DNA of 64,000 bases from positions 64,657 through 128,656 of the forward strand of contig CAWDWV010000003.1 in the NCBI GenBank assembly GCA_963806095.1, given 5' to 3'. Source of the stretch: Thermoanaerobaculia bacterium. GTDB lineage: Bacteria; Acidobacteriota; Thermoanaerobaculia; Multivoradales; JAIOJS01. This document shows, in pieces, positions 1-64,000 of this stretch. Made by a program: the position numbers and the translations under genes. Every line of letters begins with the position of its first letter. The stretch's first letter is position 1. The notes below the pieces were generated by a model, which did no database searches, was not told the origin of the DNA, and saw only the letters and a program-made list of their open reading frames with translations.

Positions 1-1550
1 CTGCCCCGGCTGCCCCTTGCCGTCGAAGAACGAGCCGCCCAGGCGGTAGTCGCGCTCGTCGCAGCTGGCCACGCACGAGTTCCAGAACTCCTGGGTGTTG
101 GACTGGTAGGCGACGTCGCGCAGCATCGGCCGCCATCTTGCCGTCCTTGATCTCGTAGAACAGCTGGCCGCCGAACTGGAAGTTGTAGCGCTGCTGGTCG
201 ATCGAGTAGGAGCCGTCGCCGACGATGAGGATCCCCTTCTCGACCCCGGCGATGAGCTGCTGCGGGCGTGAGCTGCTCCTTGCCGGCGGCGAGCGAGACG
301 TTGGGCATGCGCTGGAACTGCACCGAGCTCCAGCTGTCGGCGTAGCAGCAGCCGTCGGACTCGGTCTGGCCGAGGATGTGGGCCTGGTCGCGGATCTTCT
401 GGTAGTCGACCAGGATGCCGTCCTTGACCAGGTCCCAGCGCTTGGTCTTCACGCCCTTCGTCGTCGTAGCCGACGGCGCCGAGCGAGCCGGGCTGGGTCT
501 TGTCGGCGAAGAGCGTGCACCTTGGGGCTGCCGTACTTGAAGCTCTTGGTCTGCCACTTGTCGAGGGTGGCGAAGCTGGTGCCGGCGTAGTTGGCCTCGT
601 AGCCGAGCACGCGGTCGAGCTCGAGCGGGTGGCCGACCGACTCGTGGATGGTGAGCCAGAGGTGGGTGGGGTCGAGGACGAGGTCGTACTTGCCGGCGTC
701 GACCGACTTGGCGGTGAGCTTCTCCTTGACCTGCGCGCCGGCCGCCTCGGCGTCGTCGAGCATGTCGTAGGTGTTGGCCCACAGCGGCGTGCCCAGCGTC
801 GAGACCGGCGCCGCCTTGCCGAGGTACTCCCAGCCCATCCCCATCGGCGCCGACAGGGCGTCGCGGGTCTGGAACTTGCCGCTCTTCTCGTCGATGGCGG
901 TGACCTGGAAGTTGGGCCAGATGCGGTGCACGTCCTGGTCGATCTAGGAGCCGTCGGTGGAGGCGAAGTACTTCTGCTCGTTGACCAGGAAGAGCTGCGA
1001 GTTGACGAACTTGGCGCCCGCCTTCATCGCCGCGGCGTTGACCGCCATCAGCAGGTCGACCTTCTCCTGGATCGGCACGTCGAACGCGCTCTTCTCGATC
1101 GGCGTCCGCCAGGAGACCTCGCCGTAGCCCTTCTGCGGCGCCAGGCGCACCGGCTCGGTCTGCACCTTGGCGTTGGCCTTGGCGATCGCGACGGCGCGCT
1201 CGGCGGCCTTCTCGACGCCGTCCTTGGTGACGTCGGAGGTGGCGGCGAAGCCCCAGGTGCCGTCGGCGATCACCCGCACGCCGACGCCGTAGGACTCGGT
1301 GTTGACGAGGTTCTGCACCTTGTCCTCGCGGGTGATGACGAACTGGTTGAGGTAGCGGCCGATGCGCACGTCGGCGTAGCTGGCGCCGCGGGCGCGCGCG
1401 CGTCTCCAGCGCGGCGTCGGCGAGCGCCTTCTTGTCCGCCGTGGGGATGGGAGTGGTGGCGCCGAACAGGTCGCGCGGCGCGCCGATGACGGGAATCATC
1501 AGCGTGCCCGCTCCCAGCCCGGTCAAACGCAGGAACTGGCGTCGGTCCAC
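1..1550 (-). pseudogene. tldD: TldD/PmbA-family Zn metalloprotease with Tat signal. Disrupted by 5 frame changes and 1 in-frame TAG. C-terminus runs off the window.
   Basis: The minus-strand translation starts at GTG 1550, after a GGAGG RBS. It gives VDRRQFLRLTGLGAG (twin-Arg), HESVGHPLELDR, GYEANYAGTSF and GDGSYSIDQQRYNFQFGG. Continuity requires frame switches near 1391-1402, 514, 454-456, 264-266 and 127, plus read-through of TAG at 941-943. Confidence 0.85.
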
Positions 1551-1721
1551 GAAGGCCTCCTCCTGGTCAACGGGTGGAAAGGGTGCAGCCGCCGGCACGC
1601 AAGGGCGCGCCAGCGGCAGGGATCCGCGTGGGGAGGGTCCGCACGATGACCAATATACGAGGTGCGGAAGCGAAGGTTGCCGGCGGTGGGCCGAGTGCTC
1701 TGCGTGCTACGCTGCCACGCG

Positions 1722-2015
1722 ATGCAGCTGGTGCTCGAGGTCGAGCAGGAGACCGACGGTCGCTGGCTGGCCGAGGTGCTCGACCTGCCCGGCGTGCTGG
1801 TCTACGGCCCGACGGCCGACGCCGCGGCCGCCGCGGCGAAGGCGCTCTCGCTGCGCGTGCTGGCCGACCGCATCGAGCACGGCGAGCTGGCCCCGGCGGA
1901 CCTCGACTCCGTGTCGTTCGTGCAGCGTGAGCCGCTGGCCGTCTCGCAAGGCGCGCCGGGTCCTGGCGGCTCTGCTCCGCATCGGCTGGTCAGTGGCGCG
2001 GCAGACCGGCTCTAA
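1722..2015 (+). CDS. HicB-like (UPF0150) antitoxin candidate; 3' end uncertain
   Basis: MQLVLEVEQETDGRWLAEVLDLPGVLVYGPTADAAAAAAKALSL resembles the HicB/UPF0150 fold. The tail overlaps the next ORF by about 90 nt. Confidence 0.5.
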   Translation: MQLVLEVEQETDGRWLAEVLDLPGVLVYGPTADAAAAAAKALSLRVLADRIEHGELAPADLDSVSFVQREPLAVSQGAPGPGGSAPHRLVSGAADRL

Positions 2016-2121
2016 TCGCGTGCTGCGGCGTGCGGGCTGGCCCGATTTCGTCTGGGCGTTCCACGACGGCGACGAAATCGGGCCGGTGATGCTGGCGCGG
2101 ATCGCGCGGCAACTGGACTGA
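1927..2121 (+). CDS. HicA-like (YcfA) mRNA interferase toxin candidate
   Basis: 64 aa with a GTG start. KARRVLAALLRIGWSVARQTGSNRVL...FHDGDEIGPVMLARIARQ matches the HicA pattern (K-x-R-x-hhxxLxxxGW...GSH..). Confidence 0.55.
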   Translation: MSRWPSRKARRVLAALLRIGWSVARQTGSNRVLRRAGWPDFVWAFHDGDEIGPVMLARIARQLD

Positions 2122-2178
2122 CCCTGCAGGACCTGTGAGCGGTCGGGCGGCTGACGTCACCGCACTGGAAGAAGGGGG

Positions 2179-2796
2179 TTGGGAATGGCAGATCGCCTCA
2201 AGAAGATCGTTGCCCTTCTGTGGATCTTGTCCAGCCCTGCAGCGCTGTGGGCCGCGCCTTCCCTTGAACACGCTCGCGACCTCCTAGACGAAGCTCGCGA
2301 AGAGCTCGAAGCGGTGTTGACCAGCGACGGCTCCAGCGCGGAGGACCGCACCGCCGCTCTCGCCCTGCTCAAGCAGCTCAACGGCGAGCAGGCGACCGCA
2401 CCCGCGGCACCTTCCACGGGGCAGCTCGTCGACAATGGCGATGGCACCGCGAGCGATCCGGTGACCGGGTTGACGTGGGCGCTGAAGGACAGCGGCGGTC
2501 CCACCACGTTCGAGGGTGCCGCCTCCAACTGTGGTTCCTCGAAGCGCGCGGGCCACGACGATTGGCGGCTGCCCACCCTCGCGGACATTCGCAGCCTGAT
2601 CGTCGACAAGTTCGCGGGCAACTACCGCGTGTCGCCGTTGCTACAACTTACGAGTTGCACGCCGTGGGTGGTCAACGACAGGCTCGACGCGCCCTCATTC
2701 ATGGAGGCCGACCTTTGCGACGGCGGCGGCATGGTAGTCAATGCCAAGTGGAAACGGGCACCGGCACTTTGCGTGCGCGGCCCACGAATCCCCTGA
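2179..2796 (+). CDS. Secreted DUF1566 (Lcl C-terminal domain) protein
   Basis: Signal peptide IVALLWILSSPAALWA. DNGDGTASDPVTGLTWA...AGHDDWRLPTLADIRSL is typical of DUF1566. Confidence 0.65.
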   Translation: MGMADRLKKIVALLWILSSPAALWAAPSLEHARDLLDEAREELEAVLTSDGSSAEDRTAALALLKQLNGEQATAPAAPSTGQLVDNGDGTASDPVTGLTWALKDSGGPTTFEGAASNCGSSKRAGHDDWRLPTLADIRSLIVDKFAGNYRVSPLLQLTSCTPWVVNDRLDAPSFMEADLCDGGGMVVNAKWKRAPALCVRGPRIP

Positions 2797-2921
2797 CGTC
2801 GGCCGGCGCCAGGGGGGAAGTGCGATGTCGCAGACTCGAACATGCTGCTCCCGAGGTGCTAGAAGGCTGCCTGCGGCCGTAGTTCGCCGGGTTCGGACCG
2901 GGCTCGTCGGATAGGCCCGCG

Positions 2922-3266
2922 TCAGGAGAGGTGGCGGGGCCTGACGTGAAGAAGCTCCGCGCGTCGCGTGACCGTCATCAGAAACGGTGGTTCGACTGGC
3001 GGGAGCTCCGCGAAGAGCCGCCGGAGCGTGTCGAGGATGATGGCGGGTTCCAAGTGCCCGGGTCGAAGCAGGATGACGCCGCGACACCGTTCGCCTTTCC
3101 GGATGGCGAGGGCGCCGAAGTCGGGGTCTTGGGTGACGACGACACGGTCGGTCAGCCGCGCGTGCTGGAGAACTTCCGTGTCGCTCTGCCCACAGAGGTT
3201 CGCTTCCGCCGCCGTTTCGACGTCGATTCCGAGCTCGCGGAGCGAGGGCGCGAGCTCGACCGGCAC
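2922..3266 (-). CDS. DUF5615 (PIN-like/Mut7-C-like) protein, putative toxin
   Basis: The sequence ...VVVTQDPDFGALAIRKGERCRGVILLR... is typical of DUF5615. The true start is probably a few codons upstream (LLLDENVPVE), overlapping the DUF433 stop. Confidence 0.55.
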   Translation of the reverse strand: MPVELAPSLRELGIDVETAAEANLCGQSDTEVLQHARLTDRVVVTQDPDFGALAIRKGERCRGVILLRPGHLEPAIILDTLRRLFAELPPVEPPFLMTVTRRAELLHVRPRHLS

Positions 3267-3298
3267 ATTCTCGTCGAGGAGGAGGGGGAAGGAGGCGT

Positions 3299-3544
3299 TC
3301 AGGCTTCGCTTCCGGAGGCTGCCAGCACGACGTCCTCCCTCACTCTTTGGGCGGCGAAATGCAACGCCGCCGCGAGTGCTTCATCCGCGACTTGCGGGTA
3401 AGCCCGCGTGATCTCCTCCTGCGAGGCCCCGCCCGCAAGCAGCTCGAGGAGGAAATCCACGCTGATCCGCGTGCCGCGGATGCAAGGCTTGCCTCCGAGC
3501 ACGTCGGGCTGGGAAACGATCCAGGCGTCGATCACAACCTCCAT
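3299..3544 (-). CDS. DUF433 protein, putative antitoxin partner
   Basis: IVSQPDVLGGKPCIRGTRISVDFLLELLAGGASQEEITRAYP is the DUF433 signature. It sits directly upstream of the DUF5615 gene. Confidence 0.65.
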   Translation of the reverse strand: MEVVIDAWIVSQPDVLGGKPCIRGTRISVDFLLELLAGGASQEEITRAYPQVADEALAAALHFAAQRVREDVVLAASGSEA

Positions 3545-3611
3545 TATCGCTCTTGTGCCGCCAACCCAGCTCACCTGCGTGCGGTTCCTGAGGCCGTGCT
3601 ATACCTTGTTC

Positions 3612-4046
3612 GTGGCTCTCGTCCTGACAGCCGGGGAGCTGGCGTCGATCCGCGAGCACGCGCTGGCGGCGTATCCGGAGGAGTGCTGTGGGCTGCTGCT
3701 CGGCGAGGCGGCGGCGGGGCGCGAGGACGTGACCTCGGTGGTGCCGTTGGAGAACCGCTACGCGGAGCCGCGACGTGGCTTTGAGCTGGCCCCGGACGCC
3801 GTGGCATGCGCGATGGCGCAGGAGCGACGCGGTGGGCGGGCGGTGGTGGGCGTCTACCATTCACACCCGGACGGCGCGGCGCTGCCGAGTCGGCGCGACG
3901 AGCGCGAGGCGTGGCCGGGTTGGAGCTACCTGATCGTGCCGGTCACGAATGGCGACTGCGGCGAGCCGCGGTCGTTCCGTCGAGAAGCGGCGGGGCGACC
4001 GCTGATCGAGGAGCCAGTCGACGTCGTGGAGGCCTCGATCGCATGA
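3612..4046 (+). CDS. JAMM/MPN+ (Mov34/Mec-like) metalloprotease
   Basis: YPEECCGLLLG and the JAMM motif VGVYHSHPDGAALPSRRD (HxHx7Sx2D). The stop overlaps the next start (ATGA). Confidence 0.8.
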   Translation: MALVLTAGELASIREHALAAYPEECCGLLLGEAAAGREDVTSVVPLENRYAEPRRGFELAPDAVACAMAQERRGGRAVVGVYHSHPDGAALPSRRDEREAWPGWSYLIVPVTNGDCGEPRSFRREAAGRPLIEEPVDVVEASIA

Positions 4047-5279
4047 GCGCGCTCGACCTCGTCGCCGAGCTGCCTTCTCTCGACGCCGTCGAGATGCGGC
4101 GGTACGGGCGGCACTTGGTCATCCCCGAGGTGGGGCCGGAGGGTCAGCGCAAGCTCAAGGCGGCGCGGGTGATGCTCGTCGGCGCCGGCGGGCTCGGCTC
4201 GCCTCTCGCGCTCTACCTCGCTGCGGCGGGAGTCGGGCGGCTCGGGCTCGTCGACTTCGACCGCGTCGAGGCGAGCAACCTGCAGCGGCAGTTGCTCTTC
4301 GGCGAGGGCGACGTCGGCCGCGACAAGGTGTCGGCCGCGGTGGCTCGGCTGCGCGAGGTCAACCCGCACGTGACCGTCGAGCCGCACGGCGTGCGGCTCA
4401 CCGCCGCCAACGCCCTCGAGCTGCTGCGCGGCTACGACGTGATCGCCGACGGCTCGGACAATTTCGCCACCCGCTACCTCGTCAACGACGCCTGCGTGCT
4501 GCTCGGCAAGCCCGACGTGTGGGGCGCGGTGCAGCGCTTCGAGGGGCAGCTCGCCGTCTTCTGGGCGGCGAAGGGCGCCTGCTACCGCTGCCTCTTCCCC
4601 GAGCCGCCGCCGCCGGGCGCCGTGCCTTCGTGCGCCGAGGCTGGCGTGCTCGGGGTGCTGCCCTGGAATCGTCGGCGCCCTGCAGGCGAGCGAGGTGCTG
4701 AAGCTGCTGCTCGGCATCGGCGAGCCGGCGGTGGGGCGGCTGCTCACCTTCGACGCGCTGCGGCTGCGCTTCCGCGAGCTCGCGCTCAAGAAGAGCCCGA
4801 GCTGCCCGATCTGTTCAGCGCAGCCGACGCAGCGCGGGCTGATCGACTACCCGGAGCTGTGCGGTGAAGGCGGCGCGGGGACGCGCTCGGACATTGCGTT
4901 GGAGGGGAGCGGCGTGAGCGAGACGAACACCGGCGGAGCATCGTTCGATGGACCTTGGGAGGACCTCGAGGTGGAGGTCGCTGACCTGCAGCGCTGGCGC
5001 GACGAGGGGCGCGACCTGCAGCTGCTCGACGTGCGGCAGCCGGTCGAGCACTCGATCGCGCACATCGAGGGCGCACTGCTGGTGCCGCTCCCCCAGCTGC
5101 CCGCGCGCGTCGGCGAGCTCGACCCCGCGCGGCCGGTGGTCGTCTACTGCCACCACGGGCCCCGCTCGCTGCATGCCACCGAGTGGCTGCGGGCGCAGGG
5201 CTTCCCTCGGGCGGCGTCGCTCGCCGGCGGCATCGACGCCTGGAGCGTCGAGGTCGACCCCGAAGTCGCTCGCTACTAG
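4043..5279 (+). CDS. moeZ: MoeB/ThiF-type E1-like adenylyltransferase fused to rhodanese (MoeZ type); single frameshift
   Basis: LVGAGGLGSPLALYLAAAGVG nucleotide loop, CYRC and CPIC pairs, and a C-terminal rhodanese (VVVYCHHGPRS). An extra C in the run at 4661-4663 splits it into ORFs 3806..4867 and 4695..5279. Confidence 0.85.
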
Positions 5280-5343
5280 CACTTCACAGCGTCGCGGCCG
5301 GGGTTGCGCCTAGAATGTCGCAGCCCGCAACCGGCCCGCGCCC

Positions 5344-6138
5344 ATGAGCCGCCTCTCGATCACGCCTCTCGGCACCAACGGCTTCATTCCCACCCACGGC
5401 CGCCAGACGCAGTGCTACCTGGTGCGCCGCGGCGAGGCGGCCTTCGTGCTCGACGCCGGCACCGGGCTCGGGCGGCTGCTCGAGGCGCCGCTGGCCAAGG
5501 CGCTCGTCGGGATCGAGCGGCTGGAGATCGTGCTCACCCACTACCACCTGGACCACACGGTCGGCCTGTCGTACCTGACCGCCGTCAACGGCTCGCTGCC
5601 GGTGCGCATCTACGCGCCGGCGCCGCCGCTGGTCGACGGTACCCCGGAAGCGCTGGCGCGGCTGATCGCGCCGCCGCTGTTCCCGCTGCGCTTCGCCGAG
5701 TTCCCGGTGGCGGTCGAGGTGGTGCCGTACACGCACGAGACGCTGGAAGTCGCCGGCGCGCGCCTACGGCTGCGGCGCCAGGAGCACGCGGGCGGCTCGG
5801 TGGGCGTGGTGGTCGACGATCGGCTCGCCTACCTCACGGATTGCGAGGCGGAGGAGGCTTCCGCCGACTTCGCGCGCGGCGTCGAGCTGCTGCTGCACGA
5901 GGTGTGGGTGACCGACGACGAGGCGGCGGCCGGAGCGCAGCGCCGCGGGCACTCGACGGTGGAGAAGGTGGCCGCGCTGGCGAGCGCCGCGGGCGCCGCC
6001 ACCTTGATGCCCATGCACCACCATCCGACGCGCTCGACGGCGGAGCTCGAGGAGATCACTGCGCGCCTGGGCGAGCTCTCCACGGCGCGCGTGGTGCTGC
6101 CGGTCGAAGGCCGCGAGTACGCGCTCGACGGGCGCTGA
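5344..6138 (+). CDS. MBL-fold metallo-hydrolase
   Basis: The HYHLDH motif (HxHxDH), with AGTGLG upstream and LLHEVW / MPMHHH downstream. Confidence 0.8.
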   Translation: MSRLSITPLGTNGFIPTHGRQTQCYLVRRGEAAFVLDAGTGLGRLLEAPLAKALVGIERLEIVLTHYHLDHTVGLSYLTAVNGSLPVRIYAPAPPLVDGTPEALARLIAPPLFPLRFAEFPVAVEVVPYTHETLEVAGARLRLRRQEHAGGSVGVVVDDRLAYLTDCEAEEASADFARGVELLLHEVWVTDDEAAAGAQRRGHSTVEKVAALASAAGAATLMPMHHHPTRSTAELEEITARLGELSTARVVLPVEGREYALDGR

Positions 6139-6145
6139 GCGCACG

Positions 6146-8323
6146 ATGACGTCGCCGGCGTCGAGCGCGGCGGCGAGGCCGATCGCTGCGGGCACGTCGC
6201 CACCCGGACGGACGCCGCGGTCCGAGCGGGCGTGGCTGCTCGCGGCCTGCCTGCTTGCGCTGGTTCTCCGGCTGGGCACGGCGCCCGAGGTGTTGGGCGG
6301 CGACCCGGTGCAGCGCGGTCGCGTCGTGCTCGACGGCACCGACGGCTACTACCACCTGCGCCGCGCCTGGCTCGTCCTCGCCGACTGGCCGCGCGTGCCG
6401 CAGCGCGATGCGTTCCTCGGGCCGCCAGGGTTGCCCGGACCCCAGAAGGGCGGCCGGATCTCGTGGCCGCCGCTGTTCGACTGGACCCTGGCAGCGCTCG
6501 CCAAGGTCTACCCGGCGCCGTCGGAGCCGGCGCCGATGCGGGGTCCTCGAGCGCCAACCGCGGCGGAGCCGGCGCTAGAGGCCGTCGGCGCGCGGCTGCC
6601 GGTGTTGCTCGGCATCGCGCAGGTGCTCGTTGCGGCGGCGTTGGCGCGGCGACTCGGCGGTCCCCAGGCCGCCGTGGCGGCCGCCTTTCTCGCCGCGGCG
6701 CTGCCCGCCGCCGTGCGCTACACGCTGCTCGGCGCGCTCGACCACGATCCGGCGGTGGAGCTGCTGGCGATGCTGGCGTTGCTCGGGCTCGCTCGGGCGT
6801 TGCAGCCGGCGAGTGCGATCGACGATGCACGCGAATCGGAAGGGCGAGTGGCGAACGACGACTCGCAGGTCCGGCGCGCTCGTTGGCTGCCCGCGGGTCA
6901 GGCGCTGCTCGTCGCCGCGGCGCTCGCCGCGCTGCCGCTGACGTGGGCGGGCAGCGAGGTGCATCTGGCGCTGGTTGCGCTGGCGCTCCTCGGTGCCGTC
7001 CTCGGCGGCGGCTGGCGCATCGCGGCGCCGGCGGGTGCGGTGCTTGCCGTAGGCGCCTCCGTCGCGGCGGTCGCCGTCGCTCCTTTCGCCGCTGACAGCG
7101 TCTGGAGCGGTCTCGACGCCGGCGCCTTCGCCGGTCTCTCGTGGCTGCACGTGGCCGCGTCGTGCGCTCTCGCCGTCTGGGGCGCGCTCGCGGCGCTGCT
7201 CGGCCGCGCGTCGCTCTCGACTGCGATGCGGAACACGGCGGCCGGGGCGGGAGCGCTCGCCGTGCTCGCGCTCGTCGCGCTGTTGCCGGCGACGGTGGCG
7301 CCTCTCGCCGCCGGCCTGCGCTTCGTCGGCGGCCGCGATGCCTTCCTCGCCGCCGTCGCCGAGTCGCGGCCGCTGCTCTTCCTCTTCGGGCCCTTCGACC
7401 CGCGGCCCGCGCTCGTTCGCCTCTCGGCGCTGCCGATCGTCCTGCCGATCGTGCTCGTGCGCTGGCGCTCGCGCCGCGATGCCGCGCTCGGCGTCGTCAT
7501 CGCCTGGGCCGCAGGCGCGCTCGCTCTCGCGATCGTCCAGTCCCGTTACAGCCACGCCGCCGCGTTGTCCCTCGCCGTCCTCGGCGGCGTCGTCTGGCAA
7601 CGGCTGCCGAGCCGTGCGCCGCGGACGCTCTTCGTCGCCGCGCTCGCGCCCTGTCTCGCCGCCTACCTCGCCATCCCCGCCTTCGGCGGCCTGCGCCTCT
7701 ACGGCCGCCCCGCCGACCTCGTCACCACCGGCATGGCGGAGGTTACGGCGTTCCTTGCCGCCACAGGCCCGCCGCCGCCCGCCTGGCGCGACGGCACGGG
7801 CGAAGCGACCGACGCCGTGCTCGCCCCGTGGAGCCACGGCCACTGGATCCATTGGCGCGCCCGCCGCCCGACGCTGGCCAACCCCTTCGGCCCGTACGGC
7901 CAGACGGGCTTCGCCGACGGGCAGCGCTTCTGGCTCCTCACCGATCCGCGCGCCGCCGCCGAGCTCCTGCGCCGTCACCAGGTCCGCTGGGTCGTCGCGC
8001 CGACGACGCTACAGCCGCCGTGGGAGCTGGCCGCCCTCGCCGGCGACGATGCCAGCCCGTGGCGCCAGGACGCCGTAGCCGGCAGCCCGCGGTTCTTGCG
8101 CACCATGGGCGCGCGCCTGGCGTGGTCGGCCGACACTCCCTACTTCCGCGAGGTCTACCGCACCGGCGCCAGCCGCCGCCTCCTGCACGTTCCGAACGTT
8201 CCGAACGTTCCGAACGTCCCGAACGTTCCGAACGGCACGCTCGCGCCGCTGCTTCGCGTCTACGAGCTGGTGCCCGCCGCTGGCGTCGTCACAGCTCCAC
8301 GTCGTGCGCCATCGGGTCCTTGA
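6146..8323 (+). CDS. GT-C fold membrane glycosyltransferase, STT3/AglB-like oligosaccharyltransferase homolog
   Basis: About 13 predicted TM helices. The N-terminal loop DGTDGYYHLRR..WPPLFDW resembles the AglB DxD loop. PWSHGHWIHWRARRPTLANPF sits where WWDYGHWI lies in STT3. Confidence 0.55.
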   Translation: MTSPASSAAARPIAAGTSPPGRTPRSERAWLLAACLLALVLRLGTAPEVLGGDPVQRGRVVLDGTDGYYHLRRAWLVLADWPRVPQRDAFLGPPGLPGPQKGGRISWPPLFDWTLAALAKVYPAPSEPAPMRGPRAPTAAEPALEAVGARLPVLLGIAQVLVAAALARRLGGPQAAVAAAFLAAALPAAVRYTLLGALDHDPAVELLAMLALLGLARALQPASAIDDARESEGRVANDDSQVRRARWLPAGQALLVAAALAALPLTWAGSEVHLALVALALLGAVLGGGWRIAAPAGAVLAVGASVAAVAVAPFAADSVWSGLDAGAFAGLSWLHVAASCALAVWGALAALLGRASLSTAMRNTAAGAGALAVLALVALLPATVAPLAAGLRFVGGRDAFLAAVAESRPLLFLFGPFDPRPALVRLSALPIVLPIVLVRWRSRRDAALGVVIAWAAGALALAIVQSRYSHAAALSLAVLGGVVWQRLPSRAPRTLFVAALAPCLAAYLAIPAFGGLRLYGRPADLVTTGMAEVTAFLAATGPPPPAWRDGTGEATDAVLAPWSHGHWIHWRARRPTLANPFGPYGQTGFADGQRFWLLTDPRAAAELLRRHQVRWVVAPTTLQPPWELAALAGDDASPWRQDAVAGSPRFLRTMGARLAWSADTPYFREVYRTGASRRLLHVPNVPNVPNVPNVPNGTLAPLLRVYELVPAAGVVTAPRRAPSGP
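8189..8233 (+). repeat. Coding 9-bp tandem repeat x5, (Val-Pro-Asn)5
   Basis: gttccgaac x5 (one gtc variant), codon-aligned within the STT3-like ORF. Confidence 0.95.
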
Positions 8324-9789
8324 GCACGCGGAAGTAGTGCGAGGTCCCGTAGTAGGCGAAGTTCGCCACCCGCGACGTGTAGATGCACGAGAAGTCGTCC
8401 ACCTGGCTGCCGAAGAGGCTCTGGCTGCCGCCCTGCTTGAACACCGACCCCCAGGTCGGGTTGTAGCGCGTGGCGATCGCCTCCTCCTGCTCGCCCGCCC
8501 GCCGCCGCAACGCCCGGTGCTCCTGCTGCAGCTGCTCGAGGCGCAGCCGCGCCGCCGCCTGCGCGCCCTCGGCTTCCTCGCCCGGGTGCCGGCCGTAGAG
8601 ACCGAGCACGTCGCGCAGGTCGTCCATCTTGTGCCCCATCGTCGACAGCTCGCCTTTGAGCGCGTCCAGGTGCCGCAGCTGCGGCGCCTGCTCCTGCTGC
8701 TTCTCGAGCTCGTCCTCGAGCTCCGACAGCACCAGCGCCGTGCGCCAGGTGGAGGTGAGCTTGCTCGACACGATGTCGCCGTAGATGTGGTCGCCGACGT
8801 AGAGGAAGCTCTCGCCGGGCACCTGCATGAGGTCCTCGAGCCCCCAGCGGCTGCCGCCGGCGTAGACCTTCCCCCAGCTCGGCACGTCGACCTCGCCCAG
8901 CGGCCGGCCGTCGCCGTCGAGCTCGACGAACGGGTTGCGCTTCCTGAAGAAGCCGGGCTTGCGCGAGCTGACGATCACCAGCGCGAACAGCTCGCGCCAG
9001 CTGTCGAGCCCGGGCAGCACGCCGTCGAAGAGGTACGAGCAGAGCCGGTCGGTGTAGGTCCAGTCGGAGTTGGTGATCAGGATCAGCTTGCGCTCGGGCA
9101 GCTGCAGCCGCACCAGCGCCAGCGCCAGGGCGCGGTCGCGCGGCAGGTAGCGCGGCAGGTCGGCGGCGATGCGCGGCTTCAGCGGCCCCTCGGCGTGGAC
9201 GCCGTCGACGGCGGCGCGCACGTCGGCGAAGAGCTTGCTGTACGACGGCGGGTCGAGGAGCTTGCGGCGCTGCAGCTCGACGAGCTCGGCGAGCAGGTTC
9301 ACCTCCGGCAGCTCGAAGAGGGTGTCCACCCAGTAGAAGCGCTCGCTGCGCAGGTCGAGGCGCTCCTGGCGGTAGAGCTTCGCCCGCGCGCCGCCGTCGA
9401 GCAGCTCGCGGCCGAGGTAGGCGCGGCCGACGTAGCGGTGACGGTCCATCTTCAGCACCACGCCCGCCTCGCGGTCGACGATGACGCCCGCGGTGCGGAA
9501 AGTGGGGGCGGAACTCGGCGCGGCGCACCGCCGGCGGATAGTCGAAGTGGCTCACCAGGCGGTCGAGGGCGAGCTCGAAGATCAGCTCCTCGATGGGCAG
9601 CCGGTAGTAGGGGGCGATCGTCCAGTCGAGGTCGAAGCCGATGCAGCGGATGCGCTCCATGCGCAGCGCGCGGTTGACGAAGACGCGCCGCGACGGCGGC
9701 GGCTCGACGCCGGCGAGGGCGTGGCGCAGCAGCGCGATCTCCGGCGAGGCCGGCGGGGCAGCGAGCGGTGGGGTGGGAGGCTGCGGCAA
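8289..9789 (-). CDS. HAD-superfamily cytosolic 5'-nucleotidase (cN-II/5_nucleotid family); single frameshift
   Basis: IGFDLDWTIAPYY (DxDxT), LILITNSDWTYT and LYVGDHIYGDIV. The G5 run at 9504-9508 (C5 on the coding strand) switches the frame between the ORFs ending at 9789 and 9461. Confidence 0.85.
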
Positions 9790-9890
9790 GACGACCTCTG
9801 CGCGCTGGTGATCTTAGCGGGCGCCCCGACACGACAAGGCCGAGGGTGCGGCCCCTCGGCCTCGACCATCACGGTGCCGCGCGTCCGCGC

Positions 9891-11806
9891 TCAGAGCTTG
9901 AAGTGGATCGGCAGGTCGACCCACCTCTTGACCGGCTGCCCACCCTGGGTGGCGGCCGCGAAGCGGGCGCCCTTGGCAGCCTGCAGGGCAGACTGATCGA
10001 AGCCGAAGCCCTTCTGCTCGCCCTTGAGCTCGGCCTGTTCCACGCGGCCGCGCTCGTCGACCAGCACCCGCACCACCACCGTCGCCTCTTTGCGCATGCG
10101 CTGGGCGATGGCCGGGTAGGTGGGGTTGGGCCGCGCCAGCAGCTTCGGCGGGGTGGAGGCGCTGGGGGCCGCCTGGGCGTCGGCGACGTCCGTGGGCAGC
10201 GCCGCCTGCGCCGGCTCCGGCTGCGCGGGTGCCGGCGCGGCGGCGGCGGTGGTCGCGGCACGGCGGCGGGTGCCGTGCTCGGCGCCGGCGCCGCGGCTGC
10301 CTGGGTGGCGGCGGGCCGCACCGGCTGGGACGCCACGGTGGCGAGGGGCGCCGGCCGGCTGGGCGGCGGTGCCGGAGCGTCGGCCGCCTGCTGCGCCTGT
10401 TGGGCGCGCTGTTTGGCCGTGTCCATCTCCTTGCGCATGGAGGCGAGCTGCTCGTCGTAGCGCGCCTGCATGTCCTTGCTCTGCTTCTCCAGCAGCTCCT
10501 TGTACTGCTGCTCGATGCGCGCCGCCTCGGCCAGCTGCGCCGCCGCCTGCTGCCTGCAGGGCGGTGCGGTCGGCGCTGGGCGGCGGGGCAGGAGTGGCGG
10601 CGGTGGTGACGGGGGCGGGCGTGGCCTTGCCGCGCAGGAGGAAGTACCCGACCGCCCGCGCCGATCACCAGCAGGGCGGCGATGGCGCCGATCACCAGCT
10701 TGGTCTTGCCCGCCTTCTCGCGGGCGCGCACCTGCGTCTCGGTCAGCACGCCGGTGGGCTCGCGCAGCTCGGAGCTCATCGAGCCGAAGGTGGGCGCCTT
10801 GACGGCCGGCTGCGCCGCGGCGGCTGCGGCAGCGCGCCGCGGCGGCGGCCGCCGCCGGCGGCAGCTGCAGCTCCATCGTCTTCTCCACCTCGATCTCGCG
10901 CGACTCCTTCTCGATCTCGTCGCGGAAGAGGTTGTGCATGAAGAAGGCGAGGTTGAACGTCGTCGGGTTGTACTGCCCCTCGAACATCATCCGCGACAGC
11001 GCCTTGTGCCAGCTGATGACGTCGCCGAGCCGCTTGTCGGCGGTGGTGAGGCTCTGCTTGAGCAGGCGCTTGAGGTCCTCGGGCAGCGGCGTGCCCTCGG
11101 AGGAGAGCTCGGCGTTGTCGATGAACGCGGCGAGGTCGCCGTCGGTGGGCACCGGCTGGCTGGTGAGCAGCTCGAGCAGGATGGCGCCCAGCGAGTAGAC
11201 GTCGTCGGACTTGCTGGCGGCAGCGCCGGAACGCGCCTCGGGCGAGAGGTAGCGCGCCAGCGGCTTGGTGGCCACCGCGCCGCGCACCACCTGGCGCAGG
11301 CCGGGAGCCGCCTCGAAGCCGAGCAGCCGCGTCTCGCCTTCGTTGGAGATCATCACCAGCTGCGGCAGCACGCAGCCGTGCAGCACGCGGTCGTCGTCGA
11401 GCCGCGTCTCGTAGCCGACGGCGAGGGCGAGCGCAATCCGCTCGGCGATGAGCAACGCGTGATCGGATGGGATCGGGTGGTTGCGGCGGCGGGCCTGCTC
11501 CTGCAGTGCCGCCAGGTCCTTGCCCGAGACGTAGTCGTAGGCGACGAACGGCACGCCGCGCACCTCGCCGAGGTCGACGCCGTTGCCGATGTTGGGCGAC
11601 ACCAGGGCCTGGTGCACCGCCTTGCGTTTTTGCAGGGCCGCCGAGAGCGTGGCGGCGTCGATGCCGGTGCCGTTGAAGACGCGCAGCAGGACCACCTGCT
11701 CCATGCCGTGCCCGCCGACGCGGCCGGCACGGAAGGTCTCGCCCAGGGCGTCCTCGGCCAACTTCTTCAGGAGGAGATACTTCCCGAACTGCTCCCGGAT
11801 GTTCAT
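9891..11806 (-). pseudogene. Ser/Thr-kinase-like domain + TM + coiled coil + Pro-rich linker + TonB C-terminal domain. Needs 4 frame changes.
   Basis: Kinase-like N-terminus (FGKYLLLKKLAEDALGE..., DDVYSLGAILLELLT). TM segment LVIGAIAALLVIGAGG. Coiled coil IEQQYKELLEKQSKDMQARYDEQL. TonB_C region ARPNPTYPAIAQRMRKEATVVVRVLVDERGRVEQAEL. The reading frame changes at about 10.82-10.87, 10.65, 10.555 and 10.25 kb. Confidence 0.65.
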
Positions 11807-11990
11807 CTCCGTGCTCCTCGCCGCAGGGATGTCGAGGATGGCCAAGCTCCTTGATACACCACGGGGTCCGTGGAGTCAAACGGCGCGGAGGGCGGCTGGG
11901 TCGCGGAAGGGAGCCTCACCTCGACGCGTTGAGCGAGTTGCTTGAATCCGCACGCCGGACTGGCGCAACGGTGAGAAAATCCGCGGAAAC

Positions 11991-12362
11991 ATGGAAGCCT
12001 CGGATCACGCTGCGTATCGAAATCGCGTGGTAGACCGCCTACGGGCGCTGGTGGACTCGCGCGGCTACTCGGTGGCGGACGTCGAGAAGAAGCTCGCGCA
12101 CAGCCGCGGCTACGTGGCGGACGCGCTGCGGGGCGTCAAGAAGCTCAGCGTCGAAGTGATCCTCGAGGTGCTCGCCGCCATCGACGTGCCGCCCGAGACG
12201 TTCTTCGAGCGCCCGATGCCCCAGCCGGCTCTCTTTCGGCGCCGGCGAGGGCGCCGTCCGCGCCGACGCCCCGCCACGGACTCTCTCCCGGAGGACGTGG
12301 AGACAGCAGCACGGCTCCCTGGCCCGCGAGCTCGCGGTGGATGGCGTCGTAGTCGAGGGTAG
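11991..12362 (+). CDS. Small HTH (XRE-like) regulator; 3' end uncertain
   Basis: RGYSVADVEKKLAHSRGYVADALRGVKKLSVEVILEVLAAIDVPPETFF fits an HTH_3-like pattern. The Arg-rich tail after about 12230 looks like out-of-frame read-on. Confidence 0.45.
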   Translation: MEASDHAAYRNRVVDRLRALVDSRGYSVADVEKKLAHSRGYVADALRGVKKLSVEVILEVLAAIDVPPETFFERPMPQPALFRRRRGRRPRRRPATDSLPEDVETAARLPGPRARGGWRRSRG

Positions 12363-12708
12363 CGAAGAAGGGCTCGCGCGCCAGGAGAGGCTCGGACGAG
12401 TCGACCGCGCCGCGCTCGAAGAGGTCGCTGCGGAGGTTCACGAGCGCCTGACCGAAAGCGGTGAGGGCGCCGCTGCAGGCCGCGAGCTGCTGCTTGCCCG
12501 CGGCGACGTGCTCCGCGGCAGCGGCCGCATTGCCGGCGAGCGCAGCGTCGACAGCATCGTGGACCGTACTTAAACCTCCCCGCCACGCGCCGTAGCCCTC
12601 GCCGTAACTGCTGTCCATCGTCGAGCAGCGACTTTCGAGCCGAGCGGTATGCGGGTTGTTGTGTGTCGTCGGAAAGCCGAGAAAGCACTTGATGTTGTGT
12701 GAGCTCAT
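12145..12708 (-). CDS. Hypothetical protein downstream of the CHAT gene; 3' end uncertain
   Basis: ATG 12708 is preceded by an AAGGAG RBS. The protein starts MSSHNIKCFLGFPTTHNNPH.... No family was recognised. The tail overlaps the convergent HTH ORF. Confidence 0.4.
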   Translation of the reverse strand: MSSHNIKCFLGFPTTHNNPHTARLESRCSTMDSSYGEGYGAWRGGLSTVHDAVDAALAGNAAAAAEHVAAGKQQLAACSGALTAFGQALVNLRSDLFERGAVDSSEPLLAREPFFATLDYDAIHRELAGQGAVLLSPRPPGESPWRGVGADGALAGAEREPAGASGARRTSRAARRWRRAPRGSLRR

Positions 12709-12845
12709 GACCAGATCTCCTTGTGCAGGTTCGTTTTCCATCAGGTCGACGAATGTGGCGGCAGCACGAGGAGGGCCGCGAGATCTCGCTCGCGGCAGCG
12801 GGTGGCCGCGCAACCAGGGCGGGATGCTTCCCGGCGGCTCGGCGT

Positions 12846-15800
12846 TCAGCCGCCGAAAGACTCGAACGCCGCCCAGACGCCGGGGGATCGCTGGGCGGAT
12901 TCGGTGCTGTGCATCATCAAGAGCTGGGCGGCGCGCAGTGCCTTCGCAGGCGGCTCGCCATTTAGCAAGCGCCGGTGGAAGGCCGTCATGAGCGGCGCGG
13001 AAGGCACGTCGGCGATCGGCCAAAGGCTCGCTACCACGTCCGACACGCCGGCGGCGAGGAAGGCATGCGCGAGGCTCAGCGGGCCTCCGCCTCCGCCATC
13101 GTTACCGACGCCCGTCTCGCATCCCGACAACACCACCGCCTGAGTGCCGGTGAGGTCGAGCCTGGCAATGTCCGCGGCGACTAGCAAACCTGACCGGCCC
13201 TCCTTCTCGGCCAGCGGCAAGCTCGATCGGTCTGGATCGACGCGATTCGCGAGGGCGTGTCCGGAGAAGTGAACCACGTCCCTGTGGCCGAGCGCAGCGA
13301 GGAACGCAGCTCGCGTGGCGGCATTGCCGAGGAGCAGCTCGCGACGCGAGTAGAGCGCCGCCACCTCGCGAGCCTCCAATCTCGCCCCGGGGAGCGATCG
13401 GATCGCCGGGAACAAGGTCGGGTCAGTACGAGGATCGCCAACGACCAAGGCGTCGCGCGGCGTATCGGGGAGCTTCACACGGCGAGCTCGACTGCGCAGG
13501 AAGGCGACCGCGCTGGGAGCGATCGCAACCTCCCGCTCTTCGATCAGGAAGCGCCCGCTCGTCGGATCGATCAGTGCGGCAAACGGCAAGCTGTGCAAGT
13601 CCTTGTCGGGAACGATGACCAACCGACCGTTTGCGGGCTTCACCGGCGCCAGCAATGCGGAGTAGAGCTGCATCGCAGTCTCACGCGTGGCCGCGGTCCA
13701 GGCGCCGGCTTCGAGATCGGCCGCGAATGCCGAAATCAGCCGCCGCAGGTCGCGGGGAGATTTCCCAAGGCGTACGACAGAGACGCGGCTCCGTTCGACT
13801 CGCCACACCGTCACGCCGTCGGAAAGCCAGGAGTACAGGACTAGCGTGGTGTTGGGATCGAGTCGCGCCGCGACCTCGGCAGGCCGCAATGGCGCGCCTG
13901 TGAAGGAGTCGGCGCGTGCCTCGCCATTCCGCGTGAGCGCGCGGACGCGTTGCGCTCTCCCGGCCTCGGCCGCCGCGAACGCATCGTCTGCACGGCCTTG
14001 CATGAGCGCCAGCCGCACCCGCTCCGCAAAGAGCTCATCGGGCCGATCGAACCGAGGCGTCGAGAGCTGGCGGCTCTCCTGACCTCCTTCCTCGTCCATG
14101 AGCGCCAGTCCCTGGCGGAGGTCAGCTTCAGCTGCAGCGGCCTGGCCGGCCAGGACGTGGGCACGAGCCCGGGCGAGCAGGATCCCCGGCAGCCGCCAGT
14201 GGAGCCCCCGCGCGCGAAATCCGTCGAAGGCGCGTGAGAGGAGCTGTACGGCTTGCTCGGGATCGGTCGCAACCAGTCCGTAAGCGAAGTCCAGATCGGG
14301 GGCGAGATCGCGGCGTTCGAAGGGCCTTGCGCGGCTCATCCAGGCGCCGGCGCGCCGAAGCTCCTGAGCTGCCTCGTGCCGGCGCCCGAGCTCGCGCAGC
14401 ACGCGGCCACGCCAGAGGTAGGTGCGGGCGATCTGGTCCGGCTCGCTCATGTCGGGCTCTGCCAAGGTCGCCGCGAGAAAATCGGCGGCGACCCTTGGAT
14501 GTCCCTGATACAGCGCCAGGATGCCGGACAAGCGGAGGATGTCCATTGCACGTTCGCGATCTGTGAGGATCGCGGCTTGCTCCAGGGCGATTCGTCGATG
14601 CCTCCAACAGGCGTCACTGGTGCCCATCAGGCCGTAGACGTCGCCGATGAGATGGTGCAACGCCACAGCGGGTTCGACGTCATCAAGCCGTTCATAGGCG
14701 TCGAGCGAGAGCCGGTATTCCGCTAGGGCGGTCGCGAAGTTCCCGTGCCTGACGTGCAAGACGCCGGAGATCCACCACGCACGACCGATGGTCGCCAAGT
14801 CGCGGGGCGAGTGGCGGGCGATCGCTGAGGCTTGTGCGCCTACCTCACCGCCGCGGTAGCCCAAGCACGCCAACCGCACGAGGGCGGCCCACGCGAGGGC
14901 TGGGCTTTCCGCCGGAAGCGCGCTGAGCGCGCGCTCCGCCGCGCCCTCGGCAGCGTCGAGGTCGAAGGCGGCAAGCGCGCGGCTCGCCTGTCCGAGGTCG
15001 CGGTATGCGGTGACCAGCCGTTCCAGGGCGCTGCCCGTTGCGTTCTCGATTTCGGCAACCGCTTCGCGCAGGGTCAGGTCGGTGGTCTGCGCCTCCCACT
15101 CGTCGGCGATCAGGCGGGCGGCTGCGAGTTGGCGCTCCGCCGCTGTCCGGTCGCCGGACAGCCACGCTTCTGCCCAACCGGGCAGCAAGTCTTCCTGCAC
15201 GCTCGCGCGAGCGAGGTGACGATGCGACGCGACGAGCTCCGCGAGCCGTTCGCGGTCGCCACCGTCCGCGGCCGCCGCGATTTCGGCGCGGATGCGAGCT
15301 GGATCGGGCCGCGCCGGAATGACGATCGCCTCCAACCGCCGCTGCGCTTCGCGCGCCCACGCGCCTGAGTCATCGACGTCGAGATAGGCCTGCCAAGCCG
15401 CGAGCGCCGAGCGCCGCAGGTAGAGGCGCTCGAGCGCCAAAGCGCGGTTAAACAGTGCCTCGGGAAGCCGCGGCGAGATCTCGAGCGCGCGATCGATGGC
15501 TTCGAGGGCCGCGGGAATGTCGGCGTCACGGTCCTCCAGCTCGGCACCAGGGTTTTGCAGCCGACGCCGCTCGGCGAGCTCCGCGCGCGCCAGCAGCGCG
15601 GCCCCGAGGTCGCTCAGCAGCTCGGCCGAGTCCGGCGCCGCCGCCGTTGCGCGCTGGAGCGCCTCTACCGCCGACTCGGTGCGTCCGCCGAGTGCGTAGA
15701 CGGCTCCGACCGCTCCCAGCTCAGCGGCGGTTGGATCGGCGGACGCTCGCCGGCGCTGCTGCGCGGCTGCGACGTAGCGGGCAGTCCCAGGCTCCAGGTA

Positions 15801-16430
15801 AGGCTCGCGCGAGAGCTGCGCGCTCCATCGCCCGACGAGAGGCGCCCACGCCAGCCCGCCCGTGAACCGAGGTGTCACGAGTCGCTCGGCGCGCGCTGTC
15901 GAGTCGGGCGTGGTTTCGCGCCGGCTCTTGGGCAGGTGAGTGCCGAGGACCGCCCCGAGTACGACCGCGAGGGCAACGACGATCAGTGTCGCCGGTCGTG
16001 TCCTTCGCGGCGGATGGATCCTCGACGGTTCGGTTCCCGCAGCCGCGTAGACCAACAGCGAGGTGGGCCACGGGATCTTCGATTCCGCCGAGTCGCTACC
16101 CGGGAGCAGCGTCCGCAAGCGCTTGGAATCGACCCATTCGAACCGCCTCGGGCCTGGCGAGTTCCCGACCACGCGCTCGTCTTGTCTCTCTGAGATCTTG
16201 ACGAGCGCCTGGATGAGTTCCTGGACATCGTCGCCGCACCTGTCACACCGCTCGAGGTGGGCGGTCACCCGTGTCTGCTCGTCGGGCGGGAGCTTCCCCT
16301 CGAAATACTCGCTATACGTGTCCTGATCGGGGCACGGGCCCGGACCCCACCCGAAACGCCATCGGCGGAGTCGGGACGCAAGGCCGCGCCGGCGGCTCGA
16401 CTTGCGGTGGCGCCCGCTCTCAGCCGCCAC
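12846..16430 (-). CDS. zf-HC2 (anti-sigma-like) + TM + TPR array + CHAT protease domain protein
   Basis: N-terminal HLERCDRCGDDV, TM segment TLIVVALAVVLGAVLG, and long TPR-like repeats. The C-terminal CHAT domain has VVHFSGHA and AVVLSGCETG (caspase-like His/Cys dyad). Confidence 0.85.
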   Translation of the reverse strand: MAAESGRHRKSSRRRGLASRLRRWRFGWGPGPCPDQDTYSEYFEGKLPPDEQTRVTAHLERCDRCGDDVQELIQALVKISERQDERVVGNSPGPRRFEWVDSKRLRTLLPGSDSAESKIPWPTSLLVYAAAGTEPSRIHPPRRTRPATLIVVALAVVLGAVLGTHLPKSRRETTPDSTARAERLVTPRFTGGLAWAPLVGRWSAQLSREPYLEPGTARYVAAAQQRRRASADPTAAELGAVGAVYALGGRTESAVEALQRATAAAPDSAELLSDLGAALLARAELAERRRLQNPGAELEDRDADIPAALEAIDRALEISPRLPEALFNRALALERLYLRRSALAAWQAYLDVDDSGAWAREAQRRLEAIVIPARPDPARIRAEIAAAADGGDRERLAELVASHRHLARASVQEDLLPGWAEAWLSGDRTAAERQLAAARLIADEWEAQTTDLTLREAVAEIENATGSALERLVTAYRDLGQASRALAAFDLDAAEGAAERALSALPAESPALAWAALVRLACLGYRGGEVGAQASAIARHSPRDLATIGRAWWISGVLHVRHGNFATALAEYRLSLDAYERLDDVEPAVALHHLIGDVYGLMGTSDACWRHRRIALEQAAILTDRERAMDILRLSGILALYQGHPRVAADFLAATLAEPDMSEPDQIARTYLWRGRVLRELGRRHEAAQELRRAGAWMSRARPFERRDLAPDLDFAYGLVATDPEQAVQLLSRAFDGFRARGLHWRLPGILLARARAHVLAGQAAAAEADLRQGLALMDEEGGQESRQLSTPRFDRPDELFAERVRLALMQGRADDAFAAAEAGRAQRVRALTRNGEARADSFTGAPLRPAEVAARLDPNTTLVLYSWLSDGVTVWRVERSRVSVVRLGKSPRDLRRLISAFAADLEAGAWTAATRETAMQLYSALLAPVKPANGRLVIVPDKDLHSLPFAALIDPTSGRFLIEEREVAIAPSAVAFLRSRARRVKLPDTPRDALVVGDPRTDPTLFPAIRSLPGARLEAREVAALYSRRELLLGNAATRAAFLAALGHRDVVHFSGHALANRVDPDRSSLPLAEKEGRSGLLVAADIARLDLTGTQAVVLSGCETGVGNDGGGGGPLSLAHAFLAAGVSDVVASLWPIADVPSAPLMTAFHRRLLNGEPPAKALRAAQLLMMHSTESAQRSPGVWAAFESFGG

Positions 16431-16760
16431 TCGAGCGACTCCCGATCATGTCGCGAGGTATAGACGGCCTCGATCTGCCGAATTCCCCTTGCCGGGCTGC
16501 GGAGCGGGACGATTACCGCCGATTCGAAGGTGCCCCGCAGACCATTCCAAGCCTGAACCTCTTGACAGGCCGCTTGTCCCGCGAGATATTTCCGCCTATA
16601 AGCAGAAACTCACGGTCAAACAGGCGAAGCTGTGTAGCGGGGCATTTCCAGCAGTGGTCCGAGGTCTCGGCTCGGGGCCGAGGATCTGGTCCATGCGGTG
16701 ACCGCGATGATTCCCGTCGCGATCTGAATTCCAACTCGGGACCTGAGAACAGGAGGCGGT

Positions 16761-17495
16761 GTGAGAGTCACATGGAATCGTCTGCTACCCGTAGTCTTCG
16801 CTGCCACGTTTGCACTGATCGTCGCAGCCAAGGCAGAGGCGAACTGTGCGCGCTGCAACGCGGGGAGTTGCGACTCTGCGAACGGGTGGGAATCGGGCAA
16901 CTGCTCTTGTCACGTGACCACGAGGTGTATTCAGGACACATGCTGGTCCGTCTGCCGCCCTCAGGGTGTGTGTGACGCCACTCAAGGATGTTTGAGTGGT
17001 GGCGGCGATGGCCCGCCATCGAATGTCGTGGGAGGCGGAGGCGGGAACAAGGGCAGCCGTTGTCAGTCATCCGGCAATCACGCAAGCGCCACCGAGCGAA
17101 TCGCCTTTGTGGCCGACTCCGTGGTGTTCGATCTTCTAGACGCGCAGTTTCCTCTCCTGGGAGAAGTGGTCCACGCCATCGACCTGGAAGAGGGACCGTT
17201 CAGCGGGAACATGGGCTGGCGTCCTGCTGGAGAGCCGGACGCGAAGCCAGTACCGGGCCCGGCCTTCTCGGGCTCCCTGGCACGCGCACACGGCGGCCAG
17301 ATCAGGCTGTCCGTGTCCCTTCGCCCCGCTGAGGATTCAGGCTCGGACGGCATCATCCAGTACGAACTCGTAATGTCCAGGGACCTCCTGAGCGGCGACG
17401 TGATCGAGAAACGAGCCGAACGAGAGGTCCTCTTCAGCTGGACTGCCGAGGATGTCGCGAGGGAACGCCGTCACCTGTCCGGCCAGACACGATAA
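16761..17495 (+). CDS. Secreted Cys-rich hypothetical protein
   Basis: GTG start after an AGGAGG RBS. Signal peptide LLPVVFAATFALIVAAKAEA, then 12 Cys in about 50 aa (CARCNAGSCDSANGWESGNCSCHVTTRCIQDTCWSVCRPQGVCDATQGC). No family was recognised. Confidence 0.6.
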   Translation: MRVTWNRLLPVVFAATFALIVAAKAEANCARCNAGSCDSANGWESGNCSCHVTTRCIQDTCWSVCRPQGVCDATQGCLSGGGDGPPSNVVGGGGGNKGSRCQSSGNHASATERIAFVADSVVFDLLDAQFPLLGEVVHAIDLEEGPFSGNMGWRPAGEPDAKPVPGPAFSGSLARAHGGQIRLSVSLRPAEDSGSDGIIQYELVMSRDLLSGDVIEKRAEREVLFSWTAEDVARERRHLSGQTR

Positions 17496-17517
17496 GTGCG
17501 CACGGTTGACTAACGCG

Positions 17518-17548
17518 ATCGCCGGCGCGCGAGCGGCGCCGGCGATCC
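17518..17548. terminator. Perfect 12-bp stem hairpin between convergent genes
   Basis: gatcgccggcgc-gcgagcg-gcgccggcgatc. There is no clear U-tract. Confidence 0.35.
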
Positions 17549-17697
17549 TGTCGTGCGTTCTGCGGCGCGGCGGTCGCCCGGCGCTGCAAACAGAAGCTGG
17601 CGGCGGGCACCCCTCGCGCCGCTGACGCGCGCACCCATTACCCGGGTCCCCCCGCCTGTCGGTCGGCGAGCTCGTGCCGGCGCCGCTGTTGGGGACC

Positions 17698-18333
17698 CTA
17701 AGGTGCCGGTGCCGCCGGGAGCAGCGCGCGGGGAAGGGCTGGGAGCTTGGCGCCCTGCGTGCCGTCCAGGCTGAGCCGGAGTTGCTCGTAGGCGGCAGCA
17801 GTCGCCGTGACCCAGTTCTCGTCGCTGCTCAGAGCCCTGGCGACAGCTCGAACCGAGGCCGCGTCTTCGTCGGCGAGTTGCTCGATGATGAGACCGAGCT
17901 CGACGATGTTGCGCAGGCGAGAACCCTCGCGGCCGGTCACGAAACCGGAGTGGTCGAAATCGGCAGCTGCCTTCAGCCGCTGGAGCTCGACGGCGGTGCG
18001 TTGCTCGACCTCGGCCTTGAGTCGTTTCTGCTCGGGCGACTCGGCGCCAGGGCGAAAGCAGAGCGCCGTGGAGTACGTGCGCCCGTAGGAGCCGTCTTCG
18101 CCTTTCTCGACGAGGAGCGTCGAGCCTCCGGCGAGAATGTTGGCCACGGTACGGATCTCGCTCTCGGCGCCTTCGGTCATGGCGGCGGCGCGACGCTCGG
18201 CCAGGTACTGCTCCAACTCGCTATTCGCGGGCTTGCTCCCGGCGGGCTGGCTACTCGCGGACATGGGCAGCGCGACGAGCGAGCAGGTGACGAGGAACTT
18301 TGCGAAGGGGCGAATGCGCGCGTCACTGGTCAT
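17698..18333 (-). CDS. Secreted hypothetical protein with one EF-hand-like loop
   Basis: Signal peptide FLVTCSLVALPMSASS. DFDHSGFVTGRE fits the canonical 12-residue EF-hand loop DxDxSGxVxxxE. Confidence 0.55.
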   Translation of the reverse strand: MTSDARIRPFAKFLVTCSLVALPMSASSQPAGSKPANSELEQYLAERRAAAMTEGAESEIRTVANILAGGSTLLVEKGEDGSYGRTYSTALCFRPGAESPEQKRLKAEVEQRTAVELQRLKAAADFDHSGFVTGREGSRLRNIVELGLIIEQLADEDAASVRAVARALSSDENWVTATAAAYEQLRLSLDGTQGAKLPALPRALLPAAPAP

Positions 18334-18362
18334 CGGCGATCACCCTCTTGATCAATTATGTC

Positions 18363-19529
18363 TCAGCGACGGCGTCCCGGCACCAGGGGTGAGGGTGAGG
18401 GCACGGCGCGCTCGGCGGCACGGCGGTCGCGCCAGTAGCGGCGCTGCCAGGTGGAGACGTTGCGGTTGTGCTCGTCGAGGGTGGTGGCGAAGACGTGGGT
18501 GCCGTCGTTCTTGCTGACGAAGTAGAGGTAGGGGACGTCGGCGGGAGCGGCGGCGGCGGCGAGGGCGCCGGTGCCGGAGGAGCAGATCGGTCCCGGCGGC
18601 AGGCCCGCATGCTTGTACGTGTTATACGGCGAGTCGAGGGCGAGGTCGGCCTTGCGGATGTTGCCGTCCCAGCGGCCCAGGCGTTTGAGCGCGAAGATCA
18701 CGGTCGGGTCGGCGAAGAGGCCCATGCCGCGCTCGAGGCGGTTGGCGTAGACGGCGGCGATCAGCGGCCGCTCGGCGGCGGCCTTGGCCTCCTTCTCGAC
18801 GATGCTGGCGAGGGTCACCACCTCGCGCATCGTGCGGCCGCCGTCGGCGGTGAGGCGCGGCGTGACCTCCGTGCGCCAGCGACGCCGGAAGTTGGCGACC
18901 ATGGCGTCGACGATGGCGCGCGGCGGCGTCTCGGCGGCGAAGGTGTAGCTGTCGGGGAAGAGGTAGCCCTCGAGGTCTTCGGCGCGCGGGTCGAGGTCGG
19001 CGATCGGCTTGGCGTCGCGCATGAGGGCGAGGAAGGCGTCGCGGTCGCCCAGCCGCGCCGCCACCAGGCGGTCGGCGGTTTCCTCGAGGGTCAGCCCTTC
19101 GGGAACGGTGACCCGGTGGGCGACGACGTCGCCGCGGATCACCTTGCCGAGCGCGTCGGGTGTCGAGAGCGGAGCGCGGAAGAGGTACTCGCCGGCCTGC
19201 AGCGGCGGGTCGCCCTGCGCGAGCAGCCAGACGCGAGCGAGCCGCGCGTCGCGGATCACCCCTTCGCGCTCGAGGGTGGCGAGGATGGCGAGACCGCTGG
19301 TGCCGGGCTCGACGTTCACCCGCTGCTCGCCGCGGAAGCCGGCGTAGGGCTGCGCGAGGGAGCGCCACCCCCACCAGCCGGCGGCGGTGACGGCGAGCGC
19401 GAGCAGCAGGGCGAGGACGGCGAGCCGGCGCAGGAACCGGCGGAAGCCGCCGCCGCGCGGCCGCTTGGTGCGAGGGCGCCGTGGTGCTCCGTTGCCGTTG
19501 CCGTTGCCGTTGCCGCCGCGTGCGCTCAT
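18363..19529 (-). CDS. mltG: Endolytic murein transglycosylase MltG (YceG-like)
   Basis: YLFPDSYTF, LASIVEKEA and PYNTYKHAGLPPGPICSSG, with an N-terminal TM anchor. Confidence 0.9.
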   Translation of the reverse strand: MSARGGNGNGNGNGAPRRPRTKRPRGGGFRRFLRRLAVLALLLALAVTAAGWWGWRSLAQPYAGFRGEQRVNVEPGTSGLAILATLEREGVIRDARLARVWLLAQGDPPLQAGEYLFRAPLSTPDALGKVIRGDVVAHRVTVPEGLTLEETADRLVAARLGDRDAFLALMRDAKPIADLDPRAEDLEGYLFPDSYTFAAETPPRAIVDAMVANFRRRWRTEVTPRLTADGGRTMREVVTLASIVEKEAKAAAERPLIAAVYANRLERGMGLFADPTVIFALKRLGRWDGNIRKADLALDSPYNTYKHAGLPPGPICSSGTGALAAAAAPADVPYLYFVSKNDGTHVFATTLDEHNRNVSTWQRRYWRDRRAAERAVPSPSPLVPGRRR

Positions 19530-20011
19530 TTTCCTTCCTCGGCCGGCGCACCTTCTTCGGCCGACGCAGCGGCAGAAGCTTGTGCGCGTTCCTCGCGCCC
19601 CAGCACGTCCTCGAGCAGCAGCTGCGCCGCCACCTGGTCGACGCGCTCCGGATGGCGCCGCGGGTCGACGCCGGCGGCACGCAGCCGCTCCTCGGCGGCG
19701 CGGCTGGTGAGGGCCTCGTCGACGAGCGCGCAGGGCAGGCCGGTGGCGGCCTGCAGGCGGCGGGCGAAGGCGCCCACCCGCCGCGCCGCGTCGCCGGCCG
19801 TGCCGTCGAGCCGGCGCGGCTCGCCGACGACGAGGCCGGTGACGCCCTCCTCGCGCGCGACGGCGGCGATCTCGGCGACGGCCTCGGCGTCGCTGCGCCG
19901 CGCCAGCGTGGCGAGCGGCAGCGCCAGCGCGCCTTGCGACACCGCGAGGCCGATGCGCTTGGCGCCGAAATCGACGGCGAGGAGGCGGCGGGGAGCGGCG
20001 GGGGTGGTCAT
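19526..20011 (-). CDS. ruvX: Holliday-junction resolvase-like RuvX/YqgF
   Basis: LLAVDFGAKRIGLAVS, GLVVGEP and VDEALTS. It overlaps the mltG start by 4 nt. Confidence 0.9.
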   Translation of the reverse strand: MTTPAAPRRLLAVDFGAKRIGLAVSQGALALPLATLARRSDAEAVAEIAAVAREEGVTGLVVGEPRRLDGTAGDAARRVGAFARRLQAATGLPCALVDEALTSRAAEERLRAAGVDPRRHPERVDQVAAQLLLEDVLGREERAQASAAASAEEGAPAEEGK

Positions 20012-20101
20012 CGGGCGCCCATGTTACGATCCGGCCGCTTCCGCGGCGGGCACCCGCCGACCCACAACCCTAGCTCGGTTCTGATCAGCGGGGGCCACTC
20101 C

Positions 20102-21283
20102 ATGCCGGACGTCGTCATCCTGAGCGCGGCGCGCACGCCCATAGGCTCGTTCCAGGGCGCGCTCGCTCCGTTGCCGGCGACGGCCCTCGGCGCCGCGGCC
20201 CTCAGGGGCGCCATCGCCCGCGCCGGCGTCGAGGCGGCCGCCATCGAGCAGGTCTACATGGGCTGCGTGCTGCCCGCCGGCCTCGGCCAGGCGCCCGCCC
20301 GCCAGGCAGCCCTCGCCGCCGGCTGCCCGCCTTCGACCGGCGCCATCACCATCAACAAGGTGTGCGGCTCCGGCATGCGGGCGGTGATGAGCGCCGCCAA
20401 CGACCTGCGGGTGGGGGAGTTCGCCCTCGTCGCCGCCGGCGGCATGGAGAGCATGAGCAACGCTCCCTACCTCGCCGCCGGCGCCCGCGACGGCCTGCGG
20501 CTGGGCCACGGCAAGCTGGTCGACTCGATGATCCACGACGGCCTCTGGGACCCCTACGGCGACAAGCACATGGGCAGCTGCGCCGAGATCTGCGTCAGCA
20601 AGTACCAGCTCAGCCGCGAGGCGCAGGACGAGTACAGCCGCGAGAGCTACCGCCGCGCCCGTGAGGCCGCGGAGAACGGCGCTGCTGCGAGCGAGATCGT
20701 GCCCGTCGAGGTACCGGGGCGGAAGGGCCCCACCGTCGTCGACCGCGACGAGGAGCCGTTCCGCGCCGACCTCGAGAAGATGAGCAAGCTGCGGCCCGCC
20801 TTCCAGCCCGACGGCGGCACGGTCACCGCCGCCAACGCGAGCAAGATCAACGACGGCGCGGCGGCGCTGGTGCTGACGACGGCCGAGCACGCCGCGCGCC
20901 TCGGCAAGAAGCCCATCGCGCGCCTCCTCGCGCAGGCGACGTTCGCGCAGGAGCCCGAGTGGTTCACCACCGCGCCGATCACCGCCATGCAGCGGGCGCT
21001 CGACAAGGCCGGGATCGCCGTCGCCGACGTCGACCTCTTCGAGGTCAACGAAGCGTTCGCGGCGGTGGCGATGGCGGCGATGCACGAGCTCGCGATCCCG
21101 CACGAGAAGCTCAACGTGCGCGGCGGCGCGGTGGCGCTCGGCCACCCCATCGGCGCCTCCGGCGCGCGGATCCTCGTCACCCTGCTGCACGCGCTTGCCG
21201 AGCGCGGCGGCCGCATCGGCTGCGCCGGCATCTGCCTCGGCGGCGGCGAGGCAACGGCTGTGGTGGTGGAGCGGCTCGTTTGA
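20102..21283 (+). CDS. Acetyl-CoA C-acetyltransferase (thiolase II)
   Basis: VVILSAARTPIGSF, NKVCGSGMRAV (Cys nucleophile), NVRGGAVALGHPIGASGARI and CLGGGEATAVVVE. Confidence 0.92.
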   Translation: MPDVVILSAARTPIGSFQGALAPLPATALGAAALRGAIARAGVEAAAIEQVYMGCVLPAGLGQAPARQAALAAGCPPSTGAITINKVCGSGMRAVMSAANDLRVGEFALVAAGGMESMSNAPYLAAGARDGLRLGHGKLVDSMIHDGLWDPYGDKHMGSCAEICVSKYQLSREAQDEYSRESYRRAREAAENGAAASEIVPVEVPGRKGPTVVDRDEEPFRADLEKMSKLRPAFQPDGGTVTAANASKINDGAAALVLTTAEHAARLGKKPIARLLAQATFAQEPEWFTTAPITAMQRALDKAGIAVADVDLFEVNEAFAAVAMAAMHELAIPHEKLNVRGGAVALGHPIGASGARILVTLLHALAERGGRIGCAGICLGGGEATAVVVERLV

Positions 21284-23631
21284 TCGGCAGCGCCCACGTG
21301 CTCGCCGGCCTGCTGCTGCTCTCCATGCAGCAGACCACGACGCCGCCCGAGTACAAGCCTGTGTTCGAGCCGGATGCGCCCGGCGCGGCGCTCGACCCCG
21401 GCGGCGCGACGCTGCCGCCGTCGTCGACCGGCGACCCGGTGCTCTCCGGCTCGCCCGCGGCCCCCACCGGCGCCACGCCGCAGGAACCGCCGCCCGGCTC
21501 CCCGCCGCCGGCGCCCGAGCCGACGACGCCGCGCATCACCTTCACCCTGCCGTTCCCGCCCGAGCAGGGCGGCGGCGAGGCCACCGGCTCCGCGGGCGCG
21601 CTCGACTACCAGCGCGAGGACTACGCCGTGCTCACCGGCGGCGTCAAGCTCCACTACCAGGACGTCGACTTCGCCGCCGAGGTGCTGTCGATCGACCTCT
21701 CCACCAAGGAGCTCACCGCGGTCGGCAACGTGGTCATCGACCAGGGCCCGAGCCGCCTCACCGGCGCCTCGGCGACCTACGACCTCGACACCAAGCTGGG
21801 CAGCTTCAAGCAGGCCTCCGGCGCCGCCCAGCCCGGCATCTACTTCAGCGGCGAGCGGGTCGACAAGGTGGGCGTGGACGAGTACGTCATCGAGGACGGC
21901 ATCTTCACCTCCTGCACCGGCGAGGTGCCGGCGTGGAGCTTCCACGTCGGCCGCGCCCGCATCCAGCTCGAGGACTACGCGCACGTCAAGAACGCCAGCA
22001 TGCGGGCCAAGGTGGTGCCGGTGCTCTACCTGCCCTACATGGTGTGGCCGACGAAGACCGACCGCGCCTCCGGCTTACTGGTGCCGAAGATCGGCAACTC
22101 GAACACGCGCGGCGCCTATCTCGGCCTCGCCTACTACCAGGTGCTCGGGCGCAGCTGGGACACCACGGCCTACGCCGACCTCTACAGCAAGGACTACTTC
22201 GGCCTCGGCAACGAGATCCGCTACCACCCCAGCGACGAGACCAGCGGCGCCTTCCGCGGCTACGTCATCGACGACCCGACGCGCGAGGAGTACCGCTGGA
22301 AGGTGCGCTGGGACCACGACACCCGCGACCTGCCGCTGGGCCTGCGCGGCGTCGTGCAGTACGAGGACTACTCCGACTTCGACTATTTCCGCGACTTCGA
22401 GCGCGGCCTCTCCACCAAGACCCGCAACCAGATCTACTCCAATGCCTTCGTCACCGGCAACTGGGGCAGCCAGTCGCTGAACCTGCTGGTCGACAGCCGC
22501 CGCACCTTCCTCTCCGCCGACGACATCATCGAGCTGCAGCAGCTGCCCGAGGTGGAGTACAAGCTGCGGCCGACGCGCATCGGGCGCACACCGATCTACG
22601 CCGCCTTCGACAGCGCGGCGCACTACCTGGCGGTGGACCGCGGCCTCGTGCAGTCGAGCTACGCGCGCTTCCACTTCCAACCGTCGCTGCGGGTGCCGCT
22701 GTCGCCGGCGCCCTGGCTGTCGCTGACGCTCAACGGCGGCAGCAACCTCACCTGGTGGGGCAACTCGGTGGACCCCACCTCGGGGGCGCTCAACACCTTC
22801 ACCGGCGAGGACATCAGCCGCACGCTGCCCTTCGGCGGCGCCGAGGTGATCGGCCCCTCCTTCTCGCGCATCGTCGACCGCCGCATCGGCCCCTTCGGCA
22901 AGCTCAAGCACATCGTCGAGCCGCGCGTCGCCTGGAACTACTACGGCAAGTACGACGAGCAGGGGCGGGTGCCGATCTTCGACGAGGTCGACCCGCTGTC
23001 GCCGCGCGGCCTCAACATCGGCCGCGTCGCCATCATCAACCGGCTGCTCGCGAAGCCCGCCGACCCGGCCAAGGGCGGCGGGGCGCGCGAGATCCTGTCG
23101 TTCGAGCTCTCGCGCGGCTACAGCTTCGACGCCGGCCAGCCGCTGGAGAGCGGCCTCGGCGAGCAAAGCGCCTGGGGCCCGCTGCGCGCCAGCCTGCGCA
23201 GCTACCCGACGACGGCGTTCGGGTTGCGCCTCGACGCCGACTACAGCGTGCTGTTCAAGGAGCTCACCGGCATCCAGGCGAGCGGCAACTTCAACGTCGG
23301 CCGCCAGCGCTTCGACTTCACCTGGACGCCGCGCTGGGTGGCTACCAGCGGCGACGTGCTCACCAACCAGGCGACCTTCGGCACCACGCTGTCGCCGCTG
23401 CCCTCGCGGCAGCTCAACCTGAGCTCGTACGTCACCTACGACTTCGAGAAGAGCCTGTTGCGCGACCAGCGTCACCTGCTCACCTGGATCGGCAGCTGCT
23501 ACGCCTTGCACCTCGAGTTCCACCAGTCCAACCTCGTCAACGAACGCCGCCGCGACTACCTGTTCTCGATCGACCTCAAGAACGTCGGCACCTTCCTCGA
23601 CCTCAACGGCGGCGAGACAGAAGGCCTCTAG
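21280..23631 (+). CDS. lptD: LPS-assembly outer-membrane protein LptD (OstA family)
   Basis: OstA_N-like region (VLTGGVKLHYQDVDFAAEVLSIDLSTKELTAVGNVVI) followed by a LptD barrel (FTSCTGEVPAWSF, LLVPKIGNSNTRGAYLGLAYY). The TTG start overlaps the thiolase stop and is uncertain. Confidence 0.85.
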   Translation: MIGSAHVLAGLLLLSMQQTTTPPEYKPVFEPDAPGAALDPGGATLPPSSTGDPVLSGSPAAPTGATPQEPPPGSPPPAPEPTTPRITFTLPFPPEQGGGEATGSAGALDYQREDYAVLTGGVKLHYQDVDFAAEVLSIDLSTKELTAVGNVVIDQGPSRLTGASATYDLDTKLGSFKQASGAAQPGIYFSGERVDKVGVDEYVIEDGIFTSCTGEVPAWSFHVGRARIQLEDYAHVKNASMRAKVVPVLYLPYMVWPTKTDRASGLLVPKIGNSNTRGAYLGLAYYQVLGRSWDTTAYADLYSKDYFGLGNEIRYHPSDETSGAFRGYVIDDPTREEYRWKVRWDHDTRDLPLGLRGVVQYEDYSDFDYFRDFERGLSTKTRNQIYSNAFVTGNWGSQSLNLLVDSRRTFLSADDIIELQQLPEVEYKLRPTRIGRTPIYAAFDSAAHYLAVDRGLVQSSYARFHFQPSLRVPLSPAPWLSLTLNGGSNLTWWGNSVDPTSGALNTFTGEDISRTLPFGGAEVIGPSFSRIVDRRIGPFGKLKHIVEPRVAWNYYGKYDEQGRVPIFDEVDPLSPRGLNIGRVAIINRLLAKPADPAKGGGAREILSFELSRGYSFDAGQPLESGLGEQSAWGPLRASLRSYPTTAFGLRLDADYSVLFKELTGIQASGNFNVGRQRFDFTWTPRWVATSGDVLTNQATFGTTLSPLPSRQLNLSSYVTYDFEKSLLRDQRHLLTWIGSCYALHLEFHQSNLVNERRRDYLFSIDLKNVGTFLDLNGGETEGL

Positions 23632-23647
23632 GCCGGGAATCGACATC

Positions 23648-24715
23648 ATGAAAGGCCTCGTCCTCGCAGGGGGCAAAGGCACGCGCCTGCGCCCGATCAC
23701 CTACACCTCCGCCAAGCAGCTGGTGCCGGTGGCCAACAAACCGGTGCTCTTCTACGGCATCGAGGCGATCGTCGCGGCGGGGATCCGCGACATCGGCGTC
23801 ATCGTCGGCGACACCAAGGACGAGATCATGGCCGCCCTCGGCGACGGCAGCCGCTTCGGCGCCCGCATCACCTACGTGCCGCAGGAGGCGCCGCTCGGCC
23901 TGGCGCACGCGGTCAAGGTGGCGGCGCCCTTCCTGGGCGGCGACCCCTTCGTCATGTACCTGGGCGACAACCTCATCGCCGGCGGCATCACCAGCCTGGT
24001 CGAGGAGTTCCGCCGCGGCGAGTGCAACGCCATGATCCTGCTCGCCGAGGTGCCCAACCCCGAGCAGTTCGGGGTCGCCGAGCTCAACGGTGGCGGCGCC
24101 GTGCATCGGCTGGTGGAGAAGCCGAAGGTGCCGCCGAGCAACCTCGCCCTCGTCGGCGTCTACATGTTCGACCAGCACATCTTCGAGTCGGTCGACCGCA
24201 TCCGCCCCTCGGCGCGCGGCGAGCTGGAGATCACCGACGCCATCCAGGACTTGATCGACCGCCAGCTGGTGGTCCACCCGCACCGGGTGCAGGGGTGGTG
24301 GAAGGACACCGGCAAGCTCGAGGACATGCTGGAGGCCAACCACATCGTGCTCGAGCGCATCGAGACGGTGCGCCACGGCGAGGTGGGGGTGCGCAGCCGC
24401 GTCGAGGGGCGCGTCCAGCTGGGCGAGGGCGTCGAGCTCGTCGACTCGCTGGTGCGCGGGCCCGCCATCCTCGGCGCCGGCACCCGCCTCGAGCATGCCT
24501 TCGTCGGCCCCTACACCTCGATCGGCGACGGCTGCCTGCTGTCGCGCTGCGAGATCGAGAACTCCATCGTCCTCGCGCAGTGCGAGATCCGCGACATCCC
24601 GCTGCGCATCGACGGCTCGCTGATCGGCCGCAACACGAAGATCACGAAGACCGACTTCAAGCCCAAGGCCTACCGCTTCATGCTGGGCGATAACTGCGAG
24701 GTCGGCGTCCAGTGA
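23648..24715 (+). CDS. Glucose-1-phosphate thymidylyl/nucleotidyl-transferase, long form with C-terminal beta-helix
   Basis: LVLAGGKGTRLRPITYTSAKQLVPVANKP and LGDN, with hexapeptide-like repeats at the C-terminus. Confidence 0.85.
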   Translation: MKGLVLAGGKGTRLRPITYTSAKQLVPVANKPVLFYGIEAIVAAGIRDIGVIVGDTKDEIMAALGDGSRFGARITYVPQEAPLGLAHAVKVAAPFLGGDPFVMYLGDNLIAGGITSLVEEFRRGECNAMILLAEVPNPEQFGVAELNGGGAVHRLVEKPKVPPSNLALVGVYMFDQHIFESVDRIRPSARGELEITDAIQDLIDRQLVVHPHRVQGWWKDTGKLEDMLEANHIVLERIETVRHGEVGVRSRVEGRVQLGEGVELVDSLVRGPAILGAGTRLEHAFVGPYTSIGDGCLLSRCEIENSIVLAQCEIRDIPLRIDGSLIGRNTKITKTDFKPKAYRFMLGDNCEVGVQ

Positions 24716-24722
24716 CGGATCG

Positions 24723-25586
24723 ATGCGGGCGCTGATCTTCGGGGGACGCGGCATGCTCGGCCGTGCGGTGGCGGAGGAGGCGGGTCGCCGCGGGTGGCCG
24801 GCGACGGCGCTCGGCCACGCCGAGGCCGACGTCACCGACGCGGCCGCGGTGGCCGGGCGCGTGCGCGAGCTCGCGCCGCAGGTGGTGTTCAACTGCGCCG
24901 CCTTCACCGCCGTCGACGCTTGCGAGGAGCGGCGCGACCACGCGTTCGCGGTCAACGGCGACGCCGTGGGCACGATCGCGGCCGCGGCGCGCGACGCCGG
25001 CGCCGCGCTGGTGCACGTTTCCACCGACTACGTCTTCGACGGTACCTCGCGCGAGCCCTATGCCGAGGACCATCCGACGGCGCCGCTCTCGGTCTACGGC
25101 GCCAGCAAGCTGCGCGGCGAGGAGCGGGCGCTCGACTACGACGCCGCGCTCGTCGTGCGGGCGAGCTGGCTCTTCGGCCCCGGCGGCCCCAACTTCGTGC
25201 TCACCATGCTGCGCCTCATCGACGCCGGCAAGGTGCCGCTGCGCGTCGTCGACGACCAGGTGGGCTGCCCGACCTACACGCCGTTCCTCGCCGCCGCGCT
25301 CTGCGACCTCGCCGCCCGGGGCGCGCGCGGCCTCGTCCACTACCGCAACCGCGAGCCCGTCTCGTGGTTCGGCTTCACCCGCGAGATCGCCGCCGGCTGG
25401 GACGGCAGCGTCGAGGTGCAGCCCGTCACCACCGCCGAGTTCCCCCGCCCCGCCCGCCGCCCCGCCTACTCGGTGCTCGCCGTCGACCGCTGCGAGGCGC
25501 TGCTCGGCCGCCGCGTCGAGCCCTGGCGCCGGGGGCTTTCCGAGTACCTGGCCGGCCTGCGCGCCGGCCACTTCGACCGCAATTAA
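24723..25586 (+). CDS. rfbD: dTDP-4-dehydrorhamnose reductase
   Basis: IFGGRGMLG, FNCAAFTAVDACEE, STDYVFDG and PLSVYGASKLRGE. Confidence 0.85.
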   Translation: MRALIFGGRGMLGRAVAEEAGRRGWPATALGHAEADVTDAAAVAGRVRELAPQVVFNCAAFTAVDACEERRDHAFAVNGDAVGTIAAAARDAGAALVHVSTDYVFDGTSREPYAEDHPTAPLSVYGASKLRGEERALDYDAALVVRASWLFGPGGPNFVLTMLRLIDAGKVPLRVVDDQVGCPTYTPFLAAALCDLAARGARGLVHYRNREPVSWFGFTREIAAGWDGSVEVQPVTTAEFPRPARRPAYSVLAVDRCEALLGRRVEPWRRGLSEYLAGLRAGHFDRN

Positions 25587-25607
25587 GCAGAGAAGGAGTC
25601 CGTGCCC

Positions 25608-26567
25608 ATGCGTGCCCTCATCACCGGCGTCACCGGCTTCGCCGGCTCTCACCTCGCGGAGTACCTGCTCGAGAACCAGCCCGACGTGGAGGTCTGGGGC
25701 CTCTACCGCTGGCGCAGCCGGATGGAGAACCTCGAAGGCGTGCGCGGCCGCCTGCGCATGGTCGAGTGCGACCTGCGCGACTTCACCTCCGTGCATCACG
25801 CGCTCGGGCAGGCGCGGCCGGACGCCATCTTCCACCTCGCGGCGCAGAGCTTCGTGCCGTCGAGCTGGAAGGCGCCCAACGACACCCTGGTCACCAACCT
25901 CACCGGCCAGACCAACCTCTTCGAGGCGGTGCGCTTCCTCGCCCTCGACCCGGTGATCCAGATCGCCTGCTCGTCCGAGGAGTACGGCCTCGTCCACCCC
26001 GACGAGGTGCCGATCAAGGAGGACAACCCGCTGCGGCCGCTGTCCCCCTATGCGGTGTCGAAGGTGGGGCAGGACATGATGGCCTACCAGTACTTCCAGA
26101 GCTACGGCCTGAAGACGGTGCGCACCCGCGGCTTCAACCACACCGGGCCGCGGCGCGGCGACGTCTTCGTCACCTCCAACTTCGCCAAGCAGCTGGCCTC
26201 GATCGAGGCCGGGCTGCAGGAGCCGGTGATCCGCGTCGGCAACCTCGAAGCGGTGCGCGACTTCACCGACGTGCGCGACATGGTGCGCGCCTACTGGCTG
26301 GCGGTGACCAAGGGCAAGCACGGCGAGGTCTACAACCTCGCCACCGGCTCCGGCATCACCATCCAGGAGCTGCTCGATCGCCTGCTGGCGCTGTCGACGG
26401 CGAAGGTCGACGTGGTGCAGGACCCCGAGCGCATGCGGCCCTCGGACGTCGTGCGGCTGATCGGCGACAGCACCAAGTTCCGCAACGACACCGGCTGGGC
26501 GCCCGAGGTGCCGTTCGACAAGACGCTCGCCGACCTGCTGCAGTACTGGCGCGAGCGCGTCAAGTAG
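25608..26567 (+). CDS. SDR sugar-nucleotide dehydratase/reductase (GDP-mannose 4,6-dehydratase / GDP-6-deoxy-hexulose reductase family)
   Basis: ITGVTGFAGSHL, PYAVSKVGQD (YxxxK) and RGFNHTGPRRG. ATG 25608 has a GAAGGAG RBS; GTG 25602 is an alternative start. Confidence 0.8.
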   Translation: MRALITGVTGFAGSHLAEYLLENQPDVEVWGLYRWRSRMENLEGVRGRLRMVECDLRDFTSVHHALGQARPDAIFHLAAQSFVPSSWKAPNDTLVTNLTGQTNLFEAVRFLALDPVIQIACSSEEYGLVHPDEVPIKEDNPLRPLSPYAVSKVGQDMMAYQYFQSYGLKTVRTRGFNHTGPRRGDVFVTSNFAKQLASIEAGLQEPVIRVGNLEAVRDFTDVRDMVRAYWLAVTKGKHGEVYNLATGSGITIQELLDRLLALSTAKVDVVQDPERMRPSDVVRLIGDSTKFRNDTGWAPEVPFDKTLADLLQYWRERVK

Positions 26568-26592
26568 TGACGGCGCCGCCGCGCTGACTCGC

Positions 26593-27537
26593 ATGCGCAT
26601 TCTGGTCACCGGCATCTCGGGCTTCGTCGGGCAGCACCTCGCCCGCGCGCTGCTCGCGCACGGGCACGAGGTGGCGGGCACCTGCCTCGACGAGTGCGTT
26701 CCGCTGCCGGGGGCGGGGCGGAAGATCGAGCTCCATCGACTCGACCTCGCCGCCGAGCGCGGGCGCATCGACGACGACCTGCGCGCGGCGATGGCGGCGT
26801 TCCGGCCCGAGCGCATCGTGCACCTCGCCGGCCTCGCCCACGTCGGCCGCTCCTGGACGGAGACTGCCGCTTACGAGCGCGTCAACGTCGAGGGCACGCA
26901 GGCGGTGCTCGACGCCGCGGTGGACGTGCCGGTGCTGTTCACCTCGAGCGCCGAGGTTTACGGGGCGGTGCCGGAGAGCGAGCAGCCGATCGTCGAGACG
27001 CGCGCGGCGGCGCCGGCGAGCCCGTACGGCCGCAACAAGGCGGCGGGCGAGCGGCTGGTGCTGGCGCGCGGAGGCGTGGTGGCGCGGCCGTTCAACCTCA
27101 TCGGCCCCGGACAGGCGCCGCACTTCGCGCTGCCCACCTTCGCCCGCCAGCTGGCGGCCATCGAGGCGGGGCGCCAACCGCCGCTGCTGGCGGTTGGCAA
27201 CCTCGACGCGCGACGCGACTTCGTGCACGTCGCCGACGGCGCCGAGGCGCTGGCGCTGCTCGTCGAGCGGGGCGAGCCGGGTGCCGTCTACAACGTCGCC
27301 AGCGGACAGGCGATCTCGATCCGCGAGGCGCTCGACCTGCTGCTCGCCGCCGCCGGCGTCGAGGTCGAGATCACCGTCGACGAGCGCTTCCTGCGCCCGT
27401 CCGACACTCCCGTGCTCGCCGGCAGCGCCGAGCCGCTGCGCCGCCTCGGCTGGGCGCCGCGCAAGAGCACCGCCGAAGCGATCGCCGACCTCTGGCAGTG
27501 GAGTCGCGAGCAGGTGGCGGCGGAGGCCCTCCGCTGA
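26593..27537 (+). CDS. NAD-dependent epimerase/dehydratase (second Rmd/GMD-like SDR)
   Basis: VTGISGFVGQHL, SPYGRNKAAGE and PFNLIGPGQ. Confidence 0.75.
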   Translation: MRILVTGISGFVGQHLARALLAHGHEVAGTCLDECVPLPGAGRKIELHRLDLAAERGRIDDDLRAAMAAFRPERIVHLAGLAHVGRSWTETAAYERVNVEGTQAVLDAAVDVPVLFTSSAEVYGAVPESEQPIVETRAAAPASPYGRNKAAGERLVLARGGVVARPFNLIGPGQAPHFALPTFARQLAAIEAGRQPPLLAVGNLDARRDFVHVADGAEALALLVERGEPGAVYNVASGQAISIREALDLLLAAAGVEVEITVDERFLRPSDTPVLAGSAEPLRRLGWAPRKSTAEAIADLWQWSREQVAAEALR

Positions 27538-27553
27538 TGACGAGGATGCAGCG

Positions 27554-28576
27554 GTGAAGGTGCTGGTCACCGGCGGCACCGGCTTCCTCGGCCGCGCCGT
27601 CGTGGCGCGGCTCGCGGCCGCCGGCCACGAGCTGACGCTGTTGGTGCGGCCGGCGGCGTCGCGCGACGGCTTCCCGGCCGGGGTGGCGTTCGCGGCGGGC
27701 GACGTCACCGACCGCGCGAGCCTGGTCGCCGCCTCGCAGGGGCAGGAGGCGATCGTGCACGCGGCGGCGCTGGTCAAGCTGGTGGCGAAGGCCGCCGACT
27801 TCGACCGCGTCAACGTCGGCGGCCTGGAGAACGTGCTGTGGGCTGCCGCCGAGGCCGGCGTCGGCCGCCTCGTCTACGTGTCGAGCTTCATCGCCCTCGG
27901 ACCCACCGAGGGCGGCCCGGGAGGCGAGCTCGACGAGACCGCCGAGTCGCCTCTGGATAGACAAACGGAGCGTCCGTGGATCAACGACTACGAGCGCACC
28001 AAGACGCTGGCCGACCGGCGGGCGCGCGAGGCGATCGCCGCCGGGGCGCCGCTGGTCGTCGTCTATCCCGGCGTCATCTACGGCCCCGGAGTGATGACCG
28101 AGGGCAACCTGGTGGTGCGCGGCATCGTCGAGGCGCTGCACCGGCGGCTGCCGGCGCTGGTCGGCGACGCGGCGCGGCGCTGGAGCTACGTGCACGTCGA
28201 CGACGTGGCGACCGGGGTGCAGGCGGCGCTCGAGCGTGCCCCCACCGGCGGCCGCTACGTGCTCGGCGGCGAGAACGTCACCCTCGGCGACTTCTACGGC
28301 ACCATCGAGCGGCTCTCGGGCGTGCCGGTGCCGAAGCGCTGGCTGCCGCGCGGGCTCGCCAAGGCGATGGGCTGGCTGATGCGCGCATGGTCGCAGGTCT
28401 TCGGCGGCACACCGCAGCTGACTCCCGACCTCGTCGAGGTCTGCCACCACGACTGGGCGTACCGCTCCGACACCGCGGCGCGGACGCTGGGATACGCGCC
28501 GCGGCCGCTGGCGCAAGGGATGGCGGAGACCATCGCGTGGCTGGAGACGACCGGCCAGTGGAAGCGGCGCTCGTGA
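27554..28576 (+). CDS. NAD-dependent epimerase/reductase (dihydroflavonol-reductase/HpnA-like SDR)
   Basis: VTGGTGFLGRAVV and NDYERTKTLAD (YxxxK). The stop overlaps the next start (GTGA). Confidence 0.75.
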   Translation: MKVLVTGGTGFLGRAVVARLAAAGHELTLLVRPAASRDGFPAGVAFAAGDVTDRASLVAASQGQEAIVHAAALVKLVAKAADFDRVNVGGLENVLWAAAEAGVGRLVYVSSFIALGPTEGGPGGELDETAESPLDRQTERPWINDYERTKTLADRRAREAIAAGAPLVVVYPGVIYGPGVMTEGNLVVRGIVEALHRRLPALVGDAARRWSYVHVDDVATGVQAALERAPTGGRYVLGGENVTLGDFYGTIERLSGVPVPKRWLPRGLAKAMGWLMRAWSQVFGGTPQLTPDLVEVCHHDWAYRSDTAARTLGYAPRPLAQGMAETIAWLETTGQWKRRS

Positions 28577-29961
28577 AGGATGCGGTGAGCAGCGTGCCGC
28601 TCGCCGCTCCCGCCGCGCCGGGCGCTTCACGGCTGAGCCGGGGAGAAGTGCTACGCAAGCTCGTCCACATGGGCGTCGGCGGCATGGCCTTCCTGCTGCG
28701 CTTCCTCGGCCCGCTGTGGGGGGCCGCTTGCGCGCTCGTCGCCGTGCTCTTCAACCTGCTGCTGCTGCCGCGCCTCGGCGGGCGCAAGCTGTGGCGGGAA
28801 GCGGAGACCCTGCGTGGCGGCTCGTGGGGGATCGTGCTCTACCCGGTGGCGGTGCTGCTGCTCATCCTCACCTTCCACCGGCGGCTCGAGGTCGCCGCGG
28901 CGGTGTGGGGCGTGCTCGCCTTCGGCGACGGCATGGCCTCGCTCGCCGGCATGGCGCTGGGACGCCGCAAGCTGCCGTGGAACCCGCGCAAGAGCTGGGT
29001 GGGGAGCTTCGCCTACGTGCTCTTCGGCACCCTCGGCGCGGCGGGCCTGCTGCTGTGGACGGCGCCCGGGCGCTACGCGGTGGGGTTCGCTTTCGCGGCG
29101 GGCTTCGCGACCGCGCTGCTCGGTGCGGCGGTCGAGTCGATCCCGCAGGCGCTCGACGACAACATCTCGGTGCCGTTGCTCGCCGGGCTGCTGCTGTTCT
29201 GCATCCTGCTCACCGAGGGGCGCTGGGAGGCGGTGCTCGCTTCCGGCCTGCTGCCGCAGCTGGCGATCGGCGCGGCGGTCAACGCCGCGCTCGGCGCCCT
29301 CGCCTTCGCCATCCGCGGCGTCGACCGCTCGGGTGCCGTCGTGGGTTGGGCGATCGGCACGCTCATCTGGGCGGCGCTCGGCTGGCAGGGGTGGCTGCTG
29401 CTCCTCGCCTTCTTCGTCATCGGCACCGCCTGCACCAAGCTCGGCTACCGCAAGAAGGCGGCGGCGAAGCTGGCGCAGGAGAAGGGCGGGCGGCGCAGCG
29501 CGCGGCACGCCATCGCCAACGGCGGCGTCGCGGCGCTGGCGGCGACGTTCGCCGCCACCACCGACTACCCGCTGGTGTTCGCGCTCGCCACTGCCGGCGC
29601 GCTCGCCACCGCCGCCGCCGACACGGCGGGCAGCGAGATCGGCCAGCTCTGGGGGCGGCGCACGTTCCTGGTCACCACGCTGCGGCCGGTGGCGCGCGGC
29701 ACGCAGGGCGCGGTGTCGCTCGAGGGCACGCTCGCCGGCGTCGCCGCCTCGGCGCTGGTGGCCGCGCTCGGCGCCTGGGGCGGGCTCTATCCGTGGCTCG
29801 GCGCCGTCGCCGTCGTCGTCGCCGCCTTCCTCGGCTCGCTGCTCGAGAGCGTCGTCGGCGCCACCGTCGAGCGCCGCGGGCTGCTCGACAACGAGGCGGT
29901 CAACTTCCTCAACACACTGATCGGCGCGCTGCTCGCGGCGGCGCTGTCCATGCTTCTCTGA
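28573..29961 (+). CDS. Fusion of a dolichol/phytol-kinase-like domain (CTP_transf_1, VTE5-like) and a DUF92 domain (COG1836, VTE6-like)
   Basis: N-terminal half: LRKLVHMGVGG and AFGDGMASLAGMALGRRKLPWNPRKSWVGSFAY. C-terminal half: FFVIGTACTKLGYRKK..GGRRSARHAIANGG and AAADTAGSEIGQLWG..GTQGAVSLEGTLAG. Confidence 0.7.
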   Translation: MKDAVSSVPLAAPAAPGASRLSRGEVLRKLVHMGVGGMAFLLRFLGPLWGAACALVAVLFNLLLLPRLGGRKLWREAETLRGGSWGIVLYPVAVLLLILTFHRRLEVAAAVWGVLAFGDGMASLAGMALGRRKLPWNPRKSWVGSFAYVLFGTLGAAGLLLWTAPGRYAVGFAFAAGFATALLGAAVESIPQALDDNISVPLLAGLLLFCILLTEGRWEAVLASGLLPQLAIGAAVNAALGALAFAIRGVDRSGAVVGWAIGTLIWAALGWQGWLLLLAFFVIGTACTKLGYRKKAAAKLAQEKGGRRSARHAIANGGVAALAATFAATTDYPLVFALATAGALATAAADTAGSEIGQLWGRRTFLVTTLRPVARGTQGAVSLEGTLAGVAASALVAALGAWGGLYPWLGAVAVVVAAFLGSLLESVVGATVERRGLLDNEAVNFLNTLIGALLAAALSMLL

Positions 29962-29969
29962 GAACGCCC

Positions 29970-31034
29970 ATGAGCACGACGACCTCGACGACGACTGCCG
30001 CGCCTCCCGCTGGCGGTGCCGCCTCTTTCAACCCGCCGCGCTCCAAGCTGGCGCTCTACACCCAGCTCGCGCGCCCGTTCACGTTGCTGCCGCCGCTGCT
30101 CGGCATCGTCTCCGGCGCCGTCTGCGCCTTCGGCTCGGTGCACAACCCCGATCCGGCCCGGCAGCTCACCTGGTCGGTGATCGCCACCGTCGCCCTCGGC
30201 TCGCTGTGCGCCGCCTTCTTGAACGCCGCCAACAACGCCCTCAACCAGATCTACGACCTCGAGATCGACCGCATCAACAAGCCGACGCGGCCGCTGTGCA
30301 CAGGCGAGCTGTCGCTGCGCGGCGTGTGGATCTTCACCATCGTCTTCTACGTGCTGGCGCTGGTGCCCACCTGGCTGGTGGTCGTGTACCCCTACACCTC
30401 GTGGGGGGAGAAGCTGCGCGCGCCGCTGCCGATGCACCAGACCTTCTTCATCTACCTGCTCGGCTTCGTCTCGACGTTGATGTACTCGGTGCCGGCGTGG
30501 GGGCGGACGAAGGCCCGCGGCATGTGGGCCAACGTCACCATCGCCATCCCGCGCGGCATGCTGCTCAAGGTGGCGGGATGGGCGATGGTGGCCACCATCG
30601 GCTACACCGAGCCCTGGTTCATCGGCGCCATCTTCGCCCTCTTCCTCGTCGGCGCCGCCTCGACCAAGGACTTCGCCGACATCCCCGGCGACCGCGCCGG
30701 CGGCTGCCGCACGCCGCCCATCCTCTACGGCGTGCGCAAGGCGGCGTGGATCATCGCGCCGTTCTTCATCTTCCCCTGGCTGCTGCTGCCGGTGGGCGCC
30801 TGGGTGCGCGACCCGCAGCAGCCGAGCCACCCCATCCTGACCGGCGACCCCATCCTGCTCACCGCGCTCGGCCTGCTGCTGACCGCGTGGGGGACCTACA
30901 CGGTGTGGCTCATCCTGCGCGACCCCGACTCGCTGGCGAAGGTCGAGAACCACCCGTCGTGGACGCACATGTACCTCATGATGATGGCGGCGCAGGTGGG
31001 CTTCGCGCTGGCCTACGTGGTGCGGTTGTCGTGA
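29970..31034 (+). CDS. UbiA-family aromatic/lipid prenyltransferase
   Basis: NNALNQIYDLEIDRINKPTRPLCTG (NxxxDxxxD), a second Asp-rich region KDFADIPGDR, and about 8-9 TM helices. Confidence 0.85.
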   Translation: MSTTTSTTTAAPPAGGAASFNPPRSKLALYTQLARPFTLLPPLLGIVSGAVCAFGSVHNPDPARQLTWSVIATVALGSLCAAFLNAANNALNQIYDLEIDRINKPTRPLCTGELSLRGVWIFTIVFYVLALVPTWLVVVYPYTSWGEKLRAPLPMHQTFFIYLLGFVSTLMYSVPAWGRTKARGMWANVTIAIPRGMLLKVAGWAMVATIGYTEPWFIGAIFALFLVGAASTKDFADIPGDRAGGCRTPPILYGVRKAAWIIAPFFIFPWLLLPVGAWVRDPQQPSHPILTGDPILLTALGLLLTAWGTYTVWLILRDPDSLAKVENHPSWTHMYLMMMAAQVGFALAYVVRLS

Positions 31035-31044
31035 ACCTGACGGG

Positions 31045-33432
31045 CTAGCGCTGGCGGCGACGAAGGAAGCCGACGAGCAGCGGGCTCACCACGACAAGCG
31101 CGAGCACCAAGAGGCCTAGGAGCTTCCACCAACTGCCGCCGATCGCCGCCGTGACGGCCGGCTCCAGCCAGCTGAGCACGGCGAACCAGAACGTGGCGGC
31201 GCCGAACAGCAGGGTCCAGGTGCAACCGGCGCGGGAGACGGGTGATGGTGCGACGAACGCCGGCCCAGGCGGCGAGGGCGAGAACTGCGTCGCGATCAGC
31301 CAGGCGGCGACCGCGAGATCTGCAACGACGACCCCGATCGGTAGCCACGGCAGGCCAACGGCCATCGACGCGATCCACGCGGCGCAGACGACCTGACCGA
31401 GAATGCCGAAGAGCGGACCGAGCGGAATCCCGCGCGAGCCGCCGCCGCGGATCGCCGCCAGCATCTCTGCCACGTCCCAGCGCCGCCAGAGGATGCGAGC
31501 CGCGAGGGCAGGCAGCAGGGCCAGGAGGAGAGCCCCCGCCGCCGGGCGGAGCGCAGCAAGGTCGAGCGTCGCGGGCGCGCCGGGTGGCGCGAAGCCGACG
31601 AGGCCGGCGAGCCAGCCGCCGGCGCGCCGCAGAGACCAGGTGATCAGCAACCGCCAGGCGTTCCATTGGACGATGATCGCCAGCGCCGCGGCAGGCCACG
31701 TCAGCGCGCGGATCGCGCGGAGCCATTGCAGCCGCCAGCGTCGCCGCGGCGTGACGGTGTCTGCCCACGCCGGCCGCGGCGTCAACAGGGGCTGCCCGTC
31801 GGCCGGCACCGCCATCAGCTCGGCGACCACCCGGCTGACGAACTCGTCGCGGTTGCGCCAATACGCCGTGTGGTCACCGATCGTCGAGCCCTCGTTGCAC
31901 AGCTCGACCGAGGCCGGCAACTCGCCATTCTCCCCGGCGTCGGCGGTGGGGTGCGGCCGATCGAGCAGCGGGCCGTTGGGCACCGGGTCGTGCGTCGCGT
32001 AGCAGTCCACCCAGCGCACGCCGGAGCGCGCGAAGTTGTCGATGCGCCGGTGGAGCCCCGGCAGCTCCATGCCTTCCAGCAGGTCCGCCAATCCGGCGGC
32101 GACGAGAGCGAAACCCCCCACGGCGAATGGCAGGAAGGCCAACATCCCGAAGACTTCGTGCACGGCCTGGGTGGCATCGCGGGCCGCTGCTCCTGCCACG
32201 AACTGCGCAAGGGCGCGCAGCAAGACCCAGCTGTAGAGCGCGCCGCCGAGGAGGCCGCCCAGGGTCAGCGCCATCGCCTTCAGGCGATAGCTGCCGGGGC
32301 CCGCCAGGTTGCGCAGCTCTTCGAGCTTGCGCATCCCCGAGCCGAAGGTGATGAGCAGCCGTAGATTGCGCGGCGGCGACTCGCTCAGCGCGTCGTAGGC
32401 CATCGCCGCCCCTTGGCTGTGCGCGAGCACCGCCAGGTTGCCGAATCTCGCTGCCCGTGCCAACCACGCGAGGTCGCGACGCACCTGGCCGACCATCGAC
32501 GCGGCCTCGATCGGCCGCGCCAGCAAGATGTAGCTGTCGCCGACGATGGCGGCGATCTGCCGTTGCAGCGTGCCGAGGGCCTTCCGGAGTTGCGGAATCG
32601 GGATGGCCGCGAGAAGAAAGAGGAGCGCGAGGGACACCTGCGCCAGGAGCGCCAGCGGCAGGCTGGCGAGGAGGCGCAGCGCGGCGACGATCAGCCGCGT
32701 GGACCAGCGCGCGCGGGCGAAGACGCCCTTCGCGGGCCGCGCGGCCCAAATGCGACGGACGGCGGCGCTGTAGTGCGAGCCGAGCGTCCACGGCACGATC
32801 CTGAGACCCCAGCGCGCGAGCTCGGAGAACTTCGGTGGCCAGAAGGTCTCGGCCCACCACGACTCGGCGACGAGCCAGCTCTCCTGGGCAATGCTGCCGT
32901 CGGTAGCGAGGCGACGAATGACCAGCCGTGCGTGCGCAGGAGCTTCCGGGTCGTTCGGCGTATCGCGTCGAGCATCGAGGAGCTCGACGCCGGCGGCGAG
33001 CACACCGGGTGCGAAGCGGCGCGCCTCGTCGAGCGCTTTCCCCGCATCGCCGGCTTTGGGCTTCGCCGGCCGCTCCGTGCTCTCGACGTCGTCGAGCAGC
33101 TCGTGGACCGCCTCGATCGCCCACGCGATGGACTCGCGATCTCCTTTCTCGAACTTCGACTGTGCCTCTAAGTTTCTTAGCAGCTTTCTTAGCGACGCGT
33201 GCAGACTTACTTCTTCTTCGATGGGCAACGTCGCGGTCGCGAGCACTGCATTCACCCAACGATCGTGGAGCCCGTCGCACCACAGGTGCAGCCACTCCAA
33301 GATCGGGCGGCCGAAGTCGGCCAGCGTCTCGCCGCGGCGCTGCACGCCGATGCCGTGCACGAGGAGGACGCCGAGGTCGTACCGCGGCGCGGACGTCGGC
33401 CCTTCGTGCGGATCCGCGGGGTTTTCGGTCAC
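31045..33432 (-). CDS. Large membrane protein with an N-terminal alpha/beta-hydrolase-like (lipase/esterase) domain
   Basis: LLVHGIG (oxyanion-hole-like) and LAVLAHSQGAAMAY (AxSxG nucleophile elbow). Several TM helices lie in the middle and the C-terminus. Confidence 0.55.
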   Translation of the reverse strand: MTENPADPHEGPTSAPRYDLGVLLVHGIGVQRRGETLADFGRPILEWLHLWCDGLHDRWVNAVLATATLPIEEEVSLHASLRKLLRNLEAQSKFEKGDRESIAWAIEAVHELLDDVESTERPAKPKAGDAGKALDEARRFAPGVLAAGVELLDARRDTPNDPEAPAHARLVIRRLATDGSIAQESWLVAESWWAETFWPPKFSELARWGLRIVPWTLGSHYSAAVRRIWAARPAKGVFARARWSTRLIVAALRLLASLPLALLAQVSLALLFLLAAIPIPQLRKALGTLQRQIAAIVGDSYILLARPIEAASMVGQVRRDLAWLARAARFGNLAVLAHSQGAAMAYDALSESPPRNLRLLITFGSGMRKLEELRNLAGPGSYRLKAMALTLGGLLGGALYSWVLLRALAQFVAGAAARDATQAVHEVFGMLAFLPFAVGGFALVAAGLADLLEGMELPGLHRRIDNFARSGVRWVDCYATHDPVPNGPLLDRPHPTADAGENGELPASVELCNEGSTIGDHTAYWRNRDEFVSRVVAELMAVPADGQPLLTPRPAWADTVTPRRRWRLQWLRAIRALTWPAAALAIIVQWNAWRLLITWSLRRAGGWLAGLVGFAPPGAPATLDLAALRPAAGALLLALLPALAARILWRRWDVAEMLAAIRGGGSRGIPLGPLFGILGQVVCAAWIASMAVGLPWLPIGVVVADLAVAAWLIATQFSPSPPGPAFVAPSPVSRAGCTWTLLFGAATFWFAVLSWLEPAVTAAIGGSWWKLLGLLVLALVVVSPLLVGFLRRRQR

Positions 33433-33506
33433 GGGCGAGGTCTCGACAGGTACGGCAACGATAAACCCGCTTCGCCGACCGCTACAATCTCCATGGAGGA
33501 ACTGCC

Positions 33507-34268
33507 GTGGGCGAAGACCGCGACGAGCTGGACGGCTACGACGACCCCGACGATGGCGACGGTCTCGGCGACCTCGACGAGCTCGAAGAGCCGGTCGCCG
33601 CCGACCCCGAGGTGTCGCCGCCGCACGGCGATCGTCTGACCGGCACGGCGGCCAGCATCGCCGCCGCCGACCGCGCGGAAGACCTGGCGCGCCAGGCGTT
33701 CCTGAGCGGCGCGCGCAGCGAAGGCGAGGTGGCGCCGATGCGCATGCTCGCCTTCTACGACCGCCTGCGCGGCCGCATCGTCGCGGCGATCGACAAGCGC
33801 GGCGGGCGGCTGGGCCGCGGCGCCGTCGACGCGCTGCTGGTGGTGCCCGACCTCTTCATGCTGCTGGTGCGCCTGGCGCTCGACCCGCAGGTGCCGGCGT
33901 CGACGCGCGGCCTCATCGGCGGCGCCCTCGCCTACTTCGTGCTCCCCTTCGACCTGCTTCCCGAGGCGCTCGTCGGCGGCCTCGGCTTCATGGACGACGT
34001 GGTGCTGGCGGCGGCGGTGCTCACCCAGGCCCTGGGCCCCGACCTCGAGCCGCGGGCGCGCCGCTACTGGAGCGGCCGCCACGAGCTGCGCGAGGTGCTG
34101 GGCGACGTCGTCGGCGCCGCCCAATCGCTGCTGGGCGAGAACCTCGTCGGCCGGCTCGAGCGGGTGCTCGCCCGCCGCGGCGTCAGCCTGCGGCGCGAAC
34201 GCGAGCCGCGCCACGGCGAGCGCGCCTTCGAGGGCTTCGAAGGCGACCCGGGCTCGGACCTGGCTTAG
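33507..34268 (+). CDS. DUF1232 (YkvA-like) domain protein with an acidic N-terminus
   Basis: ALAYFVLPFDLLPEALVGGLGFMDDVVLAAAVL is the DUF1232 core. Confidence 0.65.
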   Translation: MGEDRDELDGYDDPDDGDGLGDLDELEEPVAADPEVSPPHGDRLTGTAASIAAADRAEDLARQAFLSGARSEGEVAPMRMLAFYDRLRGRIVAAIDKRGGRLGRGAVDALLVVPDLFMLLVRLALDPQVPASTRGLIGGALAYFVLPFDLLPEALVGGLGFMDDVVLAAAVLTQALGPDLEPRARRYWSGRHELREVLGDVVGAAQSLLGENLVGRLERVLARRGVSLRREREPRHGERAFEGFEGDPGSDLA

Positions 34269-34362
34269 CTCCTGCTTGGCGTAGGATCAGGACCGACGCC
34301 CGGCGCAGGCCGCGGCGGATGGATCCCTTGGATGGAGCGGCCGTCCCGGCCGTAGGACGAGG

Positions 34363-36048
34363 GTGGACGCTGAAGCTCCCGCGCGCCGCTGGCTCTGGCT
34401 CGGCATCCTCGCCGCGGCGCTGCTGGCGGCGGCGGCGCTGCGGGTACCCGCCGTGCGCGCCGGCTACCCCTACCTCGCCTACGTCGACGAAGGGCACGTG
34501 CTGCGCCCGGCGCAGAAGCAGATCGCCACCGGCCGCTGGGAACCGGCCGAGAACCACTACCCGCAGCTGCCGTCGCGCCTGATCGCCGGCGCGACCTGGC
34601 TGACCGCCGCCGCCGCGGCGCCGTTCCGCGACGAGCCGCTGCTCGCGCACGCCGATCTCATCAGCGGCCACTACGACGCCATCGACCCGCCCGCGTTGGT
34701 GCTCGTCGGCCGCGGGCTGAGCGTGCTGCTGAGTCTCGGCATCGTCGCCCTCGCCGGCTTCTACGCCCGCCGGCTGGCGGGGGACGGCGCCGGGGCCGTC
34801 GCGGCGACGGCGGCGGCGCTGCTGCCGGCGCTGGTGCTGCGCGGCTCGATCGTCATCGTCGACGTCTACACCACCCTCTTCGCGCTCGCCGCGCTCGCCG
34901 TCGCCTCGTCGGTGCGCAAGCCTCGGCAGTGGTCGCGGGTGCTCCTCGCCGGCGCCTGCTGCGGTCTCGCCCTCACCTCCAAGTACCCGGCCGCGATGGT
35001 GGGCGTCGCGGTCGTCGTCGAGCTGTTGCTGTTGCCGTGGAGCTGGCGGCAGCGGTTGACGCGCGCGGCGGCGGCGGGGCTCGCCGGCGTCGGCACCGCG
35101 CTGCTCGCCATGCCGTCCTTGCTCGTCGAGGGCGCGGTGATCTGGCGTGGGCTGCTGCGCGAGAACGCGGGGTACAGCACCCATCGCAGTCCGTCGTACT
35201 GGGACCAGGCCGTGCGCCGCGCCGAGTGGGACCTGCACTTCGAGCGACCCGAGGTGGGGCTCACTTTCCTCGCCCTGGCGCTGGCCGGTCTCGCGGTGGC
35301 GGCCGCGGTGCCGCGTTGGCGCCGCGACGGCATCGCCTGGAGCGTCTTCGCCGCGCTGATGGTCGGGTTCCACGCCCGCTACGCCTTCCAGCCCTTCCGT
35401 CACCTGCTGCCGGTCGCCGCGGTCTGCTGCGTCGCGGTGGGAGTGCTCGCCGCCTGGCTGGGGGAGCGGCTGCGGCGTCCGGTCGCGTTGGCTGCCGGCA
35501 CCGTCGTCCTGCTCGCCGCCCTCTTCGTGCCCGCGGACGTGCGCTACGTCGTCAAGAGGGCGCAGCTGCGCGACAGCCGCACGCTGGCGACCGAGTGGCT
35601 GCTGCGCCACCGCCGGCCGGGCCAGGGGCTGCTGGTGGTGCGGCAGACGCCGATGGCGTTCGCGGAGGTGCGCCGGCTGGGCGGCAAGACCACGCACGAG
35701 TACTGGAATGGGAAGACGCGGCTTCTCGCGCGGCGCGCCGAGCCGCGCTTCCTGCTCGTCGGAGCGCTCGTGCACCCCGACCGGCGGCCGCTGATCTCCG
35801 ACGCCGACCGCGAGTGGCTGCTGCGCGCCTACGAGGTGCGCGCCACCTTCGGCAGCGCGCCCGGCCTCGCCGGCGGCATCCACTACGCCGACAACCGGCT
35901 GCGCGTCTACGTGCTCGAGCGGCGGCCGGGGGCGCGGCGCTCGCGCAAGGCGGCGAGCAACGTCGAGACCGGCGCGAACTCGTCGTCGGGGAAGTTCACC
36001 GGGTTGTCCCAGAACTCGCCCAAGCCGCCGGCGCCCCAGGATTCGTAG
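34363..36048 (+). CDS. GT-C glycosyltransferase, family 39/ArnT/PMT-like
   Basis: About 11 TM helices. The first-loop YVDEGHVL resembles the PMT/ArnT DE motif. The last ~140 nt overlap the convergent HD gene, so the true 3' end is uncertain. Confidence 0.6.
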   Translation: MDAEAPARRWLWLGILAAALLAAAALRVPAVRAGYPYLAYVDEGHVLRPAQKQIATGRWEPAENHYPQLPSRLIAGATWLTAAAAAPFRDEPLLAHADLISGHYDAIDPPALVLVGRGLSVLLSLGIVALAGFYARRLAGDGAGAVAATAAALLPALVLRGSIVIVDVYTTLFALAALAVASSVRKPRQWSRVLLAGACCGLALTSKYPAAMVGVAVVVELLLLPWSWRQRLTRAAAAGLAGVGTALLAMPSLLVEGAVIWRGLLRENAGYSTHRSPSYWDQAVRRAEWDLHFERPEVGLTFLALALAGLAVAAAVPRWRRDGIAWSVFAALMVGFHARYAFQPFRHLLPVAAVCCVAVGVLAAWLGERLRRPVALAAGTVVLLAALFVPADVRYVVKRAQLRDSRTLATEWLLRHRRPGQGLLVVRQTPMAFAEVRRLGGKTTHEYWNGKTRLLARRAEPRFLLVGALVHPDRRPLISDADREWLLRAYEVRATFGSAPGLAGGIHYADNRLRVYVLERRPGARRSRKAASNVETGANSSSGKFTGLSQNSPKPPAPQDS

Positions 36049-36537
36049 AGCGTCGCCTTGATCATCAGCTGCAGCTTGTCGCAGGCGGCGACGAAGCGCG
36101 CCTCCGGCGTCGCCTTGGCGCGGTACTCGCGATAGAGCGCGACCGCGCGGTCGCCGAGCGGCGCCAGCAGCTCGCGAAAGCGCCGCTTCCTCGGCGGCGT
36201 GCTTGGCGCCGTCGGGCAGGTAGCGCGCCGCGGTGCGCGGCAGGTCGCCCAGCCGCACCTCGGCGAGGTCGTGGACGATGGCGAGCTCGGCGGCGCGCGC
36301 CGCGTCGAGCCCCGGCACCTCGGCGGCGAGCGCCCACACCAGCAGCACGACGTGGAAGGCGTGCTCGCTGACGCTCTCCGGCTCCGCCACGCCGCGCAGC
36401 GCCCAGCCGCTGCGCGGCACGCGGTCGAGGATCTGCAGCTCGAGCAGCGAATCGAGGAGCGAGTCGTGGCGTTGCACGGGCGTGAGTCTATGGGGCTCGG
36501 CGCCGCGGCGAGCGACGGCGTAGGATTCACCGCGCAT
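35907..36537 (-). CDS. HD-domain phosphohydrolase (YfbR-like 5'-deoxynucleotidase family); single frameshift
   Basis: [25 protein letters not shown] and [12 protein letters not shown]. The frame switches near 36185-36195 (AAEEAA|[11 protein letters not shown]). Confidence 0.75.
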
Positions 36538-36561
36538 CGCTGGCAACCGGGAGGTGGCCCC

Positions 36562-37014
36562 ATGTTCAAGGAGTTCCGCGAGTTCGCCGTGCGCGGCAGC
36601 GTCGTCGACCTCGCCGTCGGTCTCATCATCGGCGCTTCGTTCGGCACCATCGTCAAGTCGGTGGTCGACGACCTGCTGATGCCGCCGCTCGGCCTGGTCA
36701 CCGGCGGCATGGACTTCGCCGACCAGTTCGTGCTGCTCAAGGCCGGCAACCCGAGCGGGCCCTACCTCAGCCTCGAGCAGGCCAAGGCCGCCGGCGCGGT
36801 GACGATGAACTACGGCGCCTTCCTCAACAACGTGGTGAGCTTCGTCCTCGTCGCCTTCGCCGTCTTCCTGATCGTGCGCGCCGTCAACCGGCTGCACCGC
36901 GAGGAGCCGCCGCCGCCGCCGAGGAGCAAGAGCTGCCCGTTCTGCGCCACCGACATCCCGGCCGCCGCCGTGCGCTGCCCGCACTGCACGTCGGAGCTGC
37001 CGAAGGCGGCCTGA
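36562..37014 (+). CDS. mscL: Large-conductance mechanosensitive channel MscL with a C-terminal CxxC..CxxC extension
   Basis: [31 protein letters not shown] and [23 protein letters not shown]. The tail is [19 protein letters not shown]. Confidence 0.9.
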
Positions 37015-37042
37015 TCGAGGCGCCGGTCAGGCTGCCGCGACG

Positions 37043-37636
37043 ATGGCTTCCGCAGAGAACGAGGTGACGGCGGCGCTCGCGGCATGGAGTGCCGGCGATC
37101 GGGAGGCGCTGCCGCGGGTGCTGCCGCAGATCTACGACGAGCTGCGGGCGCTCGCCGCGCAGCACCTGCGCAAGGAGCGCGCCGGCCACACGCTGCAGGC
37201 GACGGCCCTCGTCAACGAGGCGTTCCTCCGCCTCTGCGGGCGCGAGCGCGTGCACGTCGAGGCGCGAGTGCAGTTCTTCGCCGTCGCCGCGCAGGCGATG
37301 CGGCGCGTGCTCGTCGACCACGCCCGCAGGCGGCAGGCGGGCAAGCGCGGCGGTCGCGAGACGCCGGTGCCGCTCACCGAGGTCGCCGCGGCCGAGCTCG
37401 CCGCCGCGCCTGAGGAGGTGGACGTCCTCGACGTCGACGCCGCGCTGACGCGACTCGCCGCCCTCGACGCGCGGCAGGCGCGAGTGGTGGAGCTCAGGTT
37501 CTTCGCCGGCATGGAGGTCGAGGAGATCGCGGCGGCCCTCGACGTCTCGGCCTCGACGGTGCGGCGCGAGTGGCGGATGGCGCGCGCCTGGCTGCGCGGG
37601 CAGCTGGCGGGCGGCGCGGCGACCGCGCGCGGGTGA
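37043..37636 (+). CDS. ECF-type RNA polymerase sigma factor (Sigma70_ECF family)
   Basis: AWSAGDREALPRVLPQIYDELRALAAQHLRKER, LQATALVNEAFLRL and VVELRFFAGMEVEEIAAALDVSASTVRREW. Confidence 0.85.
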   Translation: MASAENEVTAALAAWSAGDREALPRVLPQIYDELRALAAQHLRKERAGHTLQATALVNEAFLRLCGRERVHVEARVQFFAVAAQAMRRVLVDHARRRQAGKRGGRETPVPLTEVAAAELAAAPEEVDVLDVDAALTRLAALDARQARVVELRFFAGMEVEEIAAALDVSASTVRREWRMARAWLRGQLAGGAATARG

Positions 37637-37719
37637 GTGCCGACAGCGCGCGAACGGCCGCTACCCCTCGTGGCATACTCGGCCGGCCGCCGTCGCCGCG
37701 GCGGCGCCTCCCCCCAGCC

Positions 37720-38562
37720 ATGACCGATCCCCGGCCCGGCTCGCTCCCCCGGATCTCCGTCGTCGTGCCGGTGTTCGACGAGGAGCCGAACCTCGCGCCG
37801 CTGGTGGCCGAGATCGGTGCCGCGCTCGCCGGCCTCGACTACGAGCTCCTGGTGGTCGACGACGGCAGCCGCGACGGCACCGCTGCCACGCTCGCGCGCC
37901 TCGCCGGCGAGCAGCCGCGCCTGCGGCCGCTGCGCCACGACCGCAACTACGGCCAGTCGGCGGCGCTCGCCACCGGCTTCGCCAGTGCGCGCGGCGAGCT
38001 GCTGGTGACGCTCGACGGCGACCTGCAGAACGACCCGGCGGACGCGCCGCGCCTGCTCGCCGAGCTCGACCGCGGCTTCGACGTCGTCTCCGGCGTGCGC
38101 CGGCGGCGGCAGGACAGCTGGGTGCGCAGGGTGTCGTCGCGTGTCGCCAACAGCGTGCGCCGGCGCGTGCTCGACGACGGCATCACCGACGTCGGCTGCT
38201 CGCTCAAGGCTTACCGCACGCGCGTCGTCAAGCGGCTGCCGCCGTTCGCCGGCATGCACCGCTTCCTACCCGCGCTCGCCCGCATGGAGGGGGCGCGCGT
38301 CACCGAGCTGCCGGTGGCCCACCGGCCGCGCCGCTTCGGCAAGAGCAAGTACAACATCAGCAACCGCCTGTGGCGCGGCATCGCCGACCTGCTCGGCGTC
38401 TGGTGGCTGCAGCGCCGCTGGGTAGCCGTCGCCAACGTCGAGGAGATCGCCGCGTGCACATCGACAGCATCTGGACCGTCGTCGGCTTCGCCGGGCAGGG
38501 CCTCTTCTTCTGCCGCTTCTTCGTCCAATGGCTCGCCTCCGAGCGCGCCAAGCGGAGCGTGA
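37720..38562 (+). CDS. GT2 polyprenyl-phosphate glycosyltransferase (DPM1/ArnC-like); 3' end uncertain
   Basis: ISVVVPVFDEEPNL, LVVDDGSRDGT, LDGDLQNDP and RRFGKSKYN. Conservation ends at about 38445, and the ORF tail overlaps the next gene. Confidence 0.8.
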   Translation: MTDPRPGSLPRISVVVPVFDEEPNLAPLVAEIGAALAGLDYELLVVDDGSRDGTAATLARLAGEQPRLRPLRHDRNYGQSAALATGFASARGELLVTLDGDLQNDPADAPRLLAELDRGFDVVSGVRRRRQDSWVRRVSSRVANSVRRRVLDDGITDVGCSLKAYRTRVVKRLPPFAGMHRFLPALARMEGARVTELPVAHRPRRFGKSKYNISNRLWRGIADLLGVWWLQRRWVAVANVEEIAACTSTASGPSSASPGRASSSAASSSNGSPPSAPSGA

Positions 38563-38762
38563 TCCCGCAGGCCTTCTGGTACTTCAGCCTCGGCGGCGGC
38601 ACGGTGCTGCTGCTCTACGCGATCTTCTCGCTGCACGACCCGGTGTTCACCGTCGGCCAGGCGGCGGGGCTCTCGATCTACGCCCGCAACCTGTGGTTCA
38701 TCCACAAGGGCGCCAAGCCGCCCGGGGCGAGCGGGGACCCCGCCGGCGACGCGGCAGTTTGA
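38454..38762 (+). CDS. Lipid-A-biosynthesis N-terminal (LAB_N) domain membrane protein
   Basis: GFAGQGLFFCRFFVQWLASERAKRSVIPQAFWYFSLGGGTVLLLYAI is the LAB_N signature. Confidence 0.7.
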   Translation: MHIDSIWTVVGFAGQGLFFCRFFVQWLASERAKRSVIPQAFWYFSLGGGTVLLLYAIFSLHDPVFTVGQAAGLSIYARNLWFIHKGAKPPGASGDPAGDAAV

Positions 38763-38788
38763 AGCTCGCGAACGCATCCGCCGCGCGC

Positions 38789-38816
38789 TTGACAGCCCTC
38801 GGCGGATTGATATCCT
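38789..38816 (+). promoter_or_regulatory. Sigma70-like promoter candidate for the respiratory cluster
   Basis: TTGACA (38789-38794), a 16-nt spacer, then TATCCT (38811-38816). It lies about 80 nt upstream of the ActA-like start. Confidence 0.35.
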
Positions 38817-38893
38817 GCGCCCCGGTTTTCGAGGCCATAAAAGCAGTGCAGACCGAAGCGGCGAAAGTCACCTCGCGGTAACGGGAGCGTTCG

Positions 38894-39541
38894 TTGGCGC
38901 AGGTCTTTCCACAGTGGGCGAACAAGGTCCCCCTCATCATTGGCGTCGGCGCGGTCGGCTTCGCGCTCTTCGCCACCTTCGGCATTTGGTACTGGTTCTC
39001 CCCGGCCTTCACCGACGCCGGCTATCGCCCCGAGCAGCCGGTGCCGTTCAGCCACAAGCTGCACGCCGGTGACCTGCAGGTCAGCTGCCTCTACTGCCAC
39101 GGCAACGTCGAGCGCGCCGCGGTGGCCTCGGTGCCGTCGACGCAGCTGTGCATGAACTGCCATGCGCTGGCGGCGCGTGACAAGGCGAGCCTCGAGCCGG
39201 TGCGGGCGAGCGCCAGCAGCGGCCAGCCGCTGATGTGGGTGCGGGTGCACAAGGTGCCCGACTACGCCTTTTTCACCCACGCGCCCCACCTGCGCGCCGG
39301 CGTCGGCTGCAGCAGCTGCCACGGCGACGTCAAGACGATGGAGCGCATCCAGCAGGTGGAGCCGCTGTCGATGGCATGGTGCCTCGACTGTCACCGCGAT
39401 CCGAAGCGCCACCTGCGGGCGCCGGACGAGCTGCTCGACACCGCCTGGCAGGCGCCGCAGGACCAGGACGTGCGCGCCGCCAAGTGGCTGTCGGAGCGCC
39501 AACTGGCGCCGCCGGTGGACTGCACCGGTTGCCACCGCTAG
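38894..39541 (+). CDS. actA: Pentaheme cytochrome c, ActA-like (Alternative Complex III subunit A family)
   Basis: An N-terminal TM anchor plus five CxxCH motifs: CLYCH, CMNCH, CSSCH, CLDCH and CTGCH. Confidence 0.8.
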   Translation: MAQVFPQWANKVPLIIGVGAVGFALFATFGIWYWFSPAFTDAGYRPEQPVPFSHKLHAGDLQVSCLYCHGNVERAAVASVPSTQLCMNCHALAARDKASLEPVRASASSGQPLMWVRVHKVPDYAFFTHAPHLRAGVGCSSCHGDVKTMERIQQVEPLSMAWCLDCHRDPKRHLRAPDELLDTAWQAPQDQDVRAAKWLSERQLAPPVDCTGCHR

Positions 39542-39556
39542 AGCACACACCGAGCC

Positions 39557-42500
39557 GTGAGCGAACCACTCGACCTGACCGCCGACGACGCCGCGAGCCC
39601 CGCCGTGCCCACCGGCCAGCCCGACGCGTCGCCGCGGCCCGAGACCTCCAAATCCTACTGGCGTAGCGTCGAGCGGCTGCTCGCTTCGCCAGCCGTGCAG
39701 GAGGAGCTGCAGCGCGAGGTCGAGACCGAGTTCCCCGCCGGCGCCCTCGACGCGCCCGACACGGTCACGCGCCGCAGCGTGCTGCAGCTGCTCAGCGCCT
39801 CCTTCGGCCTCGCCGGGCTCACCGCCTGTCGCCGCCCGGTCGAGCACATCGTCCCCTACGTGCGCCCGCCGGAAGAGATCATCCCCGGCATCCCGCAGCG
39901 CTACGCCACGACGCTGCCGCACGGCACCGAGGCGCTGGGCGTCGTCGTCGAGAGTCACGAAGGGCGGCCTACGAAGGTCGAGGGCAACCCGCGCCATCCG
40001 GCCTCGCACGGCGCCGCGAGCGCCTGGGCGCAGGCCGCCGTGCTCGACCTCTACGACCCCGATCGCGCCGACCGCGTGCGTCATCGGGCGACTGCAGGGA
40101 GCGAGGGCGAGGAGGCGAGCGACTGGGAAGCCTTCGGCAAGTGGTGGGCCGAGCGCGCCACGGCACTGGCGGCCGATGGCGGCAGCAAGCTCGCCGTGCT
40201 CGCCGCTCCGTTCGCCTCGCCGACGCTGGCGCGGCTCGCGCGCGAGCTGCGTTCGCGGTACCCGGCCATGCGCTGGGCGTCGTGGGACGCGCTCTCGGAA
40301 GAGGCGATCTTCGCCGGCAACGGCGGCATGCGCCCGGTCTACCAGCTCGACCGCGCCAAGGTGGTGGTGGCGGTCGACTGCGACCTGCTGCTCACCGAGG
40401 CCAACGCCGTCCACAACAACCGGACCTTCGCGCAGGCGCGGCGGCCGGAAGCGGCCGCGGCGCGTCCCGAGGGCATGCTGCGGCTCTACGCCGTCGAGGG
40501 GGCGCTATCGCTCACCGGCGCCAATGCGGATCACCGGCTGGCGCTGCGGCCGCGTCACGTCGGCCCCTTCGTCGCCGCGCTGGCGAAGGCGCTCGGCGTC
40601 GCCGCCGCCGGGTTGCCTGCCGTGTCCGCGCTGCCGCCGCCGGTGGCCGCCCGCGCCGCGGTGATGGCGCGCGACCTGCGCGCCGCCGGTGCCGCGGGTG
40701 TGGTGGCGGTGGGGCGCCGGCAGCCGGCGGCCGTCCACGCCGCGGCGTTGGCGATCAACCGCACCCTCGGCAGTGTCGGCACTGCGGTAGCGCTGCAGCC
40801 GCTCGACGACGTCGCGGCCAGCAGCGTCGCGGCGCTGCGCGAGCTCGCCACCGCGATGGCGGCCGGGCAGGTCGACACCCTGGTGGTGCTCGGCGGCAAC
40901 CCGGTCTACGACGCGCCCAGCGACCTCGACTTCGCGGCGGCGCTCGCCAAGGTGCCCAACAGCGTCTGCCTCAGCCCCCACCGTCATGAGACCGGCCGCC
41001 TCTGCGCCTGGCACGTTCCCGAAGCGCACGCGCTCGAGGCGTGGGGCGACGCGCGCGCCGTCGACGGCACGGCGTCGGTGATCCAGCCGCTCATCGCGCC
41101 ATTGCTCAACGGAGTGAGCCGCGTCGAGCTGCTCGGCTTGCTGGCAACCGGCGCGGCGCAACCCGGCCACGACCTCGTGCGCGCCACCTGGAGCGCGGCC
41201 GCGGCGGACGACCTCGCCTGGCGCCGCATCCTGCACGACGGCGTGGCGCCCGCCGGCGCGCTCGCCGGCGGCGGCGGCGCCGTCCGGAGTGGCGGTGGCG
41301 GAAGCACTGCGGTGACCGCCACCGCGGCGCCCGGTGCGGTACCGACAGCGCGTCCGCGCGAGCACCTGCCGCCGCCGTCCGGCGCCGCGCTCCCCTCCGC
41401 GCCGCCCTCCGACGAAAACACCGCGGTCACCACCCAAGGCGTCGGCGGCGGCCCGGTGGCGCTCGAGCACGCCGAGGAAGCGCAAGCCGCGGCGCCGCAC
41501 GGCGAGATGGACCTCGTCATCCTCCCGTCGCCCAACGTCTGGGACGGCGCCTCGGCCAACAACGCCTGGGTGCAGGAGCTGCCGCACCCGCTCTCCAAGC
41601 TCACCTGGGACAACGCCGCCTATCTCGCACCGGCGACGGCCGCCGAGCTCGGCGTCGAGACCGGCGACCGCGTCCTCGTCGTCGCCAACGGCCACCGCGC
41701 CGCCTTCGCCGTCGTCATCCTCCCCGGCACGCCTGAGCACACGGTGGCGGTGGAGCTCGGCTACGGCCGCGAGGGCCTCGGCCACGTCGCCGACGGCGTC
41801 GGCGGCAACGCCTACCCGCTGCGCGCGAGCGGTTCCTTGTGGGGTGCCTTCGGCGTCGAGGTGCACCGCACCTGGTTCGACCCGGAAGACGGCGAGCACC
41901 GCCTCGGCATCACCCAGACGCACTGGGAGATCGAGGGCCGCCCGCTGGTGCGCGAGGCGAGCCTCGCCGAGTACCGCGCCGACCCGGCGTTCGCCAAGGA
42001 GCCCGACCGCGAGCACGAGGAGGCGATCCCGCTGTGGGCGGAGCCGGTGTCGTGGGACAAGGGGCCGCAGTGGGCGATGGCCATCGACCTCTCGGCCTGC
42101 ACCGGCTGCAACGCCTGCGTCGTCGCCTGCCAGGCGGAGAACAACGTGCCGGTGGTGGGCCGCGAGATGGTGTCGCGCGCCCGCGAGATGCACTGGCTGC
42201 GCATCGACCGCTACTTCGCCGGCGAGCCGGAGTCGCCCGAGGTGGTCTTCCAGCCCGTCCCCTGCATGCACTGCGAGAACGCGCCCTGCGAGCAGGTCTG
42301 CCCGGTGGCGGCGACGGTGCACGACCACAACGGCCTCAACGCCATGGTCTACAACCGCTGCATCGGCACGCGGTACTGCTCGAACAACTGCCCCTACAAG
42401 GTGCGGCGCTTCAACTTCTTCAACTACACCAAAGACACGCCCGAGCTGATGAAGCTGGCGATGAACCCCGACGTCACCGTGCGCTCGCGCGGGGTGATGG

Positions 42501-42772
42501 AGAAGTGCACCTACTGCGTGCAGCGCACCGTCGAGGCGCGCCAGGCGGCCAAGCTCGCCGGCCGCGCCGTCGCCGACGGCGAGATCCAGACCGCCTGCCA
42601 GCAGACCTGCCCGACGCAAGCCATCGCCTTCGGCGACAAGACCGACGCCAAGAGCCGCGTGGTGGCGCAGAAGGCCTTGCCGCGCGACTACGTGCTGCTG
42701 GGCGAGCTCAACAACCGCCCGCGAACGAGCTACCAGGCCAAGGTGCGCAACCCCAACCCGGAGTGGGCGTGA
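39557..42772 (+). CDS. actB: ActB-like fusion of a molybdopterin-oxidoreductase-like domain and a 4Fe-4S ferredoxin domain
   Basis: Tat-like TRRSVLQLLSASFGLAGL and a MopB-like body. C-terminal Fe-S motifs are CTGCNACVVAC, CMHCENAPCEQVCP, CIGTRYCSNNCP and CTYC...CQQTCP. Confidence 0.85.
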   Translation: MSEPLDLTADDAASPAVPTGQPDASPRPETSKSYWRSVERLLASPAVQEELQREVETEFPAGALDAPDTVTRRSVLQLLSASFGLAGLTACRRPVEHIVPYVRPPEEIIPGIPQRYATTLPHGTEALGVVVESHEGRPTKVEGNPRHPASHGAASAWAQAAVLDLYDPDRADRVRHRATAGSEGEEASDWEAFGKWWAERATALAADGGSKLAVLAAPFASPTLARLARELRSRYPAMRWASWDALSEEAIFAGNGGMRPVYQLDRAKVVVAVDCDLLLTEANAVHNNRTFAQARRPEAAAARPEGMLRLYAVEGALSLTGANADHRLALRPRHVGPFVAALAKALGVAAAGLPAVSALPPPVAARAAVMARDLRAAGAAGVVAVGRRQPAAVHAAALAINRTLGSVGTAVALQPLDDVAASSVAALRELATAMAAGQVDTLVVLGGNPVYDAPSDLDFAAALAKVPNSVCLSPHRHETGRLCAWHVPEAHALEAWGDARAVDGTASVIQPLIAPLLNGVSRVELLGLLATGAAQPGHDLVRATWSAAAADDLAWRRILHDGVAPAGALAGGGGAVRSGGGGSTAVTATAAPGAVPTARPREHLPPPSGAALPSAPPSDENTAVTTQGVGGGPVALEHAEEAQAAAPHGEMDLVILPSPNVWDGASANNAWVQELPHPLSKLTWDNAAYLAPATAAELGVETGDRVLVVANGHRAAFAVVILPGTPEHTVAVELGYGREGLGHVADGVGGNAYPLRASGSLWGAFGVEVHRTWFDPEDGEHRLGITQTHWEIEGRPLVREASLAEYRADPAFAKEPDREHEEAIPLWAEPVSWDKGPQWAMAIDLSACTGCNACVVACQAENNVPVVGREMVSRAREMHWLRIDRYFAGEPESPEVVFQPVPCMHCENAPCEQVCPVAATVHDHNGLNAMVYNRCIGTRYCSNNCPYKVRRFNFFNYTKDTPELMKLAMNPDVTVRSRGVMEKCTYCVQRTVEARQAAKLAGRAVADGEIQTACQQTCPTQAIAFGDKTDAKSRVVAQKALPRDYVLLGELNNRPRTSYQAKVRNPNPEWA

Positions 42773-43446
42773 GAAGGGCGCCGCTGCTCGCGCTCGTGCT
42801 GCTCCTCGGCGCCTGCCGCGGCTGCCCGTCGTCGCGGCCGCCCATCCATTTGAACCCCAACATGGACGTGCAGCCCAAGGGCAAGCCGCAGGCCGAGAGC
42901 GGCTTCTTCGCCGACGGCGCCGTCATGCGCGTGCCCGTCGCCGGCACTGTCGCCCAGGGCGAGCTGCGCGAGGACTCCGCCTGGTGGACCGGCAAGGACG
43001 CCGCCGGGGGTTGGATCGGCACCATCCCCGGCCATGCCGACGGCGCCGTCCTCGCCCGCGGCGAGCAGCGCTACGGCATCTTCTGCGCCCCCTGCCACGG
43101 CGCGCAGGGCGATGGCAAGGGCATGCTCTTCCAGCGCGCCCAGGTGCAGTCGGCGAACTTGATGGAGGCGCGCTTCCGCGCCATGCCGGCCGGCCAGATC
43201 TACGACGAGATGACCAACGGCTTCGGGCTGATGCCCGCCTACGGGCCTTTCATCCCGGTGGCCGACCGCTGGGCGATCCTCGCCTACCTGCGCAAGCTGC
43301 AGGCGGAGACGCCGGTGGCCGAGAGCGCGGCGCCCGCCGCCGAAGCGGCTGCCGCCCCCGGCGAGCCCGCCTCGCCAGCCGCGCCAAGTCCCGCACCCGA
43401 TAACGCGCCAAGTCCCGCGCCCGCCTCGCCCGGAGCCGCGCGTTGA
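42769..43446 (+). CDS. Monoheme cytochrome c lipoprotein (ActE-like)
   Basis: Lipobox LLLGAC and a single CAPCH with GLMPAY (Met ligand region). The GTGA start overlaps the actB stop. Confidence 0.75.
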   Translation: MRRAPLLALVLLLGACRGCPSSRPPIHLNPNMDVQPKGKPQAESGFFADGAVMRVPVAGTVAQGELREDSAWWTGKDAAGGWIGTIPGHADGAVLARGEQRYGIFCAPCHGAQGDGKGMLFQRAQVQSANLMEARFRAMPAGQIYDEMTNGFGLMPAYGPFIPVADRWAILAYLRKLQAETPVAESAAPAAEAAAAPGEPASPAAPSPAPDNAPSPAPASPGAAR

Positions 43447-45413
43447 GCAAGCGCAACCTGTTCCTCGGCGCCGTCGCGCTGCTCGTCGGCCTCGCCGTCC
43501 TCGGCTGGCTGGCGCGCGCCTTCGACGCCCGCCTCGCCTACCACCCGCCGACCCACGTCACCACCGACCAGGACACCCCCCGCGAGCAGGCGCTGCGCCA
43601 GCAAGCCGCGGCGGAGGCGGAGACGGCGAAGGCGAAGAAGTACGAGGAGGCCGAGTACCGCCGCTTCCCCGGCACCGGCAGCCGCGTCGCCATCTGGATG
43701 GTGGCGCAGCTGCACCTGCTCTTCGCCGCCTTCGTGCTCGCGGTGCCGCTCTTCGCGCTCATCATCGAGTACATCGGGTACCGCACCAAGGACCCGCGCT
43801 ACGACGCGCTCGCCTACGAGTTCACCAAGCTGCTGTCGACCTCGTTCTCGTTGACCGCCACCTTCGGCGCGGCGCTCACCTTCATGCTCATCGCGCTCTA
43901 CCCGAAGTTCACCAACTACCTGATGAGCGTCTTCTCGCCGACGTTCCTGCCCTACGTGCTGCTGTTCTTCTTCGAGGCCGGCTTCCTCTACTCCTACTAC
44001 TACGGCTGGCACAGCTTCAGTAAGCGCGTGCACCTGCTGCTCGGCGTCGGCTTGAACCTCGTCGGCACGGCGATCATGTTCATCGCCAACGCCTGGCTGA
44101 CGTTCATGATGACGCCCAACGGCGTCTCCGAGTCGGGGGCGACGATCAGCACCTGGGAGGCGGTCCGCAACTACACCTGGATGCCGATCAACATCCACCG
44201 CATCATCGCCAACGTCGCCTTCGGCGGCGCGGTGGCGGCGGCGTACGCGGCCTTCCAGTTCCTGCGCGCCAAGACGCCGGAGGAGCGCGCCCACTACGAC
44301 TGGATGGGCTACATCGGCAACTTCGTCGCCATCTGCGCGCTGCTGCCGCTGCCCTTCGCCGGCTACTGGCTGGCCTCCGAGATCTACGCCTTCTCGCAGA
44401 CCATGGGCCTGATCATGATGGGCGGCGCCTTCTCCTGGCTGTTCATCATCCAGGCGGTGCTCATCGGCTGCCTCTTCCTCGCCGCCAACTACTACCTCTG
44501 GCTGGGCATGGGGCGCATCGAGGGCGCCGAGCGCTTCCGGCCGTTCATCAAGTACCTGCTGGCGCTCGATCACCGTCTGCTTCATGGTGTGGGCGACGCC
44601 GCGCTCGATCATCGCCACCGTCGAGGAAGTGCAGAACATGGGCGGCGCCAGCCACCCGCTGCTCGGCTTCCTCGGCGTCATGTCGGCCAAGAACACGGCC
44701 GTCAACCTGCTCATCCTCACCACCTTCGTCAGCTTCATGCTCTACCGGCGCAGCGGCCGCGTGCCGACGGTGCCGTGGGCGAAGCTCGGCAACCTCATCC
44801 AGTTCGTCGATCTTCGCGGCCGCGGCGGCCATCGTCATCTTCTTCGGCATCTACGGCTACTTCGTGGAAGCGGCGGTGCGCATCAAGTTCTCCATCCCGC
44901 AGGTGCTGTCGGTGCTCTTCGCCATGATCGCCGTCACCGTCGTCGACGTGCTGATGATGCGCGGCGCGCGGCAGACCGCGGTGCGCTGGGGGACGATCCC
45001 GAACCACGCCGCAGTACGTGCTCATCTTCCTCGCCGTCACCTTCACCTGGATGATGGGCCTGATGGGCTACGTGCGCTCCGGCCTGCGCCAGCACTGGCA
45101 CGTCTACGGCGTCATCCGCGACAACTCGCCGGACGCCTTCACGCCGACGCTGGGCTTCGCGACGCGGGTGGTGTCGGCGACGGTGCTGCTGTTCTTCGTC
45201 CTCATCGGCCTGGTGTTCTGGCTGGCGAGCCTGGCGGGGAAGAAGTCGCACCACGACGACATCGTGACGGCCTACACGCCGACCCCCGAGCCGTCGCCCG
45301 ACGCCGCTGCCGGTTTGATCCCACCCGGCGGCGGCTCGCTGCCGGTGCCGACTCACTCCGCGGAGGCGGACCTCGATGAAGAGTGCCGATCGTCGTCAAG
45401 ATCGGCGCGCTGA
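43443..45413 (+). pseudogene. Cytochrome bd subunit-I (CydA) superfamily 'bd-like' membrane protein; needs 3 frame changes
   Basis: CydA-like TM1 AQLHLLFAAFVLAVPLF, FIANAWLTFMMTPNG (compare ANGWMQNPVG) and INIHRIIANVAFGG. The frame switches at about 44568, 44809 and 45011. No CydB-like gene is adjacent. Confidence 0.7.
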
Positions 45414-46208
45414 CGCTGGCGTCGACGGCGTTCTACACCTACGTCGGCCAGTTGGTGCCGCAGAAGGAAGTGCAGCCGCCGGCGGAGACCAAGATGTCGG
45501 CGTCGATGACGACCGCCGACCTGGTGACGACCGGCAAGACGCTCCTCGAGGGGAAGGGGAGCTGCATGACCTGCCACACCATCGGCAAGACCAGCGGCCC
45601 GATGCGCTTCCCCGATCTCGCCGGCATCGGCGGACGCGCGGGCACGCGCGAGCCGGGGCTCGACGCGCTGACCTACCTGGCGAAGAGCCTCTACCATCCG
45701 AACGACTTCATCGTCCCCGGCTTCAGCCCCGGCATGCCGGCGATCAACAAGCCGCCGATCGGGCTCACCGACGACGAGATCCGTGCCGTCATCGCCTACC
45801 TCGAGTCGCTCGGCGGCACGCCGGCGGTGACCATGCAGACGGCGATCCCCTTCTCCGTGGGCGGCGCCGCGCCACCGCCGGGCGAGGCGGCCGCGGGCGC
45901 CGAGGCCGTCGCGGCGGCGCCTGAGGCCGGGGTGGCGCCCGCGGCGTCGCCAGGCGCCGCGCCGGCGTCGGCGGCCGCGGCGCGCGCGCCCGAGGCGCTG
46001 GTGAGCCAGTACCAGTGCGCCGACTGCCACGCCGACGGGGAAGCAGAAGCCGAGCCTCGACACGTCGGAGGCGAGGGGTGAGCCGACGCTGCTCGCCGCG
46101 CTCGCGGCGCACCCGCCGACCCCCGCCAAGTTCGAGCAGGCCATCACCCTCGCCGAGGCGCGCGCGCTGGCGCGCTACCTCGCCGCCCAGGGCGGAGGTG
46201 GAGCGTGA
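45376..46208 (+). CDS. Membrane-anchored diheme cytochrome c; 1-2 frameshifts
   Basis: CMTCH and CADCH. ATG 45376 has a GGAGG RBS but needs a frame switch at about 45387; GTG 45383 is the alternative start. An extra G in GGGG at about 46036 truncates the annotated ORF, and the corrected frame ends in GTGA overlap with the next gene. Confidence 0.7.
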
Positions 46209-47050
46209 ACTGGGGCTTCGTGGCGGCGGCCGTCCTGGCGCTCGTCGCGCTGCGCTTCGTCGACGGGCGCTTCCTGCGCGTGCCGCTGCTCGCCTGGCTG
46301 GGTGCCTGCTTCGCCGCCATCGCGGTCGTCCTGCGCTGGGGGTTCGTGGTGCCGATCCCCGCCTCGGTGCTCAACCTCTACCTGGCGATCGTCGCCGGCG
46401 CGCTGGCGGTCTACGCCACCACCGACCGCGAGCGGCTGCAGGAGGTGACGCGCCCGCTCTTCGCCTTCCTCACCGAGCGGCGCTTCGTCATCCCGCTGGT
46501 CCTGGTGGCGCTCGCCATCCCGGCGGCGGTGGCGGCCAAGATCTACCGCGACCTGACCTCGCCGCCGGTGCCGCCGTTCTTCGGCCGCACCATCCACCCG
46601 GCACCGCCCAACCAGATCACCGTCCACGACAAGGTCTACGACCTCACCACGCTGTCCAACCCGCACCGGGCGCTCGAGCGCACCAACCCGGCGCTCTACC
46701 GGCAGAAGGTGGAGGCGGGGCGCGTCGTCTACTACGAGAACTGCTTCTACTGCCACGGCGACCTGATGCGCGGCGAGGGGATGTTCGCCCACGCCCTGCT
46801 GCCGGTGCCGACCAACTTCCAGGACCCCGGCACCATCGCCCAGCTGCAGGAGGACTACCTCTTCTGGCGCATCGCCAAGGGCGGCCCCGGCCTGCCCGAG
46901 GAGGCGGGGCCGTGGTCGTCGGCGATGCCGGCGTGGGACCAGTTCCTCGACGAAGATCAGATCTGGGACGTCATCCTCTTCCTCTACGACTTCACCGGCA
47001 ACCGCCCGCGCGCGCGTCACGCCGTGACGGCGACGTCGACCCATGAATAG
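46205..47050 (+). CDS. Membrane (3-4 TM) monoheme cytochrome c
   Basis: An N-terminal TM bundle followed by YYENCFYCHGDLMRGEG and WSSAMPAW. Confidence 0.75.
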   Translation: MNWGFVAAAVLALVALRFVDGRFLRVPLLAWLGACFAAIAVVLRWGFVVPIPASVLNLYLAIVAGALAVYATTDRERLQEVTRPLFAFLTERRFVIPLVLVALAIPAAVAAKIYRDLTSPPVPPFFGRTIHPAPPNQITVHDKVYDLTTLSNPHRALERTNPALYRQKVEAGRVVYYENCFYCHGDLMRGEGMFAHALLPVPTNFQDPGTIAQLQEDYLFWRIAKGGPGLPEEAGPWSSAMPAWDQFLDEDQIWDVILFLYDFTGNRPRARHAVTATSTHE

Positions 47051-48935
47051 AAGCCGCGGCCGCCGCTCGTCGCCGCTCGCTGCCGGCTCGATCGGTGCCG
47101 TAGCCCTGGCGCTGCTGCTCCTCGCCGCACCCGACCGCGCGCAGGAACAACCCGGCGAGTCGAGCGGCGGATCGGGCCCGACCACCGCCGGCCCTCGGCA
47201 GGCGCAGCCAACGGGTGGCGCTGCCGTCTACACCAAGTACTGCGCGCAGTGCCACGGCGACAAGGGCGACGGCCTCGGCATCGCCGCGCCCTTCCTGCGC
47301 CCGGCGCCGCGCGACTTCACCTCGGGCAAGTACCAGATCCGCTCCACCGCCACCGGCAACCTGCCGACCGCCGACGACATCAAGCAGGTGATCCGCCGCG
47401 GCATCCCCGGCACCGGCATGCCGGCGTTCGAGGAGGTCACCGACGTCGAGGACCAGCTCGACGCTCTGGTGGCGCACCTGCAGGCGTTCTCGCCCAAGTT
47501 CAAGGGGGCGCGCGCGCCCGAGCTGATCTCGATTCCCAAGGATCCCGGCTACAAGCCCGACCAGGTCGAGGCGGCGCGCAAGGTCTACACCTCGATCGGC
47601 TGCGCCGGTTGCCATGGCGCCGAGGGGCGCGGCGACGGCGCTTCGGCGCCGACGATGAAGGACGACTGGGGGCAGTTCGTGCGGCCCGCCGACCTGTCGC
47701 GGCCGTGGACTTTCAACGGCGGCGCCAGCCGCACCGACGTCTTCCGCTCGATCAGCACCGGCCTCAACGGCACGCCGATGGCGGGCTTCGCCAGCGCGCT
47801 CTCCGAGGAGCAGCGCTGGCAGCTGGTGGACTTCATCACCTCGCTGGCGGGCGGCGACACCGAGAAGGTGCCGTACGCGAACCTGGTGGTGGGCAAGCAG
47901 GTCGAGGGCGAGCTCGACCTGGCGCAGGGCAGGAAGCTCTTCGAAGGCGCCGAGCCGGCGCTCTTCCCGCTGCTCGGCCAGGTCATCCAGCCGGGCCGCG
48001 CCTTCCAGCCCTCGACCGTCGCCGTCGAGGCGCGCGCGGTCTACAACCGCGACGAGGTGGCGCTGCTCATCACCTGGCACGACGTCCAGGCCGACCGTGG
48101 CGGCAACAACGGCCCAGACTTCGAGCTGCCCGAGCAGGAGGACCACCCCGGCCTCGAGCCGAAGGTCTCCGGCGGCGGCCAGGCGCCGGTCACGACCGAG
48201 CAGACAGATCCCTTCGCCGACGAAGAGGCGCCCGCCGCAGCCGCGCCCAGCGCCGATCCGTTCGCAGACGAAGAAGTGACACCCACGTTGACGCCCGCAG
48301 GTCCGGCTGACCAGGCAAGCGCCGATCCGTTCGCGGAGGAGGAAGCGCAAACCGGCGGGGGAGCAGAGGGAGCGGCGACGGCGGCGGAAGGCTCGGCGGC
48401 GAGCCAGTTCTCCGACGCCGTCGCCGTGCAGTTCCCGCGACAGCTCTCCGACGGCGTGCGCCGCCCGTACTTCGTCTTCGGCGATCCGCAGGACCCCGTC
48501 GAGCTCTGGTTCGTCGACCTCGCAAGCCCCGGCAAGGCCGAGCTGTGGGAGGGGAAGGGCAGCGACGACCTGCTGCCGGGCGAGGGCGTGACGCCGGAGA
48601 CCCGCGCCTCCTTCGACAAGGGCGAGTGGTCGGTGATCCTCAAGCGCAAGCGCGACGCCGGCCGCGGCATCGCCTTCCCCGACGACGCCTTCGTACCCAT
48701 CGCCTTCTCGGTGTGGGACGGCTTCCTCGACGAGCGCGGCAACAAGCGTGCGCTCTCCACCTGGTACCACCTCTACATGCCGCCCGCCGAGCGGCCGTCG
48801 CCGTGGATCGCCATGGCCAAGGCGGCCGGCGTCGTGCTGCTCGTCGAGATCGTGGTGATCGCGCTGGTGCGCCGTCGCGCCCAGCGCCGCCGGACTCCCG
48901 CGGTGGCAGCCGATGCCGCCGCGGGCGCCGCCTAG
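47043..48935 (+). CDS. Diheme cytochrome c fused to an ethylbenzene-dehydrogenase-gamma-like (EB_dh, NxrC/DMSO-reductase type II gamma-like) domain, with a C-terminal TM anchor
   Basis: Signal peptide, then CAQCH and CAGCH. The EB_dh-like part is AVQFP..RRPYFVFGD...WSVILKRK...FSVWDG. The C-terminal TM segment is AAGVVLLVEIVVIALV. Confidence 0.7.
   Translation: MNRSRGRRSSPLAAGSIGAVALALLLLAAPDRAQEQPGESSGGSGPTTAGPRQAQPTGGAAVYTKYCAQCHGDKGDGLGIAAPFLRPAPRDFTSGKYQIRSTATGNLPTADDIKQVIRRGIPGTGMPAFEEVTDVEDQLDALVAHLQAFSPKFKGARAPELISIPKDPGYKPDQVEAARKVYTSIGCAGCHGAEGRGDGASAPTMKDDWGQFVRPADLSRPWTFNGGASRTDVFRSISTGLNGTPMAGFASALSEEQRWQLVDFITSLAGGDTEKVPYANLVVGKQVEGELDLAQGRKLFEGAEPALFPLLGQVIQPGRAFQPSTVAVEARAVYNRDEVALLITWHDVQADRGGNNGPDFELPEQEDHPGLEPKVSGGGQAPVTTEQTDPFADEEAPAAAAPSADPFADEEVTPTLTPAGPADQASADPFAEEEAQTGGGAEGAATAAEGSAASQFSDAVAVQFPRQLSDGVRRPYFVFGDPQDPVELWFVDLASPGKAELWEGKGSDDLLPGEGVTPETRASFDKGEWSVILKRKRDAGRGIAFPDDAFVPIAFSVWDGFLDERGNKRALSTWYHLYMPPAERPSPWIAMAKAAGVVLLVEIVVIALVRRRAQRRRTPAVAADAAAGAA
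48207..48344 (+). repeat. Three coding copies of the acidic motif DPFA(D/E)EE in the linker
   Basis: TDPFADEEAP, ADPFADEEVT and ADPFAEEEAQ, read from the ORF translation. Confidence 0.9.
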
Positions 48936-48958
48936 CCTTTCGAGATCGGAGATCGACC

Positions 48959-51178
48959 ATGTACGACAACATCCTCGTCCCCGTCGACAACTCGCGCCAC
49001 AGCAACCGCGCCATCGACACCGGCGTCGAGCTGGGCAAGCGCTTCGGCGCCAAGCTCGTGGGCTGCCACGTCTACGCCGCCAAGATGCACGACTACCGGT
49101 TCAAGCAGATGGAGTTCACGCTCCCCGAGGAGTACCTCGTCGAGCAGGAGCTGCACCGCCAGCGCAAGATCCACGACAGCCTCATCACCATGGGGCTCGA
49201 GCTGATCTCCGACTGCTACCTGGAGTCGATGAAAGCTCAGTGCGATCGCGAGGGCGTCGCCTTCGAAGGCAAGATGATGGACGGCAAGCACTCGATCGAG
49301 CTGGTGCGCGACATCCGCGAGACCGGCTACGACCTAGTGGTGCTCGGCGTGCTCGGCATCGGCCGCACCCGCGACAGCCAGGTGGGCTCGGTCTGCGCCC
49401 GCATCGCCCAGGAGAGCAGCCGCGACGTCTGGGTGGTCAAGCACCTCCCCGAAGCGGACGAGCCCGAGCGCGACACCGTGCTGGTCGGCGTCGACGGCAG
49501 CCCGAAGTCGTTCGGTGCGTTGACCACGGCGCTCGAGCTCTGCCAGCGCTTCGGCAAGAAGCTCGAGGTGATCGCGGTCTACGACCCCTACCTGCACTAC
49601 GCGGTGTTCAAGGGCGTCGTCGAGGTGCTCACCGAGAAGGCCTCGAAGGTGTTCCGCTTCGAGGAGCAGAACCAGCTCCACGAGGAGATCATCGACACCG
49701 GTCTCGCGGCGATCTACCAGTCGCACCTCAACGTCGCCGAGCAGATGGCGCGCGAGGCAGGCGTCGAGTGCAGCAAGACGCTGCTCGACGGCAAGTGCTT
49801 CCAGAAGGTTCTCGACCACGCGCGCAAGAGCAAGCCGTGGGTGCTGGTGGTGGGGCGGCTGGGCGTGCACAGCGCGGCGGACGCCACGGGCCTCGGCAGC
49901 AACACCGAGAACCTGTTGCGCCTGGCGCCCTGCGACGTGCTGCTGACGACGGCGGAGGTGACGCCCGAGCTCGACGTGCGCGCCGAGGAGAGCATCCACT
50001 GGACGCCGGAGGCGCTCTCGCGCATGGAGCGCGTGCCGCCGGCGGTGCTCGGCATCGCGCGCACGGCGATCCTGCGCCTGGCGCTGGAGCAGGGGCACAG
50101 CGTGGTGTCGTCCGACCTCGTCACCGAGGCGATGGAGCGCTTCATGCCCAAGCGGGCTGCCGAGCGCAACCTCAAGCTCGCCGAGGCGCTGGTGCTCGAG
50201 CGCGCCGAGCGCGGCGAGACGGTGATGGTGTGCACCGGCTGCGGCATCGCCGCGCGCACGGCGCAGGCGGTCAAGTGCCAGGTCTGCGGCGGCGAGAGCT
50301 TCGAGGCCCTCGACCCGCAGGCCATCGCCCGCATCATCATGGAAGAGGGCGGCGCCGAGGAGGAGACCACCTACGACGGCCGCAAGGTGCGCTGGACGCA
50401 GGAGGCGCGCGAGGCGTTGCGGGCGATCGACGACCGCTACCAGCGCCGGCGGGCCAAGGCGCGCATCGAGAAGGCGGCCCACGGCGGGCGGACGGACGTG
50501 GTGACGCTGGAGCTGGCGAAGCGGTTCATCGAGGAGGAGACCGGGATCCTCTTCGCGGCGCCGGTGAAGGCGGATGGCGCGGCAGCGAACGGACACGCGA
50601 GCAACGGTCACGCGGCAAACGGGCACGCCGCAAACGGCAATGGGCAGGGGCATGCGAACGGCGCCGGTGCCAACGGGCACGACGGCAACGGGCATGCGCA
50701 CGCCGCCGATGGGCAAGCTGCCAACGGGGCCGCAGCAAACGGCCATGCCGACGAGGTCGACGGGCCTCGGCTCGTGGCGCGCGACGGCAAGGGCGTGCCG
50801 CTGGTCTCGACGCGCGAGTGGACGACGCCGGCGATCGAGCGCATCGTGCGCGTGCCGGCGGGGTTCATGCGCGACCGCACGCAGGAGCGCGTCGAGGCGC
50901 TCGCCGCGGCCGCGGGCGTCGCGACGATCGACCTGCCGCTGGTCGAGGAGGGCATTCAGCTCGGCGTGCAGGCGATGGAGGAGATGATCGCGCAGCAGGC
51001 CGCGGCACCGGCGGTGGCGGCGGCGGCGGAAACGGCACAGCCGGCGGCGTCAGCTTGCCCGTTCGCCCGCGTCGCCGCGGCGCAACCCGAGGCTCTGCGC
51101 GGTCTCTTCCCGCTCGACGAGGTCAGCGTCGTCAGCGAGCTCGAACGGCAACGCCGCGAGCTCGGCACGCAGAGCTGA
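48959..51178 (+). CDS. Tandem universal stress protein (USPx2) + zinc-ribbon + three PCP_red-like domains
   Basis: USP domains: ILVPVDNS..., VLVGVDGSPKS... and VVGRLGVHS. Zinc ribbon: CTGC..CQVC. PCP_red-like repeats: WTPEALSRMERVPPAVLGIAR, RWTQEAREALRAIDDRYQRRRAK and WTTPAIERIVRVPAGFMRDR. Confidence 0.7.
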   Translation: MYDNILVPVDNSRHSNRAIDTGVELGKRFGAKLVGCHVYAAKMHDYRFKQMEFTLPEEYLVEQELHRQRKIHDSLITMGLELISDCYLESMKAQCDREGVAFEGKMMDGKHSIELVRDIRETGYDLVVLGVLGIGRTRDSQVGSVCARIAQESSRDVWVVKHLPEADEPERDTVLVGVDGSPKSFGALTTALELCQRFGKKLEVIAVYDPYLHYAVFKGVVEVLTEKASKVFRFEEQNQLHEEIIDTGLAAIYQSHLNVAEQMAREAGVECSKTLLDGKCFQKVLDHARKSKPWVLVVGRLGVHSAADATGLGSNTENLLRLAPCDVLLTTAEVTPELDVRAEESIHWTPEALSRMERVPPAVLGIARTAILRLALEQGHSVVSSDLVTEAMERFMPKRAAERNLKLAEALVLERAERGETVMVCTGCGIAARTAQAVKCQVCGGESFEALDPQAIARIIMEEGGAEEETTYDGRKVRWTQEAREALRAIDDRYQRRRAKARIEKAAHGGRTDVVTLELAKRFIEEETGILFAAPVKADGAAANGHASNGHAANGHAANGNGQGHANGAGANGHDGNGHAHAADGQAANGAAANGHADEVDGPRLVARDGKGVPLVSTREWTTPAIERIVRVPAGFMRDRTQERVEALAAAAGVATIDLPLVEEGIQLGVQAMEEMIAQQAAAPAVAAAAETAQPAASACPFARVAAAQPEALRGLFPLDEVSVVSELERQRRELGTQS
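50579..50749 (+). repeat. Coding His/Asn/Gly-rich (A-N-G-H)n low-complexity repeat
   Basis: AAANGHASNGHAANGHAANGNGQGHANGAGANGHDGNGHAHAADGQAANGAAANGHA, with a 12-nt periodicity of gcN aac ggN cac. Confidence 0.9.
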
Positions 51179-51202
51179 CCGAGTCGTCAGAAGAGGGCCG
51201 AC

Positions 51203-51219
51203 CACAGCGCTTCGCTGTG
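51203..51219 (+). terminator. Short hairpin after the USP gene
   Basis: cacagcg-ctt-cgctgtg followed by ctttc. A weak intrinsic-terminator candidate. Confidence 0.3.
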
Positions 51220-51452
51220 CTTTCGCGATCCATCGATAGGGGCCGGTGAAATCCCGGCATCGAGTCCGTCTATAGTGGAGCCGGCCTCCCGGTAGACGGT
51301 CTTTGGTCAGGATGAGCCCAGCTGGCTCCGCAGGAGCTCGATCCGGGTGTACACCGCGTCGTGGACACCCAAGGGCACGGAGTGTGCCGTCGGCGCGCTG
51401 CCGGTCACTGCCCCTTGCAAGGATCTGCCCGCCAATTCCGTTCGAGGGAGCG

Positions 51453-52454
51453 ATGGACGCATCCCTCCCGACGGCGGCCGATCCTTCAGCGCCGGCTGCG
51501 CCGCGGCTCCTCGACCGCGTCAGCCATCGCATCCGAGAGCGCCGGCTCTCCCGCCGAACGGAGGAGGCCTATCGGCACTGGGTACGGCGCTACGTGCTCT
51601 TCCACGGCAAGCGGCATCCCTCCGAGCTGGGCATCGTGGAGCTCAACGCCTTCCTCTCTCACCTCGCGGTGGAAGGTCAGGTCAGCCCCTCGACGCAGAA
51701 CCAGGCACTGGCGGCGCTGCTGTTCCTCTATCGCGACGTACTGCAGGTCGAGCTCGGGCAGCCACGCGACTACATGCGCGCCCTGCGGCCGCGACGGCTG
51801 CCCATCGTGCTGTCGAGAACCGAAGTGCGCGCGCTCCTCGCCCAGCTCGACGGCACCGAGCGGCTGCTCTGCACGTTGCTCTACGGCGCCGGCCTGCGGT
51901 TGATCGAAGGACTACGCCTGCGCATTCACGACCTCGACTTCGAGCGGCGCGAGATCACGGTGCGCGCTGGCAAAGGCGACAAGGACCGCCGCACCATCCT
52001 GCCCGCGAGCTCGGTGGAAGGGCTGCAGCGGCACTTGGAGGCCGTGCGCCGGCTCTGGGAGAACGACCACGCTACCAACCTCGAGGGAGTCTGGATGCCG
52101 GCCGCTCTGGACCGGAAGTTCCGCGGCGCCGGCCGCGAGTGGCACTGGCAGTGGCTCTTTCCCACCGCGCGTCCCCAGCGCGACCCGCGCAGCGGTGTGC
52201 TGCGCCGTCACCACTTGCTGGACCGAACTCTCCAGCGGGCGGTGAAACTCGCGGCAGGCAAAGCGGGCATCGCCAAGGCCGCCACGTGCCACACCTTGCG
52301 CCACTCCTTTGCAACCCACCTCCTAGAGGCAGGGTACGACATCCGCACCGTACAGGAGCTCCTCGGCCACCGCGACGTACGCACCACCATGATCTACACC
52401 CACGTTCTCAACCGTGGAGGCCTCTGCGTCCAGAGCCCGGCCGACTTCGGCTGA
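51453..52454 (+). CDS. intI: Integron integrase IntI (tyrosine recombinase)
   Basis: The IntI-specific insertion [39 protein letters not shown]. Catalytic boxes are [46 protein letters not shown] and [11 protein letters not shown]. At 333 aa it is similar in length to IntI1. Confidence 0.93.
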
Positions 52455-52614
52455 ATTCGGGCCGCGTTCGCGGCGGGAGTGAAACAGCTTCTGCGACGCC
52501 GCAGGAGATTGCCGTCACCGATTGTCCGATCCGCCCTGGAGACGAAACCGCATCTTGGACGCTATCCCTACGTCGCCTCGGGACTTGCCCTTCGCGCCGC
52601 GAATCGGGCCCAGC

Positions 52615-52847
52615 GTGTTACGCGTCAATCGGTGTCGCGTAACACTCGGGGAGCGGTTGGAAGGCGCAGGAATCCTTTGTCGCCACTTGCTTGTGAGTCG
52701 GCGAGATAAGCTGGGACATAACAGCGTGACAGCGCGTTACTTGCGGTCGTCGTCAGGTCTCGGGCTGCCGTGTGTTACGCGACAGCCGCATCCACAAGCT
52801 TGCCGGCCGGCTGGCACTCGACCTGTCGGTTAATCAATGGGTTAGGC
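52615..52847 (+). other. Candidate attI region: repeated GTTAC(G) boxes ending in the GTTAGGC crossover core
   Basis: GTGTTACGCG occurs at 52615 and 52772, with its inverted copy CGCGTAACAC at 52636 (10-bp arms, 11-nt spacer). GCGTTAC is at 52734, GGTTAAT at 52828 and GTTAGGC at 52841-52847. No R'' partner is nearby. Confidence 0.5.
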
Positions 52848-52883
52848 GTCAGAACAACCAGCAGTGGCAGGCGTGAGATCGCC

Positions 52884-53267
52884 ATGAATCAGAGAGCAAT
52901 CGAGGTTTTCGCGGCGCTCTACTTCCTGATCATCGGCCTATCCCACGTCTTCCAGCCGCACGCATGGGTCGACTACTTCATTCGCCTCAGAGATCAGGGC
53001 CGCTCCGGCATGTTCACGGAGGGCTTCCTCGCCCTATCGTTCGGCGCGCTGATTGTCGCCTTCCACAACGTGTGGTCCGGCCTTCCGCTGGTGCTGACCC
53101 TCATCGGCTGGGGTCAGGTCGTCAAGGGAACAGTACGATTCGTGGCACCTCAACTAAGCCTCCGCCTCTACCAACAGGTGGCACACGAGCGTGCCGGCCA
53201 GTTCCGACTCGCCGGTGTCTTTGCTCTTGCCGTTGCGGCTCTCCTCGTCTATCTGCTGCTCCGCTAG
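52884..53267 (+). CDS. Cassette 1: small 4-TM membrane protein, unknown function
   Basis: 127 aa: MNQRAIEVFAALYFLIIGLSHVF.... It is the first ORF after the attI core. Confidence 0.6.
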   Translation: MNQRAIEVFAALYFLIIGLSHVFQPHAWVDYFIRLRDQGRSGMFTEGFLALSFGALIVAFHNVWSGLPLVLTLIGWGQVVKGTVRFVAPQLSLRLYQQVAHERAGQFRLAGVFALAVAALLVYLLLR

Positions 53268-53291
53268 GACACTTCGCGCAAGGGCTTGCGA

Positions 53292-54635
53292 CTGTAGGGC
53301 CGACCGCTCCATTTACACTTTGACCGACCGCTGTGTTTACACTCTTCCTCTTCTTACCCTAGCTGTTCTTCCCATTTCTTTGGTCTGTCTTTGGTACGGA
53401 GTTGCAGCATAGAGCTTGAACTTCCGCTCGTCGAACCTGCCGAGGAGAACCGCTCCGAAGTAGAGAGACCAGACGCCGTCGTCGACCTCTTCAAACCCGA
53501 CGTTCTCCTCGGCCAGGACGCTGCTGATGTTGAGCCAGCGCTTGGCCCAGCGCACGCCGCCGTTGCGGCTGACCCTCCGGATCTCCAGATGACCTGGGTA
53601 CTCGATGCTCGGCTCCTGCTTTGGGTATGGCCGCGGCGAGGGCTGGTACAGCGAGGCCGGCGTTCGCTGGCCGATTCCTTCATGAGGTCGCACGAAGTTG
53701 TACTCGCGGCGGAAGGCGGTGAAGCGACGCTGTTGGGCTCTGGCGTTGCCTGCCGCGGGACGCGTGGTGCTCGCCTTCAGCGTCCGATGCATGCGCTCGT
53801 GGGCTCCGTTCTGCTGGGGCGACGACGGCTCGATCAGCTCAGGCCGGATACCCAGCTTGATCCACCACACCGACAGGCGCGAGAGGCGGCCCAGGGCTTC
53901 GCTGGCAAACGGCACTCCGTTGTCGGTTCGAATCGCCTCGGGCAGGCCAAACTCGCGGAAAAGCCGTTGCAGGACAAGCCTCGTCGGCTGGTACAGCGTG
54001 CCGTCGAGGCTCTGGCAGGCCAGCAGGAATCGGCTGTACCCGTCGACCACCGTAAGCGGATAGCAGTACCTGCCATCGCCGGTCTTGAACTGGCCTTTGA
54101 AGTCCATCGTCCACACTCCGTTGGCCTTCGCCATAGGTGTCGTCGGCCGCCCTGGATGCTCGACCCTGCGCCGCGTTCGACGTCGCCGCACCAGGCCGTG
54201 GCGCTCGAGGATCGAGCCGGCCGTGCTGGGAGCTGGCCAAGCCCGATCTGGCTCGAGCTCCCGCAGCACGGCGACGAGCTTCTTGGGACCCCAGCGAAGC
54301 TTGCGCTTGGCCGCCACCAATGCCTTCTCGATCTCCCGAGAGGTCCGCAGCGGTTGCTGCTTTGCCACCGGCGGGCGATCCGCCAGTGCCGACTCACCGT
54401 CTGCTTCGAACCTCTCCAGCCACTTGTACCCTGTGGGCCGGGAGATCCCGTACCGCTGGCATGCTTCGACCATGCTCAGAGTCCCGGACTTCAGGTCTCT
54501 GATGAAGCTCACGCGCTGGTCCATTCGATCGCTCTCCTTCCACGGCATCGACACCTCCTTGGAGGTGTCCATCGTGATCTACCGTGTAAATGGAGCGGTC
54601 GGTCTAAGTGTAAACAGAGCGCCCGGTCTGTACCG
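53292..54635 (-). mobile_element. IS481-family insertion sequence, copy 1 (1344 bp)
   Basis: Identical over all 1344 bp to 61730..63073. The ends carry repeated GACCGACCGCTNNNTTTACAC motifs in inverted orientation. It encodes a single rve/DDE transposase. Confidence 0.88.
53337..54572 (-). CDS. IS481-family DDE (rve) transposase
   Basis: N-terminal HTH (ACQRYGISRPTGYKWLERF). Integrase core is WTMDFKG...PLTVVDGYSRF...IRTDNGVPF...QQNGAHERMHRTLK. 411 aa. Confidence 0.9.
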   Translation of the reverse strand: MDTSKEVSMPWKESDRMDQRVSFIRDLKSGTLSMVEACQRYGISRPTGYKWLERFEADGESALADRPPVAKQQPLRTSREIEKALVAAKRKLRWGPKKLVAVLRELEPDRAWPAPSTAGSILERHGLVRRRRTRRRVEHPGRPTTPMAKANGVWTMDFKGQFKTGDGRYCYPLTVVDGYSRFLLACQSLDGTLYQPTRLVLQRLFREFGLPEAIRTDNGVPFASEALGRLSRLSVWWIKLGIRPELIEPSSPQQNGAHERMHRTLKASTTRPAAGNARAQQRRFTAFRREYNFVRPHEGIGQRTPASLYQPSPRPYPKQEPSIEYPGHLEIRRVSRNGGVRWAKRWLNISSVLAEENVGFEEVDDGVWSLYFGAVLLGRFDERKFKLYAATPYQRQTKEMGRTARVRRGRV

Positions 54636-54642
54636 TCCTGAC

Positions 54643-54718
54643 GCCTAACCCCTCGTTGCAGCGGACGCTACCCGGGCGTTCGCCCGGGCAGCGCCGCTGA
54701 ACTCATAAGCCGTTAGGC
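54643..54718 (+). other. attC 1 (76 bp)
   Basis: R'' GCCTAAC ... GTTGCAGCGG / CCGCTGAAC stem with an extrahelical G, a central GC hairpin, and R' GTTAGGC. Confidence 0.85.
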
Positions 54719-54744
54719 GGCTCGCTCACCAGCAGAGGTTTCTG

Positions 54745-55059
54745 ATGCAGCCGACCTTCACCGTCATCGTGCCAATCGAGGACGGCTTCTTCATGGAGCA
54801 GGTCACTGGGTCTTCTGCTGCCGAAGCCATCGCAACCTGGGCGCGCGAGTTCCCCGCGGACCTCGTTCCGAGTCTTGGCTTCCCCAACAAGCGCAGCTTG
54901 GTTGGTGGGCTCAAGCGGAATCCCCCTCTGACCTCGCGTGACAATCCCGGCGTGTGGTCGTCGAACCTCCGCACTGGGAAGCGATACATCCCAGTGGTGG
55001 TCGTGCGCACGCAAACCTCAAGTCGCGCACCCTCCAAGCGCCGCGGCAAGCGACTTTGA
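54745..55059 (+). CDS. Cassette 2: hypothetical protein (104 aa)
   Basis: A single ORF between attC1 and attC2. No family was recognised. Confidence 0.55.
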   Translation: MQPTFTVIVPIEDGFFMEQVTGSSAAEAIATWAREFPADLVPSLGFPNKRSLVGGLKRNPPLTSRDNPGVWSSNLRTGKRYIPVVVVRTQTSSRAPSKRRGKRL

Positions 55060-55065
55060 TTCGCC

Positions 55066-55141
55066 GCCTAACCCCTCGTTGCAGCGGGCGCTACCCGGGC
55101 GTTCGCCCGGGCAGCGCCGCTGAACTCATACGCCGTTAGGC
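55066..55141 (+). other. attC 2 (76 bp)
   Basis: GCCTAACCCCTCGTTGCAGCGGGCGCTACCCGGGCGTTCGCCCGGGCAGCGCCGCTGAACTCATACGCCGTTAGGC. Confidence 0.88.
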
Positions 55142-55175
55142 GGCACTCGGAACACTCGCGTATTGTCAGCATCGC

Positions 55176-55892
55176 GTGGAAGAAGAGACCGGACTCCAGC
55201 GCAGGCTTAAGCGGCTCAAGGGCCATCCGATCGTGTTGATCGTCGGTGTGCTCGGTGCTCTCCTTGTTTGGCTCGTGAAGGTGACTGATTCTGCCGAGAA
55301 GCTCGCTAGCTTGGTCTCTCGCGATCAGCCTCACGCAACGGCAACGGCAACTCCCGGGGTTCAGCCGCCGGATATCGCACAAGGCCACTCTGCTGCTCCC
55401 CAGTCGAGCCCTCTGCAAGCTCCGCTCGCCGAGATACGCGTGTTCCCTCTAGCCGAAGAAGCGGAGAGCCGTCAGCTCATCACCAAACTCCGAACGGACG
55501 CTGGCCTTCGCTCATTGTCGGTGGTCGAAACTGGCGCCCGCCTCGAGAACGCCCCTTCGGGGACCTTCTTCACGATGAGGGTCATCGACATAGTGGCGGC
55601 ATCGCTTTCCCAGGAGTCCAGGATCAGTTCTCGTCCCGTGAACAACTCCGACTACGAGATCCATCGCCCGCCTCGGAATGGTCCATTGCTCCTCGCATAT
55701 GTAACTCCCACTGACGCAGCCAAGCTCAGCTCGCTTCGTACTTCCGAGGCCCAGGTCCTCTTCACGCCGATACCCTTCGGACCGTTCTCAGTCCTTGCAC
55801 TAGTTCCAATCGATCGGCTCACAGCCCTAACCCCGCGTTACCTTGACACTTCCGACAGTTCTGTCGCGGCACTTGACGCAACTGTTCGGTAG
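55176..55892 (+). CDS. Cassette 3: hypothetical protein with an N-terminal TM helix (238 aa)
   Basis: TM segment IVLIVGVLGALLVWLV, then a Pro/Ala-rich linker and a globular domain. No family was recognised. Confidence 0.55.
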   Translation: MEEETGLQRRLKRLKGHPIVLIVGVLGALLVWLVKVTDSAEKLASLVSRDQPHATATATPGVQPPDIAQGHSAAPQSSPLQAPLAEIRVFPLAEEAESRQLITKLRTDAGLRSLSVVETGARLENAPSGTFFTMRVIDIVAASLSQESRISSRPVNNSDYEIHRPPRNGPLLLAYVTPTDAAKLSSLRTSEAQVLFTPIPFGPFSVLALVPIDRLTALTPRYLDTSDSSVAALDATVR

Positions 55893-55907
55893 GGCTCGCG
55901 CGGTGCC

Positions 55908-55982
55908 GCCTAACCCTTCGTTGCAGCGGGCGACAACCGGGCTTCGCCCGGTTGCCGCCGCTGAACTCAAGCGCCGTTAGGC
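55908..55982 (+). other. attC 3 (75 bp)
   Basis: R'' GCCTAAC at 55908 and R' GTTAGGC at 55976, with the same stem family. Confidence 0.88.
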
Positions 55983-56014
55983 GACACTCGGACCGCACAC
56001 AAGGGCCAGCCATC

Positions 56015-56686
56015 GTGAAGATCGGATCGCTCCGCATGGCAGTGTGGGTTGCCGCCTCTGCCGTTGTGTTGGCGACGCTCCTCTATTCCAGCTTTCGGGT
56101 AGGCGATCCCCAGTTCCTTGACGCAGCCATGAGCGGGCTGTTGTCGACGATCGTCGGTGTTGCACTTGGCGTCCCGGTGGGATTAGAGCTTGCCCGTCGG
56201 CAAGCAGCTGCAGACGAGTCCGCACGTACCGCGGCTGAACGGCAGTCCGAATTGCAGTACCTTGATCAGGTCGTCACCAACGTAGCGCTAGAGCTCGACG
56301 GGAACAGAGACCGACTGCGGCGGCTTCACGAGGTGCTCGACAGTGCGCCGAAGCCCAGCGCCGAACTTTGGGCCGCTGCCGTTGCCGTCGCGGACTCGTT
56401 CGCTTATGCAGCCTTCGACCACTTGCGCACGCTCCCGAATCTCCGGAAGCACTTCGAGCATCACGTCCTTGTCCTCAGCGTCTACCCGTCACTTCGGACT
56501 GTTGCCGCCGACATTCATGCTGCCGAGGCGCTTCACAAGTTCCACATGGGGTTCTCGTTAAATGAGGCTGCTGCCTGCGAGCAGTTTGACTCCATCAAAC
56601 AGTCCGTCGACTTTGGACACTCCGTCCTCGAAGATGCCGTGAAGTCCTGCGATCGCCTCCTCGACCGCCTGCGCAGTGTCGCTTAA
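56015..56686 (+). CDS. Cassette 4: hypothetical 2-TM + helical-domain protein
   Basis: VWVAASAVVLATLLY and LLSTIVGVALGVPVGL, then a helical region. The TAA stop lies inside R'' of attC4. Confidence 0.55.
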   Translation: MKIGSLRMAVWVAASAVVLATLLYSSFRVGDPQFLDAAMSGLLSTIVGVALGVPVGLELARRQAAADESARTAAERQSELQYLDQVVTNVALELDGNRDRLRRLHEVLDSAPKPSAELWAAAVAVADSFAYAAFDHLRTLPNLRKHFEHHVLVLSVYPSLRTVAADIHAAEALHKFHMGFSLNEAAACEQFDSIKQSVDFGHSVLEDAVKSCDRLLDRLRSVA

Positions 56687-56756
56687 CCCCTCGTTGCAGC
56701 GGACGCTACCCGGGCATTCGCCCGGGCAGCGCCGCTGAACTCATAGGCCGTTAGCC
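56681..56756 (+). other. attC 4 (76 bp)
   Basis: R'' GCTTAAC and R' GTTAGCC (variant cores) with the same internal stems. Confidence 0.8.
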
Positions 56757-56802
56757 GACACTCGGGCCATCGTTAAATGCTCAACATCGTCAAGACGCCA
56801 CC

Positions 56803-57795
56803 GTGAAGTTGACCCGCGCCCAGATCGAGCGAGAAGTCTTGTACACCCGCAGCTTCTTCGGGAGCGGCGATTTCGTGCCCACGGAATCGGCTGCTGCGAT
56901 CGAAGAGCGTTGCGCCCAGCTGATCCACTCCTTCGAGGTCATGAGAAAGGCGGTGGAACCGCTGCGGCCCGGCGAACACGCCATCGTGACTTTGACCCGC
57001 AGGAAGACAGCCGCGCTCCTGGCTGACCGAGTTTGGGGGGCCGACACGCTGGCCGATCTCGCGATTAACTTCGGCTGGGAACTGCCGCTGGAAGTTCGTC
57101 TTCGGGCGATGCTCCGCCTCCATCCGTACTTCGAGCGTTCGCCGTCCGCCCCCAAGGTGTCCCCGACCTCACAAGCCGAGACGGAGTCATTCTTGGCGGA
57201 CGTAGAGCGCGACTTGGCCCTCGGCCTTGCTCAGGCCAGCGGGGCAGCAGTCTCTCCTCTCTACAGTCTTGCCTCCAGGCGGGACCTCCAGTATCGCGGG
57301 GGTGACCAAGCGGCCATCGTCTGCATCGTCGACCAACTCGCGATCGTTGACGAGGATCAGATGTCGTGGGAACAAGTCGTAGAGTTCCGCCGTGATCAAG
57401 CTGCCCGCAAGGCCCACAGACGATTCGTGCACTGGCTCGATCGCGAGATGATCGACAAGCCAGTTCAGTACATCGCCGATGACCTTTCGCAACGCCTCGA
57501 ACGGTATGCATGGTCCTTACGGAAGCACGGGATTCAGACCGTGATCGGCTCGTTGAGCAACACCCTGAATCCCAAGTCACTCGTCGCGTCTTCAAGCGCT
57601 GGCGTCGCAGTCAACGTCATCACCGGCCAACCGCTCTGGTCGCTGCTAGCCACCGGCGGCTTGCTGCTCGGGAACGCGGCACTTTCTCTAGCTACTGCGC
57701 TTGTAGAAAGGCGAGACCTTGAGATGGCGTCTCCGGAGATATCCTACGTACATCAGCTGGCCGGAGAACGACGGTCTGATGCCCCGACGCTCTGA
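56803..57795 (+). CDS. Cassette 5: hypothetical 330-aa protein with C-terminal TM helices
   Basis: A soluble N-terminal ~250 aa, then GVAVNVITGQPLWSLLATGGLLLGNAALSLATAL. No family was recognised. Confidence 0.55.
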   Translation: MKLTRAQIEREVLYTRSFFGSGDFVPTESAAAIEERCAQLIHSFEVMRKAVEPLRPGEHAIVTLTRRKTAALLADRVWGADTLADLAINFGWELPLEVRLRAMLRLHPYFERSPSAPKVSPTSQAETESFLADVERDLALGLAQASGAAVSPLYSLASRRDLQYRGGDQAAIVCIVDQLAIVDEDQMSWEQVVEFRRDQAARKAHRRFVHWLDREMIDKPVQYIADDLSQRLERYAWSLRKHGIQTVIGSLSNTLNPKSLVASSSAGVAVNVITGQPLWSLLATGGLLLGNAALSLATALVERRDLEMASPEISYVHQLAGERRSDAPTL

Positions 57796-57810
57796 GCGAC
57801 CGAGAGTGTC

Positions 57811-57886
57811 GGCTAACCCCTCGTTGCAGCGGACACCACACGGGCGTTCGCCCGTGTGGTGCCGCTGAACTCATACACCGTTAGGC
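57811..57886 (+). other. attC 5 (76 bp)
   Basis: R'' GGCTAAC and R' GTTAGGC, with flanks GAGTGTC / GGCACTC that extend the stem. Confidence 0.88.
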
Positions 57887-57919
57887 GGCACTCGGAGCAC
57901 GAGAGGTAGGCTCGAGTCC

Positions 57920-58315
57920 GTGAAGATCAAGAAGCGCTCGGGCTCGCCCATCGGCAAGGCCGCCCGCAAGGGATTCCGTGGCTATCCTGTCGCCACAGTT
58001 GCGTTCTATGGGCCCGACGATCGCCGCGCCAGCAAAGTGGCAGTCGGCATCGTACTGTCGGAGGGCGCCGAGCCCGACATTCTCGAGCGCTGGTTCTCCG
58101 ACACTACGGACGTCCGGTTCGACCGCCGCATCGCCTCCGAGATCCAGGCATTTCTGGCTCGCAACGGTGCGAAGACTGTGGTCACGACGGGCGAGATCAA
58201 CGGCGGTCCACACGAAGAAGGCATCGACTATCCCGAAGGCGATGTCTGCCCCCAGTGTCCGTTCTGGGCCACCGTCGACCGCTGGACCCATGAGCGCCTC
58301 CCCCCATCGCAATGA
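57920..58315 (+). CDS. Cassette 6: hypothetical protein (131 aa)
   Basis: A single ORF containing CPQCPFW. No family was recognised. Confidence 0.5.
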   Translation: MKIKKRSGSPIGKAARKGFRGYPVATVAFYGPDDRRASKVAVGIVLSEGAEPDILERWFSDTTDVRFDRRIASEIQAFLARNGAKTVVTTGEINGGPHEEGIDYPEGDVCPQCPFWATVDRWTHERLPPSQ

Positions 58316-58346
58316 CTTCCCAGACACTCCTCGGCATCTTGCCGCT

Positions 58347-58424
58347 GCCTAACCCCCCGCTGCAGCGGACAACAACCGCGCGTTCGCCCGGTTGTTGCCG
58401 CTGAGCTCTCATACGCCGTTAGGC
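58347..58424 (+). other. attC 6 (78 bp)
   Basis: R'' GCCTAAC at 58347 and R' GTTAGGC at 58418. Confidence 0.85.
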
Positions 58425-58465
58425 GTCACTCGGAGCGCTCTTACACTCCCCAAGGAGGTTGCGGA

Positions 58466-58984
58466 ATGAGCCAAGAAGGTGGCGAGACCTCTGGTCTTGA
58501 TGACGCTCTCTACCAAGGTGCGCTAGCAGAGAAGCACCACTACGACAACCTGTCGTGGACCATCGGCGCAATCGCATTGATCGGCGCTGGCGTACTCGTA
58601 GTTGGGGTCATGCAGGTACCGGGCGCAACCTACCTCGCCCGACTCCCTAGCCAACTGGCGCTCGCGACACTAGCGGTAATCCTTCTGGAGGGATGGCGTC
58701 GCATCTATGAGCGCAATCGGTTCTGGGCTGAAGTCGCCAATGAGAAGCTACGTGACCTCGAGCGTGCACGAGGCGTCGAAGGCGTCACTCTCTCGTTCAT
58801 GAAGGCCGCGCTAACCGGTCAGGTAGTCCTCCAGAACCTCGACCACACTGGTGCGCCGTTTCGCGACCCCTATGTCGAGCGGTGCAGCCAGCACTCAATG
58901 CACGTCAACATCAATAGGGTACTTTGGTTCGTGATGGTCGTTGTGGTTATCTTTGCCCTCCTCCCTCATAGTCCCAAGCAGTGA
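58466..58984 (+). CDS. Cassette 7: hypothetical 3-TM membrane protein (172 aa)
   Basis: AAGGAGG RBS. TM segments are WTIGAIALIGAGVLVVGV, LALATLAVILL and VLWFVMVVVVIFALL. Confidence 0.6.
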   Translation: MSQEGGETSGLDDALYQGALAEKHHYDNLSWTIGAIALIGAGVLVVGVMQVPGATYLARLPSQLALATLAVILLEGWRRIYERNRFWAEVANEKLRDLERARGVEGVTLSFMKAALTGQVVLQNLDHTGAPFRDPYVERCSQHSMHVNINRVLWFVMVVVVIFALLPHSPKQ

Positions 58985-58985
58985 C

Positions 58986-59027
58986 GCCTCTAAAACCCCT
59001 CGTTGCGGAACTCATACGCCGTTAGGC
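58986..59027 (+). other. attC 7, abnormally short (~42 bp) and lacking the central hairpin
   Basis: GCCTCTAAAACCCCTCGTTGCGGAACTCATACGCCGTTAGGC. R'' is interrupted and the variable loop is deleted. Confidence 0.55.
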
Positions 59028-59157
59028 GTCAAGCCGATTCAGCCGTGAGACTGAGCCGTGTCTAGAGACACGGAGGTGAACTCCATGCGCGGTGCCGTCC
59101 CGAGTGGCCGCCCGGGACAAAAGAAGAGGGCAATGGTGCCTGGTATCATCGGCACAC

Positions 59158-59898
59158 ATGGCTAGATGCACGGCACCAGTTCGAGGCCACCGCACAGCGA
59201 GCGCTGCAGCGGACTGCCCTGCATGCGGTGGCCGCTATCGCGGCTACAGCGGATACGGTGGCTACAGCGGCTACCGGCCGAACTCGTCCCCCTCCTACTC
59301 GTCGGGGAGCAGCGTGGGCGGCGGGAGCAGCGTCGGAGGGTCCGGCAGCAGCGGGAGGCCGAGATGGTCGCGACCCGGTTCGTCCGTGGCCTACACGCCT
59401 GCCGAGGTGCGGGCTCTCACGCCGGTCCGCGCCAGTATCGAAAGGCGAGCGCCCTTGCCCGACCTTCGGGACGTCTTTCTCTGCCATGCGTGGGACGACC
59501 GGCTAGGGCCTGCCAAGGAACTGCACGACTTGCTTGAGTCAGTCGGTGTGTCGGTTTGGTTCAGCGAGAAGGACGTCGTCCTCGGCACGCCGTTGCTCCG
59601 TGAGATCGACAAGGGTCTGGCGAAGTCGCGAGTTGGGATCGTGCTGGTGACTCCTGCGTTGCTGCGCCGTCTCCAGGCAGAGGGCATCGCCGACAAAGAG
59701 CTTTCGGCACTCCTAGCGCGCGACCTGCTCGTCCCCATCGTGCACGGCACGACGTACGAAGCTCTTCGCGAAGTCAGCCCCCTTCTCGGCTCGCGAAGCG
59801 GCTTGAGTACAGCAGAAGGACCGATGGCAGACATCGCGGCCAAGCTCGGCGAGTTGGTTGCCTTCAGTCCATTGCCGGGTTCGGGCGTCGCGAGCTGA
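59158..59898 (+). CDS. Cassette 8: TIR-domain protein with an N-terminal Cys pair and a Gly/Ser/Tyr-rich linker
   Basis: DVFLCHAWDDRLGPAKELHDLLESVGVSVWFSEKDVVLGTPLLREIDKGLAKSRVGIVLVTPALL matches the bacterial TIR pattern (DVFISH..D...A..L...L...G..VW.D). GTG 59092 is an alternative start. Confidence 0.75.
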   Translation: MARCTAPVRGHRTASAAADCPACGGRYRGYSGYGGYSGYRPNSSPSYSSGSSVGGGSSVGGSGSSGRPRWSRPGSSVAYTPAEVRALTPVRASIERRAPLPDLRDVFLCHAWDDRLGPAKELHDLLESVGVSVWFSEKDVVLGTPLLREIDKGLAKSRVGIVLVTPALLRRLQAEGIADKELSALLARDLLVPIVHGTTYEALREVSPLLGSRSGLSTAEGPMADIAAKLGELVAFSPLPGSGVAS

Positions 59899-59940
59899 TG
59901 CCCAGCTCCTCGGTCGACAAGGTTCGCGCGGGAGCTTGAC

Positions 59941-60115
59941 GCCTAACCCGTCGCTGCAGCGGACAGCATCGGTGGTTCACACGCGGGGCGTTTTAGGGGT
60001 TCAGGGCCGCACGGCAACACGCCGTCGGTCATGCCGCGTGCGGAGCACGCGTCCTGCCCGTCGGCTTATGGCGTTCTGCCGCCGGGCGCTGCCGCTGAGC
60101 TCAAGGCCGTTAGGC
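59941..60115 (+). other. attC 8, atypically long (175 bp) or two degenerate attCs flanking an ORF-less remnant
   Basis: R'' GCCTAAC is at 59941 and R' GTTAGGC at 60109. An internal degenerate L'-R'-like copy (TTCACACGCGGGGCGTTTTAGGGG) lies at about 59975-59998, and an R''-like GGCTTAT at about 60062. Confidence 0.6.
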
Positions 60116-60131
60116 GGCAGGGGGGACGACC

Positions 60132-60719
60132 GTGACCACCCAACAGCGCGAAGGATTCCCGCCCAACTTCAGGGCGCAGGCACCGGCGTCGGAATCGGCA
60201 CTGTCGGCTGTTCGCGAGGCGCTTCCCGCCACGATCGGCGACGACTACTTCGCCTTTCTGGCGACTGCAAACGGTGGCGAAGGCTTTATCGGCGACTCCT
60301 ACGTCGTCATCTACTCAACGGACGACGTTCTCGCCTTGAACCGGGCCTACGAGGTCCACAGGTTCGCTCCCGGATTGGTCCTCTTTGGCTCAAACGGCGG
60401 CGGCGAGGCGTTCGCCTTTGACAGCCACTCCCAGGCGGCAAGCGTGGTGCAGGTACCCTTCATCCCGCTTCGTGCCCAACTCGCTGAACCGCTAGGCAAC
60501 AGCTTCTCGTCATTCCTCGAAGGTCTTCTCGCCGCGCAAGTCGACCCGCCGCCAGAGATCAACGACGACACGTTTGGCATGGAGGTCCACGAGATCAAGC
60601 CCGTCGTCTTCGGTGGCGACCCAACGGACCACGGTAACAAGGCCCTGATCCCTCGCCCGCAGCATCCGCCGTTGGTCGTCTTCTGGAACGACACCTACCA
60701 GAAGGTTACGGGTCAGTAG
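60132..60719 (+). CDS. Cassette 9: SMI1/KNR4 (SUKH-1) family immunity-type protein
   Basis: LPATIGDDYFAFLATANGGEGFIGDSYVVIYS and LVLFGSNGGGEAFAFD fit the SUKH-1 pattern. Confidence 0.65.
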   Translation: MTTQQREGFPPNFRAQAPASESALSAVREALPATIGDDYFAFLATANGGEGFIGDSYVVIYSTDDVLALNRAYEVHRFAPGLVLFGSNGGGEAFAFDSHSQAASVVQVPFIPLRAQLAEPLGNSFSSFLEGLLAAQVDPPPEINDDTFGMEVHEIKPVVFGGDPTDHGNKALIPRPQHPPLVVFWNDTYQKVTGQ

Positions 60720-60729
60720 GTGACCTGCC

Positions 60730-60806
60730 GCCTTACTCCCTCGTTGCAGCGGACACCACCCGGGCATTCGCCCGGGCGGTGCCGCTGAACTCATACGCCG
60801 CTAGGC
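60730..60806 (+). other. attC 9 (77 bp) with mutated cores
   Basis: R'' is GCCTTAC and R' is GCTAGGC. The internal stems are conserved. Confidence 0.7.
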
Positions 60807-60856
60807 GGCACAGGAACCGACATCGATCCTGCGCCATCGCCAAAGACCAAGAGCCC

Positions 60857-61318
60857 ATGCCCGCCGACCGCTGGACCAACGCCGACTTTGATCAGCTTTC
60901 GTGGCATGACAACCACCTTCATGGCTTCACCGTTCGTGAGGGCGAGCAAGCGCTTGGCGAGCTCGCCCTGGACATCGACTTCATCTTAGAGTGGCTCTGC
61001 GACAAGGACTCGGGCTCATGCGAGTTCCGAATCGCACCAGCCACTCTCACCTTCCACGAGGTCTCGGACCTCGTCGTCGCCCTCGACTACGTCACGACAA
61101 CGGCCGCCTTGTGCCCAGCCAGCATTGGCGAGATAACGAGGGAATCGCGGGCCGACCCTAGCGGCTACCGAACGTTCAATTGGCGCATCGACATCAACTG
61201 GCCCGCAGGGTGTATCCGCTTCATCGCCAGCGGCTTTTCGCAGATCCTCAGAGCCGCGCCGATCGTGGTGCCACAGCAGTACCTTTCCCCTGGTCAACGT
61301 CTTTCAGTCTCTGACTAA
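60857..61318 (+). CDS. Cassette 10: hypothetical protein (153 aa)
   Basis: A single ORF, MPADRWTNADFDQLSWHDNHLHGF.... No family was recognised. Confidence 0.5.
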   Translation: MPADRWTNADFDQLSWHDNHLHGFTVREGEQALGELALDIDFILEWLCDKDSGSCEFRIAPATLTFHEVSDLVVALDYVTTTAALCPASIGEITRESRADPSGYRTFNWRIDINWPAGCIRFIASGFSQILRAAPIVVPQQYLSPGQRLSVSD

Positions 61319-61365
61319 CTACTTCATCCTGGCACGAAGAGCGAAAGCGTACCAGCAGCGAGGAC

Positions 61366-61441
61366 GCCTGACCCTTCCTTGCAACAGAGGCTTCCCGGGC
61401 AATCGTCCGGGCCGCACCGCTGAGCTCCTGGGCTCTTAGGC
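61366..61441 (+). other. attC 10 (76 bp), degenerate
   Basis: R'' is GCCTGAC and R' is CTTAGGC. The stems are diverged (TTGCAACAGAGG / CCGCTGAGCTC). Confidence 0.6.
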
Positions 61442-61486
61442 GACAGTCGGAACATCGGTGAATCTCGAACTAGTCAGACCGGCTCA

Positions 61487-61735
61487 GTGCTCATGCACCC
61501 GACTAAGAGTGATCGCGGTCTAGGCTTTTGTCTCGCGGCCTTCGCGGCTCGGCTGCTGCTTCCAGCAGCCTACGTTGCCGCGATAACGGTCTATCCGATC
61601 GCTCGCTTCGACTTCGGAGTTGGCGCCGCTCTGCTCTGGATCCTGATTTCCGTGTTCATCGTGCCCACCAGCGTTCTCATTCTTGTGCTGCGGGGCCGCC
61701 GCCGTCCTCAGACGGGCGAATGGGCTCGTCTGTAG
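61487..61735 (+). CDS. Cassette 11: small 2-TM membrane protein, 3' end supplied by the IS
   Basis: 82 aa. The TAG stop at 61733-61735 lies inside the left end of IS copy 2. Confidence 0.5.
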   Translation: MLMHPTKSDRGLGFCLAAFAARLLLPAAYVAAITVYPIARFDFGVGAALLWILISVFIVPTSVLILVLRGRRRPQTGEWARL

Positions 61736-63073
61736 GGCCGACCGCTCCATTTACACTTTGACCGACCGCTGTGTTTACACTCTTCCTCTTCTTACCCTAG
61801 CTGTTCTTCCCATTTCTTTGGTCTGTCTTTGGTACGGAGTTGCAGCATAGAGCTTGAACTTCCGCTCGTCGAACCTGCCGAGGAGAACCGCTCCGAAGTA
61901 GAGAGACCAGACGCCGTCGTCGACCTCTTCAAACCCGACGTTCTCCTCGGCCAGGACGCTGCTGATGTTGAGCCAGCGCTTGGCCCAGCGCACGCCGCCG
62001 TTGCGGCTGACCCTCCGGATCTCCAGATGACCTGGGTACTCGATGCTCGGCTCCTGCTTTGGGTATGGCCGCGGCGAGGGCTGGTACAGCGAGGCCGGCG
62101 TTCGCTGGCCGATTCCTTCATGAGGTCGCACGAAGTTGTACTCGCGGCGGAAGGCGGTGAAGCGACGCTGTTGGGCTCTGGCGTTGCCTGCCGCGGGACG
62201 CGTGGTGCTCGCCTTCAGCGTCCGATGCATGCGCTCGTGGGCTCCGTTCTGCTGGGGCGACGACGGCTCGATCAGCTCAGGCCGGATACCCAGCTTGATC
62301 CACCACACCGACAGGCGCGAGAGGCGGCCCAGGGCTTCGCTGGCAAACGGCACTCCGTTGTCGGTTCGAATCGCCTCGGGCAGGCCAAACTCGCGGAAAA
62401 GCCGTTGCAGGACAAGCCTCGTCGGCTGGTACAGCGTGCCGTCGAGGCTCTGGCAGGCCAGCAGGAATCGGCTGTACCCGTCGACCACCGTAAGCGGATA
62501 GCAGTACCTGCCATCGCCGGTCTTGAACTGGCCTTTGAAGTCCATCGTCCACACTCCGTTGGCCTTCGCCATAGGTGTCGTCGGCCGCCCTGGATGCTCG
62601 ACCCTGCGCCGCGTTCGACGTCGCCGCACCAGGCCGTGGCGCTCGAGGATCGAGCCGGCCGTGCTGGGAGCTGGCCAAGCCCGATCTGGCTCGAGCTCCC
62701 GCAGCACGGCGACGAGCTTCTTGGGACCCCAGCGAAGCTTGCGCTTGGCCGCCACCAATGCCTTCTCGATCTCCCGAGAGGTCCGCAGCGGTTGCTGCTT
62801 TGCCACCGGCGGGCGATCCGCCAGTGCCGACTCACCGTCTGCTTCGAACCTCTCCAGCCACTTGTACCCTGTGGGCCGGGAGATCCCGTACCGCTGGCAT
62901 GCTTCGACCATGCTCAGAGTCCCGGACTTCAGGTCTCTGATGAAGCTCACGCGCTGGTCCATTCGATCGCTCTCCTTCCACGGCATCGACACCTCCTTGG
63001 AGGTGTCCATCGTGATCTACCGTGTAAATGGAGCGGTCGGTCTAAGTGTAAACAGAGCGCCCGGTCTGTACCG
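61730..63073 (-). mobile_element. IS481-family insertion sequence, copy 2 (1344 bp, identical to copy 1)
   Basis: Offset by exactly 8438 bp from copy 1, in the same orientation and with an identical transposase ORF. Confidence 0.88.
61775..63010 (-). CDS. IS481-family DDE (rve) transposase (identical to 53337..54572)
   Basis: The 411-aa translations are identical in the ORF track. Confidence 0.9.
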   Translation of the reverse strand: MDTSKEVSMPWKESDRMDQRVSFIRDLKSGTLSMVEACQRYGISRPTGYKWLERFEADGESALADRPPVAKQQPLRTSREIEKALVAAKRKLRWGPKKLVAVLRELEPDRAWPAPSTAGSILERHGLVRRRRTRRRVEHPGRPTTPMAKANGVWTMDFKGQFKTGDGRYCYPLTVVDGYSRFLLACQSLDGTLYQPTRLVLQRLFREFGLPEAIRTDNGVPFASEALGRLSRLSVWWIKLGIRPELIEPSSPQQNGAHERMHRTLKASTTRPAAGNARAQQRRFTAFRREYNFVRPHEGIGQRTPASLYQPSPRPYPKQEPSIEYPGHLEIRRVSRNGGVRWAKRWLNISSVLAEENVGFEEVDDGVWSLYFGAVLLGRFDERKFKLYAATPYQRQTKEMGRTARVRRGRV

Positions 63074-63080
63074 ACGTGTC

Positions 63081-63158
63081 GGCTAACCCCTCATTGCAGC
63101 GGACACCACCCGGGCGTTCGTTCCGGCGGTGCCGCTGAGCTCACACGCCGTTTTAGGC
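63081..63158 (+). other. attC 11 (78 bp)
   Basis: R'' GGCTAAC, with R' carrying a TT insertion (GTTTTAGGC). Confidence 0.75.
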
Positions 63159-63175
63159 GGCAGGGGGAACCGCAG

Positions 63176-63550
63176 GTGACAACTCAAGGGCCGTACCTGA
63201 ACAGAGCCTACGCAGTGCTCGCCTGGCTTCTGGTCGCTCTTGCCGTCCTGCACATGGCCACTACATTCCGGCTTACCTCGGCTAGTGCATCTACCAAGGT
63301 CTGGTTCTTCTCGGCGGGTTTCGCGATGGCTCAAACTGCGGCCTTAAACCTCCTTCATCGCCAGTACGGCCGCTCGCTGCGGGCTCTGAGCTGGGCCACT
63401 CGCGGTTCCAACGCTCTCCTACTCGCGGTTTCGGTCGCTGGCGGGCTCGCCACGGGTGCCGGCGTAGCGGAGCTCGCCGTCGTACTCGGCGTACTCGCCG
63501 CCATCCTTGTCCTGTCTTTCATCGACGGTGCTGAACTCATACGCCGTTAG
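63176..63550 (+). CDS. Cassette 12: small 4-TM membrane protein (124 aa)
   Basis: GTG start after AGGGGGA. TM-rich sequence (AVLAWLLVALAVLHM...). The last 7 codons are encoded by an attC right half. Confidence 0.55.
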   Translation: MTTQGPYLNRAYAVLAWLLVALAVLHMATTFRLTSASASTKVWFFSAGFAMAQTAALNLLHRQYGRSLRALSWATRGSNALLLAVSVAGGLATGAGVAELAVVLGVLAAILVLSFIDGAELIRR

Positions 63551-63552
63551 GC
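63530..63552 (+). other. attC 12 remnant (right half only)
   Basis: GCTGAACTCATACGCCGTTAGGC with no R''/L'' partner upstream. Confidence 0.6.
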
Positions 63553-63596
63553 GACGTGCGGACCAACAGATCCTCCGGGAAGCCCGTAGAAAGCCT

Positions 63597-64000
63597 GTGC
63601 GCCTCCTCACAGCCACCACTTCGATCGTAGCCTTCGTGCTGCTGGCCACCAGCGCGCAGGCTGCACCACGGCGCTTCCCACCGACGTTCCCAGGCGCAAG
63701 ATCGTTGTTGTGGGTCGGGGCTCACCCCGATGACGAGACCATTGCCGCACCTCTCTTAGGCCGTCTGTGCCGCGAGGAAGGCTTGCACTGTGCCTTCCTC
63801 GTCATCACCAAGGGGGAGCGCGGACAATGTCGGCTCCCGAACGGCTGCCACCCGGATCTCGGCTCGGTAAGGGCTTCTGAAATGCGGCATTCGGCTCGCG
63901 TGTTTGGCGCCCAGCTTACGCAGTGGACTCTCCCAGATGGCGGCGCCATGTCGGGCTGGGCGATCGCCGCGGGAGGTGCCGGGGCGCCCTCAGCTCGATC
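63597..64000 (+). CDS. PIG-L/LmbE-family deacetylase with signal peptide (partial, continues past the window)
   Basis: My own translation gives VRLLTATTSIVAFVLLATSAQA...LLWVGAHPDDETIAAPLLGRLC..., which contains the AHPDDE motif. The ORF is open to the window end and absent from the ORF track. Confidence 0.65.
   Translation, partial: MRLLTATTSIVAFVLLATSAQAAPRRFPPTFPGARSLLWVGAHPDDETIAAPLLGRLCREEGLHCAFLVITKGERGQCRLPNGCHPDLGSVRASEMRHSARVFGAQLTQWTLPDGGAMSGWAIAAGGAGAPSAR

Follow-up and report, generated by a model that had tools for sequence, protein, structure and literature searches.

A single-gene integron cassette of a Thermoanaerobaculia bacterium carries a member of a widespread TIR-domain protein family, a candidate self-contained NAD+-depleting defence gene

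Several described systems bear on a TIR-domain gene travelling alone on a mobile element. In SpbK a flexible linker joins an N-terminal domain to a TIR domain; clustering on a phage portal activates the protein, with depletion of NAD+ (PMC12847820). In AbTir the E208A mutant is inactive, and W204 is the aromatic residue required for ADPR cyclisation, such that W204A cuts 2'cADPR from 93% to 24%; aromatic residues at this position mark all cyclase TIRs tested (bioRxiv 10.1101/2022.05.07.491051). The mobile-integron cassettes brc22 and brc23 carry a ThsB-like gene and have demonstrated phage resistance (Kieffer et al., bioRxiv 10.1101/2024.07.02.601719). Plant TIR-only proteins are reported to be activated by substrate-induced condensation (PMC10972746).

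The gene compared with these systems lies in a 64,000-nt stretch of contig CAWDWV010000003.1 (GCA_963806095.1), referred to as the window. The original prediction, that the TIR open reading frame is the sole gene of integron cassette 8, was borne out by core sites, an attC covariance model and an attC alignment, and the cassette is indeed the eighth counting from attI. The integron features are as follows.

51303..52454, + strand: integron integrase gene (TIGR02249 at 446 bits, Pfam and sequence; exact start uncertain)
52841: attI crossover, G/TTAGGC (sequence)
58983..59030, + strand: attC of cassette 7, short, ~48 nt (covariance model R1, 28.9 bits, E 5.5e-5; alignment)
59022..60109, + strand: gene cassette 8, single gene (core sites, attC model matches, attC alignment)
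59938..60118, + strand: attC of the TIR cassette, 175 nt (cores; fold z -2.4; loose regex/complementarity detector)

GTTAGGC or GCCTAAC cores occur 14 times in the window against 2.8 expected, and the covariance model places the attC array on the + strand. Cassette 8 runs from the G/TTAGGC crossover of the preceding attC (59021/59022) to the crossover G within its own attC. The preceding site, that of cassette 7, has no central hairpin and folds weakly on its own; its R' core (GTTAGGC, 59021-59027) forms the 5' boundary of the TIR cassette. The cassette's own attC comprises R'' (GCCTAAC, 59941-59947), L'' (GCTGCAGCGG), a long central insert, L' (CCGCTGAGC) and R' (GTTAGGC, 60109-60115). Thus an open reading frame is followed by an attC with R''/L'' and L'/R' cores, in an array adjoining intI and attI. 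Model R1 was built from five attCs of the window and detects just the 3' half of this site (60078-60118), because its centre is ~100 nt longer than those of the neighbouring attCs. Three regex/complementarity detectors missed the window's own attC and were dropped; a looser version found it but was too narrow. A search of the integron part of the window and one related locus with Rfam found no RNA family near the TIR gene.

The gene and its upstream region contain the following features.

59085..59165, + strand: 26-codon open reading frame, MRGAVPSGRPGQKKRAMVPGIIGTHG and stop (sequence; probably not a gene)
59121..59149, + strand: putative promoter-like element (homology to a conserved element upstream of relatives)
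59158..59898, + strand: TIR-protein gene, 246 aa and stop (start at ATG 59158, not GTG 59092)
59167..59226, + strand: Cys/His motif C4-x6-H11-x8-C20-x2-C23, presumed small zinc-binding knuckle (invariance in relatives)
59236..59355, + strand: Ser/Gly/Tyr(/Arg)-rich low-complexity segment, residues 27-66 (family composition, pLDDT)
59356..59469, + strand: conserved segment preceding the TIR domain (RPRWSR.GSSV.YTPAEVRALTPVR...), helix predicted for residues 81-97 (alignment, AF2)
59470..59862, + strand: TIR domain, residues 105-235 (Pfam TIR_2, PDB profile matches, Foldseek, family identity)
59686..59688, + strand: I177 codon ATC, at the AbTir W204 position (alignment)
59698..59700, + strand: E181 codon GAG, predicted catalytic glutamate (alignment with AbTir E208 in 'DWTNYEL')

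Inspection of the window's reading frames and translations recovered every quoted feature of the original prediction, the 246-aa product containing CTAPVRGH...CPAC, the GYSGYGGYSGY.../SSGSSVGGGSSVGGSGSSG stretch, DVFLCHAWDD, VSVWFSEKDV and SRVGIVLVTPALL. An alternative start at GTG 59092 (268 aa) was ruled out: relatives do not share the extension, and residue 23 of that reading, exactly the Met of ATG 59158, is where the PADLOC profile begins. Almost all of the 84 relatives keep the start M-A-R-C-T-A-P. Identical-sequence look-up of the 246-aa and 268-aa products returned no entry on record. A 163-nt contig in a soil RNA run, identical to 59176-59338, gives a weak hint of transcription.

Assignment of the C-terminal part to the TIR fold was confirmed by each kind of comparison applied. 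Pfam TIR_2 (PF13676) matches at E 4.3e-13 and 50.2 bits against a cut-off of 28, spanning residues 128-219 of the 268-aa reading, and the family profile matches the PDB chains of AbTir, BtTir, PdTIR and BtpA at E 1e-15 to 1e-16, these being the only chains below E 1e-3, with ~28-30% identity. Strands and helices alternate over residues 100-235 of the AF2 model (pLDDT 68-85, a moderate confidence only), corresponding to a flavodoxin-like TIR fold, and the model superposes on the same four proteins with TM(target) of 0.78-0.87 and Foldseek probability of 1.00. The highest value was for PdTIR and BtpA; chains of the four proteins occupy the top 21 Foldseek ranks, and no ThsB structure appears among the top 50.

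The likeness to AbTir, BtTir, PdTIR and BtpA (TcpB) extends to the catalytic Glu in a YEL/KEL context, the BB-loop Gly and a helix before the TIR domain. The proposed check for a catalytic glutamate had a clear outcome, E181 aligning with AbTir E208 and being invariant in 84/84 relatives, as is the BB-loop G143 (equivalent to G174) among relatives. The principal difference in the active site is that the two AbTir tryptophans in contact with the substrate analogue, W204 and W227, are replaced by I177 and V195. The W204 position holds Ile in 82/84 and Val in 2/84 family members, and aromatic residues are missing from the 16 positions before E181 and from the whole of PALLRRLQAEGIADKEL. Whereas AbTir yields 2'cADPR, the family is therefore predicted to be non-cyclising, and since both substrate-contacting Trp residues are replaced, its activity could be weak or different.

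The N-terminal region sets the protein apart from AbTir and SpbK. C4, H11, C20 and C23 are kept by all of the relatives (84/84), the last Cys pair being C-x2-H in more divergent family members. Pfam searches of the N-terminus at E up to 10 gave only sub-threshold zinc-ribbon matches, and AF2 confidence is low over the motif (pLDDT <50 for residues 1-79). The low-complexity segment that follows averages S 38%, G 22%, Y 14% and R 7% across the family, varies in length from 22 to 46 aa with pairwise identity of only 50%, and is predicted to be disordered (pLDDT ~30). The Y-T-P-x-E motif of the pre-TIR segment is kept even in distant relatives (P0209, P0228, P0270) in which the N-terminus is instead charged, coiled-coil-like and of helical type. 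In this the distant relatives resemble AbTir, while in the window protein the N-terminal coiled coil of AbTir is exchanged for the zinc-knuckle-like motif and the low-complexity segment.

By analogy, it is plausible that this region is the sensor, as had been suggested, and SpbK provides a precedent for an N-terminal sensor (PMC12847820). The coiled-coil-like N-terminus of the distant relatives would suit a role in clustering or self-association as well as one in sensing. SpbK and the window protein are alike in being encoded by a single gene on a mobile element, ICEBs1 of Bacillus subtilis in the case of SpbK, with no dedicated effector partner, and in the proposed activation through TIR clustering (PMC12847820). 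They differ in that the N-terminus of SpbK is a 4-helix bundle docking on the SPβ portal, and in that SpbK makes ADPR and N1-cADPR while the family has no cyclisation aromatic; outside the TIR fold, no sequence relationship between the two was seen. Plant TIR-only proteins are similar in having no sensor domain and an activity that depends on self-concentration (PMC10972746); they belong to another kingdom, have no dedicated low-complexity domain and make signalling products, so the parallel serves as a lead.

Relatives of the protein form a family of >8000 clusters in at least 10 phyla, drawn mostly from soil and aquatic free-living bacteria and metagenome-assembled genomes. The architecture is fixed throughout (C-x6-H...C-x2-C motif, Ser/Gly/Tyr low-complexity stretch, helix, TIR), and members are 65-87% identical across phyla, with mean pairwise identity of 82% for the TIR domain and ~75% for the N-terminal motif. 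Synonymous sites are largely randomised and GC3 ranges from 0.18 to 0.78, tracking the host; codon entropy is only mildly reduced at the start of the gene (0.61-0.66 in codons 1-20, 0.75 overall). Vehicles include plasmids, which are frequent (212 plasmids; 124 Klebsiella plasmids), sites adjacent to ISNCY transposases, and integrons. On the gene's strand, R1 attC matches were found in at least 12 of 83 family loci from several phyla (L002/3, L006, L008, L017, L030, L031, L035, L038, L040, L044 and L045), which is a minimum given how narrow the model is. The distribution is patchy, with 110 of 5426 E. coli genomes (2% of complete genomes) carrying a member (WP_001306059 is a natural E. coli allele), and 50,697 phage records gave only two matches, of ~30% identity and to the TIR part alone. 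The literature searched contained no study of the family and no enzymatic or phage data for any member.

The region immediately upstream of the gene does not bear out a leader frame or a frameshifted longer N-terminus, as had been proposed from the 26-codon frame, for the MARC start is kept in relatives and the small frame and its GGAGG are missing from them. In the window, GGAGG at 59072-59076 lies 8 nt 5' of the small frame's ATG, and the frame ends in a TAG that overlaps the start of the TIR gene; the frame is probably no gene, although in this cassette it may allow translational coupling to the TIR gene. The C-terminal half of the frame (MVPGIIG...) results from translating a promoter-like DNA element that is conserved; in other loci this element is variously in or out of frame, broken by a stop or without the ATG. 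Exact-pattern scans for the cassette-specific 5' segment found no match in genome contigs and just two chance matches in metagenome contigs, and as no relative of this segment was found, the comparison for conservation of the small frame was confined to the other 5' variants of the family.

In the window the element is laid out as AAGAAG (a poor -35, 59121-59126), a 17-nt spacer, TG-n-TATCAT (an extended -10, 59141-59149), 8 nt and the ATG, and it is homologous to TTGAGA-17-TATCAT-7-ATG, conserved in ~16 relatives that have no Shine-Dalgarno sequence. Substitutions in the -10 of relatives stay within consensus (TATAAT, TATAGT, TATTAT, TACAAT). A putative -10 box 7-8 nt before the ATG suggests a leaderless or near-leaderless mRNA. 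Against the gene having its own promoter stand the poor -35 and the absence of any call at 59121-59149 in a generic promoter scan, which the weak -35 explains.

The expectation that the gene has no partner held both in the window and among ~90 related loci, in which no neighbour is conserved. All-against-all clustering of open reading frames within ±5 kb of 83 loci gave no shared neighbour, and PADLOC and Pfam annotation of 150 flanking frames found each family in at most 4. A 172-aa membrane protein encoded upstream (58466-58984) was considered as a ThsA-like partner and rejected, being in a separate cassette, without PADLOC or Pfam match and not a conserved neighbour. Defence genes recur around family members: one lies between CBASS and Gabija-like genes (L085), another between two ubiquitin-like defence modules (L084) and a third adjoins GmrSD and a methylase (L001), and further neighbours include RmrA, CapP, MADS, LmuB, BrxL and other TIRs.

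These observations are best accommodated, with a probability of about 0.55, by a self-contained single-protein TIR NADase that would act as an abortive-infection (anti-phage) effector, depleting NAD+ rather than signalling. As the family has no partner gene, the protein most likely works alone. Low local concentration would keep it inactive until infection, or some other conserved cue, led the N-terminal module to cluster it; head-to-tail pairing of TIR domains would then form the active sites. With Ile in place of the cyclisation aromatic, the enzyme is expected to hydrolyse NAD+ to ADPR and nicotinamide, which would starve both cell and phage of NAD+ without producing a cADPR signal for a second protein. 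The gene may carry its own promoter, with the -10 box giving rise to a leaderless mRNA, and this would explain expression at array position 8 and in many unrelated hosts.

An orphan Thoeris sensor, in which a ThsB-type protein would produce a nucleotide signal and thereby switch on a ThsA-type effector whose gene lies at another place in the genome, is an unlikely alternative with several points in its favour. The PADLOC search that had been proposed returned PDLC00424 ('ThsB1/ThsB'), matching the whole protein at 400 bits and E 7e-121. Family contexts are defence-associated like those of ThsB, and the phage-protective cassettes of Kieffer et al. (bioRxiv 10.1101/2024.07.02.601719) also pair a ThsB-like TIR gene with an integron; SpbK, too, has a cyclic product, and any receptor for it lies elsewhere (PMC12847820). 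Those cassettes, however, contain two genes, a ThsB homologue and a ~300-aa membrane protein, against the one of cassette 8. PADLOC and Pfam found no ThsA, SIR2 or Macro gene in the TIR cassette or neighbouring cassettes, ThsA was absent from the ~90 related loci and from the 25 most frequent families listed for the 150 flanking frames, and a gene moving alone between phyla would rarely meet its receptor. Pfam ThsB_TIR does not match the window protein, the nearest structures are of the AbTir/BtpA type, and the residue required for cyclic products is Ile. With both ThsA and the cyclic-ADPR aromatic missing, a Thoeris-type signalling role appears less likely than NAD+ depletion.

Phage-protein sensors usually diversify. 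The housekeeping-like conservation of the family is atypical for such a sensor and argues against the anti-phage reading. It favours instead a role unrelated to phage, either as a conserved stress or physiology enzyme acting on NAD+ or nucleotides, or as an element-maintenance or competition toxin carried for the benefit of mobile elements, and the randomised synonymous sites, the frequent association with plasmids, ISNCY transposases and integrons, and the many loci outside recognisable defence islands (among them L086-L089 and L092) point the same way. Such a role is nevertheless doubtful given the patchy distribution, the lack of an antitoxin-like partner and the recurrence of defence genes as neighbours. 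A further tentative possibility, of low probability as a whole, is a host-independent immune or stress module in which the zinc knuckle and the FUS-like Ser/Gly/Tyr/Arg segment would condense on a nucleic-acid or stress cue, the trigger being no particular phage protein, and thereby activate the TIR NADase. Condensation of this kind would explain why the N-terminus hardly differs between Firmicutes and Proteobacteria, why no partner is needed, and why the gene can hop as an integron cassette, IS passenger or plasmid gene.

Two remaining explanations carry little weight. A TIR-fold hydrolase that degrades signals as a counter-defence, blunting the cADPR-based immunity of recipient cells, would fit the kept catalytic Glu with the missing cyclase Trp and the carriage on mobile elements, and an animal TIR-fold cADPR hydrolase has been described (PMC13455253), but the family's virtual absence from phage records and its setting among defence rather than anti-defence genes make this very improbable. 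The least credible is a Tcp-type virulence factor, like BtpA/TcpB or TcpC, interfering with eukaryotic TLR signalling. The nearest solved structures do include BtpA/TcpB and PdTIR, but members come mainly from free-living soil and aquatic bacteria and metagenome-assembled genomes, there is no secretion signal, and the setting is one of integron cassettes and defence islands.

Finding a TIR gene in an integron cassette is in itself no longer a surprise, and the interest of cassette 8 lies in the family to which its gene belongs. Of the single-gene TIR modules found in this analysis, that family is one of the most conserved and most widely distributed. The fit of the PADLOC 'ThsB' profile to a family beside which no ThsA was found in ~90 loci is a caution against reading orphan 'ThsB' matches as Thoeris. 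Its odd N-terminus makes the family a tractable model for the question of how a TIR enzyme without a partner stays off and then switches on, and if the condensation reading were true, the family would represent a bacterial immune enzyme activated by phase separation through a dedicated low-complexity domain. If instead the preferred reading is correct, and these are self-sufficient NAD+-depleting defence genes, the family would be both common and readily transferable, and would contribute to the phage resistance carried by clinical plasmids and by soil integrons.

The cassette protein had been read as a TIR protein, and this identity was confirmed at the levels of profile, chain and predicted structure. 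The long product scored 50.2 bits against Pfam TIR_2 (cut-off 28), and chains of the solved bacterial TIR proteins PdTIR, BtTir, AbTir and BtpA/TcpB were matched at E ~1e-11 in a single-sequence search and at E 1e-15 to 1e-16 with a profile of the family, i.e. the relatives of the 246-aa window protein. In an AlphaFold2 model built from 42 family members (mean pLDDT 59.8), pLDDT was 68-85 for the TIR part (residues 100-235) and <50 for residues 1-79; Foldseek superposed the TIR part on PdTIR, BtpA, BtTir and AbTir with TM(target) of 0.78-0.87, with TIR-STING, plant TIRs and SARM1 ranking far lower.

The catalytic glutamate, sought by alignment with AbTir as the original prediction had proposed, was located in the family profile alignment, where G-I-A-D-K-E-L-S-A-L-L-A-R-D lies opposite AbTir D-W-T-N-Y-E-L-D-G-L-V-A-R-E. 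The paired positions are:

E181: AbTir E208, catalytic Glu, invariant in the aligned family set (84/84)
G143: AbTir G174, BB-loop Gly
R171: AbTir K202
I177: AbTir W204; Ile in 82/84, Val in 2/84
V195: AbTir W227

In AbTir, E208A is inactive, G174A is inactive or very weakly active, and with W204A the share of 2'cADPR in the product falls from 93% to 24%; across 122 domains tested an aromatic residue at the W204 position marks all cyclase TIRs (bioRxiv 10.1101/2022.05.07.491051). Because this position is I177 in the window protein and the 16 residues before E181 contain no aromatic residue, the family is predicted to hydrolyse NAD+ and not to cyclise it.

The protein is divided as follows:

Residues 1-26: N-terminal motif, M-A-R-C4-T-A-P-V-x-G-H11-R-T-A-S-x-A-A-x-C20-P-A-C23-G-G-R
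Residues 27-66: low-complexity segment, S 38%, G 22%, Y 14%, R 7%, with [G/S]Y[G/S] triplets
Residues 67-104: pre-TIR segment with conserved RPRWSR.GSSV.YTPAEVRALTPVR and a predicted helix at 81-97
Residues 105-235: TIR domain

C4, H11, C20 and C23 are invariant (84/84), and the last Cys/His ligand is His in divergent members. Residues 1-26 probably form a small zinc-binding knuckle; Pfam searches of the N-terminus gave zinc-ribbon matches below threshold only. The low-complexity segment varies in length (22-46 aa) and is predicted to be disordered, and the last 11 residues form an unconserved, window-specific tail. Distant relatives (44-49% identity over the TIR) retain a Y-T-P-x-E motif, with everything N-terminal of it swapped for charged, coiled-coil-like sequence, the same arrangement as in AbTir (CC 27-118, TIR 134-267; bioRxiv 10.1101/2022.05.07.491051).

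The assignment of the gene to an integron, as its eighth cassette, was upheld by an integrase gene, an attI, an attC array and an attC of its own:

51303-52454, plus strand: integron integrase gene (TIGR02249, 446 bits)
52841: attI crossover, between the G and the TTAGGC of GTTAGGC
54640, 55063, 55905, 56678, 57808, 58344, 58983 (short), 60727, 61363 and 63078, plus strand: attC sites found by covariance model
59022-60109, plus strand: TIR cassette, one gene, eighth from attI

GTTAGGC/GCCTAAC cores were observed 14 times against 2.8 expected, and the covariance model was built from five very uniform 82-nt attC sites of the window. The extent, single gene and rank of the cassette follow from the R' core at 59021 and the gene's own attC (GCCTAAC 59941, GTTAGGC 60109-60115), which flank the ORF; this attC has R''/L'' and L'/R' boxes as in the others, with a centre ~100 nt longer. 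The integrase gene is co-oriented with the cassettes, its 3' end facing attI (51303-52841), unlike in classical integrons, where it is divergent. The array attCs (54640-58427) are nearly identical (82 nt, mean column identity of 89%, a perfect hairpin in the centre), a uniformity characteristic of sedentary chromosomal integrons, with the TIR cassette attC (59938-60118) and the short attC (58983-59030) as exceptions. Two IS481-like copies lie inside the array (53289-54600 and 61727-63040), 100% identical over at least the first 300 nt, each with a 411-aa transposase bearing rve and HTH domains on the minus strand (53337-54572; 61775-63010). The following cassette (60132-60719) encodes a member of the SUKH/SMI1-KNR4 family (Pfam, 38.8 bits), to which annotations usually assign an immunity role in polymorphic toxin systems, and the preceding one (58466-58984) a protein of 172 aa containing several hydrophobic segments, which had no Pfam, PADLOC or NCBIfam match and is not conserved beside the TIR family. 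The minus strand encodes, around 35 kb away from the integron (12846-16430), a protein of 1194 aa that combines TPR repeats with a CHAT (caspase-like) domain at its C-terminus.

At the 5' end of the gene, the ORFs, the GGAGG and the overlap with the TIR start are all present as originally described:

59072-59076, plus strand: GGAGG, 5' of the small ORF
59085-59165, plus strand: 26-codon small ORF, in another frame than the TIR ORF, its TAG overlapping ATG 59158
GTG 59092 (268 aa) or ATG 59158 (246 aa) to stop 59898, plus strand: long ORF with its two candidate starts

The protein starts with M-[AS]-x-C-T-A-P, mostly MARCTAPV, across 83 related loci, and the PADLOC profile covering the whole protein starts at this conserved Met, so ATG 59158 is taken as the start. 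The suggestion that the small ORF betrays a frameshifted longer N-terminus was not supported. The small ORF is mostly translated promoter-like element and cassette-specific sequence; neither it nor its GGAGG recurs among relatives, and pattern scans of genome and metagenome contigs found nothing related to the 5' segment specific to the window cassette. In the window cassette itself, coupling of TIR translation to the small ORF is conceivable. In a Terriglobales MAG (L026, position 5001), the conserved start codon reads ATT and the promoter-like element retains its upstream ATG in frame, indicating either a defective copy or use of the upstream start.

Two classes of 5' region occur among the relatives, one with an ordinary Shine-Dalgarno (...GGGAGGATTACGAC-ATG), and the other, including the window, without a Shine-Dalgarno and with a conserved TTGAGA-17 nt-TATCAT-7 nt-ATG. 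Substitutions in the latter element preserve the -10 consensus (TATAAT, TATAGT, TATTAT, TACAAT) and do not preserve any reading frame. An ATG within it, called as a 'MVPGIIGH' start by some gene callers (proteins P0002, P0005, P0013 and P0047), is absent from loci L010, L023, L068 and L077, precedes a stop in L022, and is out of frame in L078 and the window. These patterns suggest that the element is a promoter with its transcript start at or beside the ATG, which would yield a leaderless mRNA. The window copy retains the -10:

59144-59149, plus strand: putative -10 of the TIR gene, TATCAT intact, with TG two bases upstream

Its -35 is poor (AAGAAG), the gap from -10 to ATG is 8 nt, and a generic promoter scan called no promoter there. 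In a non-integron subgroup (L001, L063, L084, L085, L018), ~130-185 nt of upstream DNA is conserved beyond the promoter-like element, reading …ACCGAATGACCGAGAATGGT…GGGCCACAGCCGAGGGG…AGTCGCTTTG… ~130 nt upstream of the ATG, with no Rfam family match. A soil metatranscriptome run (X17) includes a 163-nt contig identical to window 59176-59338, and many 85-95% variants of the gene occur in soil metagenomes.

A word-indexed search returned at least 8000 scored matches, the best (73-89% identical, 228-260 aa) from soil and water metagenomes and MAGs, and when 50%-identity representatives were searched exhaustively, 6369 clusters scored E<1e-3 and 170 scored E<1e-30. At least 382 relatives in species-representative genomes were found among the first 600 pattern matches listed; the best 80 are 65-85% identical, and their hosts include Alpha-, Beta- and Gammaproteobacteria, Acidobacteriota, Gemmatimonadota, Verrucomicrobiota, Planctomycetota, Bacteroidota, Firmicutes, Myxococcota, Chloroflexota, Rubrobacteraceae and Vampirovibrionales. 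The family is carried by 212 PLSDB plasmids (124 from Klebsiella; others include B. cereus-group megaplasmids, small A. baumannii plasmids beside tet(39), Enterococcus and Lactococcus) and by 110/5426 complete E. coli genomes, and is all but missing from 50,697 phage records. The gene's GC3 varies between 0.18 and 0.78, mostly tracking the host. Protein identity is high (mean pairwise 82% for the TIR domain, 75% for the N-terminal motif) despite largely randomised synonymous sites, which indicates long-standing, strong purifying selection. Recent transfer between phyla is shown in addition by MAGs from different phyla that share 90-94% identity at the DNA level.

That the TIR gene stands without a partner was supported by its neighbourhoods. 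All-against-all clustering of ORFs within ±5 kb at 83 loci revealed no shared neighbour, the sole multi-locus clusters being overlapping frames of the TIR gene itself; Pfam and PADLOC scans of 150 immediately flanking ORFs found no family in more than 4, and neither ThsA nor SIR2 was among the 25 most frequent flanking-ORF families listed. Many flanking ORFs are defence genes (RmrA, CapP/Peptidase_M78, MADS mad3/mad8, GajA, LmuB, BrxL, SMODS, Pycsar-type and ThsB-type TIRs, BglII, Abi_C). In L085, on a conjugative element, the gene is flanked by a CBASS operon and a Gabija-like pair; in L084 it lies between two ubiquitin-like defence modules beside integrases, and in L001 beside GmrSD and a methylase; L086-L089 have ordinary-looking neighbourhoods. 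In at least 12/83 loci the gene belongs to an attC array and is oriented as a cassette gene. In a K. pneumoniae IncFIB plasmid (L090 4273-6483) and an E. coli chromosome (L092 7491-9687), an ISNCY transposase directly precedes the gene on the same strand, and the gene looks like a passenger of this element. In a 10-kb A. baumannii plasmid (L091 1762-7037), it lies with two hypothetical genes between XerC/D-type pdif sites (six found against 0.01 expected), in a stretch adjoining the tet(39) module. Between loci, similarity at the DNA level reaches no further than ~185 nt upstream of the ATG and ends at the stop codon, so the moving unit is the putative promoter plus ORF.

The best-supported reading is that the protein would act as a self-contained TIR NADase, a SpbK-like effector of abortive infection. 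In SpbK, likewise one protein, a flexible linker joins an N-terminal domain to a TIR, and the protein is switched on when its N-terminal domains gather on a phage portal, so that active sites form between TIR domains arranged head to tail (PMC12847820). The N-terminal knuckle and low-complexity segment could serve as the clustering or sensing module, a swappable one given the coiled coil in its place in distant relatives. Its unusual conservation makes a fast-evolving phage protein unlikely as cue; more speculatively, the module may respond to something conserved, for example nucleic acid or a constant state of the host, or switching may depend on concentration or condensation. The family may instead serve a role outside defence or one selfish to the mobile element, since no experimental test of any member was found in the literature searched. 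Assignment as the ThsB of a Thoeris system, prompted by the 400-bit match to the PADLOC 'ThsB' profile, appears unlikely: the adjacent ThsA that defines the system was found neither in the flanking cassettes nor among the flanking-ORF families listed, and Ile takes the place of the cyclisation aromatic.

Neither the carriage of a TIR gene by an integron nor the SpbK-like reading is without precedent, as two-gene ThsB-containing integron cassettes confer phage resistance (bioRxiv 10.1101/2024.07.02.601719) and single-protein TIR defence is known from SpbK (PMC12847820). The window gene is a typical representative of a large family already labelled TIR or 'ThsB' in databases, common in clinical plasmids and apparently unstudied in the literature searched. 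What appears to be new is the picture at the family level, of an orphan, ultra-conserved and partner-less TIR with a predicted zinc-knuckle and low-complexity N-terminus, a putative non-cyclase active-site signature and, often, a promoter of apparently leaderless type.
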